Shown here piece by piece: positions 1-64,000 of a stretch of 64,000 nucleotides of DNA. Origin of the DNA: Bacteroidota bacterium (lineage in GTDB: Bacteria; Bacteroidota; Ignavibacteria; UBA10030; SZUA-254); contig DATJGD010000074.1 in the NCBI GenBank assembly GCA_035495255.1, positions 318 to 64,317 of the forward strand, written 5' to 3'. The notes beneath the pieces are model-generated. The model was not told the DNA's origin. It ran no database searches and was given only the letters and a program-made list of their open reading frames with translations. The position numbers and the translations under genes were made by a program. Numbering within the stretch: the stretch's first letter is position 1; each line of letters opens with the position of its first letter.

Positions 1-19
1 AGAGGAAAAAGCGGAAGGG

Positions 20-48
20 TTGACAACCCCCTCCCAATCATCTATATT
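20..48 (+). promoter_or_regulatory. sigma70-type promoter TTGACA-N17-TATATT upstream of the 85..2889 gene
   Basis: TTGACA at 20-25, 17-nt spacer, TATATT at 43-48, 36 nt before ATG at 85. Confidence 0.45.
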
Positions 49-84
49 ACGAGTGTCATTTCACATCGGGAGAAGAATAGACAA

Positions 85-2889
85 ATGCGCAAGAGAATCA
101 TGCTGAGGACCCATTTCTTCCTCGTATCCATTTCCGTAGTTGGGATTCTCCTGTTACCTTCGCAATCCCCTTCACAGTGGGCACAGCTCAATGGACCCTA
201 TGGCGGAGCTGTTCTTTCGCTAAGGTATGCAAATTCAAAGATGTATGCCGGAACGACGGGAGGCCTGTGGGTGTCTTCCGACACCGGAGCCTCATGGACG
301 CAGCTCTCGCGGGGGCGAACACGACAAGTCGGAGTATTTTCTTCGGGAACAATCATCGCCGGCGAGAACCCGGATCATGTCTTTCGTTCAACGGATGGCG
401 GGGTGAGCTGGGCGCCGGTATCTCTCGGCAATCCTTCGGCAATCCTCATTTCCATCAATTTCCTTCAGGGGGATGTTGCGCTCGCAGGCGCTACGACGGG
501 TCTCTTTAAATCTGTTAATGACGGGCTCACGTGGTCGCAGATCACGACGGGCCTCCCATCCGGGGAAGTCGACGCAATGGCGGTTGATTCCTCCGGCCGC
601 CTGTTTCTGACAAGCGGAGTCGACATATACCGTTCAGCAGACACCGGCGCGTCCTGGAACAAAGTTTATCACGATCCCAATAATCATTCCGTGCGATCAA
701 TTGCGGCTACCTCGTTGGGAAGCGTTTTTGCTGCTCAATACGGCGGAGGTGTTCTTCGCTCAACTGACGGCGGCGTAGTATGGACTCTCCTCAATCCCAC
801 GTTCAGCAATACGTACCAGTCCATTTGCTCAACCCCCTCCGGCGCCGTTGTTGCCGGTCTCGATGGCGGGGGGATGGTACGAACGACTGATAATGGTACA
901 ACATGGACTGACCTCTTGAGGCCTACGTATTATCAGATAATGTCACTCATGTCCGGCGCAGCCGGCGACATATTTGTCGGCTCGGCGGGTGCCGGGGTCT
1001 TCCGTTCCTCCGACCTCGGCTCAACCTGGAGTTCCATCTCTAACGGCATGGCTGCGACGAGCATTGCATCACTCTGCGTCATTCCGGGCGGGACATCTGT
1101 GGCAGCACGTCTGGGTGACGTGTTCCGGTCTACCGACAACGGGTTAAACTGGACTAACAGAGAAATTGATGTGGTCGACTACAACCAAAGCTCTGTCATT
1201 CGAAGTGACTCAGGGAACTACTTCTTTGCCAACTCGTATGGGGTCTACCGTTCGACTGACGACGCACTCACCTGGACAAGCGTGAGCGGCAGTATCGGAT
1301 TCGACTTTTATGGCCTTATCACAACAGCTGAGGGTGCTATCCTTGCCGGCAGCCGATACTTGTATCGATCCTCGGACGAAGGTGCAACGTGGGCGATGGT
1401 ACTTTCTGACCCTGTCAGCACCTACGATTTTGCCAGGTTGCGGACAGGCGAGCTGTTTGCAGGCACGGCCGCAGGGATCTACCGTTCAACCAATGACGGC
1501 CGCAGTTGGCAGGCGTTCAGCGATAGCTTCCACACCAGGTATGTCGCCTCGATCGTTGTCTATGGTGACAGCACGCTCTACGCCGGGATCGGCGGTCAGA
1601 CCGGCGGAATCTATCGTTCTACAAATCACGGAAGCTCATGGAAGTTAGTTTTCCACGATAACGCGTCGAATCCGGATTATCACCTGTCTATCAATCGGAA
1701 TGGTGATGTCTATGCCGCCATCTCAAGGCAGGACGTTCGCCGTTCCACGGATGGAGGATCAACCTGGAGTCTCATGAATGACGAAATCTCCGACAGGGAG
1801 CCGTTGTGCATTCAGATAGCCAAGGATCATTTTGCGTACGTCGGAACCGCCCGGGGCGGCGTGTATCGCACCGTCTCGTGGACGCTTCGCCCTCCCGACG
1901 CGCCGATCGGCCTCCGCCCGTCAAACGATACGGTGAACGCTCCGCTCAGCGTCACGTTGCGTTGGCGTGAGCAACTCGCCGCGGACACATACCATCTTCA
2001 GGTATCCACCGACTCACTCTTCGCATCAAATATCATCGTCGATGACTCGGCCCTGAGCGTTTTGTACCGTGAGGTATCTAACCTTATTCCCGGCGTACGC
2101 TACTTTTGGAGATTGAACGGAACCAATGAAGCGGGGACGGGACCCTTTTCTGAAATCTGGCATTTTACAACGATGCCTCCTCCCGCAATCGTAACCTTAG
2201 TTTCTCCGGCAAACGGGGCGATGCTTCCCGGGGACAATGTTGCAGTTGTCTGGAAGAAGAGCTTCCCCGCCGTCACGCGGTACTGGGTCGAGTACGGATC
2301 TGACTCCCTTTTCCTGAACTCGGTGGTGGATTCTGCCGTCGTCGACACGCAACAACATCTTTCCGGATTCGGACTCGATACGACGTATTGGTGGAAGGTG
2401 CGTGCGTACAATGCATCGGGGTGGGGTGGGTTCAGCGAACTCCGCCGGTTCTCCCCTTTCACGACCGGCATCGATGTACGGCCTGCCTGGAATATGGTCT
2501 CCGTACCCCGCACCGTTTCTGATTACCGTAAGACTGTCCTCTTCCCGACCGCATCATCAAGCGCCTTTGCATATGATACTTCGGGATACGGAACTGCAGA
2601 CACGCTCATGAACGGCAAGGGATATTGGGTGAAATTCCCTTCGAGCAACGTAGTCGCTATCACCGGATCGTCAAGAACAACCGATACTATATCTGTGAAT
2701 GCGGACTGGAATCTCGTCGGAACCATTTCGGTCCCGGTTCCCGCCACTTCCATCCTTTCAATCCCCGATGGAATTTTGGCGAGCGGTTTCTTCGGATACA
2801 GCACAAGCTATTTTACAGCGGATACATTGAAGCCGGGGGGCGCGTATTGGGTGAAGGTGAGTTCTCCGGGGAAGATAATTTTGAAGTAG
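85..2889 (+). CDS. secreted Asp-box (BNR) repeat beta-propeller protein with two FN3-like domains and a C-terminal duplicated GWN..GYWVK module
   Basis: N-terminal signal peptide; ~13 repeats of S/T-x-D-G-x-S/T-W (STDGGVSW, SADTGASW, TTDNGTTW...); FN3-like segments (LRWRE..YHLQVSTD, VVWKK..YWVEYGSD); C-terminal 138 aa paralogous to C-termini of 11542..13809 and 17892..19409; no T9SS CTD. Confidence 0.75.
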   Translation: MRKRIMLRTHFFLVSISVVGILLLPSQSPSQWAQLNGPYGGAVLSLRYANSKMYAGTTGGLWVSSDTGASWTQLSRGRTRQVGVFSSGTIIAGENPDHVFRSTDGGVSWAPVSLGNPSAILISINFLQGDVALAGATTGLFKSVNDGLTWSQITTGLPSGEVDAMAVDSSGRLFLTSGVDIYRSADTGASWNKVYHDPNNHSVRSIAATSLGSVFAAQYGGGVLRSTDGGVVWTLLNPTFSNTYQSICSTPSGAVVAGLDGGGMVRTTDNGTTWTDLLRPTYYQIMSLMSGAAGDIFVGSAGAGVFRSSDLGSTWSSISNGMAATSIASLCVIPGGTSVAARLGDVFRSTDNGLNWTNREIDVVDYNQSSVIRSDSGNYFFANSYGVYRSTDDALTWTSVSGSIGFDFYGLITTAEGAILAGSRYLYRSSDEGATWAMVLSDPVSTYDFARLRTGELFAGTAAGIYRSTNDGRSWQAFSDSFHTRYVASIVVYGDSTLYAGIGGQTGGIYRSTNHGSSWKLVFHDNASNPDYHLSINRNGDVYAAISRQDVRRSTDGGSTWSLMNDEISDREPLCIQIAKDHFAYVGTARGGVYRTVSWTLRPPDAPIGLRPSNDTVNAPLSVTLRWREQLAADTYHLQVSTDSLFASNIIVDDSALSVLYREVSNLIPGVRYFWRLNGTNEAGTGPFSEIWHFTTMPPPAIVTLVSPANGAMLPGDNVAVVWKKSFPAVTRYWVEYGSDSLFLNSVVDSAVVDTQQHLSGFGLDTTYWWKVRAYNASGWGGFSELRRFSPFTTGIDVRPAWNMVSVPRTVSDYRKTVLFPTASSSAFAYDTSGYGTADTLMNGKGYWVKFPSSNVVAITGSSRTTDTISVNADWNLVGTISVPVPATSILSIPDGILASGFFGYSTSYFTADTLKPGGAYWVKVSSPGKIILK

Positions 2890-3108
2890 ATTATCTTACG
2901 AACTTGTACCCCGCGGCATGAATCGTGAGGAGATGTTTGGGGTTCGCCGGGTCGTCGGGATGTTCTCGTCGTCTTCATATCCCAATACGTCTGTCAGGAG
3001 CATAGCTCTCGACAAAATCCCCCCAATTCTTGCCAGAACGGCTACCACGATGGGTCTATTTCTCTGTTGATAATAGTTGCCCCATTTGTTAAGCTTTAAG
3101 AGGCTCTC

Positions 3109-3339
3109 ATGAAATTAAAGATTGTGATCTTAATTGCGTTCCCTTCCATTGCATTCGCGCAGGGGGATAGATGGCTGCCGACAAATGGCCCTTTCGTAAA
3201 CGGAAGAACGATTCGTTCCTTGTGCATTGACTCGAGCGGAATAATTTTTGCAGGCGCCCTGAACGATCGCGTGTATTTCTCACGACCCCAACCACAGCAT
3301 CCGTCCTCTGGGATGAAACAAGACAGCCGGGCATCATGA
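3109..3339 (+). pseudogene. possible remnant of a BNR-propeller paralog (signal peptide plus first blade only)
   Basis: MKLKIVILIAFPSIAFAQGDRWLPTNGPFVNGRTIRSLCIDSSGIIFAGALNDRVY parallels the N-terminus of the 85..2889 protein (QWAQLNGPYGGAVLSLRYANSKMYAGTTGGLWVS); ORF ends after 76 aa. Confidence 0.3.
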
Positions 3340-3869
3340 ACCCTTCCGATTATCACTGTGGCGACTGTGGAGGGAATATTTCTGAAAGTGATCTGCTCTG
3401 TCCAACATGCGGGGCAACTCTCGAGTGGCCCGATGCCAAACAAGCCGACGATAGCAAGATACCAATCGAGCATACACATTTTGTTCGTGCGTTCAGGTCC
3501 GGCAGGCTGTGGGAAATCGATATGGCGCGTGATGAACTCAAGAATGCCGACATCCCCTTTTTCGTGCGCGAAGAAAATCTTAGCGGACTTTCATTGGCTT
3601 TTCCGGCGATTCCCGCACCCGGTATCGGAGTAACATGGAGTATTCTTGTACCGGAATCCTTCGTTGACAAGGCGAAGGAAGCCCTTACTTCCTTGCCGAT
3701 TGAAGTCGATAAGCAACCTGGCTTTTGGGACTTTACCACTGACTCGAAAGTGCAACGAGGCCTGAAGATTTTTATTTGGACAATGCTGATTTTTTATGGG
3801 TATATGATTTTCGGAAGAATGATTTATGGTTTGTTCGCGGGCCTCCTCCGTGGTATCTTCAGACATTAG
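3336..3869 (+). CDS. zinc-ribbon / DUF2007-like (putative signal-transducing) membrane protein
   Basis: N-terminal CGDCGG..CPTCG zinc ribbon; middle segment FVRAFRSGRLWEIDMARDELKNADIPFFV resembles the DUF2007 fold; C-terminal hydrophobic helix. Confidence 0.45.
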   Translation: MNPSDYHCGDCGGNISESDLLCPTCGATLEWPDAKQADDSKIPIEHTHFVRAFRSGRLWEIDMARDELKNADIPFFVREENLSGLSLAFPAIPAPGIGVTWSILVPESFVDKAKEALTSLPIEVDKQPGFWDFTTDSKVQRGLKIFIWTMLIFYGYMIFGRMIYGLFAGLLRGIFRH

Positions 3870-3984
3870 ATGAAATAAGCACACTTCAGTTCACAATGAC
3901 GTGTGGATATGTATATCGAGAATACTTCCGTCACAGAACGCCAACAAGAATCTCAATAATGTGCGTAACTGAATTGAGAGTACG

Positions 3985-4635
3985 ATGATGAAAGTAATCC
4001 TCACAGGCGCAACAGGTATGGTCGGCGAGGGCGTTCTATTCGAATGCCTGGATAATGCCGCCGTTTCCGAAGTGCTGATGGTTAATCGGAGGCATTACAA
4101 TATTTCACATCCGAAACTGAAGGAACTTTTGGTCACTAACTTTCTTCTGATCGAAAAATATTCTGAGCAATTACGCGGATACGACGCGTGCTTCTACTGT
4201 GCCGGTGTAAGCTCCGTAGGAATGAATGAAGCAGATTATTCCAGAATTACCTACGACACAACCCTGGCATTCGCAAACGCGGTTTTGCAGCAAAATCCAA
4301 CCATGGTGTTCATATTTGTCACCGGAGCCAGAACTGACAGTTCGGAAAAAGGAAAGGTTATGTGGGCGCGGGTAAAAGGCAGGACCGAAAACGCGTTGAT
4401 GCAGCTCGCCTTTAAGCATGTGTTCACTTTCCGGCCGGCAATAATGAAGGCGACGAAGGGACAGGTTAACGTAAAGACAATCTACAGGATTTTGGGTCCG
4501 ATCATAGCACCCTTCTATCCCGCAAAGACTCTTACACTGAAGCAGGTGGCACAGGCAATGATTCATGCCGTGGTGAAAGGCTATCCCAAACCAATTTTAG
4601 AAGTGGACGATATCTTAAAATTATCTCAGCAATAG
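3985..4635 (+). CDS. NAD(P)H-binding Rossmann-fold protein (atypical SDR/epimerase-like)
   Basis: MKVILTGATGMVGEGVL glycine-rich dinucleotide-binding N-terminus; 216 aa. Confidence 0.6.
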   Translation: MMKVILTGATGMVGEGVLFECLDNAAVSEVLMVNRRHYNISHPKLKELLVTNFLLIEKYSEQLRGYDACFYCAGVSSVGMNEADYSRITYDTTLAFANAVLQQNPTMVFIFVTGARTDSSEKGKVMWARVKGRTENALMQLAFKHVFTFRPAIMKATKGQVNVKTIYRILGPIIAPFYPAKTLTLKQVAQAMIHAVVKGYPKPILEVDDILKLSQQ

Positions 4636-4665
4636 TTACCGGAATAAACCTTTATTGACGAGGCC

Positions 4666-5145
4666 TTGATGGACGACTATCTTGAAAACGCAACGCTTCA
4701 CTCCACCACCAACTCCGGCACAATCCGTCGTATCGCGTTCGCCAACCTTCCCAGGATGGCAAAGCTTGAAATTATGTGGGAGTGGTTCTGGAGGTCAATG
4801 ATCGTTACGGTCGTAGCCCTTATTGTGGCGATGATAGTCGGATTTTTCTTCGGCGTCGGGATTGGCCTCTTCCTCGTCGCCCTGAAGATTCCCACTGAAC
4901 CGTTTAAGCTCCTCTTTCAGGTGCTGGGATTCGCGCTCGGGCTTGCCACCGGATTTCTCAGCCTTAATTTTCTTATAGCGTGGCTCACGCGGTCTCAGCT
5001 CGGCGCATACGAGCTGTGGCTTGTCCAGCCTGCCGGTTTCGAAATCCCTGCATCCGAAGTATCCAACAAACTTACTTCTCCGGATACTTCGCAACGCACT
5101 CCCTCGTCAATCTCTCATAATTCTCCGGATCCAGCTTCCTGGTGA
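4666..5145 (+). CDS. hypothetical membrane protein
   Basis: three predicted TM helices (MIVTVVALIVAMIVGFFFGVGIGLFLVAL..); no recognisable motifs. Confidence 0.4.
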   Translation: MMDDYLENATLHSTTNSGTIRRIAFANLPRMAKLEIMWEWFWRSMIVTVVALIVAMIVGFFFGVGIGLFLVALKIPTEPFKLLFQVLGFALGLATGFLSLNFLIAWLTRSQLGAYELWLVQPAGFEIPASEVSNKLTSPDTSQRTPSSISHNSPDPASW

Positions 5146-5352
5146 TATAGTCCAGCTTTTCTTCCTTCCGGCTGTCCCCCTCTTTTGACGCGGGAGCTTT
5201 CCTTTTGAGAATGCCCGGTTTCATTTTTCCTCCGATAACATGATGTATAGTATTGAGAACAAAAGTTTGCGGAAGGACGTCCTCCCATCAGGAACATCAA
5301 TCCAAGGAACTGCACCCACCCCTCCATCGTTGCACGTAAGGAGGGGGATGGT

Positions 5353-5673
5353 ATGGATACTACATCGTACTGTATCGACACTACTCCGGTTCCACGCTTT
5401 CCTAAAGTGTCACGAAACCTCCGGGCCGACGTCGTTGTCGTGGGGGGTGGGATCGCCGGCGTCACCGCAGCTTACCTGTTCAAGAAAGCGGGCTGCGATG
5501 TCGTTCTCGCCGGGCCTGCGGAGGAGGATTTGGAGAAAGTGCACGTAGAAGCTACCTGGGACAAGACCCTCGTCCTCGGGGATTTCATTCACCCTTCTCC
5601 TTTGCACAATTCCCGTTTTTTTTGCATCTTGTGCGATCACAAAGGGCCGCCATGCCCTAAAAACAGCCCGTAA
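5353..5673 (+). pseudogene. FAD-dependent oxidoreductase N-terminal fragment
   Basis: ADVVVVGGGIAGVTAAYLFKKAGCDVVL GxGxxG FAD/NAD fold followed by only ~60 aa; no continuation in other frames. Confidence 0.3.
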
Positions 5674-5724
5674 CTCATTCCCATGGCGTCCGTTCCTCAG
5701 AACTTCACATAAAGGATTACCATC

Positions 5725-7914
5725 ATGTACAAACGCATTGTATTGCTGACTATTCTTGTCGGATGCCTTGTTGTGCTTCCCACAACGATCTTCTCCGACG
5801 AAGGAATGTGGCTTCTCACACAGCTCGACAAGCTTCCCTGGGCGCACATGAAGCAACACGGCCTGGAGCTCACTCCCGAACAGATTTATAACCCGAATGG
5901 AACGAGCATCACCGATGCGATCGTCCTCTTCGGCGGCGGAACAAGCTCGTTCGTTTCAGCCGACGGGCTCGTCCTGACGAACCACCACGTCGCCTTCTCC
6001 GCGATTCAATCGGTCAGCTCCGTCCAGGAAGATTATCTGAAGGATGGATTCTATGCCGAGACCCGCGACAAAGAACTTTCTGTTCCGTCCTACACGGCCC
6101 AGATTGTCATCGGCATTAAAGATGTCTCGTCGGAAGTCCTAAGCGCAGTGAGCGACACAATGTCGGCCGAGGCCAGAGCGAAAGCGATCACGGCAAAATC
6201 GCGCGAGATCGAAAAATCTGCCAAAGGCACGAGCGACAACGAATGCCGCATTTCCGAAATGTACTTCGGCGTGAAATACATTCTTTACACGTATGAAGTT
6301 CTGCGCGACTGCCGCCTCGTCTACGCCCCTCCGACTTCCATCGGCAACTACGGCGGCGAGATCGACAACTGGTACTGGCCGCGTCACACGGGCGATTTCT
6401 CGTTCATGCGCGTCTACACGGGCCCGGACGGAAAGCCGGCGAAGTATTCGAAGCAGAACGTTCCGTATAAACCGCGGACATTCCTTCCTTTTTCAATTTC
6501 GGGACTTAATGAAGGCGACTTCGCCATGATCATGGGCTTCCCGGGACGCACATTCCGCTACCGCACCTCCATGGAAATCCAGCTCGCGAAAGACGAAACG
6601 CTTCCGCTGACGATGGATATATTTAAGACGCGGATGGATATTATCGAGGCGGGCGGAAATAATAACCGCGCGGTGCAAATCCAGTATGCCAGCAAGTGGC
6701 GAGGAATGGCAAACACCTATAAAAATTACGAAGGGGTCCTTGAAGGGATGAAGCGGTCCGATATCATGAAAGAACGGACGGCGGTGGAGGCGGATTTTAC
6801 GAAGTTTCTCGCCGCAAAGCCCGAGCTGCAGGCCAAATACGGCAACGTCATGAAACAGATCGCGGACAACTACGAGACGCTTAAAGGATTCAGCCGGAAG
6901 CAGGTGGTGATGGGCGCGCTGCTGAGCGCCACCGATCTGGTGCAGGTCGCACTCCGGTTCAACAACTTTGCCGGGGCGTTTGTGAAGGATTCAGTGTCGG
7001 GTAAGATGAAGCCGACTGACGCGAGCGTCGCCGACATGAACGATTTTCTTGCGGGAGTGTTCAAGAACTTCGACCTCACTGTCGATAAGGACCTCCTCGC
7101 CGCAATGATTACGAAGGCGGGAGATCTGCCCGCAGGCCAGCGCATTGCCCGCGTCGACAAAATCGTCGGCCAGCACACCGGCGAGGGCTTAAAGAAATCG
7201 GCCCGCGAGTTTGTGGATGATCTTTACAAACACGGCAAGATCACCACGCTCGAGGATTGCATGAACCTCATGAAGAAATCCGCCGACGACATCAAGGATA
7301 ACGACTTCGTGAAGTTCGCGGTTGACCTTACGACAGAGAATACCCCGCTTCAGGCTCAGGCGGCGAGCTTTAACGCCAAGATCGGGCTTGCGCGCGCGAG
7401 ACTTCTCGAAGCGTGGATGGCATGGAAAGGCCCCGACATTTATCCGGATGCCAACCGCACACTCCGGTTAACCTACGGAGAAGTGAAATCGTATGACGCC
7501 CGCGACGCGGTGCACTACAAATACGAGACAACGCTCGGCGGCGTGATGGAAAAAGAGACCGGCGTCGATCCGTTCATCGTTTCGCCGAAGCTGCGCGATC
7601 TGTGGGAGAAAAAGGATTTCGGACAGTACGCGGACAAGAAGGTCGGAGACGTGCCGGTGGCATTCCTGGCGAACCTCGACATTACCGGCGGCAACTCCGG
7701 CAGCCCCGTCATCAACGGCAGAGGCGAGGTCATCGGGCTTGCGTTCGACGGCAACTGGGAAGCGGTGGTCGGAGACTACCTCTACCAGGACGAGCTTAAC
7801 CGCTCGATCAACGTCGATTCGCGGTATATATTGTTCGTGTTGGATAAGTTCTCCAACGCACGCACCCTCCTGAACGAACTCAGCGTGAAGGACGGCCAGC
7901 GGTCCATGAAGTAA
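5725..7914 (+). CDS. S46 family dipeptidyl-peptidase (DPP7/DPP11-like serine peptidase)
   Basis: signal peptide then the hallmark DEGMWLL N-terminus of mature S46 peptidases; catalytic-serine motif GGNSGSPV near C-terminus; ~720 aa typical length. Confidence 0.9.
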   Translation: MYKRIVLLTILVGCLVVLPTTIFSDEGMWLLTQLDKLPWAHMKQHGLELTPEQIYNPNGTSITDAIVLFGGGTSSFVSADGLVLTNHHVAFSAIQSVSSVQEDYLKDGFYAETRDKELSVPSYTAQIVIGIKDVSSEVLSAVSDTMSAEARAKAITAKSREIEKSAKGTSDNECRISEMYFGVKYILYTYEVLRDCRLVYAPPTSIGNYGGEIDNWYWPRHTGDFSFMRVYTGPDGKPAKYSKQNVPYKPRTFLPFSISGLNEGDFAMIMGFPGRTFRYRTSMEIQLAKDETLPLTMDIFKTRMDIIEAGGNNNRAVQIQYASKWRGMANTYKNYEGVLEGMKRSDIMKERTAVEADFTKFLAAKPELQAKYGNVMKQIADNYETLKGFSRKQVVMGALLSATDLVQVALRFNNFAGAFVKDSVSGKMKPTDASVADMNDFLAGVFKNFDLTVDKDLLAAMITKAGDLPAGQRIARVDKIVGQHTGEGLKKSAREFVDDLYKHGKITTLEDCMNLMKKSADDIKDNDFVKFAVDLTTENTPLQAQAASFNAKIGLARARLLEAWMAWKGPDIYPDANRTLRLTYGEVKSYDARDAVHYKYETTLGGVMEKETGVDPFIVSPKLRDLWEKKDFGQYADKKVGDVPVAFLANLDITGGNSGSPVINGRGEVIGLAFDGNWEAVVGDYLYQDELNRSINVDSRYILFVLDKFSNARTLLNELSVKDGQRSMK

Positions 7915-7937
7915 GCGATCGTTTCAATTATGTCGAA

Positions 7938-7969
7938 GGCTGCCCCGTTCCGCGGGGCAGCTTTTTTTT
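7938..7969 (+). terminator. Rho-independent terminator after the S46 peptidase gene
   Basis: GGCTGCCCCG-TTCC-CGGGGCAGC hairpin followed by TTTTTTTT. Confidence 0.8.
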
Positions 7970-8045
7970 AGCGCCGCCACTCATACGCAATACCTCAAAA
8001 TCTGCAAAAACAGCCCTCCTTTATGGCGGATTAATCTTAATTTAC

Positions 8046-8074
8046 TTGACATTGCAGCCCATCCTTAGTATACT
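8046..8074 (+). promoter_or_regulatory. sigma70-type promoter TTGACA-N17-TATACT
   Basis: TTGACA 8046-8051, 17-nt spacer, TATACT 8069-8074, ~70 nt upstream of ATG 8143. Confidence 0.5.
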
Positions 8075-8142
8075 AAAAGAGTCCCGCACACCTTGCTTGT
8101 TGTCGTTACCGTCCGTTCATGTCCACATTCTAGGGGTCCATT

Positions 8143-11100
8143 ATGAAACACTTTACCGCGTTGTCAAATGTACCGACCCGAATCAATTTAATCGTTCTTA
8201 TCCTCTCGGCAGTCTTTCTTGCCACCGCCACTTCTGCCGATCTGCAGCAGCAATCCCGGGTTGCGTTCAAGCAGCGCGCCATGGATGCTGCCCAGCAGAT
8301 GAAAGAACTCCGGCAGGCCCTTCAGGTTTCAAAGCAGCACCCGCGAGGCATTTCAGCGGAGCGCGAAGAGGTCGGCATCCGGATCAACAGCAAGACGCAA
8401 ACCTCCTCGACGATCTTCTTCTATGATAACATGGAGAGCGGAACGAACGGCTGGACGACACTCGCGTACACCGGCTCCGATCTCTGGCACCAGACGTCGA
8501 ACAATTGGCTCTCGTCAAGCCACAGCTGGTGGCCGGGCCTCGACGGGCAGTCTAATTACGACAACGGCAGCCGGATCAACGGCGCTGTCATCTCCCCCAC
8601 GATCAATCTCACCGCCGCGGTCGCTCCCATATCCCTCCTCTTTGGAGAAAACTACGCGACCGAGCGTGGCTGGGATTATTGCATGGTCGATGTCAGCACC
8701 GACGCCGGGGCAAACTGGACACACCTGCGGGGTGGCTACGGTTCGGCTCCCGCCGGAAGCAGCGACGGATGGATCATCTCGACACTGGATCTGTCGGCCT
8801 ACGCCGGCCAAAACATTCAGATCAGATTTTATTTTGACACCGGCGACCAGAATTTCAACGAGTTCCCGGGCTGGTTCGTCGACGATGTCGTCATCTTCGA
8901 TCAGGGCGGACAGATTACCGGCAAGAAATTTTTCGATGTTAATAATAACGGCATCAAGGATGTCGGAGAGCGCGGCGTCAAGAACTGGCTTATCACAGCC
9001 GAGGGGCCGATCTCATTGACGACAAAAACGAACTACCGCGGGCGCTACTGGCTCACGCTTCCGTTGGGATCCTACACCGTCTCGGAAACGTTCCAGCCGA
9101 ACTGGACACAGACCTATCCGCTCTCGGGCACCTGGTCGCTCACGCTTTCGACCCCTGATACGCTCATCGACAGCGTGCATTTCGGCAATTACATCAACGC
9201 AAGCTTCATCAACGGCAGGAAGTTCCACGATCTCGATAAGGACGGCGCGTTCAACAACGCCGACACATTGATCCCTGAGTGGAAGATCCTTCTCTGCGAT
9301 ACCAACGGCGTCCAGCTTGACTTCGACCGCACTGATTCACTCGGCGAATACTCGCTCTACATTTTCGAGCCGGGAACGTACGTCGTGAAAGAAGTAGAAC
9401 GGAACGGATGGGTACAATCCGCGCCCGTAACAGAGACCTACAAGATTACGATCCCCGACCTTAATACCGACAGCAACGGCAATGATTTCGGAAACTACTA
9501 TTCTCCGTTGACGAACTCCATCCTCGGAATGAAGTTCAACGACCGCGACAGAAGCCATTCATTTACAGCGGGAGAGGAAGGAGTCGAAGGATTCAAGATA
9601 CAATTGTACAAGAAGGGCAACGGCAACAATTACAACCTGTACAAGACGAGGACAACCGACAGCAGCGGGATGTATCAGTTCTCCAGCCTGCCTGCCGATA
9701 CCTACCGGGTCAAGGAAATCCCCCGCCAGGGTTGGTGGCAGTCGTATCCCGACTCGTCGTGGTCGCTTACCCTCAACGACGGCGAAACGCTTGACAGCGT
9801 CGACTTCGGAAATTACGAGATCGTCACCGGATCGGTGAGCGGGCTGAAGTATAACGACCTCAACGATAACGGAAGCATGGATACGAACGAAACGGGACTC
9901 CAGGGCTGGAATATTCTTCTGACCGGGTCGACATATTTTAACGCGTCGGTGAGCCAGTCGTTGTACACCGACGGGAACGGCAACTACTCTTTCAGCGGCA
10001 TTTGGCCCGGCAGCTATGTCGTGAGCGAAGTGTGGCACTCAGGATGGAGACAGACCGAACCTGCGAATCTGGGGCCCCATTTTGTTAACCTCGATGTTGA
10101 GGAAAACAGAACCGGTGTAAATTTCGGGAATGTCCAGGACAGCACGTTCAGCGTGTCGTTCAGAACGTTCAAACCTGAGAGCCTCGCATTTGCCCTCGAC
10201 CTCAAAGGCAAGCATAAACCTGTTCTCACAAAGGCGATCAATACGCAATTCTGGGAAACTATCAGGAACACATATCCGGATTCAGCGATAAGCGCCCGGA
10301 TCAAGTTTAAGTATGCGTACCAGCCCGGTACGCTTGTCGTCCGGCCCGGAGTTACGATAACGCCGGTGAGCGATAAGAACAAGGTAATCGACCTGACATT
10401 CTCTCCTGCATTACAGCCCAACGATACCGTAACGGTTTCCGGATTTACCAAGAAGGCTGTCGTGTGGGTCGACCCCGTGTATACGTTGAACTTTAACGAC
10501 TCATCAAAGAGCGGGAATTGGTGGTCGCACACGGCATACATGAGATCCGCAATGCCGAACGCCGTCAACTTGCTCGAAAAGGTCGGGGTCGGATTGAAGG
10601 TTGGGCTTGGCGGTCCGCACAGCGTGGTTCATTTGGGCTGGAAGAACGTCATTAGTTCGTTGTTCATAAAGCCCGATCGAATTCATATCGGCGATCCGCG
10701 TTGTCTCGATTTCTACGCGGGCACAACGAAGTCTATCAAGAAGCAGCAAAAATATCTTACACCGACAAAAGGAAACAACAAACTGTTTTCCGAGCTGATC
10801 GCGCTGCAGGCGAATATTCGCGGAAGCGACCTGCTTGTTCTGCCCGGCGGATTCGGCAATCTTGTTTTTGACGATACGACCGGCGGCGGTACCCAGATAA
10901 ATGGACTGACGATACGGGAAATCGCCGCCAAAGCAGACAGCTTCATGTCGTCGTATAAAGATACCGTGCCGGCAATCCCGTGCAACATGCCCGAAGGCCT
11001 GGCAACATATACCGTGAACCAGCTGTACGAAAAGATCCGCATGATCGACAGCGTCTTCTCAGGTCCGGTCGATACGGTCAGCTTCTCGGGGAGCGGCGGA

Positions 11101-11520
11101 CTGAAATTTACGCCGGTGGCCCCCCTCTCATCGGTTCCGTTCCTGCGGTTCGATCCGCTTGCAGCGCAGCGGGCAGGATTCATTTCCTTGCCGCCGCAAA
11201 CCGGGTACGCGGTACCGGATGTCTTCGCGCTGAACCAGAATTATCCGAACCCGTTCAATCCGACGACGACGATTTCATTCACCTTAAGCCAGCCATCGCT
11301 CGTGACGGTGAGAGTCTACAATATCCTGGGCCAGGAGGTCGCGACGTTGGTCAGCCGGCAGGAAATGGAGGACGGCGATCAGGAGGTGGAGTTTAACGCG
11401 AACAATCTGCCGTCGGGCGTTTACTTCTGCCGGCTCGTCGCGGAAGGAATTCCGGACGATGACGAAGGGATCACGGCAACAACGTTTACGGCGATAAAGA
11501 AGATGTTGCTCGTAAAATAA
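8143..11520 (+). CDS. T9SS-sorted giant surface protein: MAM-like N-domain, ~7 SdrD-B/Cna-B-type repeats, conserved unknown C-region, T9SS C-terminal domain
   Basis: signal peptide; N-domain ends GWFVDDVVIF (MAM-like GxIAIDDI ending); repeats with DxNxNGxxDxxE (FFDVNNNGIKDVGE, FHDLDKDGAFNNAD, YNDLNDNGSMDTNE); C-terminal NYPNPFNPTTTISFTL..YNILGQEV..KKMLLVK = T9SS (Por) CTD. Confidence 0.85.
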   Translation: MKHFTALSNVPTRINLIVLILSAVFLATATSADLQQQSRVAFKQRAMDAAQQMKELRQALQVSKQHPRGISAEREEVGIRINSKTQTSSTIFFYDNMESGTNGWTTLAYTGSDLWHQTSNNWLSSSHSWWPGLDGQSNYDNGSRINGAVISPTINLTAAVAPISLLFGENYATERGWDYCMVDVSTDAGANWTHLRGGYGSAPAGSSDGWIISTLDLSAYAGQNIQIRFYFDTGDQNFNEFPGWFVDDVVIFDQGGQITGKKFFDVNNNGIKDVGERGVKNWLITAEGPISLTTKTNYRGRYWLTLPLGSYTVSETFQPNWTQTYPLSGTWSLTLSTPDTLIDSVHFGNYINASFINGRKFHDLDKDGAFNNADTLIPEWKILLCDTNGVQLDFDRTDSLGEYSLYIFEPGTYVVKEVERNGWVQSAPVTETYKITIPDLNTDSNGNDFGNYYSPLTNSILGMKFNDRDRSHSFTAGEEGVEGFKIQLYKKGNGNNYNLYKTRTTDSSGMYQFSSLPADTYRVKEIPRQGWWQSYPDSSWSLTLNDGETLDSVDFGNYEIVTGSVSGLKYNDLNDNGSMDTNETGLQGWNILLTGSTYFNASVSQSLYTDGNGNYSFSGIWPGSYVVSEVWHSGWRQTEPANLGPHFVNLDVEENRTGVNFGNVQDSTFSVSFRTFKPESLAFALDLKGKHKPVLTKAINTQFWETIRNTYPDSAISARIKFKYAYQPGTLVVRPGVTITPVSDKNKVIDLTFSPALQPNDTVTVSGFTKKAVVWVDPVYTLNFNDSSKSGNWWSHTAYMRSAMPNAVNLLEKVGVGLKVGLGGPHSVVHLGWKNVISSLFIKPDRIHIGDPRCLDFYAGTTKSIKKQQKYLTPTKGNNKLFSELIALQANIRGSDLLVLPGGFGNLVFDDTTGGGTQINGLTIREIAAKADSFMSSYKDTVPAIPCNMPEGLATYTVNQLYEKIRMIDSVFSGPVDTVSFSGSGGLKFTPVAPLSSVPFLRFDPLAAQRAGFISLPPQTGYAVPDVFALNQNYPNPFNPTTTISFTLSQPSLVTVRVYNILGQEVATLVSRQEMEDGDQEVEFNANNLPSGVYFCRLVAEGIPDDDEGITATTFTAIKKMLLVK

Positions 11521-11541
11521 GAACTTTACCTTGGAGATCAG

Positions 11542-13809
11542 ATGCCCGCATATTTGATCGATCGGAAGACAATACTTGCAATCGCGGGGATGATAGTTCT
11601 CATCCCTGCGATGCTGTTCGCCCAGAAGACATCGCGAACTGCGGCTCAACTGCGTTCGCTGGAGCACGAACACTCCGAAGGCACATACATCACCGTCCCC
11701 ACATCGCAGCAGAAGCTCTCGCCTGCGTTCACACTCTCCTCCTCACGGTTTTTTATGACGCAGGTAAACGTCGCCGGCGGCGCGAACATCTTGGGCGATG
11801 CCGCGAACGAACCGTCGATCGCCATCGATCCGAACGATTCGAACAGAATAGCGATCGGTTGGCGGCAGTTCAATACTGTGGCGGATAATTTCAGGCAGGC
11901 GGGCTGGGGATATTCCACCAACGGAGGACAGACCTGGACATTCCCCGGGGTTATCGAGCCCGGCATTTTTCGCTCAGATCCCATTCTTGAAGCCGATGCG
12001 AACGGAAATTTCTACTATAATAGCCTTACCACCAAGCGAAGCAATTTTTCCTGTGATGTTTACAAATCGACGAATGGCGGGGCGGCGTGGGACACGGGCC
12101 ATCAGGCATGGGGAGGGGACAAAGCATGGATGGTGATCGACCGGACGGATACAGTGGGCAAAGGAAACATTTACTCTTTCTGGACTCCCGGAGTGGGGCC
12201 GAGCATCTGCCCGACCGGTTCCTTCACACGCTCGACAGATGACGACGAAACGTATGAAGCCTGCTCGATCATTCCCGGTTCGCCGTTCTGGGGAACAATG
12301 GCGATCAAAAACAACGGGACGCTGTTCATCGGCGCTCACGGCGATACGAGCTTCATCGTCACCAAATCGACTTCTGCCCGCGACTCCGGAGCGACCGTCA
12401 CGTGGGACACTCTCGCCCCGGTGAACCTGGATGGCGACATTGTCTACGGTTCAGCGCCGAATCCGGGGGGGATTGCGGGACAGACCTGGATCGCGATCGA
12501 CAATTCTTCCGGCCCGACAAAGGGCAATATCTACCTTCTCTGTTCCGTTCAGCGGAAGTCCACTTCAGATCCCCTCGACGTCATGCTCGCGCGAAGCGTT
12601 GACGGCGGATTGACGTGGGGGCCCCCTGTCCGCATCAACGACGATACAAGTTCGACCGCGATGCAATGGTTCGGCACGCTGGCGGTCGCGCCGAACGGGC
12701 GCATCGACGTGATCTGGCTCGACACGCGCGACAATCCCGGAACCGTGATGTCTTCGTTGTATTATTCGTTTTCGAACGACGGCGGACTATCCTGGTCGAC
12801 CAACGAACGGCTGTCGGGTTCCTTCGACCCGCACGTCGGCTGGCCGCAGCAAAATAAGATGGGTGACTATTTCCACATGATCTCCGAGAACGACGGCCCG
12901 CGGTTTGCCTGGGCGGCGACGTTCAACAACGAACAGGATGTCTACTTCGGGCGCATCAATGAAAGCTCCGGAGCGGTTGGAGGCACCAGGATCATCGTCG
13001 CAGGTGGATGGAATCTTCTCTCGGTGCCCGTCACTGTGGGGAATTACGCAAAGGCCACCCTCTTCCCTACGTCGACATCAAGCGCTTTTTGGTTCGATGG
13101 GAACGCGTACGCACAGCAAGACACGCTGGCGAACGGCCTTGGCTACTGGCTCAAGTTCGCTAACCCGGAATCCGTCATCGTTAACGGAGACCCTATTGCC
13201 AGCGAAACAGTCGGCGTAAGCGCCGGGTGGAATCTTCTTGGAACGATCAGCAGCTCAACTCAGGCAGCAAACATCACATCCTCTCCTCCGGGCATCGTCA
13301 CATCACAATTTTTTGGCTACAACGGACAATATTTCAGCTCGGCGAACCTGCTTCCCGGAAGAGGATATTGGGTAAAGACAGACCAGGCGGGAAGCCTTAC
13401 GATTTCGAGCTCTTCGGCGATGCAGACCGCGGCATCTATCCGCATTGTGCAAACATCGGAGCTGCCACCGGTGCCTCCGGATAGAGGCCCGGCCTCAGGC
13501 GCCCCTTCAGTATTCCGGCTTGAACAGAATTATCCCGACCCATTCAACCCATCGACGAAAATCTCGTTTACACTCAGCCATCCTTCCGTTGTCACCATTA
13601 CGCTCTATGATATTCTCGGACGCCAGGCTGCGGTGATCATGGAGAGAAAGCTAATGAATGAAGGGACCCATGAGATCACCTTCGATGCTGGAAATCTTGC
13701 CTCCGGCATCTATTTCTACCATCTGTCCGCGAACGGACAGCCTGGTTCCGCTGATGGATATTCTGCGGAGAATTATACGGCGGTCAAAAAGATGGTCCTC
13801 TTGAGGTAG
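11542..13809 (+). CDS. T9SS-sorted BNR/sialidase-like beta-propeller protein with GWN..GYWVK module
   Basis: signal peptide; Asp-box motifs (YSTNGGQTW, YKSTNGGAAW, RSVDGGLTW, FSNDGGLSW); duplicated GWNLL..GYW(L/V)K module at 13004-13410; NYPDPFNPSTKISFTL..KKMVLLR T9SS CTD; starts 22 nt after the 8143 gene. Confidence 0.8.
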   Translation: MPAYLIDRKTILAIAGMIVLIPAMLFAQKTSRTAAQLRSLEHEHSEGTYITVPTSQQKLSPAFTLSSSRFFMTQVNVAGGANILGDAANEPSIAIDPNDSNRIAIGWRQFNTVADNFRQAGWGYSTNGGQTWTFPGVIEPGIFRSDPILEADANGNFYYNSLTTKRSNFSCDVYKSTNGGAAWDTGHQAWGGDKAWMVIDRTDTVGKGNIYSFWTPGVGPSICPTGSFTRSTDDDETYEACSIIPGSPFWGTMAIKNNGTLFIGAHGDTSFIVTKSTSARDSGATVTWDTLAPVNLDGDIVYGSAPNPGGIAGQTWIAIDNSSGPTKGNIYLLCSVQRKSTSDPLDVMLARSVDGGLTWGPPVRINDDTSSTAMQWFGTLAVAPNGRIDVIWLDTRDNPGTVMSSLYYSFSNDGGLSWSTNERLSGSFDPHVGWPQQNKMGDYFHMISENDGPRFAWAATFNNEQDVYFGRINESSGAVGGTRIIVAGGWNLLSVPVTVGNYAKATLFPTSTSSAFWFDGNAYAQQDTLANGLGYWLKFANPESVIVNGDPIASETVGVSAGWNLLGTISSSTQAANITSSPPGIVTSQFFGYNGQYFSSANLLPGRGYWVKTDQAGSLTISSSSAMQTAASIRIVQTSELPPVPPDRGPASGAPSVFRLEQNYPDPFNPSTKISFTLSHPSVVTITLYDILGRQAAVIMERKLMNEGTHEITFDAGNLASGIYFYHLSANGQPGSADGYSAENYTAVKKMVLLR

Positions 13810-13992
13810 CTGTAACCTATTGTCACGGCACCGCTTGCCCCGTGGACCCGCTCGACCCGCCGGGCACGTTGATTCCCGCCTGAAAGCTCCATACATTTAG
13901 ATGCGCCTTGCAATTCAGCCATTATCCCATCACGCGCTGAACTTGTCCCTTTCCAACCATTCACCAGAATATATTCCGTCAAGGAGGGTGTC

Positions 13993-16900
13993 ATGACGAC
14001 CTCTTGTGCTGCATTCCATAAATATGCTGAAGATCTGTTCTTGAAGATCATTTGCCTGCTTGTTTTCATCACAGCGGGATATTCAGTTTCTTCCGCAGCT
14101 GAGGCACGATTGCAGTCTCGCGGTACGGAAAATCGCGCCGCCGCCGCCGCACGTCAGCTTCGGGATTACAACAATCGCATCGCAAACGGGAAATCGGACG
14201 CATTCAGCCGGCCAAGCCAATCCTCGCGGCCGCCATTTAATAACATCGCCGCTTCATCGTCGACGATCTTCTTCTTCGACGACATGGAAAGCGGGACGAG
14301 CGGTTGGACCGTCGGAACTCATACCGACAGCGCGGTCTGGCATCAATCGACTCTTGCAGCCAACTCGCCGACACACAGCTGGTGGGCCGGCATAGAGGCT
14401 CAGGGAAATTACAACACCGGCACGCGAGTTTCAGAGCGGCTGATCTCGCCCCCCATCCCGCTCACAGGAAGCGTGGGAAGCGTATCCGTATTGTTCACGG
14501 AGAATTATGTGACCGAGCGGGGCTGGGATTTTTGCATGGTCGACGTGTCGACTGACGGCGGCTCCTCATGGGTTCATCTGCGCGGAGCTTACGGGTCTTC
14601 TCCTTCCGGCGACAGTTACGGCTGGAAGGTCTCTTCGCTTGATCTTACTCCGTACGCCGGCCAGACCGTCAATCTGAGCTTCTTCTTCGATACCGGCGAC
14701 TCGATTTTCAACGCGTTCCCGGGCTGGTTCGTCGATAATGTCGCGGTGTTCGACCAGTCAGGCATCGTGGGAGGGATGGTTTACCTCGACATGAACCAGG
14801 ACGGTGTGTTCCAGGGTGTGGAGGTCGGGCTCGCCGGACGGCCCATTCAAATAGCCGGCCCGGTAACTCTCACGGCCACGACAAACGACGACGGCACGTA
14901 CGCACTGCGGCTCCCGCTCGGCTCCTATGATATCTCCGAGATTGTCCCTTCTCCATGGATACTCACCTCGAGCCCTGCCTCGTGGAACGCGAATCTCACG
15001 GTTCCCGATCAGACGATTAATAACCTGTCGTTCGGCAATTACAGATCGGGTAGCCTTCTCAGCGGTACTGTCTTCGACGACATCAACATGGATGGCGTGA
15101 AGGATATCAGCGATCCGGCGCTCCCCGGCGGATATCTCGAGCTCAGGGACTCGCTGGATGATTTGGTGAGCGATGCGTATACCGATACGTCAGGGGCGTA
15201 CAGCTTTTTTGTCTGGAACAGCGGCACCTATTACGTCGCGCATTATCCGGAGGACGGCTGGGTTTCTACAGTCCCGGGTGGGAGCACTCCAACGTACGCC
15301 GTAGTCGTTCCCTCTACTGACACGCTTATTAACGGACTTCTCTTCGGTGAATTTTTCAATGCGTCGCCCGGCGACTCAGGCATAATTTCGGGATGGGTTT
15401 TCGACGACCTGGACCACAACGGAACGCAGGATGACCGCGAGCCTTTCCTATCGCAACGAGTGATTTCGCTCTATCTTTCCGGGGACTTTTTCAACAATAC
15501 AACCACAGATTCGGCGGGAAAATTTTCCTTTACCCATCTTGCCCCGGGAACATACACCGTAGAGCTTGACCCGCTCTACCGGTGGCAGCAGTCGACACCC
15601 GACAGCTTCTACATATTTGCCCTTGCGTCGGGCCAAACGAGGGACAGTGTCATCTTCGGTTCCTATGAGCTTCCTGCAGGTACGGTCCGGGGAACAGTGT
15701 TCAACGACCTGAACCGGAACGGGCAAAAGGACACGCTTGAACAGGGACTTTCGGGCTGGATCGTCTCCGCGCTGGGGCCGGGCAGCTTTTCTGTCGATGC
15801 GGTAACTGACTCTGCGGGAAGGTATTCGCTGAACAATGTGGTCATCGGCCCTCATACCGTCGCGCTCCACCAGCGGGACCAATGGGCCCAGTCCTCTCCG
15901 CCGGGCTCACCCTGGTCGATTTCTCTTTCGGCGCTCGAAATTAGGGACAGTATTGATTTCGGCGTCTATGCTCTCCTTCCCGGCACGATCACCGGGACTG
16001 TGTTTAACGATGCCGACAAAAATTCCGCACGCGATCCGGGAGAGGGGGGACTCGCCAACATGCAGATCCGGCTTGAGGGGGCGGCAACAGGGACGACGAG
16101 CACCAACGACAGCGGGTACTTTCAATTCACCGGGCTGTGGTCCGGGCCGTACACTGTTCGCCTTATTCCAAGCTCGAACCGCCGCCAGACATTACCCGCC
16201 ATGCTGCTTCCGCACCAGGTAAACCTGGGCGATGAAGAGCATCATGCCGGGACGGACTTCGGCGTCGCCTTCGATTCTACATTCAATATCGTCTTTCGGA
16301 CATTTCTGCCGGAGAGCCTCGCCCTGCCGCATGACAGCAAAGGGAAGACAGGCAAAGCGGAGAAGAAAAAGCCCTATGCAAGCGAGGCGACATTCGATTT
16401 GGTGACGCCTGTGGGAGGGCTCACCGGCCTGCATGTGGAGTTTGGCCAGAACCTTCTGCCGGGAAGCCTGACGATAAATTTCTTTACCTCACAAGTACCT
16501 GACGGAGCCTTGCGAAAGTGGAACTTTGCGATGCCGGGGGACGATACTCTTGGCAGCGGAGATCATGTCGTGATATTTGCCCGGGGCAACAAGGGCAAAA
16601 CCCTTCTGATCTCAAAATATTGGTGGATCAGGGGAGCGGAGAACCCGGCAATCGGAACCCAGGCAGTGCGGTCGACGAGTGGAAACGGAAGGCTCCTGCT
16701 GCTGATGCCGAACACGATGAACATGCTCGATGAGGCGTATGCCCGTTTGGGGAATTTGAGCCCTCTCACCATCGGCCTCGGCGGTGCGCACTCGGTCTTC
16801 CAGGTAAAGTCGGCAGACGTCTGGAAATCGCTTCTCGACAAGCACGGGATGCACATCGGCCCACCGAGATGTCTCGGAGTCTATGCAACCACCCTGAAAC

Positions 16901-17655
16901 CGATCTCCCGGTTTATTAAGACCCTGCCCCCGACAAAAGGGAATAATGTGATGTTTGCGGAAATGCTCGCCCTCAAGGTCAACCTGCTCGCAAGCGAACT
17001 CTGGTTAACGCCGCCCGGACTCGGATATCTGCGGTTTGACGAAGGCTCTGCGAACAGATTTAACGGATTGAACATTTACCAAATCGCCGGACAACTCGAC
17101 ACCGCGATGTCTTCGTTCGACGACATTTCCAAAACCTGCCTTTATGACAACGCGTTTTTCGACGAGGCATACCGCACGATCCGCATGATCGATTCGGCGT
17201 TTTCAGGTCCGTTCGATACGCTCTCCTACGCGAGTGTCATGAATCTGACGCCGGTGCGGAATTTGTCGGATGTCGGATTTTTACACCTCGATAGCAGCGC
17301 CGCTTCTGCGGCCGCTCACCTCCGCCTGAACGCGAAGGCCGCTCCGCTGCCGGAAGTTTTTCGCCTTGAACAAAATTACCCGAACCCGTTCAATCCCACG
17401 ACGACGATCGCGTTTACGCTGCCGCAACCCTCCCTCGTCACCCTTACCGTCTATAATATACTTGGGCAGGAAGTGGCGAGCCTCCTGAACCGGGAGGAAA
17501 TGGATGACGGCGATCAGGAAGTTGCGTTCGACGCAGGCAGCTTATCCTCGGGCGTGTATTTCTATCACCTGAAGACGGAAGTCATGACAGATGAGGATCA
17601 GAAGATCGTGGGACAAACGTTTTCGGCGGTACGGAAGATGCTGTTGGTGAAGTAA
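13993..17655 (+). CDS. T9SS-sorted giant surface protein, paralog of 8143..11520
   Basis: same architecture and colinear motifs (STIFFFDDMESGTSGWT; GWFVDNVAVF; SdrD-B repeats FDDINMDGVKDISD, FDDLDHNGTQDDRE, FNDLNRNGQKDTLE; C-region GLGGAHSV..PTKGNN; NYPNPFNPTTTIAFTL..RKMLLVK). Confidence 0.85.
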   Translation: MTTSCAAFHKYAEDLFLKIICLLVFITAGYSVSSAAEARLQSRGTENRAAAAARQLRDYNNRIANGKSDAFSRPSQSSRPPFNNIAASSSTIFFFDDMESGTSGWTVGTHTDSAVWHQSTLAANSPTHSWWAGIEAQGNYNTGTRVSERLISPPIPLTGSVGSVSVLFTENYVTERGWDFCMVDVSTDGGSSWVHLRGAYGSSPSGDSYGWKVSSLDLTPYAGQTVNLSFFFDTGDSIFNAFPGWFVDNVAVFDQSGIVGGMVYLDMNQDGVFQGVEVGLAGRPIQIAGPVTLTATTNDDGTYALRLPLGSYDISEIVPSPWILTSSPASWNANLTVPDQTINNLSFGNYRSGSLLSGTVFDDINMDGVKDISDPALPGGYLELRDSLDDLVSDAYTDTSGAYSFFVWNSGTYYVAHYPEDGWVSTVPGGSTPTYAVVVPSTDTLINGLLFGEFFNASPGDSGIISGWVFDDLDHNGTQDDREPFLSQRVISLYLSGDFFNNTTTDSAGKFSFTHLAPGTYTVELDPLYRWQQSTPDSFYIFALASGQTRDSVIFGSYELPAGTVRGTVFNDLNRNGQKDTLEQGLSGWIVSALGPGSFSVDAVTDSAGRYSLNNVVIGPHTVALHQRDQWAQSSPPGSPWSISLSALEIRDSIDFGVYALLPGTITGTVFNDADKNSARDPGEGGLANMQIRLEGAATGTTSTNDSGYFQFTGLWSGPYTVRLIPSSNRRQTLPAMLLPHQVNLGDEEHHAGTDFGVAFDSTFNIVFRTFLPESLALPHDSKGKTGKAEKKKPYASEATFDLVTPVGGLTGLHVEFGQNLLPGSLTINFFTSQVPDGALRKWNFAMPGDDTLGSGDHVVIFARGNKGKTLLISKYWWIRGAENPAIGTQAVRSTSGNGRLLLLMPNTMNMLDEAYARLGNLSPLTIGLGGAHSVFQVKSADVWKSLLDKHGMHIGPPRCLGVYATTLKPISRFIKTLPPTKGNNVMFAEMLALKVNLLASELWLTPPGLGYLRFDEGSANRFNGLNIYQIAGQLDTAMSSFDDISKTCLYDNAFFDEAYRTIRMIDSAFSGPFDTLSYASVMNLTPVRNLSDVGFLHLDSSAASAAAHLRLNAKAAPLPEVFRLEQNYPNPFNPTTTIAFTLPQPSLVTLTVYNILGQEVASLLNREEMDDGDQEVAFDAGSLSSGVYFYHLKTEVMTDEDQKIVGQTFSAVRKMLLVK

Positions 17656-17891
17656 GTTGCCCAACTATCGCTAGTACCTAATACTCGCAATATCACCCCG
17701 GCAGGAGATACGTTCCGGCTCCTGCCGGCTGTACGTTGACATTTCTAAGTGTCCCAATTGCATGGAGGATGCGGATTGGGCCTGTTCGCCTGCCTTTTTA
17801 CACTTTTTAACTCCGCCCGCTGAACCCAATTCGACACTCTTCCGTATACACTATAAATATTTCCTAACGCGGACCATTATGAGGGGCTGTC

Positions 17892-19409
17892 ATGGCTAAA
17901 TTGTGTTTTGTCGTACTGCTTGTCGCATTGCTGGCCGGTCTGAGCACCGGAACTCAAGCTCAAACGATCACGTGGACCGGAGCCGGCGGCAACAATCAAT
18001 GGTTTTTTCCCGAGAATTGGGACCAGATGAGAATTCCCAATAATTTCGACGACGTGTATACGACCGGAGGGGAAATAAACGCCCCGATGGGCGGCTTGAC
18101 AGTCTACATCCGCTCCCTGCATGTCGGGCCCGGCAGCCTGCTTCTTAACGGAGTGCCGCTTACCATTACCTCGGACCTTGTCATCGATTCGAACGCAACC
18201 TTTGGAGGAGATTTCAGCCTCCTGACAGTGGGAGGCAACATGGTTATCAACGGCCAGCTCAACGCAGCCACATTGAACGCCCCTGAGATACATTGCGGCG
18301 GAGACTTTCTCCCCCGAACACCCTCGTCCTTTATCCCAGGAATTTCGACCGTCTATTTCTCGGCGACGTTCGGATACTTCAGCGGGCAATTCCACAATCT
18401 TCAGTTCATCAATGGCGGCGAGCGGCATTCAAACGGAAACGCCTGGGTCAGCGGAGTCTGCCAGATCGACGACGATATCTATCTGAGGCCGGAGGATACC
18501 CTGTACATTCAGGATACCGCGAGCACGGCCATCTACGGAAATGGGACCGTCGGTGACGGGGCGGTCTCGCGCGCCATCAACCCGGGATCCACCGACAGCT
18601 ACCGCTTTGAGAGCATCTCTACATATGTTCAGTTCAATGGAACCGGCACCTACCCGTCCGCCATCCTCATGCGCACGCATCCGAACGAAACTGCCGCGAC
18701 GTGCTTCGATGTGTGGCATCCGCTCACGAGCACAGTGAATCCCGCGCAGAATATTGTTACGACGCAGGGAGTTCACACGCTCGGCAATTGGGCGATCGGG
18801 GTGCGTAATTCGACGTCGCCTGTGATCAACCGCTATTTTGAAATGCAGGCGAACGGCGGCAGCTCTTTCAGCTGCAAGGTTTCGTTGCGGTACGAGAATA
18901 CCGAAATACCCGGCGGAACTCATGAAGATTCTCTCGTGATCCTGCGGTCCGATGCCATCTCACCGCCAATCGCGAATGCCCCGGGCTGGAACCTTGTCTC
19001 GATACCAACATCCAGAACTTCCTGCAACTTGAAAACAGATTATTTTCCCAATGCGGGATCGCCGGCATTCGCGTTCGACGGCAACACTGGCTCGTATCAG
19101 TCGAAGGATACGCTGGTTCCGGGCGTTGGATATTGGGTCAAGTTTGCGAGTTCCGGCACGCATGCCGCGCCGGGGCTCGAACGGCTCAGCGATACAATCC
19201 AGGTCTATCCGGGCTGGAACATGATCGGAGGATTGAGCAAGCCGATCGCGACGTCGGCGATTGTAACGATCCCTGCCGTCGGTTTGATCAACAGCCCCTT
19301 CTTTTCCTATGAGGGAAGTTACACCGCAGCCGATACGCTCGAACCGGCGAAGGGGTATTGGGTAAAGATCAGTTCCCCCGGGGGATTAATGATACTCAAT
19401 GGGAACTAA
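17892..19409 (+). CDS. secreted protein with C-terminal duplicated GWN..GYWVK module
   Basis: signal peptide (LLVALLAGLSTGTQAQT); C-terminal APGWNLVSIP..GYWVKF..GWNMIGG..GYWVKISSPG paralogous to C-termini of 85..2889 and 11542..13809. Confidence 0.7.
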   Translation: MAKLCFVVLLVALLAGLSTGTQAQTITWTGAGGNNQWFFPENWDQMRIPNNFDDVYTTGGEINAPMGGLTVYIRSLHVGPGSLLLNGVPLTITSDLVIDSNATFGGDFSLLTVGGNMVINGQLNAATLNAPEIHCGGDFLPRTPSSFIPGISTVYFSATFGYFSGQFHNLQFINGGERHSNGNAWVSGVCQIDDDIYLRPEDTLYIQDTASTAIYGNGTVGDGAVSRAINPGSTDSYRFESISTYVQFNGTGTYPSAILMRTHPNETAATCFDVWHPLTSTVNPAQNIVTTQGVHTLGNWAIGVRNSTSPVINRYFEMQANGGSSFSCKVSLRYENTEIPGGTHEDSLVILRSDAISPPIANAPGWNLVSIPTSRTSCNLKTDYFPNAGSPAFAFDGNTGSYQSKDTLVPGVGYWVKFASSGTHAAPGLERLSDTIQVYPGWNMIGGLSKPIATSAIVTIPAVGLINSPFFSYEGSYTAADTLEPAKGYWVKISSPGGLMILNGN

Positions 19410-19449
19410 GAGATGAGGAGAAGACTGGCCGGGAACACGAGTTGAGGGC

Positions 19450-20586
19450 CTACCCCAACCTGCTTTTGAACCTCCACACGCTCAGCGTAAGCACGCTGAC
19501 TCCGATCACGAACAGCGCAACAGCCTGCGGCCACAGCTCTGCGAGGCCGGAACCTTTCAGGAACAATCCCCGCACAATCTCCAGAAAATATCTCAGCGGA
19601 ATAAGGTACGTGATGACTTGAATTATCTTCGGCATGTTCGAAATCGGAAATGTAAAGCCCGAGAGATAGATGAAGGGCATGAAGAAGAAGAACTGAGCGA
19701 TGAGCATCGCCTGCTGCTGGGTTTTTGCGATCGTCGAAATGAACAGGCCCAATCCCAGCGTCGTCAGGATAAACAGCCCGCTGAGAAACCAGAGCGTCAG
19801 CAAATGGCCCCGCAATGGGACTTCGAACCAATAATGCGCGACGCCGAGCACCACCATGACGTCGATGAACCCGATAATGACAAATGGGATAAGCTTCCCG
19901 ATGATGAGTTCGTACGGTTTTATCGGTGTGACAAGAAGCTGCTCGAGCGTTCCCACCTCTTTTTCCCGCACAATACCGAGCGACGTCATCGTCATCGTGA
20001 TGATCATGAGCACGAACGCGACGACCCCGGGCACCATATAGTCCGTACTGGTGAGATCGGGGTTGAACCAGACGCGCGGCTCGGGAAGCACTCTTCCGCC
20101 GGGGGGCGGCCGTTTCATCAGCGAGTTTTCGATCACAACTGTTCTTGCGTACTGTCCGACGATCTGGTTGGCATACCCCAGGAGGATATTTGCCATGTTT
20201 CCGTCGCTTCCGTCCATGATCATTTGCACCTGGGCGGTGCGGCGGGCAGCGATGTCATTCCCGAAATTTACCGGAATTATCAGAGCGACAGCGGCCTTGC
20301 TCTTCTCGATGTATTCATTGACGTCGTTCGGCCCCTTGACCTGGTATTTTAAATCGAAATATTCAGAGTTCGTAAACTGCTCGATGAACTCCCTGCTCGT
20401 CGCTGTGCGGTCCATGTCGCAGACCACCATCGTGCCGTGCCTGATGTCGGTCGTAGCGGCATAGCCCAGAAGAAAGACCTGCATGACCGGCGCCACGAAC
20501 GACGTGATCATCATGCGTCGGTCCTGCCGGATCTGGTAGAACTCCTTCTTGACGATTTCGAGTATGATTTGAATGCTCTTTTTCAT
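19450..20586 (-). CDS. ABC-2 type transporter permease (YbhS/YbhR-like)
   Basis: N-terminal cytoplasmic segment, large periplasmic loop, six C-terminal TM helices; typical ABC-2 family layout. Confidence 0.85.
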   Translation of the reverse strand: MKKSIQIILEIVKKEFYQIRQDRRMMITSFVAPVMQVFLLGYAATTDIRHGTMVVCDMDRTATSREFIEQFTNSEYFDLKYQVKGPNDVNEYIEKSKAAVALIIPVNFGNDIAARRTAQVQMIMDGSDGNMANILLGYANQIVGQYARTVVIENSLMKRPPPGGRVLPEPRVWFNPDLTSTDYMVPGVVAFVLMIITMTMTSLGIVREKEVGTLEQLLVTPIKPYELIIGKLIPFVIIGFIDVMVVLGVAHYWFEVPLRGHLLTLWFLSGLFILTTLGLGLFISTIAKTQQQAMLIAQFFFFMPFIYLSGFTFPISNMPKIIQVITYLIPLRYFLEIVRGLFLKGSGLAELWPQAVALFVIGVSVLTLSVWRFKSRLG

Positions 20587-20649
20587 ACAGTATCTAGGAA
20601 TACGGCATAACCATTTGATGCGGTTGTACGCTCAAAACTTATCATCGAT

Positions 20650-20958
20650 TCAGAACAGGGACAAATAGTCTCTTGCGCCATGGAGTATCCGATGGACATA
20701 CATCGTCTGTCCCTCTATGACATAAAAGATGAGGTAGTTTTCTACAACGAGATATCGATAGTGAAGGCGAACAAGGTCCTCCTCCTCCGGCACTCGACCC
20801 GAATGAGGATTCTCGGCGAGCAGATCGAGATCGTTCTCAATTTTTGTGGCAAGTGCTTCTGCGGCTGATGGTCGATCGGCTGAGATATAGCTGATGATTT
20901 CGGCGAGATCATCCTCAGCAATCCGAAGCAGTTTGATGTTATATTTAGACCGACTCAC
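20650..20958 (-). CDS. type II toxin, ParE/RelE superfamily
   Basis: 102 aa; LLRIAEDDLAEIISYI..HSGRV..YRYLVVENYLIFYVIEGQTMYVHRILHGARD pattern typical of ParE plasmid-stabilisation toxins. Confidence 0.8.
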   Translation of the reverse strand: MSRSKYNIKLLRIAEDDLAEIISYISADRPSAAEALATKIENDLDLLAENPHSGRVPEEEDLVRLHYRYLVVENYLIFYVIEGQTMYVHRILHGARDYLSLF

Positions 20959-21217
20959 GAATTCGCTGTCGAATATCCTTCATAACAGCAGACAGGCTCC
21001 GACCTTTATCACCGTTTGCCCGTTGCGCCTGGGCAACAGCGAGCTTGCTGAAGAGTTCAAGCTTGAGCTGTAATTTACTGTACTGAGCCATGGACATCAC
21101 GACCATGTCTCCTTCACCATTTTTCGTGATGAAAATGGGCTCGCCGGATTTGTGAGCAAGCTCTGAAATTCGATTGGCCTTGTTTCGCAGATCAGAGATC
21201 GGTTTTATTATTGGCAT
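20945..21217 (-). CDS. type II antitoxin, Phd/YefM family
   Basis: 90 aa; MPIIKPISDLRNKANRISELAHKSGEPIFITKNGEGDMVVMSMAQYSKL; 14-nt overlap with downstream toxin gene. Confidence 0.75.
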   Translation of the reverse strand: MPIIKPISDLRNKANRISELAHKSGEPIFITKNGEGDMVVMSMAQYSKLQLKLELFSKLAVAQAQRANGDKGRSLSAVMKDIRQRIRESV

Positions 21218-21283
21218 GTTGGCTCCAAATTGTATATATCAATATAATATCATTTACATGAGAAAGTCAAAATCACGGGGCCT

Positions 21284-22414
21284 CTAGAGGCTTCTCTTCT
21301 GCATTCTCATCGAACTGATCCCCAGCGTCACAAGCGCGAATATCCCCATATAGACGAACTGATCCCATAACTCAAGAACACCGACCCCCTTGAGCATAAT
21401 TCCTCTCACGATGATGAGAAAAAACTTGTTCACCGCGATGTTGGAGAGAATCTGGAGAGCAATGGGCATGTTGCTGATCGGAAAAATAAATCCCGAGAGC
21501 ATAAACGACGGCAGGAGCGAGCTGAAGATCGACAGCATGAACGCGACCTGCTGCGAGTTCGTGACCGTCGAGATCAACAGGCCCTGGCCGAGCGCCCCGA
21601 GGAGCAGGACGAACACCGCGCCATAGAGCAGGAGGAGACTCCCGCGGATCTGCACATCGAAGAGCATATAGCCGAGGAGAAGAATGACCGTCGCGGTTCC
21701 AAGCCCGATGATCATGTAGGGAATCGTCTTTCCGAGGATTACCTGGTACGGGCGCAGCGGCGACACCATGATCTGCTCCATCGTGCCTCTCTCCTTTTCG
21801 CGAACGACCGTCAGGGAGGTCGATACCACCGCCGTGAGCATGAGGATAGAACCGATCAGGCCGGGCACAAGAAACTTCGACGAGATAAGATCGGGATTAT
21901 ACCAGACGCGCGGCCGGAAATCGATGGGGACATACTGCTGTATCCCCTTTCGTTCGAGCATCTGCGTCAGAAGTTTTCCGGAATAGCTCGACGTCAGGCC
22001 GGCGGCATATCCCAGGGCCTGGGCCGCTTTCGTATTGTCGGATCCGTCGATGAGGATCTGCACATGCGCGTCTCTCCCTGCCAGCACGTCCTCCGCGAAT
22101 TTCGTGGGAATGACGATGGCGACAACGGCTTTGCTATGCGCGAAGAGTTCTTCGGCCTCGTCATACGAATAAATCGTATAGCGATGGTCGAAATATTCGG
22201 TCTGCTTGAACGTCTTGAGGAAGTCGCGGCTTTGCGCCGTGTTGCTTTCGTCGAGGACGGCCATCGGAATGTGCCGGACGTCGAAGTTCAGGGCGTAGCC
22301 GACAAGGATGATGAGAAACGCGGGAAGAAAGAGCAGCATGCCGAGCGATGTGGGATCGCGGCGCACCTGCCGGAATTCTTTCACGATCACCGGACGTAAT
22401 GCCTTGAAGATCAT
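21284..22414 (-). CDS. ABC-2 type transporter permease
   Basis: paralog of 19450..20586; true start MIFKALRPV at 22414 forming an ATGA overlap with the upstream ATPase stop (the longer ORF-track 5' extension to 22612 is Arg/Gly-rich and spurious). Confidence 0.85.
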   Translation of the reverse strand: MIFKALRPVIVKEFRQVRRDPTSLGMLLFLPAFLIILVGYALNFDVRHIPMAVLDESNTAQSRDFLKTFKQTEYFDHRYTIYSYDEAEELFAHSKAVVAIVIPTKFAEDVLAGRDAHVQILIDGSDNTKAAQALGYAAGLTSSYSGKLLTQMLERKGIQQYVPIDFRPRVWYNPDLISSKFLVPGLIGSILMLTAVVSTSLTVVREKERGTMEQIMVSPLRPYQVILGKTIPYMIIGLGTATVILLLGYMLFDVQIRGSLLLLYGAVFVLLLGALGQGLLISTVTNSQQVAFMLSIFSSLLPSFMLSGFIFPISNMPIALQILSNIAVNKFFLIIVRGIMLKGVGVLELWDQFVYMGIFALVTLGISSMRMQKRSL

Positions 22415-23355
22415 GCCGCCTCCTTCTTTCCGCCGGGATCGCGGTCCAGCAGATAGAGAAATACATCTTCCAGCGACGGGATGATGCGCTCGATGTGGTC
22501 GACCTCGATGTTGCTCTCCAGGAGCGTCCTGGCAATCTGCAGCCGCCCCTCTCCCTCTTCGGCGACCATGACGTGGAGCTGCGTGCCGAAGATCGAAGTT
22601 TCCTTTGCCCACGGCTGCTGCCGCACAAGTTCAAGAGCCTCGACTACCTTGGTACAAGCAACTTCCAGAATCGGATACTTGATGTAGTCTCGTTTCAGGT
22701 CCGAAGGGCTGCCGCTGGCGATGAGCTTCCCGGCATTGATGAGAATAATATCGTTGCAGTATTCCGCTTCATCGAGAAAATGTGTCGTGACAAGAACCGT
22801 GATTCCCTCTGAGGACAGGCGGTTGATCAGCTCCCAAAAATTTCTTCGGGAGATCGGATCGACTCCCCCGGTCGGTTCATCAAGAAAGACAATCTTCGGC
22901 TGATGAAGTATCGCACAGCCGAGGGCCAGCCGCTGTTTCCACCCTCCCGAGAGGGTCTTCGTCAGACGGCCTTCGCTTCCCTGAAGATCGGCAAGCTGCA
23001 GCACCCATTGCATTCGCTCGTCGAGCCGGCTATTTCGCAGGCCGTACACGCCGCCGTAAAACCGGATGTTCTGTTCGACGGTGAGATCGTCATAGAGGGA
23101 AAAGCGCTGCGACATGTAGCCGATGTTCTGCTTCACGAGATCTGTCTGCCGCACGATGTCGTACCCGCCCACCGTGGCGGTTCCGGAGGTGGGCTGCAAT
23201 AATCCGCAGAGCATCCGGATCGTCGTCGATTTGCCGGCGCCGTTGGCGCCGAGAAATCCAAATATCTCTCCTTCCCGTACGCTGAAGCTCACCGCGTCGA
23301 CGGCGGTGAAGTTGCCGAATTTCTTGGAGAGCTGGTTGACTTCGATGGCGCTCAT
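22411..23355 (-). CDS. ABC transporter ATP-binding protein
   Basis: Walker A GANGAGKST, signature LSGGWKQRL, Walker B IVFLDEPT. Confidence 0.9.
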   Translation of the reverse strand: MSAIEVNQLSKKFGNFTAVDAVSFSVREGEIFGFLGANGAGKSTTIRMLCGLLQPTSGTATVGGYDIVRQTDLVKQNIGYMSQRFSLYDDLTVEQNIRFYGGVYGLRNSRLDERMQWVLQLADLQGSEGRLTKTLSGGWKQRLALGCAILHQPKIVFLDEPTGGVDPISRRNFWELINRLSSEGITVLVTTHFLDEAEYCNDIILINAGKLIASGSPSDLKRDYIKYPILEVACTKVVEALELVRQQPWAKETSIFGTQLHVMVAEEGEGRLQIARTLLESNIEVDHIERIIPSLEDVFLYLLDRDPGGKKEAA

Positions 23356-24275
23356 GCGGCCTTCGCCTTCGTGAGGAGAGAGATAAAAATGTTTTCCAGC
23401 GATGGTGCGATGACGCGGGAGTTTTCCACGGTAATGCCGTTGACCGCCAGACGGGCGATGATGCGGGGAATGTCCGATGAACTTTTATGTACGATGACAT
23501 TCAAACGGTCGCCGTAGGCCTGAACTTCTCCGATGCCGGGGTCGTTTTTCAAAATATTGTACGCGTCGCGGACCCGTTCGCAGACGATCTCGACAATTTC
23601 CCCTTTCATGAGTTTCTTGAGGTTCAGGGGAGTGTCGACGTGCATGATGCGTCCCTCGTTCATGAGCGCGACGCGCATGCAGCGCTCGGCTTCGTCGAGA
23701 TACGGGGTCGTCATGATGATCGTAATGCCGCTTTTCAATAAATTCTGGAGAATCCTCCAGAAGTCCCTTCGCGAGACGGGATCGACGCCCGTGGTCGGTT
23801 CGTCGAGAAAGATAATTTTCGGCTGATGGATGAGCGTGCAGGCGAGGGCAAGTTTTTGTTTCATGCCGCCCGAGAGCTTTTCGGCAAGGCGGTCGCGAAA
23901 CGGCTTGAGCCGCGTAAACTCCAGCAGTTCCTCGCGGCGCTGTTTGTAATCATAGACCTTGTTGATCTCCGCGAAGAACTCGATGTTTTCATCGATGCTG
24001 AGATCGCCGTAGAGGGTGAATCTCTGTGAGAGGTACCCGATCTCCGCTTTGACTTTATCGGGATCTTTGACGATGTCGCTGCCGAGGACCGTTGCCGTGC
24101 CGCCGGTCGGAGAGAGGATGCCGCAGAGCATCCGGATGGTTGTCGTTTTGCCGGAGCCGTCCGGGCCGACGATGCCGAACATTTCACCACGATTGACGGT
24201 GAGATCCAGCCCGTCAACCGCTTTTCTGTCGTCAAAAGATTTGGAGAGGCCGGTTATGACTATGACTTCGTTCAT
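23352..24275 (-). CDS. ABC transporter ATP-binding protein
   Basis: Walker A GPDGSGKTT, signature LSGGMKQKL, Walker B IIFLDEPT; 4-nt overlap with next ATPase gene. Confidence 0.9.
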   Translation of the reverse strand: MNEVIVITGLSKSFDDRKAVDGLDLTVNRGEMFGIVGPDGSGKTTTIRMLCGILSPTGGTATVLGSDIVKDPDKVKAEIGYLSQRFTLYGDLSIDENIEFFAEINKVYDYKQRREELLEFTRLKPFRDRLAEKLSGGMKQKLALACTLIHQPKIIFLDEPTTGVDPVSRRDFWRILQNLLKSGITIIMTTPYLDEAERCMRVALMNEGRIMHVDTPLNLKKLMKGEIVEIVCERVRDAYNILKNDPGIGEVQAYGDRLNVIVHKSSSDIPRIIARLAVNGITVENSRVIAPSLENIFISLLTKAKAA

Positions 24276-24302
24276 ACGCTCATCACGAAGCTGTAACCAG
24301 GG

Positions 24303-25217
24303 TCATTCTCTCCTCAATGCCGCGTCCGCCGGCATCCCCGGCTTGAGGATTCCGTGCGGGTTGTCGATCAGAAGCTTCACCGCGAAGACAAGCTTCGAGC
24401 GCTCTTCTTTTGTCTGAACGTTTTTCGGGGTAAATTCCGCCGTCGATGAGATGAAGTTCACCGTTCCGGCAAACGAGCTGTCTTTGTAGGTATCGATCGT
24501 GACACTCGCCGTCTGCCCGAGCCTGATACTGCCCAGATCGGACTCGCCGACATAGATCGTGAGTTTGACAGCCTGGAGATATGTCACGCGGAGGAGGTTG
24601 GCGCCGACAGTAACGAACTCGCCCCGTTCGACAGATTTTACTGACACGACTCCGTCGGAGGGAGATACGACATTACAGTCGCGGATTTTCTTGCGAAGCT
24701 GGTCGGATTGCGCCTGTGCCTGCTCGCGCCGTGCGCGCGCGCCAAGAATTTCCTCCTGCCGCGAACCGGTCTGGAGCTTCCGGTACCCTTGTTCGGCGGA
24801 GACGTATCGCGCTTTCGCGTCGTCGTACTGTTTCTGCGTCACCGTATGCGAGGCGAGCAGCGACTCCATGCGTTTAAAGTCCTCTTCGGCATTTTTGAAG
24901 GCGGCTTCCGCCTGCGCGATGTCTTCTTTTCGCGGGCCTTCGACGGTGAGCTTGTATTGCGCAACCGCGGCGTCTTCATTTGCCAGAGCCTGGCGAAGCT
25001 GGATCTGAAAATCTGTATCGTCGATAACCAGGAGCGTGTCTCCGGTTTTCACGCGGGTTCCTTCATCGGCGCGAAGGTCTTTTATTTTCCCCGCAACTTC
25101 GGCGGCGATGGTGGTTTCGGTCCCTTCGATCGTCCCCGACGCCGTGATGTTATTCTTATCGTCTTTGCTGCACCCGGCAACAAAAAAAAGTGCAGCGAGA
25201 AGGAGAAGTGATCGCAT
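24303..25217 (-). CDS. HlyD-family periplasmic adaptor (YbhG-like) lipoprotein
   Basis: start MRSLLLLAALFFVAGCS (lipobox) at 25217; coiled-coil region and beta-barrel C-terminus typical of HlyD/membrane-fusion proteins. Confidence 0.8.
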   Translation of the reverse strand: MRSLLLLAALFFVAGCSKDDKNNITASGTIEGTETTIAAEVAGKIKDLRADEGTRVKTGDTLLVIDDTDFQIQLRQALANEDAAVAQYKLTVEGPRKEDIAQAEAAFKNAEEDFKRMESLLASHTVTQKQYDDAKARYVSAEQGYRKLQTGSRQEEILGARARREQAQAQSDQLRKKIRDCNVVSPSDGVVSVKSVERGEFVTVGANLLRVTYLQAVKLTIYVGESDLGSIRLGQTASVTIDTYKDSSFAGTVNFISSTAEFTPKNVQTKEERSKLVFAVKLLIDNPHGILKPGMPADAALRRE

Positions 25218-25221
25218 GATA

Positions 25222-26439
25222 TTATCGTAAGATTGGAACAATTTCCGTCTGCCGGGGCTCGCCCGGGACGACGACTTCCCGGTTTTTGGAAATGTACACA
25301 TTCAGCTCGCTCCGGATGCCAAAGTCTCCCATAAAATATATTCCGGGCTCGATGGAAAATGAAGTTTCCGGAATAATTGAACGCTCGTCGCGCGTTTCGA
25401 GATTATCGATATTCGCTCCGCTCCCGTGGAGGTCTTCCGTGATCGAATGTCCTGTCCGGTGAATAAAATATTCTCCGTAACCTGCTTTGTTGATTACGCT
25501 GCGGGATGCGTCATCCACGTCGCAGCCGCGGACCGTCTTCCCTTCGGCAAATGACTTTTTCAGATAATCGACCGCCGCATCGCGGGCATCCCGGACGACG
25601 TTGAAGACCTTCGTGTATTTTTCAGGCACGGAGGTTCCGAGATAACCGGTCCAGGTGATGTCATTGAACGTGGAACCCGGTGTATCCTTCTTGGCCCAGA
25701 GATCGATGAGAACGAAGTCCCCCTCGTGCAATTCGGAATGAACGTCGGCAGTCGGCTCGTAATGAGGATTGCCGCTATTCGCATTCACGGAACAATTTGG
25801 CGCCTCCATCGTCTTAAGGCCGTTGTCGGTAAACCGTTTGGCCATAAACTGTTGAACATCGTATTCGGTGATTCGTTCCTTGCGCGAGATGCGCTGCTTC
25901 ATGAATCCGAAGGCCTCGTCGACAATGCCGCGCATGATTTTTGCGGTGACAAGATTATCGCCGTATGCCTCTTCGGACCATCGCGCTTCAAAGTACTGTG
26001 TAAGATTCATCGAGGAGACGATAGTGACGCCGGTCTTCCGGATCATCTCGATTGTGCCGGCATCGACTTTGGAGATGTAGGGAATCGCGTTCGACGGCGA
26101 GTATTCCATCGCGATCGACTTCACGTTCCTGAGAATTTTCGCGAGCCCCTCTTCGAGCGACTGCCAGCTCAGATAAATCGTTTTTTCTCCGGGCAAATGG
26201 TCGAGGTTCCAGCGCTCGATGCTGTGGACAAGCTTTTGCGGCGTGCCATTTGCAGGGACAAGGTAGAAAAAACGACGCGTGTTAAGAATATGTTTCGGAC
26301 ATTCGAGGATTCGCTGGGCGTACTCGTTCCGTTTCCAGAAATCGTAGAACAGCCACGCCTCGATCTTGTTTTCTTTGAGTGCTGATTGGATTGATTGAAT
26401 TTTTGCGGCGGCGGCAGGAGTAGGCTGGATCTCTGACAT
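25222..26439 (-). CDS. M24 family metallopeptidase (Xaa-Pro aminopeptidase-like)
   Basis: C-terminal pita-bread fold motifs (DLWAKKD.., FIHRTGHSITEDLHGSG, SIEPGIY); start MSEIQP at 26439. Confidence 0.8.
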   Translation of the reverse strand: MSEIQPTPAAAAKIQSIQSALKENKIEAWLFYDFWKRNEYAQRILECPKHILNTRRFFYLVPANGTPQKLVHSIERWNLDHLPGEKTIYLSWQSLEEGLAKILRNVKSIAMEYSPSNAIPYISKVDAGTIEMIRKTGVTIVSSMNLTQYFEARWSEEAYGDNLVTAKIMRGIVDEAFGFMKQRISRKERITEYDVQQFMAKRFTDNGLKTMEAPNCSVNANSGNPHYEPTADVHSELHEGDFVLIDLWAKKDTPGSTFNDITWTGYLGTSVPEKYTKVFNVVRDARDAAVDYLKKSFAEGKTVRGCDVDDASRSVINKAGYGEYFIHRTGHSITEDLHGSGANIDNLETRDERSIIPETSFSIEPGIYFMGDFGIRSELNVYISKNREVVVPGEPRQTEIVPILR

Positions 26440-26584
26440 ACTAAGGCTGTTGGTTGTGCGTATAATTGCATGAATATACGCAGGATGGAAGGAAGAAACA
26501 AAAAAGCCCGGCGTGTCAACACCCATTGTGACCTGCGCAACATTCTCCGTTGCACGTCGCAACAAACCGACGTATTTTCGGGAG

Positions 26585-27013
26585 ATGCCTGATCGCCGCT
26601 ATAGAATTGTCATCTTTGATGACAACGAATTGTTGGGGATTACCCTCTGGCGGGAATTCCACGCCACCGGATACGAAGCATATTACCTCCGCTCAAAAGT
26701 CAACGGGCTCGACTGGATAAAGCAGTATCACCCGGATCTCATTATCTCCGACATCGAATCGCCGGAATTGGATGGATTCGAGTTTCTCAGGATCCTCAAG
26801 AGCGATCCGGCCGCATCACAAATTCCATTTATCTTCCTGACTTCCCGGGCGAGCCTCGAATCAGCGATCGAAGCAAAGAACATGGGCGCAGCTGATTTTG
26901 TCAGCAAGCCCTACGACCCGACAGACCTCCAGGAAGTCGTACGCAGGGTGCTGCAGGAGCATTCCGGACACGACCTTCATGCAAGCACGAGCGGGAAAAT
27001 GCCGATGTACTGA
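26585..27013 (+). CDS. single-domain response regulator (CheY-like receiver)
   Basis: IVIFDDNE acidic pocket, phospho-acceptor in PDLIISDIESPELDG, FIFLTS, DFVSKPYD. Confidence 0.8.
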   Translation: MPDRRYRIVIFDDNELLGITLWREFHATGYEAYYLRSKVNGLDWIKQYHPDLIISDIESPELDGFEFLRILKSDPAASQIPFIFLTSRASLESAIEAKNMGAADFVSKPYDPTDLQEVVRRVLQEHSGHDLHASTSGKMPMY

Positions 27014-27059
27014 GCTTTTTCTTTTGAACCACCATACACACCAACAACCGGGAGCATTC

Positions 27060-27389
27060 ATGCACAGCAAGAAATTTAAGATCCTTCACCTCGACGACGA
27101 ACGCGAGCTTGGAGCAACTCTCCAGCAGGAGCTGGTGAATAAGGGATATGAGGCGTACTTCCTGCAATTAAAAACTGCCGGAGTAGATTGGATACGGAAC
27201 AATCAACCTGACCTCATTGTCTCTGACATCAGATATTTCGATACCGACGGATTCGAGTTTCTGCGGAACCTGCAATCCGATCCCGTGACATGCAAAATTC
27301 CCTTTATATTTCTCACAGGCTCTGCCGATCTCAATTTTGCGATGTCTGCAATGACGTCGGCGCATGCCACTTGCAACCGGGAGAACTAA
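27060..27389 (+). CDS. receiver-domain protein, C-terminally short/degenerate paralog
   Basis: KILHLDDE, PDLIVSDIRYFDTDG, FIFLTGS, but it ends before the conserved K of the receiver fold; GGAG RBS before the ATG. Confidence 0.6.
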   Translation: MHSKKFKILHLDDERELGATLQQELVNKGYEAYFLQLKTAGVDWIRNNQPDLIVSDIRYFDTDGFEFLRNLQSDPVTCKIPFIFLTGSADLNFAMSAMTSAHATCNREN

Positions 27390-28207
27390 TGTCCGGCAAG
27401 AAAATTAAAATCCTGCACCTCGATGACGAAGACTGCCTTTTGAAGCTTACAGTGGATGAACTTCGGAACGAAGGTTATGACGCGCATGGAATGGATCTGA
27501 AGCGGCAGGGATTTGCCTGGATCATTGAGAATAAGCCGGATCTTGTGTTATCAGATATTAATGCGCCGGAGATAGATGGGTTTACATTTTTGCGCATGCT
27601 GAGATCAGATCCGCGAACGAGAGATACGAAGGTCATTATGATTACTGGAATGTCCGACCTCAAGACTGCGTATGAAGCTGTACAACTTGGCGCCATAGAT
27701 TTTGTATCCAAACCATTTGATTTCAAAGATCTATTCAAAGTTATCGAGCGAGCACTAGCGACACCTTTTGTATATACGCCGACCTCGACCAAGCCGGTCG
27801 CGACAGAGTTGGTTGTTCCCAAGCCGATTTCAAAGAAAAAACTTGTCATAGTGGAGAAGCAGGGAAGCTGGCTTAGGTCGATCTGCGATCGCCTTGGAGA
27901 GGAAAACTACCAGCTAACGCTTGTCAATTCATTTGAAGAATTGCTGTCGCTTCATCTTGCCGAATACAATCTTACAGTTCTTGGCGGACACCAATTTGGA
28001 AAACGCGACGCCTTGCCCGAACTGGTGAGTTATCTTAAAGCGCGTTACCCGAAGATGGATGTCATTGTTGTTTCTGCGCGTGCCGAAATTCGTCATGTCA
28101 CAGGATCTGCTGATGGGGATTCCGAAGCCGCCGTCGCGGTGCCGTATGATCTCGAGCTTATCGTTAAGTCGCTCGAGAGAATGCTGGCGAATTCCCCGGC
28201 AGTGTAA
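27389..28207 (+). CDS. response regulator with an N-terminal receiver and a C-terminal receiver-like domain lacking the acceptor Asp
   Basis: KILHLDDED, PDLVLSDINAPEIDG, IMITGMS, DFVSKPFD; second half (KKKLVIVEKQG..VIVVSARAE) is receiver-like without a conserved Asp; TAATG overlap with the previous gene. Confidence 0.75.
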   Translation: MSGKKIKILHLDDEDCLLKLTVDELRNEGYDAHGMDLKRQGFAWIIENKPDLVLSDINAPEIDGFTFLRMLRSDPRTRDTKVIMITGMSDLKTAYEAVQLGAIDFVSKPFDFKDLFKVIERALATPFVYTPTSTKPVATELVVPKPISKKKLVIVEKQGSWLRSICDRLGEENYQLTLVNSFEELLSLHLAEYNLTVLGGHQFGKRDALPELVSYLKARYPKMDVIVVSARAEIRHVTGSADGDSEAAVAVPYDLELIVKSLERMLANSPAV

Positions 28208-28255
28208 CAGCGTTTGATCCCTGCCCGCCACGGGCGGGAATAGTAACTATCAAGA

Positions 28256-28309
28256 GAAGGTTTCCCTCGGCGCGTAATCTGCCCGCTGAAGGAAACCTTC
28301 TGCGTTTTT
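28256..28309 (+). terminator. putative Rho-independent terminator after the receiver gene cluster
   Basis: GAAGGTTTCC...GGAAACCTTC 10-bp perfect stem (long 25-nt loop) followed by TGCGTTTTT. Confidence 0.45.
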
Positions 28310-28343
28310 GCCGCCTTCCCCAAAAATATATTTCCCAAACCCC

Positions 28344-28372
28344 TTGACAAGTCAATGGGAATTTATTATAAT
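28344..28372 (+). promoter_or_regulatory. lexA promoter, perfect sigma70 consensus TTGACA-N17-TATAAT
   Basis: TTGACA 28344-28349, 17-nt spacer, TATAAT 28367-28372. Confidence 0.6.
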
Positions 28373-28373
28373 A

Positions 28374-28391
28374 GGTATACGTTTGTATACC
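28374..28391 (+). promoter_or_regulatory. candidate LexA operator: perfect inverted repeat GGTATAC-GTTT-GTATACC
   Basis: IR begins 2 nt after the -10 hexamer, covering the predicted +1 of lexA, 18 nt before the lexA ATG. Confidence 0.45.
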
Positions 28392-28408
28392 TATACAGGA
28401 AAGGGCCT

Positions 28409-29047
28409 ATGGCTGAAGAATTAACAAATAGACAGCGCAAAATACTCGAGTTTATTCAGGCATTTATGCAGAAAAACGGCTTCCCGCCGTCAGTACGCGA
28501 AATCGGGGCGAAAATGAATATTGCCTCTCCCCGGGGAGTTGCCAAGCATCTCGAGGCCTTGGAGCGAAAAGGGCACATCCGGCGAAGCGCCGGCATGCAG
28601 CGCGGTCTTAAAGTTAATAACGTCGCCATCGGCAAGGAAACCCCCATTCTCGGCAGGATCGCAGCAGGCAAGCCCCTCACCGCCGTGGAAAACCTGGAAG
28701 GCTCGATGATGCTCGATTCCGCATTTTCGAAGCTCGGCCCGACATTCCTCCTCAAAGTCAAAGGAGAAAGCATGAAAGACGCGGGCATTTTCGACGGTGA
28801 CCTCGTCCTTGTGCGCCAGCAGCAGACAGCGGAGCAGGGAGACATCGTGGCAGCCCTTCTCAATGAAGAAGCGACTGTAAAGTATTTCAAGAAAAAGAAA
28901 GAAACGATCTCTCTCGAGCCGGCAAACGAAGCATTCCGGCCGATCGTCGTGCAGCCGCATGACCAGTTCGCCATCGCCGGCAAAGTCATCGCCGCGATCC
29001 GGGTGCTGGATACTACAGTTGTCAATGCGATGTATGGAAAGAATTGA
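28409..29047 (+). CDS. lexA: LexA repressor (S24 peptidase, SOS regulator)
   Basis: N-terminal winged HTH (LTNRQRKILEFI..PSVREIG), Ala-Gly cleavage site (IAAGKPL), catalytic Ser (VKGESMKDAGI) and Lys (TVKYFKKK). Confidence 0.92.
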   Translation: MAEELTNRQRKILEFIQAFMQKNGFPPSVREIGAKMNIASPRGVAKHLEALERKGHIRRSAGMQRGLKVNNVAIGKETPILGRIAAGKPLTAVENLEGSMMLDSAFSKLGPTFLLKVKGESMKDAGIFDGDLVLVRQQQTAEQGDIVAALLNEEATVKYFKKKKETISLEPANEAFRPIVVQPHDQFAIAGKVIAAIRVLDTTVVNAMYGKN

Positions 29048-29117
29048 TTAAGGGTGACAGCCCGTTAACTATGAAAATCAAAGAACAATCGACGAATCAA
29101 CTACAAAGGAGCAGGTT

Positions 29118-30038
29118 ATGAGCAAGATCTATATTGGCATGGGCGGGTGGGAGCTGCATCCCTTCAATCAGTATTTTTATCCTCCGAAACCTAAAAAGGG
29201 TTTCCGGAAGCTGGAGTTCTACAGCCAGTTCTTCGACAGCATCGAAGTCAACGTGTCGTTTTATAATACGGCGCTGACGCAGGTGCATTCCCGCAGGTGG
29301 CTGCAGGATGTTTCGGCAAATAAAGAATTCATGTTTACGGTAAAGCTGTTCCAGGGGTTCACGCACACTTTCGACGCGACGACACAGGACGTTCAAGGCG
29401 TGCATAAGCTCCTCGAGCCTCTTGCCGCCGAAGGAAAGCTGGGCGGGCTTCTCATGCAGTTCCCCTACTCGTTCACGAATCTCGGAGAACGCAGGAGATA
29501 TCTGGCGCAGCTGAGCAAGGTATTTCATCAGTACAGGCTGTTCGTCGAACTGCGGCACAACTCGTGGAACAGTCCGGCAACGTACAACTTCCTCCAGGAG
29601 CACAAACTCCATCTGGTCAACGTCGATCTCCCCCAGGTTAACCGGAACATGCCACTTACCGCCCTCTCATGGAACGGCGCGGCATACTTCCGCATGATGG
29701 GAAGAAATGTTGATACCTGGAACAATCCCTGGAAGCTGGAGGAAGATAACGAACACGTGGTCGGCAACCGCTACAACTACTCTTATTCCGAGCGCGAGCT
29801 GGAATTACTGCTCTATTATATCAAGAAGGTAAGTTCTGCGAACACGAATGTCTATGTGGTATTTCACAACGACCCTGAGGCGAATTCGCTGATCAATGGG
29901 TTTCAGCTGCGGCATCTCGCACGGCATAACCACCGGGTGCTGGTACCACAGAACCTTATCCGCAAGTATCCTGATCTGAAACATATCAGCTCAGAGGTGA
30001 ATGTCAACCACAAGCTGTTCGCCGAGGTGGAGGCTTAG
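29118..30038 (+). CDS. DUF72 (UPF0759/YecE-like) family protein
   Basis: YIGMGGWELHPFNQYFYPP..KLEFYSQFFDSIEVNVSFYNTALTQVHSRRW matches the DUF72 N-terminal signature (IGTSGW..WY..LEYYA..F..VEVN.TFY). Confidence 0.75.
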   Translation: MSKIYIGMGGWELHPFNQYFYPPKPKKGFRKLEFYSQFFDSIEVNVSFYNTALTQVHSRRWLQDVSANKEFMFTVKLFQGFTHTFDATTQDVQGVHKLLEPLAAEGKLGGLLMQFPYSFTNLGERRRYLAQLSKVFHQYRLFVELRHNSWNSPATYNFLQEHKLHLVNVDLPQVNRNMPLTALSWNGAAYFRMMGRNVDTWNNPWKLEEDNEHVVGNRYNYSYSERELELLLYYIKKVSSANTNVYVVFHNDPEANSLINGFQLRHLARHNHRVLVPQNLIRKYPDLKHISSEVNVNHKLFAEVEA

Positions 30039-30766
30039 TCCTCCTCCTCGATCGGCGTGAGGCATTCGGGAACATCGTTCTTCGAATTGCTGACGAGGCG
30101 TGAAACGAGGTAGGCTTTCATCTTTTTTGCAGGATACGGCGCGAGGAGTTTTTTGAGTTTATCAGTTTCCTTGTAATCCCGGTCGAGCCATTGCTCGAAG
30201 TTTTTTTCCTCGAGGATGACAGGCATTCGGTTATGGATTGGAGCCATCAACGTATTGGGTTCCGTCGTGATGATGGAAAAGGTGGGAAATTCTTCTTCCG
30301 TTTTCGGATTTTTCCAGACGGAAAAGAGTCCTGCGAACATGAACGGTTGTTCGTCGGCCATGCGGATACAGACAGGCTGTTTTTCGACGATCTCTTTCGT
30401 CTTCCCTTTCACTTCCTTGGTGGTTGTGAGTTTCTTCCATTCGTAGAACGCTTCGGCGGGAACGAGGCAGCGGCTTCCTTTGAAATACACTTTCCAGAGG
30501 TTGCTCGTATCAAGAGATTCCGCCTTTGCGTTGAACGCGCTGAACCCGGGCTTGTTCTCTTTCGACCAGTGCGGAATAAGCCACCACTGCATCGCCTGGA
30601 TGGCATCTTCGCCGTTGCGCTGGGCGACAACCGGCATCTTCTGCATCGGCGAAGCGTTGTACCGGGGCAGCATCTCAAAGACCTGGCCCATCTGCCGCAT
30701 TTTTTTCATCTGCTCGAACGTCAAAAATACCTTTTTGGCGTTCACGAGCGCGTAACGTCCACACAT
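30035..30766 (-). CDS. SOS response-associated peptidase (SRAP/YedK/HMCES family, abasic-site DNA-protein crosslinking)
   Basis: protein begins MCGRYAL (catalytic Cys2 after Met removal), 244 aa, conserved ..WK..T.. and ..NMP..L.. motifs; start ATG at 30766. Confidence 0.85.
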   Translation of the reverse strand: MCGRYALVNAKKVFLTFEQMKKMRQMGQVFEMLPRYNASPMQKMPVVAQRNGEDAIQAMQWWLIPHWSKENKPGFSAFNAKAESLDTSNLWKVYFKGSRCLVPAEAFYEWKKLTTTKEVKGKTKEIVEKQPVCIRMADEQPFMFAGLFSVWKNPKTEEEFPTFSIITTEPNTLMAPIHNRMPVILEEKNFEQWLDRDYKETDKLKKLLAPYPAKKMKAYLVSRLVSNSKNDVPECLTPIEEED

Positions 30767-30809
30767 ATGTCTATAATATACGCATTGGCAGCCTAAGAAT
30801 CGATAGTGT

Positions 30810-31433
30810 ATGATACCCATCCCGTTAACATCGCACACGCTGACGCGATCGCTGCTGCGGCCCGCCGGCAACATGTCGCTCGTCTACGGAGACTCGCTCG
30901 TATTCCGTCTCTCCATGATCACTGCGGCGGAATTGCTGGCGAGCGGCGGAACCATCGCCGTCGTCGACGGCTGCAACAGGTTCGACCTTCACGCAATTAC
31001 AAAGTACGCCCGCGAGCGGAAACTCGATCCGCATCCCCTGCTCGACCGCGTCTTCGTGTCCCGCGGATTTACCTGCTACCAGATGGAAGCGGCCGTAACG
31101 ACCAAGCTTCCCGAGTTTCTTTTCCGGCATAACGGACAGACCGCGATGATCTTCGGCCTTCTCGATACGTTCTACGACGAACAGGTGTCCTTGCAGGAAG
31201 TTCAGCACATCCTTCAACGCGTCCTCCGTGCCCTCGACGAAATGAAACAGAAAAATATTTCCATCCTCCTCGCCTGCACGGAGTGGAACGTGCATCCGAA
31301 GGAGCGCAACATGCTCTTCGACCACCTGAAAAACGGCATGGACCGCATCTACCGGCTCGTGAGGGACGAAGCAGAGCAGCCGAAACTGTTTCTTGAAGAA
31401 CAATATCCGGTACAGCTGCAGAAGAGCGCCTAA
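30810..31433 (+). CDS. ImuA/SulA-like RecA-fold protein (no Walker A)
   Basis: 207 aa; ELLASGGTIAVVDGCNRFDLHAI...AMIFGLLDTFYDE...ISILLAC resembles the inactive RecA/KaiC-like core of ImuA/SulA proteins; divergent from SRAP and directly upstream of a polymerase gene. Confidence 0.4.
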   Translation: MIPIPLTSHTLTRSLLRPAGNMSLVYGDSLVFRLSMITAAELLASGGTIAVVDGCNRFDLHAITKYARERKLDPHPLLDRVFVSRGFTCYQMEAAVTTKLPEFLFRHNGQTAMIFGLLDTFYDEQVSLQEVQHILQRVLRALDEMKQKNISILLACTEWNVHPKERNMLFDHLKNGMDRIYRLVRDEAEQPKLFLEEQYPVQLQKSA

Positions 31434-31714
31434 TGGGCAGAACCGTACCGACATTTACGAATATCATCGATGCCGAGCTGGCGTCATGGGGAAAGTACCG
31501 CCGGGGATTGCGAAAGAAGGACCAGGAGACGTTCGACGAGATGTTCCGCGCCGCGAAACAGCATCTCGCCGAAAACTTTTACGCGATGCGCACGATCCCG
31601 TTCGAAAGCATCATCGTCTCGCTCGTCCTGGAACAGCACAAGCGCATCAAACAACTTGAACAACGGGTGGCGGAATTAAAAAATGACGCAAACGATCAAC
31701 GGATGGCTCTTTGA
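31433..31714 (+). CDS. small hypothetical protein (93 aa) translationally coupled between the ImuA-like and polymerase genes
   Basis: TAATG overlap with the upstream gene, 32-nt overlap with the polymerase start; C-terminal coiled-coil-like KQLEQRVAELKNDANDQ. Confidence 0.35.
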   Translation: MGRTVPTFTNIIDAELASWGKYRRGLRKKDQETFDEMFRAAKQHLAENFYAMRTIPFESIIVSLVLEQHKRIKQLEQRVAELKNDANDQRMAL

Positions 31715-34004
31715 CATCTATCCCGCCCCCTCGGGGGTCACGCTCTGGTTCATCGACACGAACGGAAATAAACATTGCTGTTTCCGCACGTTCACCCCTT
31801 CATTTTTTCTCCATGTCGATGCCAACGACGCGCGCCGGGCCGAAGTCCTCGGGCAGCGGTGCCCTGTACCGGTAACATTCCAGAAGACGAGCCGGCAGGA
31901 GCTCTTCTCCGGCGAATGGCGGGACGTCGTGCAGGTTTTCGTGCACAACCCGATGCGGTTCCGGCAGGCGGTGATCTATTATGAACGTTTCTTTCCGCAT
32001 TTCGCGCTCTACAATTCAGACATCCGTGTCGAGCAGTTGTTTCTCTACGAAACGCAGCTCTTCCCTCTGGGCTACGGCGATTACCTCGTCGATGAAAAAG
32101 GGGAACTGACCGGCTGGACCTTGCGCGACTCCCGGGACGCGGTGGAGTACACCCTCCCGCCCCTCTCGATGATGATGATCCGGAACGCGAACGATTTTGT
32201 CCCTCCGAAATACCAGAGATTTCTCCAGCTTGAGGTGATGTACGACGGCATGACCTACGCGCTCGAGCAGGAGACTCCGGTCGAGATGCTCGAAGCGCTC
32301 AACGGGCACATCTACAGATACGACCCCGACATTATCCTCACGGAGTACGGAGATCCCGTGCTCATGCCGAAAATCACCCAGATGGCGCACCGTTATAACG
32401 TCCCACTTTTATTTAACAGGGACCTGCGCGCCACCTATAAAGTTTCCCGCGAATCGAGCTTCTTCCAGTACGGGAAGGTCGTCCACAAGGACGGCGCGTT
32501 CGAGCTGCGGGGGCGGTGGCACGTCGACGCAAATAACTCATTTACTATTATCGAATCAGACCTGGAAGGTTTATATGAACTCATTCGTGTCACGCAGCTT
32601 TGTCCGCAGCACCAGGCCCGCGCCTCGATCGGCACGGGTCTCTCTTCCCTTCAGCTTTCCTGGGCATACCGCAACAAGGTCCTCATTCCCTCGAAGAAAC
32701 GGGAACCGGAAGAATTCAAGCCTGCCTCCCTCTTATTACTTGCCGACCGTGGCGGTCTCATTTATATGCCGCCCCTCGGATATCACGAAGAGGTCGCCGA
32801 GCTCGATTTTGCTTCGATGTACCCTTCCATTATGGTGACGCAGAACGTCTCGCCGGAAACGGTGAACTGCCGGTGCTGCCATAACAGTGCGGTGCCGGAG
32901 CTCGGGTACACGATCTGCGAGCGCCGGGAAGGGATCATTCCGGCGACATTACGCTCGATCGTCGAAAAGCGGGCATACTATAAGCAGCGGAAAAAAGAAT
33001 TCAAGGGGAAGAACCCGTTGCTGTATAACATGTACGACCGCCGGCAGAATTCATTGAAGTGGATGCTCGTCAGCTGTTTCGGATACCTGGGTTACAAGAA
33101 CGCGCGGTTCGGAAGGATCGAGGCGCATGAATCTGTCAACGCCTTCTCGCGCGACGCCATCCTCACCGCAAAAGAAATCGCCGAAGAGCGCGGCTACGAG
33201 CTTCTCCACGCGATCATCGATTGCATGTGGCTGAAAAAAGAAGGGGCGACGGAACAGGACTACCTGGACCTCTGCCGGGAAATTGCCGAACGTGTAAACA
33301 TCCAGATTTCTCTCGAAGGCATCTACGATTGGATTCTTTTTCCGTCGTCGAAGATGGACGCGGGAATGCCCACCGGCACGCGGTACGTGGGATGGTACCA
33401 TCACGGGGACATCAAAATACGGGGAATAGAATCGCGCCGCCGTGATACGCCGAAGTTCATCAAGAACATGCAGGCTGCGATGCTCGACCATATGTCGGCA
33501 GCCCGCCGCACCTCCGAACTTGAAGCGATCGTCCCCGAGCTGCTGGATGTTGCCCGCGAGCATGTCATGGTCCTTCGGAGCGGCAAAGCAAATCCGATGG
33601 AGCTTGTCTTGCGGCGGCATATCACGAAGGAAGCAGAAGAATACTCGAACAACAGCATCAGCGCCACAGTCACGCAGATGCTCGAAGAGTGCGGCGTTCA
33701 CCTCGCCGCCGGCGAGCTCATCGAGTTTATTATCATCGACGCGACCGGAAAGAAGCAGCCGGATAAGGCCAAACCGCTTTCCCTCTATGCGTTTGAGGAC
33801 GGGTACGATATCGAGAAGTATACCGAACTGGCGCTCAAAGCGGTCGAAACGCTCCTCAGCCCGTTCGGTTATTCGTACGAGCGGCTGCAGGAGGAGTTCG
33901 ACTGCACGCCGAAGAAAAAGCGCAGAATACAACTCAAAAAGGTGGAACCTTCTGAGTTAACTCTCTTTCACGAGCTGCAGAACACGGGGACGGAAAGAGC
34001 CTAA
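31683..34004 (+). CDS. polB: family B DNA polymerase, E. coli Pol II-like, predicted exonuclease-deficient
   Basis: N-terminus LWFIDTNG parallels Pol II SFWLATDNG; motif A DFASMYPSIM, motif B KWMLVSCFGYLGYKNARFG, KxY-like TRYVGWY, motif C replaced by LLHAIIDCMWL; Exo I position reads LSMMMIRNAND instead of (S)IDIETT, Exo III YELIR instead of YxxxD. Confidence 0.85.
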   Translation: MTQTINGWLFDIYPAPSGVTLWFIDTNGNKHCCFRTFTPSFFLHVDANDARRAEVLGQRCPVPVTFQKTSRQELFSGEWRDVVQVFVHNPMRFRQAVIYYERFFPHFALYNSDIRVEQLFLYETQLFPLGYGDYLVDEKGELTGWTLRDSRDAVEYTLPPLSMMMIRNANDFVPPKYQRFLQLEVMYDGMTYALEQETPVEMLEALNGHIYRYDPDIILTEYGDPVLMPKITQMAHRYNVPLLFNRDLRATYKVSRESSFFQYGKVVHKDGAFELRGRWHVDANNSFTIIESDLEGLYELIRVTQLCPQHQARASIGTGLSSLQLSWAYRNKVLIPSKKREPEEFKPASLLLLADRGGLIYMPPLGYHEEVAELDFASMYPSIMVTQNVSPETVNCRCCHNSAVPELGYTICERREGIIPATLRSIVEKRAYYKQRKKEFKGKNPLLYNMYDRRQNSLKWMLVSCFGYLGYKNARFGRIEAHESVNAFSRDAILTAKEIAEERGYELLHAIIDCMWLKKEGATEQDYLDLCREIAERVNIQISLEGIYDWILFPSSKMDAGMPTGTRYVGWYHHGDIKIRGIESRRRDTPKFIKNMQAAMLDHMSAARRTSELEAIVPELLDVAREHVMVLRSGKANPMELVLRRHITKEAEEYSNNSISATVTQMLEECGVHLAAGELIEFIIIDATGKKQPDKAKPLSLYAFEDGYDIEKYTELALKAVETLLSPFGYSYERLQEEFDCTPKKKRRIQLKKVEPSELTLFHELQNTGTERA

Positions 34005-34099
34005 GCGGCAAAATGTCCGGACGTACCAAACCCTTTCGAATTCGGCATTCCCCCAAAGATGCGTGTGAATCCTACCCCTGATGAACCTATGTTGTTGAG

Positions 34100-34321
34100 T
34101 TAGTTCTGGAAGATCTTCATCGCCTCATCGATCGCGTCACGAAACTGATCGATCTGGGTGTCGAAAACCATGATGCTCGAACGGGTGAACTTCGTTTCAC
34201 CCTCCTTCGGCGGCTTGCTCTCCGAAATCGTCATATACTTCGACTTGTTTTTAGCCTCTTTGACGTCGAAAAAATACGTCCTGCCTCCCGCCTTGAGCGA
34301 GCGTGAAAATAATGCGTCCAT
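34100..34321 (-). CDS. DUF3276 (PUR-alpha-like nucleic-acid-binding) family protein, short form
   Basis: GGRTYFFDVKEAKNKSKYMTISESK matches the RTYFFDV..YL.ITESK core of DUF3276. Confidence 0.5.
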   Translation of the reverse strand: MDALFSRSLKAGGRTYFFDVKEAKNKSKYMTISESKPPKEGETKFTRSSIMVFDTQIDQFRDAIDEAMKIFQN

Positions 34322-34497
34322 ACTGCCTCCAGAATGATAAGTAAATTTAGATAACGGCTTGCGGCCGCTGGTGTGATGAATCGATAGGACATAAGGTGAA
34401 GAACGTATAGCGCTTCTACGCTTCGGGAGAGGAGCCCTGGGTGTTACAGCTAGGTTATGCGAAAAAGATAGTGAATTACTTTTGTGATGTCAAGCCC

Positions 34498-34531
34498 ATA
34501 AAAAAGAAAATCCCGACTCGAAAGAGTCGGG
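34498..34531 (-). terminator. Rho-independent terminator downstream of groEL
   Basis: on the minus strand, hairpin CCCGACTCTTTCGAGTCGGG followed by ATTTTCTTTTTT; a second hairpin with the same stem (GTCCCGACT..AGTCGGGAC) lies at 34551-34572. Confidence 0.6.
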
Positions 34532-34587
34532 ACTTCCTGGACTGACGAGCTGTCCCGACTATGCAGTCGGGACAAGCAGTCGGTTTC

Positions 34588-36237
<1,650 letters not shown>

Positions 36238-36275
36238 TCAATTATTCTGTAATGATTCTGCGTTCGATGAGTTAA

Positions 36276-36557
36276 TTATACTTTTGCGAAAATGTCGCTC
36301 TCGCGCATGATCAGGAATTCCTGACCATCGAGGGTGACTTCGGTTCCGGAGTACTTTCCGTAGAGAACCTTGTCTCCGACTTTCAATTCCGTTTCAAAAA
36401 ACTTTCCGTCGTCTCGTTTGCCCGGTCCAACGGCGACAACTTCACCGACCACAGGCTTTTCTTTCGCTGTGTCCGGCAGAATGATTCCACCTTTCGTCTT
36501 CTCCTCAGCGGGTGAAGGCTTAATGATCACGCGGTCGGACAATGGATTGATTTTCAT
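36276..36557 (-). CDS. groS: co-chaperonin GroES (Cpn10)
   Basis: [41 protein letters not shown]; 50 nt upstream of groEL. Confidence 0.95.
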
Positions 36558-36873
36558 AGGTAACTCTCCTTAAAAAGTGCCAAAATTGAATGAAATTACT
36601 GGATTAAGCTTGAAAGGATGGGGAAACCCCCGTTTGGAATCCTTAAATATAGCCTATTTCTGTCAGAAAACCAAGCAGGTACCGAACCCGCGTTCGTTTC
36701 TTCGTCCATTCAAAATATCAAACTGCATGCCAAGGAATCATGAAAAAATCTCGCGAAAGAAAAGCGATTTGAAGGATATTTTTGGTGGGTAAATTCTGCC
36801 AATCGACGTTTTGTCAGTTCCTTGTTGAACTGGCGAAACGGTACCGTCATTCTGTCGCTTAACCTGTCAGCAA

Positions 36874-37563
36874 TTACTCTTTGGCGCCTTCAATAACTAA
36901 CACAAACTCGCCCCGAATAGTGGCCTTTTCGAAATGACGGATAGCGAACGATATTTTTCCCCTGACGATCTCTTCGAACTTCTTCGTCATCTCGCGGGCG
37001 ACAGCGATCTCCCGGTCGCCAAAAGCCTCCAGCAGGTCGTTCAACGTCCTCATGAGCCGGTGAGGAGATTCATAGAGGACGATGGTGCGCTCCTCGGTTT
37101 TCAGCTTGTTCAGCATCGTCATCCTCCCCTTCTTCACGGGAAGAAATCCTTCGTAGGCGAACCTATGGGTTGCCAGGCCGCTGGTCACCAACGCCGGAAG
37201 AAACGCGGTCGCGCCGGGCACGGCAATCACGGTCAAATGTTCGTCAAGCGCCGCGCGGATGATCCGGTACGCGGGGTCGGAGATGCCCGGAGTGCCCGCG
37301 TCGGAGACGACGGCAATCGACGCGCCCCCTTTCAGCTTCGCGATGAGTTCGGGAACCCGCCGTACTTCGTTGAAGCTGTAATAGCTTACGAGAGGTTTGG
37401 AAATGTTGTAGCGATCAAGGAGGACTTTCGTCGTGCGGGTGTCTTCGGCGGCAATGAGGTCTACCGCGCCGAGCACGTTCACCGCACGGTAGGTGATATC
37501 CTCGAGATTGCCGATGGGGGTGCTGACGATAAAAAGGGTGCCTGATTGGACAGGTTCGGTCAT
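36874..37563 (-). CDS. rsmI: 16S rRNA (cytidine1402-2'-O)-methyltransferase RsmI
   Basis: LFIVSTPIGNLEDITYRAVNVLGAVDLIAAEDTRTTKVLLDRY tetrapyrrole-methylase fold signature of RsmI. Confidence 0.9.
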   Translation of the reverse strand: MTEPVQSGTLFIVSTPIGNLEDITYRAVNVLGAVDLIAAEDTRTTKVLLDRYNISKPLVSYYSFNEVRRVPELIAKLKGGASIAVVSDAGTPGISDPAYRIIRAALDEHLTVIAVPGATAFLPALVTSGLATHRFAYEGFLPVKKGRMTMLNKLKTEERTIVLYESPHRLMRTLNDLLEAFGDREIAVAREMTKKFEEIVRGKISFAIRHFEKATIRGEFVLVIEGAKE

Positions 37564-37618
37564 AGTAGTTCTTGAGCGGTGTGGCTACTCTCTGCGAGCC
37601 GGGGACGTTCAGTGGTAC

Positions 37619-38479
37619 TCAGATTCCCCAGTCTCTCGGATAACGAAAATCGATGTTGACAGTCCGGTGAGAGACTTTCGCGATCACCGGAGGACGGCGC
37701 TTGAACTGATTGCGCCGAACCAAACGCCGGATCTTCTCGATAAAATGCTGTTCAAATCCCCGTTCCATCAGCTCGTGATCGGTCCGCCTCTCGTCGATCA
37801 TATAGAAGAGAAGCTGGTCGACCAGCTTATAGGAAAATCCAAGCTCGTCTTCGTCCGTTTGTCCGCTCCAGAGGTCCGCGGTCGGTTTTTTCTCCACGAT
37901 TTTTTGCGGAACGCCTATCGCCGCCGCAAGCTGCCATATCTGAGTCTTATAAAGATCGCCCAGGGGATTGATCGCGCAGGCTGTATCGCCGAATTGGGTG
38001 CCGTAGCCGAGCATAATCTCCGTCTTGTTGCTTGTGCCCACGACAAGCCCGCATTCGCGCGCAGAAAGATCATAGAGCACGATCATCCGGGAGCGCGCCA
38101 TGATATTTCCCCGGCGGACGTTGTTGATATCTCCGTTGCGGGAGAGGTAAGCGTCCACCATCGAAGAAATTTCGACCGTCTCCGTCCGTATACCAAGCTG
38201 GCCGGATACGAGCTTCGCGTCCTCAAGGCTGTCCTTACTGCTGGAGGAATACGGCATCATTACCGCGAGAACGTTCTCTTTCCCCAACGCCTCGGCCGCA
38301 AGAAAGGCTGCCAGAGCGGAATCGACACCTCCGGAGAGGCCTAGAACGGCTTTCGAAAAGCCGGCATTGGTGGTCTCGTCGCGAATAAATTCGACGAGAA
38401 GGTTCCTGACAATGTCCGTATTGAGCTTTAATTGGGAAGCGAGCGTAGTTTCCATAGCCAAAAGATAAGGAAATGGCAA
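37619..38479 (-). CDS. nadE: NH3-dependent NAD+ synthetase
   Basis: PP-loop LGLSGGVDSALAAFLAAEAL, 286 aa. Confidence 0.9.
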   Translation of the reverse strand: MPFPYLLAMETTLASQLKLNTDIVRNLLVEFIRDETTNAGFSKAVLGLSGGVDSALAAFLAAEALGKENVLAVMMPYSSSSKDSLEDAKLVSGQLGIRTETVEISSMVDAYLSRNGDINNVRRGNIMARSRMIVLYDLSARECGLVVGTSNKTEIMLGYGTQFGDTACAINPLGDLYKTQIWQLAAAIGVPQKIVEKKPTADLWSGQTDEDELGFSYKLVDQLLFYMIDERRTDHELMERGFEQHFIEKIRRLVRRNQFKRRPPVIAKVSHRTVNIDFRYPRDWGI

Positions 38480-38503
38480 AGGAATTCAAATGTCAGGGCC
38501 ATA

Positions 38504-38532
38504 TTGACTATCCTTCCACGTTTCCTTATGTT
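38504..38532 (+). promoter_or_regulatory. sigma70-type promoter TTGACT-N17-TATGTT for the sensor kinase gene
   Basis: hexamers 38504-38509 and 38527-38532 in the nadE/kinase divergent spacer. Confidence 0.35.
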
Positions 38533-38592
38533 ACGGATAATCGACAGCACTTGTCCTTTTCCACGACCTCATTTCCTCGTATTCATCGATCA

Positions 38593-41559
38593 ATGTCCGG
38601 CATTTGGACATATTGTCATTGCTCTGTACTATTCGCTCTGTTGGCGCTGTCTCTTCCGGCCGGCGCTTCGCCTCAATTTCGGGAACTGTACGACGACTGG
38701 CGCTGGGTTCACTTCACGACAGAGGCCGGCCTCCCTTCGAATCATGTGCTCGACCTTGTCGAAACTTCCGACGGGACGATGTGGGCTGCCACCACAGCAG
38801 GCATCGCGAGGTATGACGGGTTCCAATGGCACGTCGCTCTTGCATCGTCATCACCCGAAGTTACCAGCGAAGAAATCAGGTTATCAACGGACGCGAAGGG
38901 GAATCTCATTGCGCTCCTTGAAGGAAAACTCTACAAAGAGGTAGACGACCAGCTTGTACGCGTCGACATCAGGAAGGACGGGAAAAGCATTTCTATCTGG
39001 TTCGCCTGCCGCACCGGCGACGATGAGTACATTTGTTTTGATGAGAAGCAGCGGTGTTACCGGTATCTGAGCGGGAGACTCGATTCGATACCTGTCCCGG
39101 GCCAACTTATCAATACCGTAGCCCATGGGGTTCAGGTATCCCAATACACTATGTGGTTGAGTACGACACAAGGGCTTTACGAGTGGTCGAAGTCAGGATG
39201 GGTTCAGCGTATCCCTGTCAGGGACGGCCGCTACGAGATGCAGACTATTTCACACAATGTGCAGGACGTAACGCTTGTCTCCCTCGTTCAGCCGCCGAGC
39301 GCCCGGGGACTCTGGATTTTTAAAGGCGAGGAAAAGGGCAGATATGTGGCTGAGGAAGGCGCGGAGCTTATTCGCGCGATGGATATTTCGCCTCTCTCGG
39401 ACACGATGATCGTCGTCTACAAGTCCGGGGAGGTCCGCTTCTATCAAAACAAGACCTGGAGTTCGCTCGAACATCCGCCGCAGCAGCTTCGCAGCGCTCT
39501 TATGGTGCGGTTCAGTACGAAAGGATTGTGGATCGGCACCGAATCCGGGCTCTATCTCGCAAAGATTTTTTCTCGACGTTGGTCATATTGGAGCCATCCA
39601 TTCCCGAGCACGATGTGCTCCATACATGAAATTGTCCGTTCACGGGACGGCTTGATATGGCTGGGGACAATGGGAGGAATCGAAATCCGGGACTCGAACG
39701 GGACGATGGTCCGCCAGATCACCGAGATCAACGGAAATAAGATACCCGTCATCACGGGCCTTGCCGAGGACAACGAAGGGAATATCTGGACATCCAGCGG
39801 CCTGACCTTCGACGGCGCCTATCAATGGAACGGACAGCGATGGAAACATTTTGGCGAAGCAGAAGGCCTTGCCTCGCCGAGGATCCATAAGATCCGGAAC
39901 GATCTTAACGGAAGAGTGTGGTTCATCGGGCTTCAGGCACGCGATGGCGACAGAACCCCGGGTGCCTTTCTTTACGATCATGGTGTTATCAGCCGGTGGA
40001 AGTCGGGCCCTGAAATTATGACCGGGCGTTTGTATTCGTTCGTTCAAACTGCGGATAGCGCGTTATGGTTCGGAGGCAGTGGCGGAGTGAGCCGGTGGAA
40101 GGAAGGCCAATGGCAGTACTGGCGGTTCGGCGTTAACATCAATGCCAATCCGTTCGTGCTCGCAGCGGGCCTGAACAATACCATGTGGCTCGGAGATCGA
40201 AATACCGGCGTGACGACGATTGATCCGGCCGACAAAGTCCATGCCGATACGAACCTGAGCATGCCCAGCCCCGCCGTTTGGGATCTCGGTCTCGACAACT
40301 ACGGCACGATGTGGATCGCCACCCGGAACGGCATCGTCGGCTGTAGAGACTCGACGGATTTTATGATCACCACGTCGGCAGGCCTCACGAACACGGAAAT
40401 CTGGCCTATCCTCCCGGCAAACGACCGCTTGTACATCGGGACGGACGGGGGCAGTGTCTGCGTCCTGAATTTCGAAGAACGGGAGAACCCGCCGCCACAG
40501 GTGGAAATTGAACCTCCGTCCGTCGATGTCAGCGACGTCCTTCTTCGCTGGCACGCCTTTTCCTACTGGGGTGAAGTGCGCGAAGATAATATCCTGACCA
40601 GATACAGCCTCGACGGCAAAACCTGGTCGAAGTGGTCGCCGGAGCGGGAGCTCACGCTGAACTCGGTTCCTGAGGGAAAGCACCGTTTTCTCGTGCAGGC
40701 GAAAGGGCTCTTCGGAAAATTCCGGGACACCCCGTACATCAAAGCATTTACCATCGCCCCGCCGCTCTATCGCAGGGCAAGCGTGATGGTCCCCGCGGGG
40801 ATTCTCGTGTTCGCGGTGATTTATCTTGCCGCCGCGCTGGTCATTCGAAAGCGCCAGCACACGAGCTCCCTTATCGTCTACCGCGATCAGCTGCGCTCTC
40901 TCGCATCGCAGCTCTCGATTACCGAAGACCGGGAACGGCGCCGCATGGCCACGTACGTACACGATTCGATAAGCCAGGCGCTCGCATTCTGCAAGATCAA
41001 GCTTGCCGCGCTGAGAGATGCACAATCCCCGACCGACGTTACAAGGGCTGTCGACGAGGTGAGCGAACTCATGAGCCAGTCGATAGAAAGCGCTCAAACG
41101 CTCACCTTCGAGCTGAGCCCGCCGGTGTTGTACGAGCTCACGTTTGTTGAAGCCCTCGAATGGCTTGCCGACGTTATGGAGGGGAAGCACGGCCTCAGGA
41201 TCGACTTCTCCGACGACGGCGCGCCGAAACCTCTCGGTGAGGACGTCCGCGGGATCCTCTTTCACGCTGTCAAGGAATGCCTCGTGAACGTCGTCAAACA
41301 TTCGAAGTCGCGTCACGCTCAGATCTCCGTGATGAGATTGGGTGATACTATCAGGATTACCGTCAAGGATGAGGGGGTCGGCATGGCGAGAGAGCAGCTT
41401 CAAACACGGACAACAACATTCGGCTTGTTCAATATCCGGGAAAGGATCTCCAGCCTTGGCGGGAGCGTCATCATCGATTCGAAGCCGGGACTCGGCACGA
41501 CGGTCAGCCTTACAACTCCGTTGAGTACTCAATCCTCCGGTCAGGGAATCAGAATATGA
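38593..41559 (+). CDS. hybrid-type sensor histidine kinase with periplasmic two-component-regulator beta-propeller and Y_Y_Y domain, HisKA_3/HATPase_c output
   Basis: signal peptide; long WD/propeller-like periplasmic region with repeated W..GT..GL motifs; TM (VMVPAGILVFAVIYLAAALVI); H-box HDSISQALAFCKIKL (NarX/DegS-type); G-boxes DEGVGM, GLFNIRERISSLGG. Confidence 0.85.
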   Translation: MSGIWTYCHCSVLFALLALSLPAGASPQFRELYDDWRWVHFTTEAGLPSNHVLDLVETSDGTMWAATTAGIARYDGFQWHVALASSSPEVTSEEIRLSTDAKGNLIALLEGKLYKEVDDQLVRVDIRKDGKSISIWFACRTGDDEYICFDEKQRCYRYLSGRLDSIPVPGQLINTVAHGVQVSQYTMWLSTTQGLYEWSKSGWVQRIPVRDGRYEMQTISHNVQDVTLVSLVQPPSARGLWIFKGEEKGRYVAEEGAELIRAMDISPLSDTMIVVYKSGEVRFYQNKTWSSLEHPPQQLRSALMVRFSTKGLWIGTESGLYLAKIFSRRWSYWSHPFPSTMCSIHEIVRSRDGLIWLGTMGGIEIRDSNGTMVRQITEINGNKIPVITGLAEDNEGNIWTSSGLTFDGAYQWNGQRWKHFGEAEGLASPRIHKIRNDLNGRVWFIGLQARDGDRTPGAFLYDHGVISRWKSGPEIMTGRLYSFVQTADSALWFGGSGGVSRWKEGQWQYWRFGVNINANPFVLAAGLNNTMWLGDRNTGVTTIDPADKVHADTNLSMPSPAVWDLGLDNYGTMWIATRNGIVGCRDSTDFMITTSAGLTNTEIWPILPANDRLYIGTDGGSVCVLNFEERENPPPQVEIEPPSVDVSDVLLRWHAFSYWGEVREDNILTRYSLDGKTWSKWSPERELTLNSVPEGKHRFLVQAKGLFGKFRDTPYIKAFTIAPPLYRRASVMVPAGILVFAVIYLAAALVIRKRQHTSSLIVYRDQLRSLASQLSITEDRERRRMATYVHDSISQALAFCKIKLAALRDAQSPTDVTRAVDEVSELMSQSIESAQTLTFELSPPVLYELTFVEALEWLADVMEGKHGLRIDFSDDGAPKPLGEDVRGILFHAVKECLVNVVKHSKSRHAQISVMRLGDTIRITVKDEGVGMAREQLQTRTTTFGLFNIRERISSLGGSVIIDSKPGLGTTVSLTTPLSTQSSGQGIRI

Positions 41560-42212
41560 CCCAGACAAGAGTTATCGTTGCCGACGATCACCGGATCTTG
41601 CGGGAAGGAATCCGCACGCTGCTTCTCAAGCATAAAGATATGGCGGTCGTCGCCGAAGCAGACAACGGGCGTGAAACGGTCCGGCTGGCAAGGGAGCTTT
41701 CACCCCATGTCGTGATTATGGATATCACGATGCCGGGGATGAACGGCATGGAAGCCACACGGCAGATCCTGGCAGAGCAGCCGGAGATAAAGATAATCGC
41801 GTTGTCGATGCACTCCGACAAACGGTTCGTCGCGAGCATGCTCAACGCGGGGGCATCGGGCTATCTCCGGAAAGACTGTGCCGCGGATGAGCTCATTGTC
41901 GCGATCGGCACTGTCATGAGGGGAGAAATCCACCTCAGCCCAAAACTCATCGGGGTGGTGGCGAAGGACCTTGCCAAAGTTAACAGCGAAGGGGCAGAAG
42001 AATCGGACTCGGTCCGGCTTACCTCGCGTGAAAACGAAGTGCTCCAGCTGCTCGTCGAAGGGAAATCCACCAAACAGATGGCGGAGATCCTGAATATCAG
42101 CGGAAAAACGATTGAGAAGTACCGCAAGAGCATCATGGAGAAGGTCAACGTACGCTCGCTGTCTGAGCTGACAAAATACGCCGTACGGGAAGGCATCACG
42201 CCGCTCGAATAA
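41556..42212 (+). CDS. NarL/FixJ-family response regulator (receiver + LuxR-type HTH)
   Basis: VIVADDHRILREG, VIMDITMPGMNG, C-terminal LTSRENEVLQLLVEGKSTKQMAEILNISGKTIEKYR; ATGA overlap with the kinase gene. Confidence 0.9.
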   Translation: MTQTRVIVADDHRILREGIRTLLLKHKDMAVVAEADNGRETVRLARELSPHVVIMDITMPGMNGMEATRQILAEQPEIKIIALSMHSDKRFVASMLNAGASGYLRKDCAADELIVAIGTVMRGEIHLSPKLIGVVAKDLAKVNSEGAEESDSVRLTSRENEVLQLLVEGKSTKQMAEILNISGKTIEKYRKSIMEKVNVRSLSELTKYAVREGITPLE

Positions 42213-42220
42213 AATGAAAA

Positions 42221-42249
42221 GCCCCGGGACGTCCCTACTGTCACGGGGC
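42221..42249. terminator. possible bidirectional terminator hairpin between convergent genes
   Basis: GCCCCG-GGACGTCCCTACTGTCA-CGGGGC; no strong T-tract. Confidence 0.35.
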
Positions 42250-42307
42250 CTGTTCAGGCACTAATCCACCAGCGTGCCTTCACTTCGAAACAACATAGAA
42301 TTTTCCC

Positions 42308-43681
42308 TTACAACCCGTGCAGAGATTCCCTGAGGATCGTGATGCCTTCGTCGACTTCCTTTTCGGAAATATTCAGCGGCGGCCTGAATCTGAGTGAACG
42401 ATCGCCGGATCCGAGAATGACCAGCCCCTTCTCGTAGGCTTTTTTCCGGACGGCTGTACGATCTTCCGCGTTTCGAAGATCGAACGCGCAGAATAATCCT
42501 TTGCCCCGCACGTTGCTCACCATTGCGGGAAACTCCCGCGCAAGATCGGAAAGCTGCTGCAGCAAATGATCACCCACCACGCGCGCGTTCTCGACAAGGT
42601 TTTCCTCTTCGATGATCTCCAGGAATCGCTGAGAACGCACCATGTCGACAAGCCCTCCGCCCCACGTAGAATTAAGCCTGCTCGCAAGCTTAAACACGTT
42701 ATTGTCAACCTCGTTCACACGGTCGCTCGCCATGAACCCGCACACCTGCGTCTTCTTTCCGAAGGTGATCATGTCGGGTTTGACAAAGTATTCGTGCGCC
42801 CACATTCTTCCCGTGAGCCCGACGCCCGTCTGGACCTCGTCGAAGATGAGCATCATGTCGTGCTCATCCGCGATGCGGCGGAGCTCGACGAAGAACTCTT
42901 TGCGGAAATGGTTGTCTCCCCCTTCTCCCTGGATGGGTTCGAGAATGATCGCCGCGATGTCGTCTCCGTTTGACCGGATCGCAGACATGATCTGGTCGAG
43001 CGACGCCTGTTCGGCGTTCTTTACCGCAGCGAGATTCTCCTCGTTGAGCGGAAAATGAATTGCCGGATTGAGCACTCTCGGCCACCGGAATTTCGGGAAC
43101 AGATCCGTTTTTGTCGGATCCGTATTTGTCAGCGAAAGCGTGTACCCCGTGCGTCCGTGGAAGCATTTCTGCAAATGAATGACCTGCGTCCCTTTGTCTC
43201 CGTTTCGTCCTTTCGCCCTGTTCTTCCGGATCTTCCAGTCGAACGCGGTCTTCAGCGCGTTCTCGACCGCAAGCGCGCCTCCTTCGATGAAGAAGACATG
43301 GGGAAGATACGCCGGCATGGCGATACGGGCAAACGTGTCGACAAATTCCGCAAATTCGACAGACAAAGCGTCAGAGTTTGTCAGTTTGTTCAACGCCGCA
43401 GCCAGAAGTTTTTCCTGGAACTGCGGGTCTGCCAGTTTCGGATGGTTCATGCCGATCGGCATTGAGGCCACGAACGTAAAAAAGTCCAGGAACTTCCTGT
43501 TTGTTTTGGAATCGTAGATGTAGGATCCCTGACTCCGCTCGAGATCGACGACGAAGTCAAGCGCGTCGACAAGCATGTGCTTGCCGATGGTTTCGTGGAC
43601 AGCCATCGGATGGATGGATGACCGCACGTTATGTTGTACTACCATTTCAGTGGAAGCGATTCGCCCTGAATCGAATTTCAT
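42308..43681 (-). CDS. class-III aminotransferase, L-lysine 6-(epsilon)-aminotransferase-like
   Basis: ~450 aa PLP fold-type I; N-terminal HETIGKHMLVDALDFVVDLERSQGSYIYD resembles lysine epsilon-aminotransferases. Confidence 0.6.
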   Translation of the reverse strand: MKFDSGRIASTEMVVQHNVRSSIHPMAVHETIGKHMLVDALDFVVDLERSQGSYIYDSKTNRKFLDFFTFVASMPIGMNHPKLADPQFQEKLLAAALNKLTNSDALSVEFAEFVDTFARIAMPAYLPHVFFIEGGALAVENALKTAFDWKIRKNRAKGRNGDKGTQVIHLQKCFHGRTGYTLSLTNTDPTKTDLFPKFRWPRVLNPAIHFPLNEENLAAVKNAEQASLDQIMSAIRSNGDDIAAIILEPIQGEGGDNHFRKEFFVELRRIADEHDMMLIFDEVQTGVGLTGRMWAHEYFVKPDMITFGKKTQVCGFMASDRVNEVDNNVFKLASRLNSTWGGGLVDMVRSQRFLEIIEEENLVENARVVGDHLLQQLSDLAREFPAMVSNVRGKGLFCAFDLRNAEDRTAVRKKAYEKGLVILGSGDRSLRFRPPLNISEKEVDEGITILRESLHGL

Positions 43682-44017
43682 ATGGCACCTTTATGAATGA
43701 GCCGTTGAACATGACAACGGACTTCTGGTACAATGATAATGGGTTTGTTAAGCAGCTGCTACAGAGAGATCCCCGCGCAGCTATCGGGGAGGGCGAAGCT
43801 TAGAAGAATTCCTGGTGCTCGAAGAGGGAGACGATATAGGGGCGTCCAAGAATGCGGAGTTTGGAGTTCTTTTTACGGATTCCGGTATGTTGGACGGTCT
43901 TCATGGGAGTAATATACGGAAAAAAAGCTTCGGATTCAATGGAAAAGATTACCCCATAAAACACAAAAGCCATCGACCGAAATCGAAGGCTTCCGCATTA
44001 GTAGTGTCTTCGATAGC

Positions 44018-44758
44018 CTACTTGGATATTGTCACAGGCACATCAATGCTGTCGGGATAAACGTTCGCGCCTTCATTGATGAAGCCGGATCTGTTAATAA
44101 CTACTTCTATGAAGTATTTCCCCGGAGGCACACCGGTGACATCAAGCCACTGGCAATCCAGATAACTTCCATACACGTCGCCCCAGCCGACTGAAATTCC
44201 CTGATTGGAGCAGGTGTATCCCTGTGAGGGATACCCTTTCCAGTATTGGGCAACGTCCATGAGGCAGAACGCCTGTTTGTGGCCGGTGACAACCACTCCT
44301 GTGGTATTGCGCAAACGGTACTCGGAAAAGCCTCTGAGGTGGTAGTGTCCGTGGCACGGGCTATACACAAACCAATCGGGATGCGCCGCGGGATCCCCTA
44401 AGATGACATCCGCGGTTCCCAGGTTCGGCGTCGCTACGTCGAATCGCATGATTCTCCGCTTGCCGGAAACAATGCAGCTTTCGACAACCGCGCAGTCGGT
44501 CGGCTTAAATACTTTCCCGGAAAACTTTATGCTTCCTGCCAGCCGCGCCGAGTCGATGGTTATGTCGGGATATGCCGTAGTAACGGTCACGGGAGTCTCT
44601 GTCGGAGGCTGCGTTCCAATTTTTGTCCCGGTCGAAGGAGCAATGGGAGTCGGTGGCTCGGTTGAGCAATCCCATTGCATGAATGCCAGCACGATGAGAA
44701 TGATTCCCGCGAAGGCAATGTATAGCGCTTTGTAATTATTCATGGCACAATCCGGCAA
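44018..44758 (-). CDS. secreted lysyl oxidase (LOX, copper amine oxidase, LTQ cofactor) family protein
   Basis: signal peptide; copper site SPCHGHYH (LOX WEWHSCHQHYH); GHKQAFCLMD (LOX GHKASFCLED, LTQ Lys); QGISVGWGDVYGSYLDCQWLDVTGVPPGKYFIEV (LOX [34 protein letters not shown]). Confidence 0.7.
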   Translation of the reverse strand: MPDCAMNNYKALYIAFAGIILIVLAFMQWDCSTEPPTPIAPSTGTKIGTQPPTETPVTVTTAYPDITIDSARLAGSIKFSGKVFKPTDCAVVESCIVSGKRRIMRFDVATPNLGTADVILGDPAAHPDWFVYSPCHGHYHLRGFSEYRLRNTTGVVVTGHKQAFCLMDVAQYWKGYPSQGYTCSNQGISVGWGDVYGSYLDCQWLDVTGVPPGKYFIEVVINRSGFINEGANVYPDSIDVPVTISK

Positions 44759-44918
44759 AGTTGTTGAAGAAATTCAGGAATACCGTCCCAATTGGGGAGG
44801 TAATATAGATAAAAGGGACGGGAGAGTCAATGAAAGATTCTTATTAGAATGAGGACCTCACTCTTCCGCAACTTAACAGGTTTTCGCAGCTAAGGAAGGA
44901 CAGAACTTTAGGGGCAAT

Positions 44919-44950
44919 AAAAAACCCTCCCGACTATAGGATCGGGAGGG
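44919..44950 (-). terminator. Rho-independent terminator downstream of the 44989..45654 gene
   Basis: minus-strand hairpin CCCTCCCGA-TCCTATAG-TCGGGAGGG followed by TTTTTT. Confidence 0.65.
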
Positions 44951-44988
44951 TTCGCTACCTAACTATATTTTATTGAGCGTCGTCCGAG

Positions 44989-45654
44989 TTAGTCGTGATC
45001 GTAGCGTTTGTACTTGCGATCACCGTAGCGGTTGTTGTAACCGTAATGGCCTTTATAATCTCTGTCGTTGTCGCGATACCGCGATTGCGAGAACTGGTTG
45101 CAAATGACCGGGAAGCTGTTTCCCGAGGATCGCAGGCGAAGCACCTCGGCAGAGTTCCGATGATATCGGTTTGCCAGGAAGTTCGCATTGATCGTGCTGA
45201 CGACACACGCGTCAGACACCATAATCCGGCGGGGTCTCTTCTTCCAGTAGCCCCACGCTTTTCCGTAGGGAGGGCCGGAAGGCCGGCCGGTCTCATAGTA
45301 ACCGGTCTGCGTGTAGCCATCCTGATTGTAGTACGCCTGATCAATTCCACAACGATCCGAAATCTCGCCCCAGCTTACGCCCTGTCTTCGCATCTGGATA
45401 ATGTCATCAGGTGAATAGCCCGAGCGCTGGGACATGTACAATACGACCGGAATTTCTTCGTCGCAGATTCCCTGCCGCTGAATATAGGTGATGTCATTGG
45501 CCGGTACGCGGTAGTAGTCACCGATCGCCATATGGAAGCCCTGCACCTGGCCGTTCGCAATCGTAATGCCGAAACTTGCTCCCTGAGCCTGAGCTTTGCC
45601 GGTACCCAGAAGGGCGGTGAATAAAAATGTCAGAACAATCAATGCACGTTTCAT
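44989..45654 (-). CDS. secreted hypothetical protein with Tyr/Arg/Asp/Asn-rich low-complexity C-terminal tail
   Basis: signal peptide MKRALIVLTFLFTALLGTGKAQA; tail YRDNDRDYKGHYGYNNRYGDRKYKRYDHD. Confidence 0.5.
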   Translation of the reverse strand: MKRALIVLTFLFTALLGTGKAQAQGASFGITIANGQVQGFHMAIGDYYRVPANDITYIQRQGICDEEIPVVLYMSQRSGYSPDDIIQMRRQGVSWGEISDRCGIDQAYYNQDGYTQTGYYETGRPSGPPYGKAWGYWKKRPRRIMVSDACVVSTINANFLANRYHRNSAEVLRLRSSGNSFPVICNQFSQSRYRDNDRDYKGHYGYNNRYGDRKYKRYDHD

Positions 45655-45923
45655 AGTAGTACTCCTTTTATAAAATGTTCAATTCTTCTTTTGACAAACG
45701 CCGTGCCGATGTTGCTTTTCTGCTATTCTGAATAGAATTGGAAGGAAAAAACGGGAGAATTAAAGCGCGTTAATCTTAATGTCCTAAAAAATGAACAGGC
45801 GAACTGGACAGTCAGGTCGGCAATTTTTGGAAGGAATATTGATGAGGTTGAAATTAGAAAGCCGCAGGGTGAAGAATGACTTCGCCCTGCGGCCTATGTT
45901 GAAACGCAGTACTTGTCGCGATG

Positions 45924-47408
45924 CTACTCGTTATCGATCTGTGCGCGCTGCAGGCCGCCGCTATAATCGACGTAAACGGTCTTCCATTCTGTGAAGAAGT
46001 CGAAGACCGTCCAGCCCCCTTCGCGATGGCCGTTGCCGGTCTGCTTGACCCCTCCGAACGGCATATGTGCTTCCGCGCCGATCGTCGGCGCGTTGATATA
46101 GGTAATTCCCGCCTTAACGTCGCGGATCGCTTTGAACGCGCTGTTAATGTTCGTGGTGTAGATTGAAGACGATAATCCGTAGATGGTATTATTCAGCACG
46201 TTAATACCTTCCTCGAGAGACTTAATCCTGATCACAGAAAGGACCGGCCCAAAGATCTCCTCTTTCGCGATCCGCATCTCAGGAGTGACATCCGAGAAGA
46301 TCGTCGGCTGGTAGAACCATCCCTTCCCTAAACCGTCTCCCGAACCCACGCTGCCCCCTGTTACGAGCTTCGCTCCCTCTTCCTGCCCGATCTGCACATA
46401 ACTGGCGACCGTCTTCCGCTGGTTTTCGTGAATGCACGGTCCGACGTCGGTTGTGGCAAGGAGTCCGTCGCCAAGGCGGAGTTTCTTTGTCCGATCGGTG
46501 AGCATCGACATGAACTTATCGAACGCCTTCTCGTGAAGCAGGAGACGGCTCGTCGCAGTGCAGCGTTGACCTGTCGTGCCGAACGCTCCCCACAATACGC
46601 CGTCGAGCGCGAGACTGAGGTCCGCGTCGTCCATAACGATCTGCGCGTTCTTTCCCCCAAGCTCGAGTGATACGCGCTTCAGGGTTTTGCTGGCAACTTC
46701 GGATATTTTGATCCCGACTCCGGTCGATCCGGTAAAGCTCACGAGATCGACATCCGGGTGTTCGACGATCGCCGTACCGACGTCGCTTCCGCCGCCGTGA
46801 ATGATATTGACCACGCCCTCAGGGATCCCCGCTTCCATGAGAATCTCTACAAGCATGGTTGCTGTTGCCGGAGTATCGTGCGCAGGCTTGAACACGACGG
46901 TATTCCCCGAGACAAGGGCAGGGAAAATTTTCCATGTCGGGATTGCCATGGGAAAATTCCAGGGCGTGATGATGCCGGCGACGCCGATCGGCACACGAAG
47001 CGCCATGTTAAACTTATTCGGCAGTTCCGACGGAACGGTCTTTCCGAAAAGCCGCCGCCCCTCGGAGGCGGCATAAAACGCCGTATCGATGCCTTCCTGG
47101 ACGTCGCCCCGTGTTTCGACGAGGACCTTCCCCATTTCCCGCGTCATCGTTCGGGCGATTTCTTCCTTTTTCGCCACCATGAGATCACCGACCTTCTTCA
47201 TGATATCGCCCCGCTTCGGCGCGGGCACGAGCCGCCATTTGTCGAACGCAGTCCGCGCGGCTTTTACCGCCGCAGTGACATCGTCTTTCGACGACTTCGG
47301 GAATGTCCCGACGACTTCTTCCCAGTTCGCGGGGTTGCGGTCTTCGAAGACCTGTCCCGATGCCGCATCGACCCATTTGCCATTGATAAAATTCTGATAT
47401 TTTCTCAT
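45924..47408 (-). CDS. NAD(P)-dependent aldehyde dehydrogenase
   Basis: 494 aa ALDH fold; catalytic regions ELGGKNAQIV and GQRCTATSRLL. Confidence 0.85.
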   Translation of the reverse strand: MRKYQNFINGKWVDAASGQVFEDRNPANWEEVVGTFPKSSKDDVTAAVKAARTAFDKWRLVPAPKRGDIMKKVGDLMVAKKEEIARTMTREMGKVLVETRGDVQEGIDTAFYAASEGRRLFGKTVPSELPNKFNMALRVPIGVAGIITPWNFPMAIPTWKIFPALVSGNTVVFKPAHDTPATATMLVEILMEAGIPEGVVNIIHGGGSDVGTAIVEHPDVDLVSFTGSTGVGIKISEVASKTLKRVSLELGGKNAQIVMDDADLSLALDGVLWGAFGTTGQRCTATSRLLLHEKAFDKFMSMLTDRTKKLRLGDGLLATTDVGPCIHENQRKTVASYVQIGQEEGAKLVTGGSVGSGDGLGKGWFYQPTIFSDVTPEMRIAKEEIFGPVLSVIRIKSLEEGINVLNNTIYGLSSSIYTTNINSAFKAIRDVKAGITYINAPTIGAEAHMPFGGVKQTGNGHREGGWTVFDFFTEWKTVYVDYSGGLQRAQIDNE

Positions 47409-47419
47409 TTCATTCTCCG

Positions 47420-48715
47420 TTAATTCAAACCTGCTTGTTCAAAGATATAGTCCACGTGTTTGATACTCTTTTCCAGATCGAACAACTCATCTATTTCGTC
47501 GGTTGGCAGATACGCGGCGATCGACCCGTCGCACTGCAAGAGCTGCTTAAAATCCTGTTTCGTTTGCCAAGACTGCATCGCATTGCGCTGGACGATGGCG
47601 TACGCTTCTTCCCGTTTCATTCCTTTTTTTGTAAGAGCAAGCAGCACTGACTGAGAAAACACAAGCCCGTGCGTCAGCTCCAGATTTTTCTTCATGTTTT
47701 CCGGATACACAAGGAGCTTATCGACAACATCGGTAAACGTCGCGATCATATAGTCCAGCAGTATGCAGCTGTCCGGAATGATGATGCGTTCCACCGACGA
47801 ATGCGTGATATCCCGTTCATGCCAGAGGGCGACGTTCTCGAGAGCCGCCTGGGCGTTTCCGCGCAGCACTCTCGCCAGTCCTGCGACGCGCTCGCAGGTA
47901 ATCGGGTTGCGCTTGTGCGGCATCGCCGATGAGCCCTTCTGCCCTTTTGAGAAAAACTCTTCCGCCTCGAGCACCTCGGTTTTTTGAAGATGGCGGATCT
48001 CGGTGGCAAATTGCTCGAGAGAACTGGCGATGACGGCGAGCGTCGTCATGAATTCAGCATGGATATCGCGCTGGAGAACCTGCGTCGACACCGGTGCAGC
48101 CTTTAAGCCAAGTTTTTCACAGACATACTTCTCGACGTACGGGTCAAGATGTTCATATGTCCCGACCGCGCCTGAAATCTGCCCGACCGAGATCGTGGCG
48201 ATGGCGTGCTGAAGGCGATCGATATTTCGTTTGTTTTCGTCGTACCAGAGGGCGAGCTTGAGCCCGAAGGTTGTCGGCTCGGCATGAATGCCGTGTGTCC
48301 TGCCGACCATGATCGTGCGTTTGAACTCTTTCGCTCTGCGGGCAAGGACATCGGAAAACTTGTTCAAATCTTTCAGAAGCAGCTCGCCTGATTGCTTCAT
48401 CTGGACTGCAAGTCCTGTATCCAGAACATCGGAAGATGTCATCCCGAGGTGAATGAACCGTGAGTCGGGGCCGACATATTCTCCCACGTTCGTGAGGAAC
48501 GCAATAACGTCGTGCTTTACTTCAGCCTCGATTTCTTCGATGCGCGCGGCGTCGAACTTCGCCCGCTGCCGGATCGTGAGAGCCGCCGTCTCGGGGATCG
48601 CTTTGAGCTCAGCCTGCGCTTCGCAGGCGAGGATTTCGATTTCGAGCCATGTGCGGAATTTGTTTTCTTCGGTCCAGATTGCGCCCATCGCCGGGCGCGT
48701 ATACCGTGGGATCAT
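47420..48715 (-). CDS. purB: adenylosuccinate lyase
   Basis: [37 protein letters not shown]; fumarate-lyase signature [11 protein letters not shown]. Confidence 0.92.
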
Positions 48716-49950
48716 GAAGGGCCGCGTTCGAGTCGTAGTTCGAGATTCATCGGCTTTTTCTCGCGGAGGATTTTCATTTTCAGGAGGGTGCCTTCGGAGG
48801 ATTCGACGACCATACCGATGAGCGTATCATCGTCGTTGACCTTTTCACCATTCACCTCGAGGATGATATCGCCTACTTTAAATCCTGCCTTCTGAGCGGG
48901 GCTTGCCCGTTTCACGTCGCTGACAATGACACCTTCGACCTGATCGAGACCGAAGTAGCGCGCGACACGCCGGTCGACCGTCTGAATTTCCAGCCCGGTC
49001 CAGAGATTGCGTTCGATCTTTCCGGTTTTCTTAAGCTCGGAAAGGACGCCTTTAACTCTGTTGATCGGTATCGCAAATCCGAGACCGATGCTTCCCTGGT
49101 TCGGCGTAAAGATAACGGCATTGACACCGATAACTTCGCCAAGAGAATTCAGCAGAGGCCCGCCGCTGTTCCCTGAATTGATCGCGGCGTCCGTCTGTAT
49201 CATGTTTCTGTAATAGCGCCCCCCTTCGGCATTGAGGTTCATGCCCGTCGCGCTCACGACGCCCACGGTTACTGTGGGCTTATCGCTGATCTCGAACAAT
49301 CCGAAGGGATTTCCCATCGCGATGACCCACTCGCCGATGAGCACGTCATCGGAGTTACCGAGCTTGATAAAAGGAAGATCTTTGCCATCGATTTTCAATA
49401 ATGAAATGTCCGACACCATATCGGTACCAACGAGCTTCGCGGTATATTTTCCCTTGTTCGTCAGGGTTATAGTAATTTCTTTCGCATTGCCGGCGACGTG
49501 ATCGTTGGTGAGAATGTAGCCGTCCGCGGAAATGAGAAATCCTGATCCGAGCCCTTTGACCTCCTGGCGATAGGTTTTGTTGCCGAAGTATTGACGGAAG
49601 AAGGGATCGTTGCCGAAGAATTGGGAGAATGGATCCTGGTATTGATATTCGCGAACTTCGGTAACGTTGATGCCAACCACTGCAGGGCTGGCAACCGCAA
49701 CTGCCCGCGTTATCGCGTTGTGGCGCTGGCCTGAAATTTTTTCGTTGACGCTGTCGCGGGATGCTGTCTGAAATACGGGGGGTGTGGATTCATCGTCGCT
49801 CGATTGGTCGACACGATGTACGGCGGCCGTAGCGTGATGGCCTACCCTATATCCGGATAAAAATCCCGCAAGAAACGGTATCGAGATGATCGCCAGCAGT
49901 ATAAATAGCTTCTTGGGCATAGTGTTTTGCTCCTTCCCCTTTCTCAACAC
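48712..49950 (-). CDS. HtrA/DegP-family serine endopeptidase (trypsin domain + PDZ)
   Basis: signal/anchor; His-box ILTNDHV, Ser-box GNSGGPL, C-terminal PDZ ([12 protein letters not shown]). Confidence 0.85.
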
Positions 49951-49955
49951 TCAGG

Positions 49956-50912
49956 CTATTTCTTGCGTTTCAATACCGCGCGCGCTGCTTTGACGATATC
50001 GTCTTTGGCGATCCCGTATTTCTTCATGAGCTCGTCTCCCTTGCCCGATTCCCCGTACGTGTCGTTGACGGCGACGGACTCGAGCGGCGCGGGTGAATGC
50101 CATGCAAGCACCTCTGCGACGGCGCCTGCGAGGCCCGCATGCTTCTGATGATCTTCGGCCGTGACGATTGCGCCAGTTTCCCTGGCGGCTTTGATAACGA
50201 TGTCGTTATCGAGAGGCTTGATCGTGTGCATGTTGATGAGGCGAACGCTGATGCCTTCGGCAGCGAGCACTTCCTCGGCCAGCACCGCTTCCCATACCTG
50301 CAGTCCGCAAGAAATAATCGTAACGTCCTTGCCGTCGATGAGAGTATCTGCTTTGCCGAATTCGAATTTGGCGTTTGCGTCGGTGAAGACCGGGGTGTTA
50401 TCGCGGAAGAAACGGATGTATATCGGATGATTCCATTGAATGGAAGCATGGATCATTTTCTTGGTCTGATTGTAATCGCATGGCGTCGCTACGGTCATAT
50501 GCGGAAGAACGCGCATGATCGCAAGATCTTCGAGCGATTGATGCGTCGCACCATCGGGACCGACGGTGATGCCGCAGTGCGAAGCGCAGATTTTTACCGG
50601 CAACCTGCTGTACGCGACCGACTGGCGGATCTGATCGAACGGACGGCCGACGGCAAATTCGCCGTACGTCGACGCGAACGGAATTTTTCCTGCAACGGCA
50701 AATCCGGCTGCGGTTCCGATCATATCCTGTTCAGCTACTCCGACTGAGAAAAACCGGTCGGGAAACGCTTTCATGAAGAGATCGGTGCGCACGGAACCGG
50801 TTACGTCTCCCCCGAGAACGACAACGTTGGGGTTTACTTTACCGAGCTCGACGAGAGCTTCTCCGAATCCGAGGCGGGTGGCTTTGAGTTCTTTAGTTTG
50901 AAGTTTAGGCAT
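49956..50912 (-). CDS. transketolase, C-terminal (pyrimidine-binding) subunit
   Basis: 318 aa matching the transketolase PYR and C-terminal domains; adjacent to the N-terminal-subunit gene. Confidence 0.85.
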   Translation of the reverse strand: MPKLQTKELKATRLGFGEALVELGKVNPNVVVLGGDVTGSVRTDLFMKAFPDRFFSVGVAEQDMIGTAAGFAVAGKIPFASTYGEFAVGRPFDQIRQSVAYSRLPVKICASHCGITVGPDGATHQSLEDLAIMRVLPHMTVATPCDYNQTKKMIHASIQWNHPIYIRFFRDNTPVFTDANAKFEFGKADTLIDGKDVTIISCGLQVWEAVLAEEVLAAEGISVRLINMHTIKPLDNDIVIKAARETGAIVTAEDHQKHAGLAGAVAEVLAWHSPAPLESVAVNDTYGESGKGDELMKKYGIAKDDIVKAARAVLKRKK

Positions 50913-50993
50913 AGATGAATTTCAGGTTTTAGGTTTCTATAAGATTGCAGCATTCACTAACCGGCAGTACGTTGCCGGATCGCAGATACCGAA

Positions 50994-51893
50994 TTACTTC
51001 GCTCCTGCTTCGACCGGCTCTCTTTCCCAGGCAAACTCAATAAAATCTCCGTACTTCGTCGGGGCGAGCTCACTTAGCGCCTGCTTGCCCTGCTCGTCGT
51101 TCGGCGGAACGCCGTGCCATTTGTAATCATCTTCCATGAATGAAACGCCCTTACCCATGAAGGTCTGGGCAATGATCACAGACGGCTTGCCCTTCAGCTG
51201 CTGGGCTTGCTGAATGGTTTTCAGGAACTGGTCAATGTCGTTGCCGTTGCATTCGAGGACATTCCAGCCGAAAGACTTCCATTTATCGGCGAGCGGTTCG
51301 AGCTCCATCACCTTGTCGGTGCGGTTGTCGATCTGGCAATGATTGCGGTCTACGATTGCGATAAGGTTATCAACCTTATGATGGCCAGCCGTCATCATCG
51401 CTTCCCATACCTGTCCTTCATCAAGTTCTCCGTCGCCGTGCAGTACATACACGCGATTCGGCTTTTTGTCCAGCGTAAGCGCAAGCGCGCAGCCGACGCC
51501 AACAGACAAACCCTGCCCTAACGCTCCGGAAGCGATTTCGACGCCCGGAACGCCGTGCGTGTACGCGGGCGCGGGATGCCCCTGCAAACGTCCGTTCATT
51601 TTTCTCAGCGTGTCCAGTTCCTTTGTGGGAATATATCCCCGGCGGGCCAGCGTCGCATACCATACCGGGCACAAGTGCCCGGCAGAGAGGAAGAAATAAT
51701 CTCTCTCGGGCATCGTCGGCTTCTCATGATCGATGTTCATGATGCTAAAGTAGAGGCTTGCAAAAATATCGGCAAGGCCGAGCGGGCCTCCTGAGTGACC
51801 CGACTTCGAGATCATCAGCATCTTGATGATGTCGCGCCGGATCTGGCGGGCGATTTCGTTTAATTCAGATACGTCGGATGTTCGCATTGTCAT
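50994..51893 (-). CDS. transketolase, N-terminal (TPP-binding) subunit
   Basis: SKSGHSGGPLGLADIF and GDGELDEGQVWEA TPP-binding motifs. Confidence 0.85.
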   Translation of the reverse strand: MTMRTSDVSELNEIARQIRRDIIKMLMISKSGHSGGPLGLADIFASLYFSIMNIDHEKPTMPERDYFFLSAGHLCPVWYATLARRGYIPTKELDTLRKMNGRLQGHPAPAYTHGVPGVEIASGALGQGLSVGVGCALALTLDKKPNRVYVLHGDGELDEGQVWEAMMTAGHHKVDNLIAIVDRNHCQIDNRTDKVMELEPLADKWKSFGWNVLECNGNDIDQFLKTIQQAQQLKGKPSVIIAQTFMGKGVSFMEDDYKWHGVPPNDEQGKQALSELAPTKYGDFIEFAWEREPVEAGAK

Positions 51894-52516
51894 TAAGAAG
51901 AAATGTTCGTGATAGAATCTTTCAGCGTCGCAAGATAATCGTGGTGCCGGACAACGATCAGCAGGCAGACGAAAATAACCAGGTATTGAAAATTTGTGCT
52001 GTCAGAAATCGGCGGAAGCGTCGTTCTCCAGAGCTGGTCGGAAGTCGTAATCAAAATCACGGGACCGATGATGCTTGCGGTGATGTTCGCGAGATGGATG
52101 TCTTTGTCCAGCAAGTAGACGATCGCCCACGGCACAATCCAGATAATAACAAAGACCCAGCCAAAATATAAGATAACCCCCAACGCAGTCGCGAGACCTC
52201 GTCCTCCCCGGAACCTCAGCCACGCGGAATAGCTATGGCCGAATATTGCTCCAAGGCCTGCCATCCCCGTAACCCAAAATTCGCTGCCCATGACGACAGA
52301 GGCGGCGTACACCGCGAGAACTCCTTTTAACAGATCGATGATTAATACGGAGACGCCAAGGAACGTTGAGCCGCTCACTTCGAAGGTGTTCATTGCCCCT
52401 ACATTTCCGCTGCCTGCGTGGCGAATATCAACGCGCGACTTCCATTTCACCAGGAGGTAGGCCGTCGGAAATGAACCGACAAGGTAACCGATCAGGAAAC
52501 TCAGAAAATACTGCAT
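51893..52516 (-). CDS. plsY: glycerol-3-phosphate acyltransferase PlsY
   Basis: MQYFLSFLIGYLVGSFPTAYLLVK..HAGSGNVGAMN. Confidence 0.9.
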   Translation of the reverse strand: MQYFLSFLIGYLVGSFPTAYLLVKWKSRVDIRHAGSGNVGAMNTFEVSGSTFLGVSVLIIDLLKGVLAVYAASVVMGSEFWVTGMAGLGAIFGHSYSAWLRFRGGRGLATALGVILYFGWVFVIIWIVPWAIVYLLDKDIHLANITASIIGPVILITTSDQLWRTTLPPISDSTNFQYLVIFVCLLIVVRHHDYLATLKDSITNISS

Positions 52517-52663
52517 CTGGTTATCAGTTGAAAGCAGTCACAAAATACGAAAAATGGGGTAAACAATCAACCATCCTTGAGTCTCCATTCTTGCTTCTCC
52601 ATCGAAAAACGGTTATATTTTTGTCGCATTTGAGCCTGCCTCAAGAGCAAAACTCATTCATTC

Positions 52664-53416
52664 ATGACGAAAGACGAACTCAAGCATCTTCTCCAGCAAT
52701 ACAAGCGCGGCAAAATCTCCGAACAGGAGATCGTCCATGCGTTGAGCGTGCCTGCGTACGAGAAACTTGATTTCGCGACGATCGATCATCACCGTCAGCT
52801 GCGTCAGGGCTTTCCGGAAGTCATACTGTGCCAGGGAAAAACGCCTCAGCAAACCGGAGAGATTGCGGCAAGGATCGCCAAACATAAACTCCCGCTTCTG
52901 GCGACCCGGGCGGCAAAAGAGCATTTTCAGTCTGTGAAGAAGAAGGTACCGAAGGCCCGGTACCATGAGCTGGCCCGCACTATTACGGCGTTCGAACCAG
53001 CTAAGCCAAATAAGAAACTCGGCACTATCCTTGTGATCACTGCCGGAACTGCGGATATTCCGGTTGCGGAGGAAGCGGCAATTACCGCATCCATGTTCGG
53101 CAATCCTGTGGAACGGCTCTTTGACGTTGGGGTTGCGGGCATTCACCGGCTTTTGTCCCAAAGCAGGAAGCTCATCGAAGCGAGTGTCATCATTGTAGTT
53201 GCGGGAATGGAAGGGGCACTGCCAAGCGTGGTCGGCGGACTTGTCGACGTCCCTGTGATCGCGGTCCCCACTTCGATCGGATATGGCGCGAGCTTTGGCG
53301 GCATTACCGCGCTCCTTGCAATGCTCAACTCTTGCGCCAGCGGAATCACTGTCGTTAATATCGATAACGGGTTCGGGGCAGGATTTGCCGCGAGCCTGAT
53401 GAACAAGAATACATAA
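52664..53416 (+). CDS. larB: nickel-pincer cofactor biosynthesis protein LarB (PurE-like carboxylase)
   Basis: N-terminal ~110 aa extension plus PurE-like GTILVITAGTADIPVAEEA..VVAGMEGALPSVVGG. Confidence 0.7.
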   Translation: MTKDELKHLLQQYKRGKISEQEIVHALSVPAYEKLDFATIDHHRQLRQGFPEVILCQGKTPQQTGEIAARIAKHKLPLLATRAAKEHFQSVKKKVPKARYHELARTITAFEPAKPNKKLGTILVITAGTADIPVAEEAAITASMFGNPVERLFDVGVAGIHRLLSQSRKLIEASVIIVVAGMEGALPSVVGGLVDVPVIAVPTSIGYGASFGGITALLAMLNSCASGITVVNIDNGFGAGFAASLMNKNT

Positions 53417-53427
53417 CAAGAAAAACT

Positions 53428-54816
53428 ATGCTGACTGATCTTAAGAAAATAACCTACTACGAAAATATCCTCGGCACCCTCGGCAATACGCCGCTTATAA
53501 AGCTCAATAAGATTACGCGCGGGTTCAAGGGGCATTACTTTGTTAAAATGGAGACCTTTAATCCCGGCGGTTCCGTCAAGGACAGAATCGGCATCGAGAT
53601 CATTGAAGAAGCAGAGCAGGAAGGGAGACTGCGTCCCGGCGGCACGATCGTGGAAGCGACATCGGGCAATACCGGGATGGGACTTGCGATCGCCGCTGCC
53701 ATCAAAGGATACAAATGTGTCTTTACGCTTCCCGACAAGATGAGCATCGAGAAGATTCGATTGTTGAAAGCGTTCGGCGCCGAGGTCATCGTTACCCCGA
53801 CGGCCGTGCCGCACGACTCGCCTGAAAGCTATACTGAAGTCGCGAAACGTGTCGTTCGTGAGACACCGAATTCCATCCTCGCGAACCAGTATTTCAATCC
53901 GAAAAACCCCGAATCGCATGTTAAAACGACCGGCCCCGAAATATGGAATCAGACCGGCGGCCAGCTCGATTATTTTGTCTGCGGCGTAGGGACCGGCGGC
54001 ACGATCTCCGGCGTAGGAAAGTATCTCAAAGAACAGAATCCCAAAGTTAAGATTGTCGGAATCGATCCGAAAGGCTCGGTACTCAAGGAATATTTCTACA
54101 CGAAGAAATTTAGCCCGGTATTGAAGACCTATAAGGTCGAAGGAATCGGACAGGACTGGCTCCCGGGCACTCTGAACTTCGACGTCATCGACGACATGGT
54201 GGAAGCGAATGACAAAGAGTCGTTTCTGATGGCGCGGCGGCTGACCCGCGAAGAAGGGCTCTTCGTCGGAGGTTCAGGCGGTACTGCAATGGCAGGCGCG
54301 CTGAAGTATGCAGACCGGATGCAAGATAACGACATCATGGTCATTCTGCTGCCCGATACCGGAGAACGATACCTGAGCAAAGTGTATAATGACGACTGGA
54401 TGCGTGAAAACGGGTTCCTGATTCCTGACCGCGTGACAGTTCGTTACGTACTCCAGAGCAAATCAAAGAACGTCCCACAGCTTGTGGTCGTCGATACGAC
54501 AACAACGGTGCGCAAGGCGCTCGACCTGTTGAAAGAGCACGATGTGTCTCAGCTTCCGGTCATTGACAAGGGAAAGCCAGTCGGCACAATCATCGACAAC
54601 GATCTGCTTTCGGCGGTACTCGAAGACAATAAGAAACTCGATGCTCCGGTGAAAGAGCTCATGAAGCCCTCCTACCCTATTCTCGGGGCGGCCGCGCCGA
54701 TCGAGCACGCGATCGACTTCTTAAAGAAGAAAGATTCTGCAGTGCTCATCGAAGAAGATCATCATATCGTGGGAATACTGACGCGGTATGATGTGATTGA
54801 GTATATGGCGAGGTAA
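53428..54816 (+). CDS. cystathionine beta-synthase (fold-type II PLP domain + CBS pair)
   Basis: PLP-lysine motif NPGGSVKDRIG, glycine loop GVGTGGTISG, C-terminal tandem CBS domains. Confidence 0.8.
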   Translation: MLTDLKKITYYENILGTLGNTPLIKLNKITRGFKGHYFVKMETFNPGGSVKDRIGIEIIEEAEQEGRLRPGGTIVEATSGNTGMGLAIAAAIKGYKCVFTLPDKMSIEKIRLLKAFGAEVIVTPTAVPHDSPESYTEVAKRVVRETPNSILANQYFNPKNPESHVKTTGPEIWNQTGGQLDYFVCGVGTGGTISGVGKYLKEQNPKVKIVGIDPKGSVLKEYFYTKKFSPVLKTYKVEGIGQDWLPGTLNFDVIDDMVEANDKESFLMARRLTREEGLFVGGSGGTAMAGALKYADRMQDNDIMVILLPDTGERYLSKVYNDDWMRENGFLIPDRVTVRYVLQSKSKNVPQLVVVDTTTTVRKALDLLKEHDVSQLPVIDKGKPVGTIIDNDLLSAVLEDNKKLDAPVKELMKPSYPILGAAAPIEHAIDFLKKKDSAVLIEEDHHIVGILTRYDVIEYMAR

Positions 54817-54851
54817 CAACTCAACTCATTTTCACTCAACTACCAGACAAT

Positions 54852-55985
54852 ATGAAATTCTCAACCAAAGCAATCCACGCAGGCCAAAAGCCTGATCCCG
54901 TAAGCGGCGCAGTAATGACGCCGGTCTATTTAACGTCAACGTATGTCCAGCAGGAACTGGGAAAGAACAAAGGCTACGAATACTCCCGCGTCAATAACCC
55001 GACGCGTGACGCGCTCGAAGCGAACATTGCCGCGCTTGAAAACGGAAAGCACGGGATGGCGTTCGGCTCGGGCATGGCTGCGATCGACGCCATCTTCCGC
55101 CTCCTCAAACCGGGCGACCACGTCCTTGTCTCTCACAATGTCTACGGCGGGACTTATAGGATCGGCAAGATGGTGTGGGAAGATTTCGGATTGCAGTTCG
55201 ATTTCGTCGATACGACGGACATTCCGCTGGTGAAGAAGTCGTTGAAGAAGAACACGAAGATGATCTTCATCGAAACACCTACCAATCCTACGATGGAGGT
55301 GACGGATCTCCATGCGATCGCGAAGATTGCGTGGGAACATCGCCTGCTTTCGGTCTGCGATAACACGTTTGCGACTCCGTATCTTCAGCAGCCTCTGAAT
55401 CACGGCATCGATATCGTGGTTCACAGCCTCACGAAGTATCTCAACGGACACAGCGACATGCTGGGCGGGATGGTTGTCACCAACAGCGCAAAGACTGAAG
55501 AGCGGCTCCGCTTCTTCCAGAAGGCGACAGGCGGCATCCTGAGCCCGTTCGACGCATGGCTCTGCTTGCGCGGGACAAAGACGCTCGCGGTCCGGATGGA
55601 ACGTCACGGAAAGAGCGCAATGCTCATCGCCAAATGGCTCAATAAGCATCGCAAGGTTTCCAAGGTCTATTATCCCGGCCTCGCCTCGCATCCGCAGCAC
55701 GCGCTTGCAAAACGCGAAATGAAAAACTTTGGCGGCATGATCTCGTTCGATCTCGGCAGCCTCTCCAATGCCAGGAAATTTCTCAAACGCGTAAAGCTTT
55801 GCGCTCTGGCCGAGAGCCTGGGCGGCGTCGAGTCGCTGATCTCTCATCCTGTCACGATGACGCACGCGTCGATCCCCCCCGACCAGCGCCAGAAGATCGG
55901 CGTAACGGACGGATTGGTGAGACTTTCCGTCGGACTGGAAGACGTCGAGGATATTATCGCGGATTTGAAGCAGGCGCTGCGGTAG
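54852..55985 (+). CDS. cystathionine gamma-lyase/gamma-synthase family (Cys/Met PLP-dependent)
   Basis: MKFSTKAIHAGQKPDP..; PLP-Lys region HSLTKYLNGHSDMLGG. Confidence 0.8.
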   Translation: MKFSTKAIHAGQKPDPVSGAVMTPVYLTSTYVQQELGKNKGYEYSRVNNPTRDALEANIAALENGKHGMAFGSGMAAIDAIFRLLKPGDHVLVSHNVYGGTYRIGKMVWEDFGLQFDFVDTTDIPLVKKSLKKNTKMIFIETPTNPTMEVTDLHAIAKIAWEHRLLSVCDNTFATPYLQQPLNHGIDIVVHSLTKYLNGHSDMLGGMVVTNSAKTEERLRFFQKATGGILSPFDAWLCLRGTKTLAVRMERHGKSAMLIAKWLNKHRKVSKVYYPGLASHPQHALAKREMKNFGGMISFDLGSLSNARKFLKRVKLCALAESLGGVESLISHPVTMTHASIPPDQRQKIGVTDGLVRLSVGLEDVEDIIADLKQALR

Positions 55986-56101
55986 AAAGTTGTTGGAATG
56001 AGTTTTTTTCCTTACATTCTAACCGTCTTTTTTCTGCGCCGCGTACGCGCAGGCATTTAAAAACAGCATATCAACAGGTTCCCTTTCCGGGATTTTTAGT
56101 A

Positions 56102-56572
56102 ATGAAAATCAGCGACATCCTTGAAGAAAAGCTCGTCGTTACCCAGCTTCAGGGCAACTCCAAAGACGACATCATCAACTCGATGGTCAACCTTGTCGGC
56201 CAGTCGTCCAAAGTCCTCGACAAAGAAAAAGTGCGCGCGGCAATTTTCGAACGCGAAAAGATTATGTCGACAGGCGTCGGCAACGGATTTGCGATCCCGC
56301 ACGGCAAAACCGACGCAGTTACCGACATCGTTGCCGCATTCGGTATTACCAAAGAGCCGATCAATTATCAGTCGCTCGACGAAAAGCCCGTACGCCTCGT
56401 CTTCCTCCTCGTCGGCAAAGATAACCTTGTCGGCCCGCATATTAAACTTTTGAGCCGGATCTCGCGCCTGATGAATAAAGAAGAGTTCCGCACAAAGCTT
56501 ATCGGGCTTGAAACCCCGAAAGAAGTGATCGATTCGTTCAAGCAAGAGGAAGCATCCTACTTCGATATGTAA
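56102..56572 (+). CDS. ptsN: PTS EIIA-Ntr-type protein (PtsN-like)
   Basis: 156 aa; phospho-His motif FAIPHGKTDAV; start MKISDIL at 56102 (the longer ORF-track extension is spurious). Confidence 0.75.
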   Translation: MKISDILEEKLVVTQLQGNSKDDIINSMVNLVGQSSKVLDKEKVRAAIFEREKIMSTGVGNGFAIPHGKTDAVTDIVAAFGITKEPINYQSLDEKPVRLVFLLVGKDNLVGPHIKLLSRISRLMNKEEFRTKLIGLETPKEVIDSFKQEEASYFDM

Positions 56573-56659
56573 ATAATTGCGGTCGCCGCGATTATAGCAA
56601 CTTGTACCCTATCACCATGTTCCAACCCCGTAGCGTAGAATAGTGGAACCGGAGTCTCA

Positions 56660-57928
56660 TTGAAGTTCAAATCAGTTAAAGGCACGAAGGATGTTTTGCC
56701 GGAGGAGTCGCATCGGTGGCAAGCCGCCGAGCAGGCGATCCGTTCGGTCATGCACGCGTTCAACTATAAAGAGATCCGCACCCCCGTTTTCGAGGAGACC
56801 GCGCTCTTTGCCCGCGGTATCGGCGAACTCACCGACATCGTTGGGAAAGAAATGTACACCTTCATCGACCGGAGCGAGACGAGCCTCACCCTGAAGCCCG
56901 AAATGACCGCCTCGGTCATCCGCGCCTACATCCAGCACAACCTCGGGGAACTACAACCGCTCACAAAAGTGTATTATCTTTCACCGATGTTTCGCCAGGA
57001 GCGTCCCCAGGCGGGGCGTTTGAGGCAGTTTCACCAATTCGGGGCTGAGGCAATCGGCGGACCGAATGCCGAAATCGACGCCGAATGCATCGCACTTGCC
57101 GTCGCAGTTTACGAGAAATTGGGAGTGAAAAACTTTACCCTGAAAGTCAATTCCGTCGGATGCGAAAAATGCCGTCCGGCCTACAAGGAAAAGCTTGTCG
57201 CGTTTCTGCGCGGTGTGCAGGACAAGCTGTCCCCGGAGAGCAGGGAACGGCTTGAACAGAATCCGCTGAGGGTACTCGATTCCAAGGATGAAGGCGACAA
57301 CGCGCTTACCAGGAATGCGCCGCTCATGAAAGACAATTTGTGTGAAGAGTGTGCGAACCATTTTAGCCGGCTGTTATCCGGGCTGACGTCGCTGGGGCTT
57401 AGTCACGAAGTAGATGGGAGAATCGTCCGCGGTCTGGATTACTATACAAAGACAGCATTTGAAATAATCACGGGAGACCTTGGATCCCAGGATGCGCTCG
57501 CCGGCGGTGGACGGTACGACCTTCTCACGGCACAGCTTGGCGGAAAGCCGACGCCTGCAGTGGGATTCGCCGCGGGCATCGAACGCCTCCTCATGGTTAT
57601 GGAAAAACAGCAGCTGATCGCTTCTAACGACATCCGGCCTGTTCTATTTATAGCAGGTGCCGACGACGAGGGACGCACGTGGGCAAGATCGAAAGCGTTC
57701 GAACTTCGCCGCGCAGGGATTGCGTGTGAAACCGATCTCCTGGGCAGAAGCCTGAAGGCGCAGATGCGTGAAGCCGACCGGCAGAAGGCGCAATTTGTGG
57801 CTGTCGTGGGGAGCCAGGAGCTTCAGCAACAACAGGTTACTCTGAAGAACATGTCGTCGGGAGACCAGACGACCGTTGCAACCGACAATCTGTCAGCGGA
57901 ACTTCAACACAGGGCCGATTCGAAATGA
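56660..57928 (+). CDS. hisS: histidine--tRNA ligase
   Basis: MKFKSVKGTKDVLPEES..; class II motifs and HisA/HisB regions; 422 aa. Confidence 0.93.
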   Translation: MKFKSVKGTKDVLPEESHRWQAAEQAIRSVMHAFNYKEIRTPVFEETALFARGIGELTDIVGKEMYTFIDRSETSLTLKPEMTASVIRAYIQHNLGELQPLTKVYYLSPMFRQERPQAGRLRQFHQFGAEAIGGPNAEIDAECIALAVAVYEKLGVKNFTLKVNSVGCEKCRPAYKEKLVAFLRGVQDKLSPESRERLEQNPLRVLDSKDEGDNALTRNAPLMKDNLCEECANHFSRLLSGLTSLGLSHEVDGRIVRGLDYYTKTAFEIITGDLGSQDALAGGGRYDLLTAQLGGKPTPAVGFAAGIERLLMVMEKQQLIASNDIRPVLFIAGADDEGRTWARSKAFELRRAGIACETDLLGRSLKAQMREADRQKAQFVAVVGSQELQQQQVTLKNMSSGDQTTVATDNLSAELQHRADSK

Positions 57929-58335
57929 AAAAAGGCAAACGCGTTAAGCCGAAATTTCCGATCGAGTACAGGGTCCTCATGCTCCAGCAGCTGGATGACC
58001 GCGAAAAAGAAATCGTCACGATGGTCGCGATTCGCACAACCATCGAGTTCAAAAATTTTCTCTACGAAATCATCGTGGAACCAATCGTCGAGGACCGCAC
58101 GTTACACCTGAAGATACGCGGCCTGCGCGCGCCTCAGGTCACCATCCCGGGAACCGGTCCCGCAAAGTTCTCGACGACATTCAGCAAACTGAGCGGCAAC
58201 TACAACCTGATTATCGCAAAACCAAACGGAGAAGAAAACACCTTCGGCGTCGCGATCTCGAAAGACCTCGTGACGGTGGAACCGAATCCCCATAAGAAAT
58301 TCGTTGATGTCGTCACCAAGGAAGAAGAGTGGTGA
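57925..58335 (+). CDS. hypothetical protein
   Basis: 136 aa, ATGA overlap with hisS; no recognisable motif. Confidence 0.45.
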   Translation: MKKGKRVKPKFPIEYRVLMLQQLDDREKEIVTMVAIRTTIEFKNFLYEIIVEPIVEDRTLHLKIRGLRAPQVTIPGTGPAKFSTTFSKLSGNYNLIIAKPNGEENTFGVAISKDLVTVEPNPHKKFVDVVTKEEEW

Positions 58336-58361
58336 TGTTGAGTAATCATTCCTGACCCGCA

Positions 58362-59192
58362 GTGTATCCTGTCCTTTTCAAAATAGGCCCCATTTCCATC
58401 TACAGCTTCGGGCTGATGATGGGCCTCGGTTTTCTGACAGCGAGCTACATTCTCACAAAAGAGCTCCGCCGAAAGGAAATGGATCCGAACCTCGGCAATA
58501 CCATCACATTGCTCGCGCTAATTTTCGGCATCGTCGGATCAAAGGTGCTGTTTCTGCTGGAAAATTGGTCTGATTTTTCACGCGATCCGAGCATAGCATT
58601 TTCACCGGGAGGACTGACCTGGTACGGCGGTCTCATTCTGGCAACAGTCGTAATATTCTACTACACGCGTAAGCGAGGCCTGCCGTTTCTGAAGATTTGC
58701 GATGCCTCGGCACCGGCACTCATGCTTGGATATGGCGTCGCGCGCATAGGCTGTCATCTTGCCGGAGACGGCGATTACGGAATGCCGTCTGATCTTCCGT
58801 GGGCCACGGTGTATGCCAAAGGGACATATCCTCCGTCCATTGCGTTCAGGGATTTTCCCGATATCGTGCAGAAATACGGCGTTAACGGCGTCGTCCCCGA
58901 TACGATTCCGGTGCACCCCGCCCCGCTCTATGAATTTATTATGGCGGTTTTGTTGTTCACACTGTTATGGAAGCTGAGAAAACGGGCGTATCCTGACGGC
59001 AAACTATTCATGATCTATCTCCTTCTTTCAGGAGCCGCGCGATTTTTGGTGGAGTTCATCCGCGTCAATCCAAGAATCTTGATGGGCCTCTCCGAAGCAC
59101 AACTCATCGCCCTTAGTATGATCGTTATCGGGATCTTCGGCATCTCTGCGCTTTCGAAAAAGTCTCCGGACCCCGGGGTTGCAGCCCGATGA
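58362..59192 (+). CDS. lgt: prolipoprotein diacylglyceryl transferase
   Basis: MYPVLFKIGPISIYSFGLMMGLGFL.., conserved Lgt signature GAARFLVEFIR. Confidence 0.9.
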   Translation: MYPVLFKIGPISIYSFGLMMGLGFLTASYILTKELRRKEMDPNLGNTITLLALIFGIVGSKVLFLLENWSDFSRDPSIAFSPGGLTWYGGLILATVVIFYYTRKRGLPFLKICDASAPALMLGYGVARIGCHLAGDGDYGMPSDLPWATVYAKGTYPPSIAFRDFPDIVQKYGVNGVVPDTIPVHPAPLYEFIMAVLLFTLLWKLRKRAYPDGKLFMIYLLLSGAARFLVEFIRVNPRILMGLSEAQLIALSMIVIGIFGISALSKKSPDPGVAAR

Positions 59193-59428
59193 ACCTGGTA
59201 GAACTTTATTCGAAAGACGATTGCCCTCTTTGCGATGTCGCGAGGGAGGTTCTGGTGAACATTCAGCAGAAGTACCCCTTTGAGCTGAAGATCGTGAAGA
59301 TTCATGATGGGGATCCGGCGTACGACCGGTTCAAGGAACGCATCCCTGTCATCCATATTAACGGGAAATTCGCGTTCCAGTACAAAGTATCGGAGCACGA
59401 TTTTATTACGAAATTGCAAACCGCCTGA
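59189..59428 (+). CDS. glutaredoxin-like small redox protein
   Basis: 79 aa, CPLC active-site motif, thioredoxin-fold pattern; ATGA overlap with lgt. Confidence 0.6.
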   Translation: MNLVELYSKDDCPLCDVAREVLVNIQQKYPFELKIVKIHDGDPAYDRFKERIPVIHINGKFAFQYKVSEHDFITKLQTA

Positions 59429-59625
59429 TGACCCTGCAGCAGAAGGCGTTCCTGGCAAAGGGACTGGAAGCGGTCGGCATCGCAGCCGTTATGATAGGCC
59501 TGATTCAGGGCGTGTACGGAAACGATCAGTGGGGCGAGCTGTATTTCTTTCTTGGAGGTATGCTTGTGTTTTTTATTGGGAGACGCATGGAAAAGAGACT
59601 CGAGCGGCAAAGTGTGAAACAATAG
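59428..59625 (+). CDS. small hypothetical membrane protein
   Basis: 65 aa with two hydrophobic helices; TGATG overlap with the previous gene. Confidence 0.3.
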   Translation: MTLQQKAFLAKGLEAVGIAAVMIGLIQGVYGNDQWGELYFFLGGMLVFFIGRRMEKRLERQSVKQ

Positions 59626-59657
59626 ACAACCTATGACTTATTATCAACGAGGAACAT

Positions 59658-60479
59658 ATGTACGAACCACAAGCGAACGAAGCAACAGTCGAAAAAGAAT
59701 TTGTCAATCCCTTACGAGTGATACACGATAGGAAACCCTCGGCGAATATTATCGCCGGCAGGCAGCCGGTGATCGAGGCGCTCCGCGCGGGAACAACGAT
59801 CATCGAAAAGGTCGTCATCCTGGCAGGCGTCAAGGGCGGAATTATTGAAAAGATCAAGCAGATGGCGAAACGTAACCGCGTCCCCGTCGTCGAGGTTGGA
59901 AAGCAAAAGTTCCGGGATCTCGTGAGCGATACGACGACGCAGGGCGTCGTGGCAATCGTCGGGACAAAGACCTATGTCGAGATCGACACACTTCTCGATA
60001 TCGCGAAGGAACGGAACGAACCGGCGTTTATTTTGATCTTAGACGAGATTGAAGATCCACACAACCTCGGCGCGCTCATCCGGACTGGGGAATGCGCGGG
60101 CATCCACGGCGCCGTCATCCCGAAGCACCATGCCGCCTCCGTAAATCAGACGGTCGCCAAAACATCGGCCGGAGCGAGCGAACATGTTCCGGTGGCAAAG
60201 GTGACGAACATCGCAAACACGATCGATGAGCTTAAGGAGCAGGGTGTCTGGACGGTCGGATTGGATCCTGAGGCTGAGAAAACGTATACAGAAATCGATT
60301 ACTCTTCACCCATTGCCATTGTCATCGGCAACGAGGGAAAAGGTATCCGCCAGTTGGTCCGGGAAAAGTGTGATTTTCTTGCGAAGATTCCGGTGTTCGG
60401 GCAGGTTGATTCTCTGAATGCGTCGGTCGCGGGCGCTCTCGTCATGTACGAGGTGGTAAGACGAAGAAAGAAATTGTAG
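59658..60479 (+). CDS. rlmB: TrmH/SpoU-family 23S rRNA 2'-O-methyltransferase (RlmB-like)
   Basis: N-terminal L30e-like domain, SpoU motifs ILDEIEDPHNLGALIRT and IVIGNEGKGIRQLV. Confidence 0.8.
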   Translation: MYEPQANEATVEKEFVNPLRVIHDRKPSANIIAGRQPVIEALRAGTTIIEKVVILAGVKGGIIEKIKQMAKRNRVPVVEVGKQKFRDLVSDTTTQGVVAIVGTKTYVEIDTLLDIAKERNEPAFILILDEIEDPHNLGALIRTGECAGIHGAVIPKHHAASVNQTVAKTSAGASEHVPVAKVTNIANTIDELKEQGVWTVGLDPEAEKTYTEIDYSSPIAIVIGNEGKGIRQLVREKCDFLAKIPVFGQVDSLNASVAGALVMYEVVRRRKKL

Positions 60480-60506
60480 GACTAACTTGTAAGCTCAATT
60501 ACAACA

Positions 60507-60538
60507 AAGCCCTGGCTTGCGAGCCGGGGCTTTCTGTT
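60507..60538. terminator. possible bidirectional terminator between convergent rlmB and the sigma54 activator
   Basis: AGCCCTGGC-TTGCGA-GCCGGGGCT hairpin (one G:U pair) followed by TTCTGTT. Confidence 0.4.
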
Positions 60539-60572
60539 ATTATCACACTCTCAATGATAGTGTCCGCAGAAG

Positions 60573-61934
60573 TTACTCTCCACCCGACTTCCCTTCCCTT
60601 TCAAGTCCGAACTTCTTAATCTTCGTATAAAGGTGGCTTCGTTCCATCTCAAGCGCCTCGGCAGTCTTTGAAACGTTCCAGTTGTGCTGCTCAAGCTGAT
60701 GCTTGATAAACGCCGCCTCTGCCCTGTCCTTAAATTCCTGGAACGAATGGCTGGTATAGATAATCCCGCCTACTTCATCTTCGTTCTTCGCTGAGGGGTT
60801 TTCCGCGTCCGCGCTTTCTATGGTATCCCCGGCCGCCATGATGACCATCCGTTCGACGACGTTTCGTAGTTCGCGGACGTTGCCGTTCCAGTCTTTGTTG
60901 ATCAGCGCGTCCATTGTCTCCGGGGCAACCCGTTTCTTGGGGATCCCGTTGCGGGCGCATACTTCCTCCACGAACGCGCCGACGAGCACGGCAATGTCCT
61001 CCCGGCGCTCGCGCAGAGGCGGAATGAAGATCGGGATAACATTTAATCGATGATAGAGATCGTCTCTGAACTTGCCCAGCTTAATTTCTTCCGGAAGGTT
61101 CTTGTTTGTCGCGGCGATGACGCGGACATCGACGGGGATCGTCTTGTTTCCTCCGACGCGCTCGACCTTTCCTTCTTCCAGCACGCGGAGAACTTTCGCC
61201 TGCGCCTGCATGCTCATATCGCCGATTTCGTCAAGGAAGATTGTGCCGCCATCGGCCTGCTCAAACTTCCCGATCCGTTGCGCAGTCGCGCCGGTAAACG
61301 AGCCCTTTTCGTGGCCGAAAAGTTCAGATTCGATAAGCTCGGAGGGGATCGCTGCGCAATTGACCTCGACGAGCACCTTGTTGGCACGCTTGCTTCCCCT
61401 ATGAATAGCCTTTGCAACGAGTTCTTTGCCGGTTCCGCTCTCTCCCGTGATGAGTACCCGGGCATCGGTTGGGGCGACGCGTTGGATGAGTTTCAGAATT
61501 TCCTTAATCTTGGCGCTTTCCCCCAAGATCATTTCTTTCGCGCGAAGCTGTTTGATCTCCGAAGCGAGCTGGCGGTGTTCGAGGCTATTGCGCAGGGTAA
61601 TAAGCAGCTTGTCGCGGTCAAGGGGTTTCGCCAGGTAGTCAAAGGCACCCAACTTCGTGGCTTCAACCGCCGTATCGAACGTCCCGTGCCCTGAAATCAT
61701 GATCACCGGTACGTCAGGATTGATTTGTTTGATCTCCTTCAACACCTCGATGCCGTCTTTTCCCGGAGGCATCTTGATGTCCAGTAAGACCGCATCAAAC
61801 GTATGCTCGCGAAACTCCGAGATGGCCTTACTGCCATCCTCCGCGAACATGACCTGGTACTTTTCGTACTCCAGGATCATCTTCAGGGAATCGCGAATGC
61901 CCTTCTCGTCGTCCGCCACTAGAATCATTTTCAT
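60573..61934 (-). CDS. sigma54-dependent Fis-family response regulator (NtrC-like)
   Basis: receiver (ILVADDEKGIRDS..LLDIKMP), sigma54 AAA+ (Walker A GESGTGKE, GAFTGA loop as GSFTGA), C-terminal Fis HTH; ATG at 61934 (ORF-track TTG at 61952). Confidence 0.88.
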   Translation of the reverse strand: MKMILVADDEKGIRDSLKMILEYEKYQVMFAEDGSKAISEFREHTFDAVLLDIKMPPGKDGIEVLKEIKQINPDVPVIMISGHGTFDTAVEATKLGAFDYLAKPLDRDKLLITLRNSLEHRQLASEIKQLRAKEMILGESAKIKEILKLIQRVAPTDARVLITGESGTGKELVAKAIHRGSKRANKVLVEVNCAAIPSELIESELFGHEKGSFTGATAQRIGKFEQADGGTIFLDEIGDMSMQAQAKVLRVLEEGKVERVGGNKTIPVDVRVIAATNKNLPEEIKLGKFRDDLYHRLNVIPIFIPPLRERREDIAVLVGAFVEEVCARNGIPKKRVAPETMDALINKDWNGNVRELRNVVERMVIMAAGDTIESADAENPSAKNEDEVGGIIYTSHSFQEFKDRAEAAFIKHQLEQHNWNVSKTAEALEMERSHLYTKIKKFGLEREGKSGGE

Positions 61935-62704
61935 TACCACACTCCCGCACAAAGTGGAACGTTGTTAACCATCATAGCTGAGCCCGGCTTACCGCTCACC
62001 AGCGGCGTTATAATAAATGTTGATGGGAAGCAGAGATTGTTTTCGAGTAACGCGACGCCAAAATCCTGTCCCTGCCGGTCGGATCTCAGGTCCCGATCGT
62101 CGTTTATCCCTCCGACGATGATCGCCTCTTCTCCCTGCTCGACAAATTCTCCGAACCGCATCGAGGCGTTTCGGGATTCAAACACGACTGTCAGAAATGC
62201 CGATCCAAAAAAATGCTGCAGCTTGTCACGATCTCCCGATTCCGTTCTCGGCCCGTCTTCGTAGAGCTTCACCGGCAAATGGCTCAGTCTCCGCTCAAAC
62301 TCCTCTTCGGATTCATTTGACAGAGGGAAATAAAAACTTAGTATCGGCACATTGAGGCCGACATACCTGTGGTCGAAACAGGCGATCGTCGAAATCAGAA
62401 GCGCAAGAGCCGTATTATTGTTCGTCATCTGCATGGCGCGGACGTAGATCGCGTCGACCGCCTTGCGGTCGCCGAACTGGCCGCGGATGCGCCGGAATGC
62501 CGCACTGCGGATAAAGTCTTTCAGCTCCATGCCGTGCTGAATAAAGAACGGCGGAAAATAGGAATACAGGCAGCTGAGCGGCGCGGGATCTTCGAACCGG
62601 AAGTAGCGCGCCAGCACATCCTTTCGCGGCAGCGGTTTCGCAACAATTGAACTGGAGTCACCCACGCACAAAACTGCAACCAGGATGAAGTATGCCGCTC
62701 GCAT
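61934..62704 (-). CDS. hypothetical exported protein
   Basis: MRAAYFILVAVLCVGDSSS signal peptide; TAATG overlap with the downstream sigma54 activator gene. Confidence 0.45.
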   Translation of the reverse strand: MRAAYFILVAVLCVGDSSSIVAKPLPRKDVLARYFRFEDPAPLSCLYSYFPPFFIQHGMELKDFIRSAAFRRIRGQFGDRKAVDAIYVRAMQMTNNNTALALLISTIACFDHRYVGLNVPILSFYFPLSNESEEEFERRLSHLPVKLYEDGPRTESGDRDKLQHFFGSAFLTVVFESRNASMRFGEFVEQGEEAIIVGGINDDRDLRSDRQGQDFGVALLENNLCFPSTFIITPLVSGKPGSAMMVNNVPLCAGVW

Positions 62705-62706
62705 GG

Positions 62707-64000
62707 CTAAACCTGGATAACACCGGGATTGAAATGAGGCATGTGCGGATTGTTCGAGGCAATCTCGATGCACCGGGAGATATAATGCCGCGTATCGACC
62801 GGGTCGATGATCTCATCTACCCAGAGCCTCGCGGCCGCGAACAACGGATCAAGCTCGCTCTCGTACTTGCCGGAGATTTCTTTCAGAAGCTTTTCCTGCT
62901 CCGCCTGGGAAATGTCCTTTCCGGATTTTGAGGACATCTGCTGGAGCTTGATGCTTAAAAGCGTTTCGCTCGCCTGTTTTCCTCCCATGACGGCGATCTG
63001 CGCAGTCGGCCATCCAAAGATGAAACGCGGATCGTACGCTTTCCCGCACATCGCATAGTTGCCGGCGCCGTAGCTGTTTCCGACAATGCAGGTGATCTTC
63101 GGGACGACGCTGTTGGCGACGGCATTCACCATCTTCGCGCCGTCTTTTATGATTCCTCCCTGCTCTGCCCGTGTACCGACCATGAATCCCGCGACGTCCT
63201 GGAAAAACACCAGTGGGATTTTCTTCTGGTTGCAGTTCAATATAAACCGGGCTCCTTTGTCGGCGCTTTCGCTATAGATTACTCCCCCGACCTGCATTTC
63301 TCCTTTTTTGGTCTTTGTCACCAGCCGCTGATTCGCGACGATCCCGACGGCCCAGCCGTCGATGCGCGCGTACGCAGTGATGATCGTCTTGCCGTAGCTT
63401 GCTTTGTATTCATCCAGCTCGCTGTTGTCGACAATCCGCGCGAGGATCTGATGCATGTCGTACGGTTTGGCGCGGTCAGGCGGCATGATTCCATAAATAT
63501 CGGTTGGCGGAAAGAGCGGGGGCTTTGACGCAATCCGGTCGAAGCCTGCCTTCTCGTTCGCTCCAAGCTTGCTGATGATGCTCCGTATCGTCTCGAGGCA
63601 CACTTCGTCGTTCGGCATTTTATAATCTGTGACGCCGCTAATTTCGGAGTGCATCTCCGCGCCGCCAAGCTTCTCACTATCGGCATCTTCTCCGATAGCT
63701 GCCTTCACAAGGAACGGCCCGGCAAGAAATACACTTCCCGTTTTGTCGACGATCATTGCTTCGTCGCTCATGATCGGCAAATACGCTCCCCCTGCCACAC
63801 ACGGCCCCATAATTGCCGCGATCTGCGTGATTCCCATAGAAGACATAACCGCATTGTTGCGAAATATTCTCCCGAAGTGCTCTTTGTCCGGAAAAATCTC
63901 GCTTTGGAGAGGGAGAAATACCCCCGCGGAATCGACAAGATAGACGATCGGCAGCCGATTCTCCATGGAGATTTCCTGGGCACGCAGATTCTTCTTGCAG
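62707..64000 (-). CDS. acyl-CoA carboxylase carboxyltransferase subunit (propionyl-CoA carboxylase beta / methylmalonyl-CoA carboxyltransferase family), 5' end beyond window
   Basis: LPIVYLVDSAGVFLP, MGPCVAGGAYLP, second CT lobe ..GWPTAQIAVMGG..; reading frame remains open upstream of 63966 to the window edge. Confidence 0.8.
   Translation of the reverse strand, partial: CKKNLRAQEISMENRLPIVYLVDSAGVFLPLQSEIFPDKEHFGRIFRNNAVMSSMGITQIAAIMGPCVAGGAYLPIMSDEAMIVDKTGSVFLAGPFLVKAAIGEDADSEKLGGAEMHSEISGVTDYKMPNDEVCLETIRSIISKLGANEKAGFDRIASKPPLFPPTDIYGIMPPDRAKPYDMHQILARIVDNSELDEYKASYGKTIITAYARIDGWAVGIVANQRLVTKTKKGEMQVGGVIYSESADKGARFILNCNQKKIPLVFFQDVAGFMVGTRAEQGGIIKDGAKMVNAVANSVVPKITCIVGNSYGAGNYAMCGKAYDPRFIFGWPTAQIAVMGGKQASETLLSIKLQQMSSKSGKDISQAEQEKLLKEISGKYESELDPLFAAARLWVDEIIDPVDTRHYISRCIEIASNNPHMPHFNPGVIQV

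Follow-up and report, generated by a model that had tools for sequence, protein, structure and literature searches.

The interval examined here (42308-47408 of the window, by which we mean the whole 64,000-nucleotide stretch of Bacteroidota DNA analysed) encodes an L-lysine 6-transaminase (LAT), a lysyl-oxidase homolog (LOX) and an NAD(P)-dependent aldehyde dehydrogenase (ALDH), all on the minus strand. We consider it probable that this interval consists of a conserved ALDH-LAT module and an unrelated lineage-specific insertion carrying LOX and a second gene, the placement of LOX being coincidental. The three-enzyme "allysine cluster" put forward in a preliminary description is most likely a chance juxtaposition, because LOX lies between LAT and ALDH in one lineage only.

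The three genes themselves are real, as judged from the positions of their open reading frames and from family assignments whose profile scores are far beyond chance. Mis-assembly is ruled out, since an identical LOX protein occurs with the same gene order on three contigs from three samples. The gene list was nevertheless incomplete, as a fourth gene, coding for an orphan 221-aa protein (U221), and a conserved micro-ORF had been passed over.

The lysyl-oxidase homolog

LOX (44018-44743, minus strand) is a copper amine oxidase of the lysyl-oxidase family (Pfam PF01186, Lysyl_oxidase, 97.7 bits, E 9e-28), with 241 aa when read from the ATG at 44743, which is the start called by NCBI and JGI, and 246 aa when read from the TTG at 44758 (44018-44758). 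It comprises an N-terminal hydrophobic helix followed by Cys26, a Pro/Thr-rich linker, and a catalytic domain (residues ~60-241). The three motifs on which its identification had been based are all present, CHGHYH at 130-135, GHKQAFCLMD at 154-163 and DCQWLDVT at 196-203 in the 241-aa numbering. When aligned with the catalytic domain of human LOXL2 (PDB 5ZE3, E 2.9e-22), Cys130 and the copper-binding His131, His133 and His135 (44339-44356, minus strand) correspond to C625, H626, H628 and H630, the LTQ lysine Lys156 (44276-44278, minus strand) to K653, and the LTQ tyrosine Tyr191 in GDVYGSYLDCQW (44171-44173, minus strand) to Y689, so that the LTQ Tyr/Lys pair is complete. Residues C84, C130, H131, H133, H135, K156, C160, C178 and Y191 are invariant in 69 bacterial LOX homologs, and C90 and C197 are nearly so (≥90%); six of the cysteines match, by alignment, the three LOXL2 disulfides C573-C625, C579-C695 and C657-C673. 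The AF2 model (pLDDT 90) has the fold of 5ZE3 (Foldseek E 8.9e-14, TMq 0.63-0.66, rmsd 2.8-3.6 Å). The identification as a lysyl oxidase therefore holds, and the enzyme looks catalytically competent from its conserved residues and modelled fold. Unlike LOXL2, to which it is ~30% identical, the bacterial protein has no SRCR domains, no propeptide and no C663-C685 pair.

The annotation is not new, the protein being 100% identical to an NCBI entry named "lysyl oxidase family protein [Bacteroidota bacterium]", and the bacterial family is known although its function is obscure. LOX was reported in 2015 in five bacterial phyla, including Bacteroidetes, and was described as a family with unknown function (Grau-Bove et al. 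2015, PMC4448552). To call bacterial LOX rare is an overstatement, given the 4038 representatives of 50%-identity clusters found at E≤1e-3. The sole characterised prokaryotic member, HTU-LOX from Haloterrigena turkmenica, acts on many primary amines and is poor on free lysine, with a relative Vmax/Km of 0.058 (Pestov et al. 2019, PMC6452851). Like HTU-LOX and the prokaryotic LOX-domain-only proteins, the protein described here consists of one LOX domain preceded by an N-terminal hydrophobic signal, and it keeps both the copper-binding HxHxH site and the LTQ Lys/Tyr pair. Its clade differs from them in carrying a lipoprotein-type Cys with a Pro/Thr-rich tether, and the protein itself in lying between LAT and ALDH, in this genome only.

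The candidate lipidation site, Cys26 (44666-44668, minus strand), was recognised by homolog comparison and follows the signal h-region (AFMQWDC-STEPP). An h-region and then Cys (W/I x C[STAN]) occur in all of the closest homologs (P0002-P0012 and P0014), other homologs show NSC, and SPI-type AQA signals appear in those farther removed. The AF2 model places a helix at residues 4-24 and a disordered linker at 25-60. LOX is thus exported and probably lipid-anchored via Cys26 on its Pro/Thr-rich tether; export, as previously proposed, stands, and the protein is better regarded as lipoprotein-type or membrane-tethered than as freely secreted. Being exported, and competent as far as sequence and fold indicate, LOX would act outside the cytoplasm on primary amines, whether small amines or peptidyl-lysine, and convert them to the aldehyde, NH3 and H2O2, as archaeal HTU-LOX does. 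A precedent for exported bacterial oxidation of the lysine epsilon-amine is LodA of Marinomonas mediterranea, an L-lysine epsilon-oxidase that yields allysine, NH3 and H2O2; LodA is a CTQ quinoprotein needing LodB, and LOX, of unrelated fold, has no homology to it.

The ALDH-LAT module

LAT (42308-43681, minus strand, 457 aa, Pfam Aminotran_3) passes the TIGR03251 equivalog model (672.6 bits for a cutoff of 520.8) and matches LAT of M. tuberculosis (PDB 2CIN) with E 2.5e-147, in agreement with the proposed lysine specificity. ALDH (45924-47408, minus strand, 494 aa, Pfam Aldedh 586.7 bits, E 3.5e-176) has its catalytic-Cys motif GQRCTA at residue 280. The suggestion that it might group with ALDH7/Pcd is not borne out: it scores 377.6 against NF050084 (pip_6_carb_DH), under the cutoff of 730, its best NCBIfam model is GucD at 564, under the cutoff of 770, its nearest relatives are GucD-like and Thermus ALDH (6FKU) sequences, and ALDH7 and Pcd structures are absent among its closest PDB relatives.

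In a survey centred on LAT and covering 80 species loci, an ALDH ortholog (73-89% identity) lies directly upstream of LAT on the same strand in 36, with a median gap of 213 bp and a gap below 700 bp in 30 of the 36. At two of these loci, L049 and L056, the genes abut or overlap in the absence of purB and HtrA. A role of ALDH as the partner dehydrogenase of LAT is therefore plausible, and the conserved adjacency indicates that it is most likely a 2-aminoadipate-semialdehyde/P6C dehydrogenase of non-ALDH7 type. In this old two-gene module, ALDH followed by LAT, LAT moves the epsilon-amine of lysine to 2-oxoglutarate, giving allysine/piperideine-6-carboxylate, which ALDH would most likely oxidise to 2-aminoadipate. 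The module resembles the actinobacterial lat-pcd modules that convert lysine to 2-aminoadipate, with LAT (Rv3290c in M. tuberculosis) and Pcd (PDB 6RTR), as in the Streptomyces cephamycin cluster (PMC9854754), in having a LAT ortholog with a conserved adjacent aldehyde dehydrogenase. It differs from them in that the dehydrogenase is not of the ALDH7/Pcd family, and in that LAT is preceded by a micro-ORF leader of a kind that actinobacteria are not known to have.

The synteny is partly that of a wider HtrA-purB-ALDH-LAT block, functionally unrelated genes included, to which purB (adenylosuccinate lyase, 47420-48715, minus strand, TIGR00928, 565 bits), 11 bp upstream of ALDH, belongs.

That block leaves room for another reading, in which ALDH is unrelated to lysine, acting for instance on 2,5-dioxovalerate/2-oxoglutarate-semialdehyde or as a generic dehydrogenase that rides along in the block, LAT feeding e.g. 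pipecolate. The proximity of purB, the terminator-like hairpin 3' of ALDH, the Pcd scores and structures given above, the best NCBIfam matches (GucD and 2,5-dioxovalerate dehydrogenase, both under cutoff) and the archaeal and KSB1 LAT loci, which have no ALDH, all agree with it. We nevertheless find it unlikely, since ALDH and LAT stay adjacent in L049 and L056, both of which lack purB and HtrA, and since the catalytic Cys sits in an R-C-T motif that also occurs in dehydrogenases of anionic semialdehydes, a reading that we presume from R301/T303 of ALDH7A1.

The probable insertion

Here the LAT-ALDH pair is split by a 2.2-kb segment (43682-45923) carrying LOX and U221, both coding for exported proteins, which a lineage-specific insertion would have brought in. 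Neither gene occurs at any of the 80 LAT loci. Six relatives also have larger ALDH-LAT gaps with unrelated cargo, namely an AhpC/TSA redoxin, an AIPR protein, an IS200-like transposase, TamB with Omp85, or a nucleotidyltransferase with an NTPase and a TonB receptor, and on our reading foreign genes land repeatedly in the ALDH-LAT spacer of this lineage. Two results count against the insertion: the coding GC of LOX and U221 (~0.55) equals that of the flanks and thus gives no compositional sign of recent transfer, and the surrounding sequence showed neither remnants of mobile elements nor flanking repeats.

U221 (44989-45654, minus strand) has an AGGAG ribosome-binding site, a signal peptide, an invariant GPPYGKAWG motif and a K/Y/R/D-rich tail. 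It has no match in Pfam, NCBIfam or PADLOC, and its only 7 homologs (30-38% identity) lie in unrelated contexts without LOX; its AF2 model (pLDDT 70) is all-helical and has no fold match in the PDB. A sigma-70-like promoter match, TTGACT-17-TATATT (44802-44830, minus strand, 10/12 consensus match only), lies upstream of LOX, a strong intrinsic-terminator-like hairpin with a 13-bp stem and a T-run (44922-44953, minus strand) separates U221 from LOX, and a 14-bp inverted repeat with a T-rich tail, also terminator-like, begins ~30 nt after the ALDH stop (45861-45893, minus strand). On these signals, which are consensus matches and not measurements, LOX and U221 appear to be separately transcribed genes.

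A coordinated pathway, as the preliminary description suggested, would have exported LOX making allysine/P6C from external lysine or peptidyl-lysine and LAT making it within the cell, with ALDH oxidising both streams to 2-aminoadipate. The three enzymes are adjacent on one strand, the ALDH-LAT pair is conserved, and LOX-family enzymes do oxidise free lysine, but this is a poor substrate of HTU-LOX and no P6C or allysine transporter was found in the locus. The proposal failed all tests run: LOX is absent from the LAT loci, and neither LAT nor ALDH of any kind was found at the 83 loci (428 kb of flanks) of a LOX-centred survey, whose power is limited by many short contigs. No family of LOX neighbours is common to more than 5 of the 83, and the context of the LOX gene differs in every genome examined. 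The promoter- and terminator-like signals between the genes, the conserved leader that LAT keeps downstream of LOX, and the unrelated cargo in the same gap elsewhere also speak against a single pathway, to which we give very little credence. A cassette in which LOX oxidises lysines of U221 and thereby cross-links a surface or matrix layer, in the manner of animal LOX acting on elastin and collagen, would fit the export and adjacency of the two proteins and the invariant Lys of U221 in its Tyr/Gly/Pro context with a Lys/Tyr-rich disordered tail. We regard it as very improbable, as the U221 homologs P0124 and P0126 are not beside LOX, a U221-like gene occurs at none of the 83 LOX loci, the strong hairpin separates the two genes, and the K-rich tail is conserved in composition and not in position.

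That two enzymes acting on the epsilon-amine of lysine should have a third between them is a striking coincidence, and LOX may have been recruited to the LAT-ALDH locus in a single lineage.

A conserved micro-ORF upstream of LAT

Between LOX and LAT, 118 nt upstream of the LAT ATG, lies a conserved 17-codon micro-ORF, (I)LGRPYIVSLFEHQEFF-stop (43800-43853, minus strand), a candidate leader peptide. Amino-acid conservation of its peptide, which ends in GRPYIVSLFEHQEFF-stop, extends over 34 species, and blastn detects the micro-ORF in at least 27 LAT loci. All 36 matches to the peptide motif in the DNA searched are directly upstream of LAT. Conservation by codon position is 0.86/0.92/0.65, compared with 0.41 in both flanks, and Rfam gave no match. 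The micro-ORF was found only in Ignavibacteria-like LAT loci.

Just after its stop, and upstream of the LAT ribosome-binding site (AAGGTG-N-ATG), RNAfold of the spacer predicts a hairpin (43753-43783, minus strand). In 21 of 27 loci a hairpin begins no more than 6 nt from the stop (mean z -1.55), and its stem sequence varies between lineages. LAT would thus have its own conserved 5' leader, the micro-ORF and then the hairpin. This arrangement is analogous to TnaC, the leader peptide of the tryptophanase operon, in that a short ORF just upstream of the gene for a catabolic amino-acid enzyme encodes a peptide conserved up to its stop, with an RNA element between leader and gene. The micro-ORF has no sequence similarity to TnaC, and the likeness, drawn from sequence, does not imply stalling, a ligand or Rho dependence. 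The micro-ORF, a by-product of this analysis that we rate as its most interesting item, is possibly a regulatory leader peptide of LAT.

Gene order and the lysine aminotransferase

In transcription order, the minus-strand segment at 42308-48715 begins with purB (47420-48715) and continues with an aldehyde dehydrogenase (ALDH, 45924-47408; PF00171, 586.7 bits), a secreted orphan protein of 221 aa (U221, 44989-45654), a lysyl-oxidase homolog (LOX, 44018-44758, or to 44743 from the ATG) and a class-III aminotransferase (LAT, 42308-43681). The open reading frames, the Pfam and NCBIfam matches and the gene order on three contigs confirm the gene content given in the preliminary description, which had skipped U221. 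Since the identical order is found on three contigs from three samples, it is not an assembly artefact.

LAT scores 672.6 bits against TIGR03251, the L-lysine 6-transaminase equivalog model (cutoff 520.8), clearly above the GABA, ornithine and acetylornithine models; the next-best NCBIfam model is eukaryotic GABA-T, at 270.9 bits. Its nearest PDB structure is the LAT of M. tuberculosis (2CIN, E 2.5e-147), with GABA aminotransferase far behind (4e-55). The assignment as a lysine 6-aminotransferase is thus borne out by both the model score and the structure match.

The window comes from a soil MAG, and the relatives of its LAT come from Ignavibacteria-like MAGs. Orthologs with 54-60% identity to the window's LAT are also common in Thermoplasmatota archaeal MAGs (LAT loci L046-L048 and L057-L087), where there is neither an adjacent ALDH nor the micro-ORF described in the last section. 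This suggests that LAT has moved between domains, with a different downstream pathway in Thermoplasmatota.

No other lysine-catabolic genes lie within the 64-kb window, the rest of which consists of housekeeping genes and T9SS cargo proteins. Directly upstream of HtrA-purB-ALDH, the transketolase is split into two genes encoding the N-terminal and C-terminal halves (49956-51893, minus strand). On the plus strand, three consecutive large genes at 8143-17655 (1125, 755 and 1220 aa) encode proteins with a T9SS C-terminal sorting domain, InhA-like MAM and SdrD_B repeats occur in two of the three, and an S46 dipeptidyl-peptidase is encoded upstream of them at 5725-7914; taken together, these four point to an arsenal of secreted proteins for proteolysis or adhesion. 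At 28355-34004, the genes for LexA, a DUF72 protein, an SOS-response-associated peptidase (SRAP) and a family-B DNA polymerase occur together, in what looks like an SOS/damage-tolerance neighborhood.

The lysyl-oxidase homolog and its family

LOX matches PF01186 over residues 97-229 with 97.7 bits (gathering threshold 20.4, E 9.1e-28), and human LOXL2 (5ZE3, E 2.9e-22) is the one sequence that it matches in the PDB. The CHGHYH motif aligns to C625, H626, H628 and H630 of LOXL2, as counted along the printed alignment using the chain offset, which places the copper-binding HxHxH at H131, H133 and H135. By the same count, the two residues predicted to form the Lys-Tyr cofactor LTQ, K156 (GHKQAFCLMD) and Y191 (GDVYGS), fall on K653 and Y689. 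C84, C130, H131, H133, H135, K156, C160, C178, Y191 and the QW.D motif are invariant across 69 bacterial homologs, and C90 and C197 are nearly so (at least 90%). An AlphaFold2 model built on this 69-homolog alignment (mean pLDDT 90.0, pTM 0.77) retrieves chains A and B of 5ZE3 with Foldseek (E 8.9e-14 and 4.6e-13; TM 0.63-0.66 on the query, rmsd 2.8-3.6 Å). These are the only significant fold matches, the next one having an E of 1.7e-3. The lysyl-oxidase call was right, as indicated by the family match, the LOXL2 alignment, the invariant copper and LTQ residues and the fold; with K156 and Y191 aligned and the 5ZE3 fold recovered, the LTQ Lys/Tyr pair is not missing from the structural alignment.

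The modeled N-terminus consists of a hydrophobic helix (residues 4-24) and a disordered Pro/Thr-rich linker (25-60), with Cys26 following the helix. All of the closest homologs keep a Cys right behind the hydrophobic stretch (W/I-x-C-[STAN] in some, N-S-C in others), and signals of the signal-peptidase-I type occur in more distant homologs. Because the helix and the Cys are retained in the closest homologs, we read LOX as exported and probably lipid-anchored, despite a non-canonical lipobox with Q-W-D at positions -3 to -1. Our literature search on bacterial LOX lipoproteins found nothing relevant.

Bacterial lysyl oxidases had been described as rare, which is overstated. An exhaustive HMMER search of 1.84 billion cluster representatives returned 4038 relatives at E≤1e-3, a number that falls to 1894 at 1e-10 and to 490 at 1e-30, and a metagenome pattern scan found at least 599 stretches. 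The family has already been reported in five bacterial phyla, Bacteroidetes among them, mostly as LOX-domain-only proteins of unknown function, some of which carry a signal peptide or a transmembrane segment (Grau-Bove et al., PMC4448552). Many of the relatives are multi-domain or tandem proteins: among the metagenomic representatives found here (P0129-P0274), many are large multi-domain proteins of up to 2615 aa or contain two to four tandem LOX-like stretches, in contrast to the single-domain LOX of the window. NCBI already lists a protein of 100% identity to the latter under the name 'lysyl oxidase family protein'. Pestov et al. (PMC6452851) demonstrated BAPN-sensitive amine oxidase activity of relaxed specificity for a member from archaea, which acts well on taurine, cadaverine, polymyxin and aminoglycosides but poorly on free L-lysine (relative Vmax/Km 0.058). 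The window's LOX is a new member of this known, functionally obscure family and one more stand-alone representative of a widespread group of exported amine oxidases.

A conserved ALDH-LAT pair with a variable spacer

The preliminary description had suggested that LOX, LAT and ALDH form a coordinated lysine and allysine pathway, in which ALDH could be the piperideine-6-carboxylate dehydrogenase and might group with ALDH7/Pcd. We surveyed both sides of this proposal. For LAT, one genome per species was scanned, which gave 80 LAT loci with flanks of up to 10 kb, in which tblastn with the window's proteins revealed the order HtrA-purB-ALDH-LAT in Ignavibacteria-like MAGs. An ALDH ortholog (73-89% identity) precedes LAT in the same orientation in 36 of the 68 loci with at least 2.5 kb of upstream sequence, at a median distance of 213 bp (30 of the 36 gaps are below 700 bp). 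Neither LOX nor U221 was found by tblastn at any of the 80 LAT loci. On the LOX side, 83 loci were collected, 80 of which came from among the matches listed in the metagenome scan, and tblastn at E 1e-5 over 428 kb of flanks detected LAT, an ALDH of any kind or U221 in 0/83. Where a close LOX homolog lies on a long contig (three cases, with 68%, 55% and 47% identity), its neighbors are wholly different. Clustering of 1434 flanking ORFs from 84 LOX loci likewise gave no conserved partner, only families common to at most five closely related loci (groups of 4-5).

The coupling of ALDH with LAT is conserved. ALDH might simply be part of a conserved housekeeping block, as the recurrent HtrA-purB-ALDH-LAT order would allow, but ALDH and LAT also abut in the absence of purB and HtrA at two LAT loci (L049 and L056). 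It is on account of this coupling, including the abutting pairs outside the purB block, that ALDH stays the best candidate for the dehydrogenase oxidizing the LAT product, a role which we consider fairly likely on these genomic grounds. Membership in the ALDH7/Pcd family, on the other hand, was not supported. ALDH scores 377.6 bits against the L-piperidine-6-carboxylate dehydrogenase model NF050084 (cutoff 730), which ranks only 14th; its best models are GucD (2-oxoglutarate-semialdehyde, 564 against a cutoff of 770) and 2,5-dioxovalerate dehydrogenase (529, also below cutoff). In the PDB, it comes closest to Thermus ALDH (6FKU) and further generic ALDHs, and neither ALDH7 nor Pcd is among the best 60 matches. 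With scores below cutoff and no grouping with ALDH7/Pcd, this is, by family, a generic ALDH. In ALDH7A1, the catalytic Cys lies between an Arg and a Thr that contact the carboxylate of the substrate. The window's ALDH has a G-Q-R-C-T-A motif, whose R-C-T also occurs in HpaE and in another NAD+ aldehyde dehydrogenase (4I3T), and a search with its catalytic-loop fragment indicated no special affinity to Pcd (6RTR, 14th) or antiquitin (2JG7, 28th). Ignavibacteria-like bacteria pair LAT with a non-ALDH7 ALDH, a candidate analogous and unrecognized 2-aminoadipate-semialdehyde dehydrogenase which current NCBIfam models do not name. A literature search on lysine catabolism in Ignavibacteria found nothing relevant.

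The window's ALDH-LAT spacer measures 2242 bp and holds U221 and LOX. Six relatives also have larger gaps, all with unrelated cargo: an AhpC/TSA redoxin with small Cys-rich ORFs (locus L008, 7596-10000), an AIPR protein, which is abortive-infection-like (L009, 1659-3282), an IS200-like transposase (L010, 9055-10000), TamB and Omp85 (L014, 981-10000), and a nucleotidyltransferase, an NTPase and a TonB-dependent receptor (L022, 2909-10000, and L070, 5466-10000). We therefore regard the spacer as a place where unrelated genes have landed repeatedly, with the window as one more case. Recent horizontal transfer of the insert is not indicated, as the coding GC of U221 and LOX equals that of the flanks. 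Flanking direct repeats amount only to chance-level matches of 12-21 nt, no tRNA occurs in the window, and no transposase in the window segment.

The predicted transcription signals give no hint of an operon. The genes are separated by gaps of 269 bp (ALDH-U221, 45655-45923), 230 bp (U221-LOX, 44759-44988) and 336 bp (LOX-LAT, 43682-44017). About 30 nt past the ALDH stop, a 14-bp inverted repeat is followed by TTTCTAATTT, resembling a terminator; U221 has an AGGAG ribosome-binding site upstream and a predicted terminator downstream (13-bp stem, T tail); a promoter-like match (TTGACT-17-TATATT) lies upstream of LOX; and LAT has a separate conserved leader. As the LOX insertion lies upstream of this intact LAT-specific leader, LAT would keep its own control.

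U221 has a signal peptide, an invariant GPPYGKAWG motif and a Lys/Tyr/Arg/Asp-rich tail, with no Pfam, NCBIfam or PADLOC match; its predicted fold is helical, without a PDB fold match. Only seven homologs were found (30-38% identity), all in Ignavibacteria-like metagenomes. They occur in unrelated contexts, none adjoining LOX, which speaks against U221 as a LOX partner.

LOX could alternatively have been recruited to this locus, either to extend lysine catabolism outside the cell or to cross-link the neighboring secreted protein. This is the less likely explanation given the 0/80 LAT loci with LOX, the 0/83 LOX loci with LAT or ALDH and the transcription signals. LOX is an ordinary family member that most likely landed by chance in the variable spacer of a lysine-catabolic gene pair. 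What stands of the original interpretation is the identity of LOX and LAT and the link between LAT and ALDH; the ALDH7/Pcd type and the coordinated system were not supported. The pathway as posed would have given a bacterial LOX a metabolic context, which the evidence removes, and the neighbors of LOX say nothing about its substrate.

A conserved micro-ORF upstream of LAT

Comparison of the LOX-LAT spacer with the LAT loci by blastn revealed a stretch of 36-72 nt that is 76-94% conserved in 26 relatives (27 loci with that of the window, L007), about 100-190 nt upstream of LAT, even where ALDH is not adjacent. It corresponds to a micro-ORF of 17 codons, (I)LGRPYIVSLFEHQEFF-stop, at 43800-43853 on the minus strand, 118 nt before the LAT ATG. 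It ends in GRPYIVSLFEHQEFF-stop. In the alignment, variation falls at the third codon position and the stop is in frame, and the micro-ORF is conserved at the amino-acid level in the LAT loci of 34 other species. Over the last 15 codons of 35 distinct sequences, mean column conservation is 0.86, 0.92 and 0.65 at codon positions 1, 2 and 3, compared to 0.41 in the flanks, and this 3-periodic pattern has sharp boundaries at the start and stop. The E, H, E, F and F of EHQEFF and the stop are invariant in all 35, and 20 of them have ATG, GTG or ATT/ATC/ATA as the codon 17 positions ahead of the stop. Over both strands of 1.86 Mb, a loose peptide pattern gave 36 matches, each immediately ahead of LAT and in its orientation. 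This association with LAT comes from LAT-centered sampling plus about 0.5 Mb of other DNA. The micro-ORF is absent where ALDH and LAT abut. It is a short ORF upstream of LAT whose peptide is under purifying selection.

A riboswitch or other known RNA was considered and rejected, with no Rfam match at E≤1 in 41500-48800 and the conserved element being coding. A protein search with a 57-aa extended version of the micro-ORF matched only itself, the EHQEFF motif was not found in the literature searched, and a degenerate DNA pattern gave a single AT-rich, chance-like match in viral contigs, without LAT.

A hairpin of lineage-variable sequence follows the micro-ORF (about 43753-43783, minus strand in the window). 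It begins within 6 nt of the micro-ORF stop in 21 of the 27 loci, with a mean z of -1.55, and has a T-rich tail in some loci only. TnaC-tnaA is a case of leader-peptide control of a catabolic gene, and the layout at LAT resembles it. By this analogy, we tentatively raise the possibility that the 17-codon ORF encodes a sensory leader peptide, possibly lysine-responsive, that switches on LAT via the hairpin: translation of the micro-ORF, or arrest at its stop codon, would govern the downstream hairpin and so turn on the catabolic LAT. If this were true, Ignavibacteria/Bacteroidota-like bacteria would have a nascent peptide that senses a metabolite in the manner of TnaC, and the micro-ORF, if regulatory, would be a new example on the short list of metabolite-linked leader peptides.
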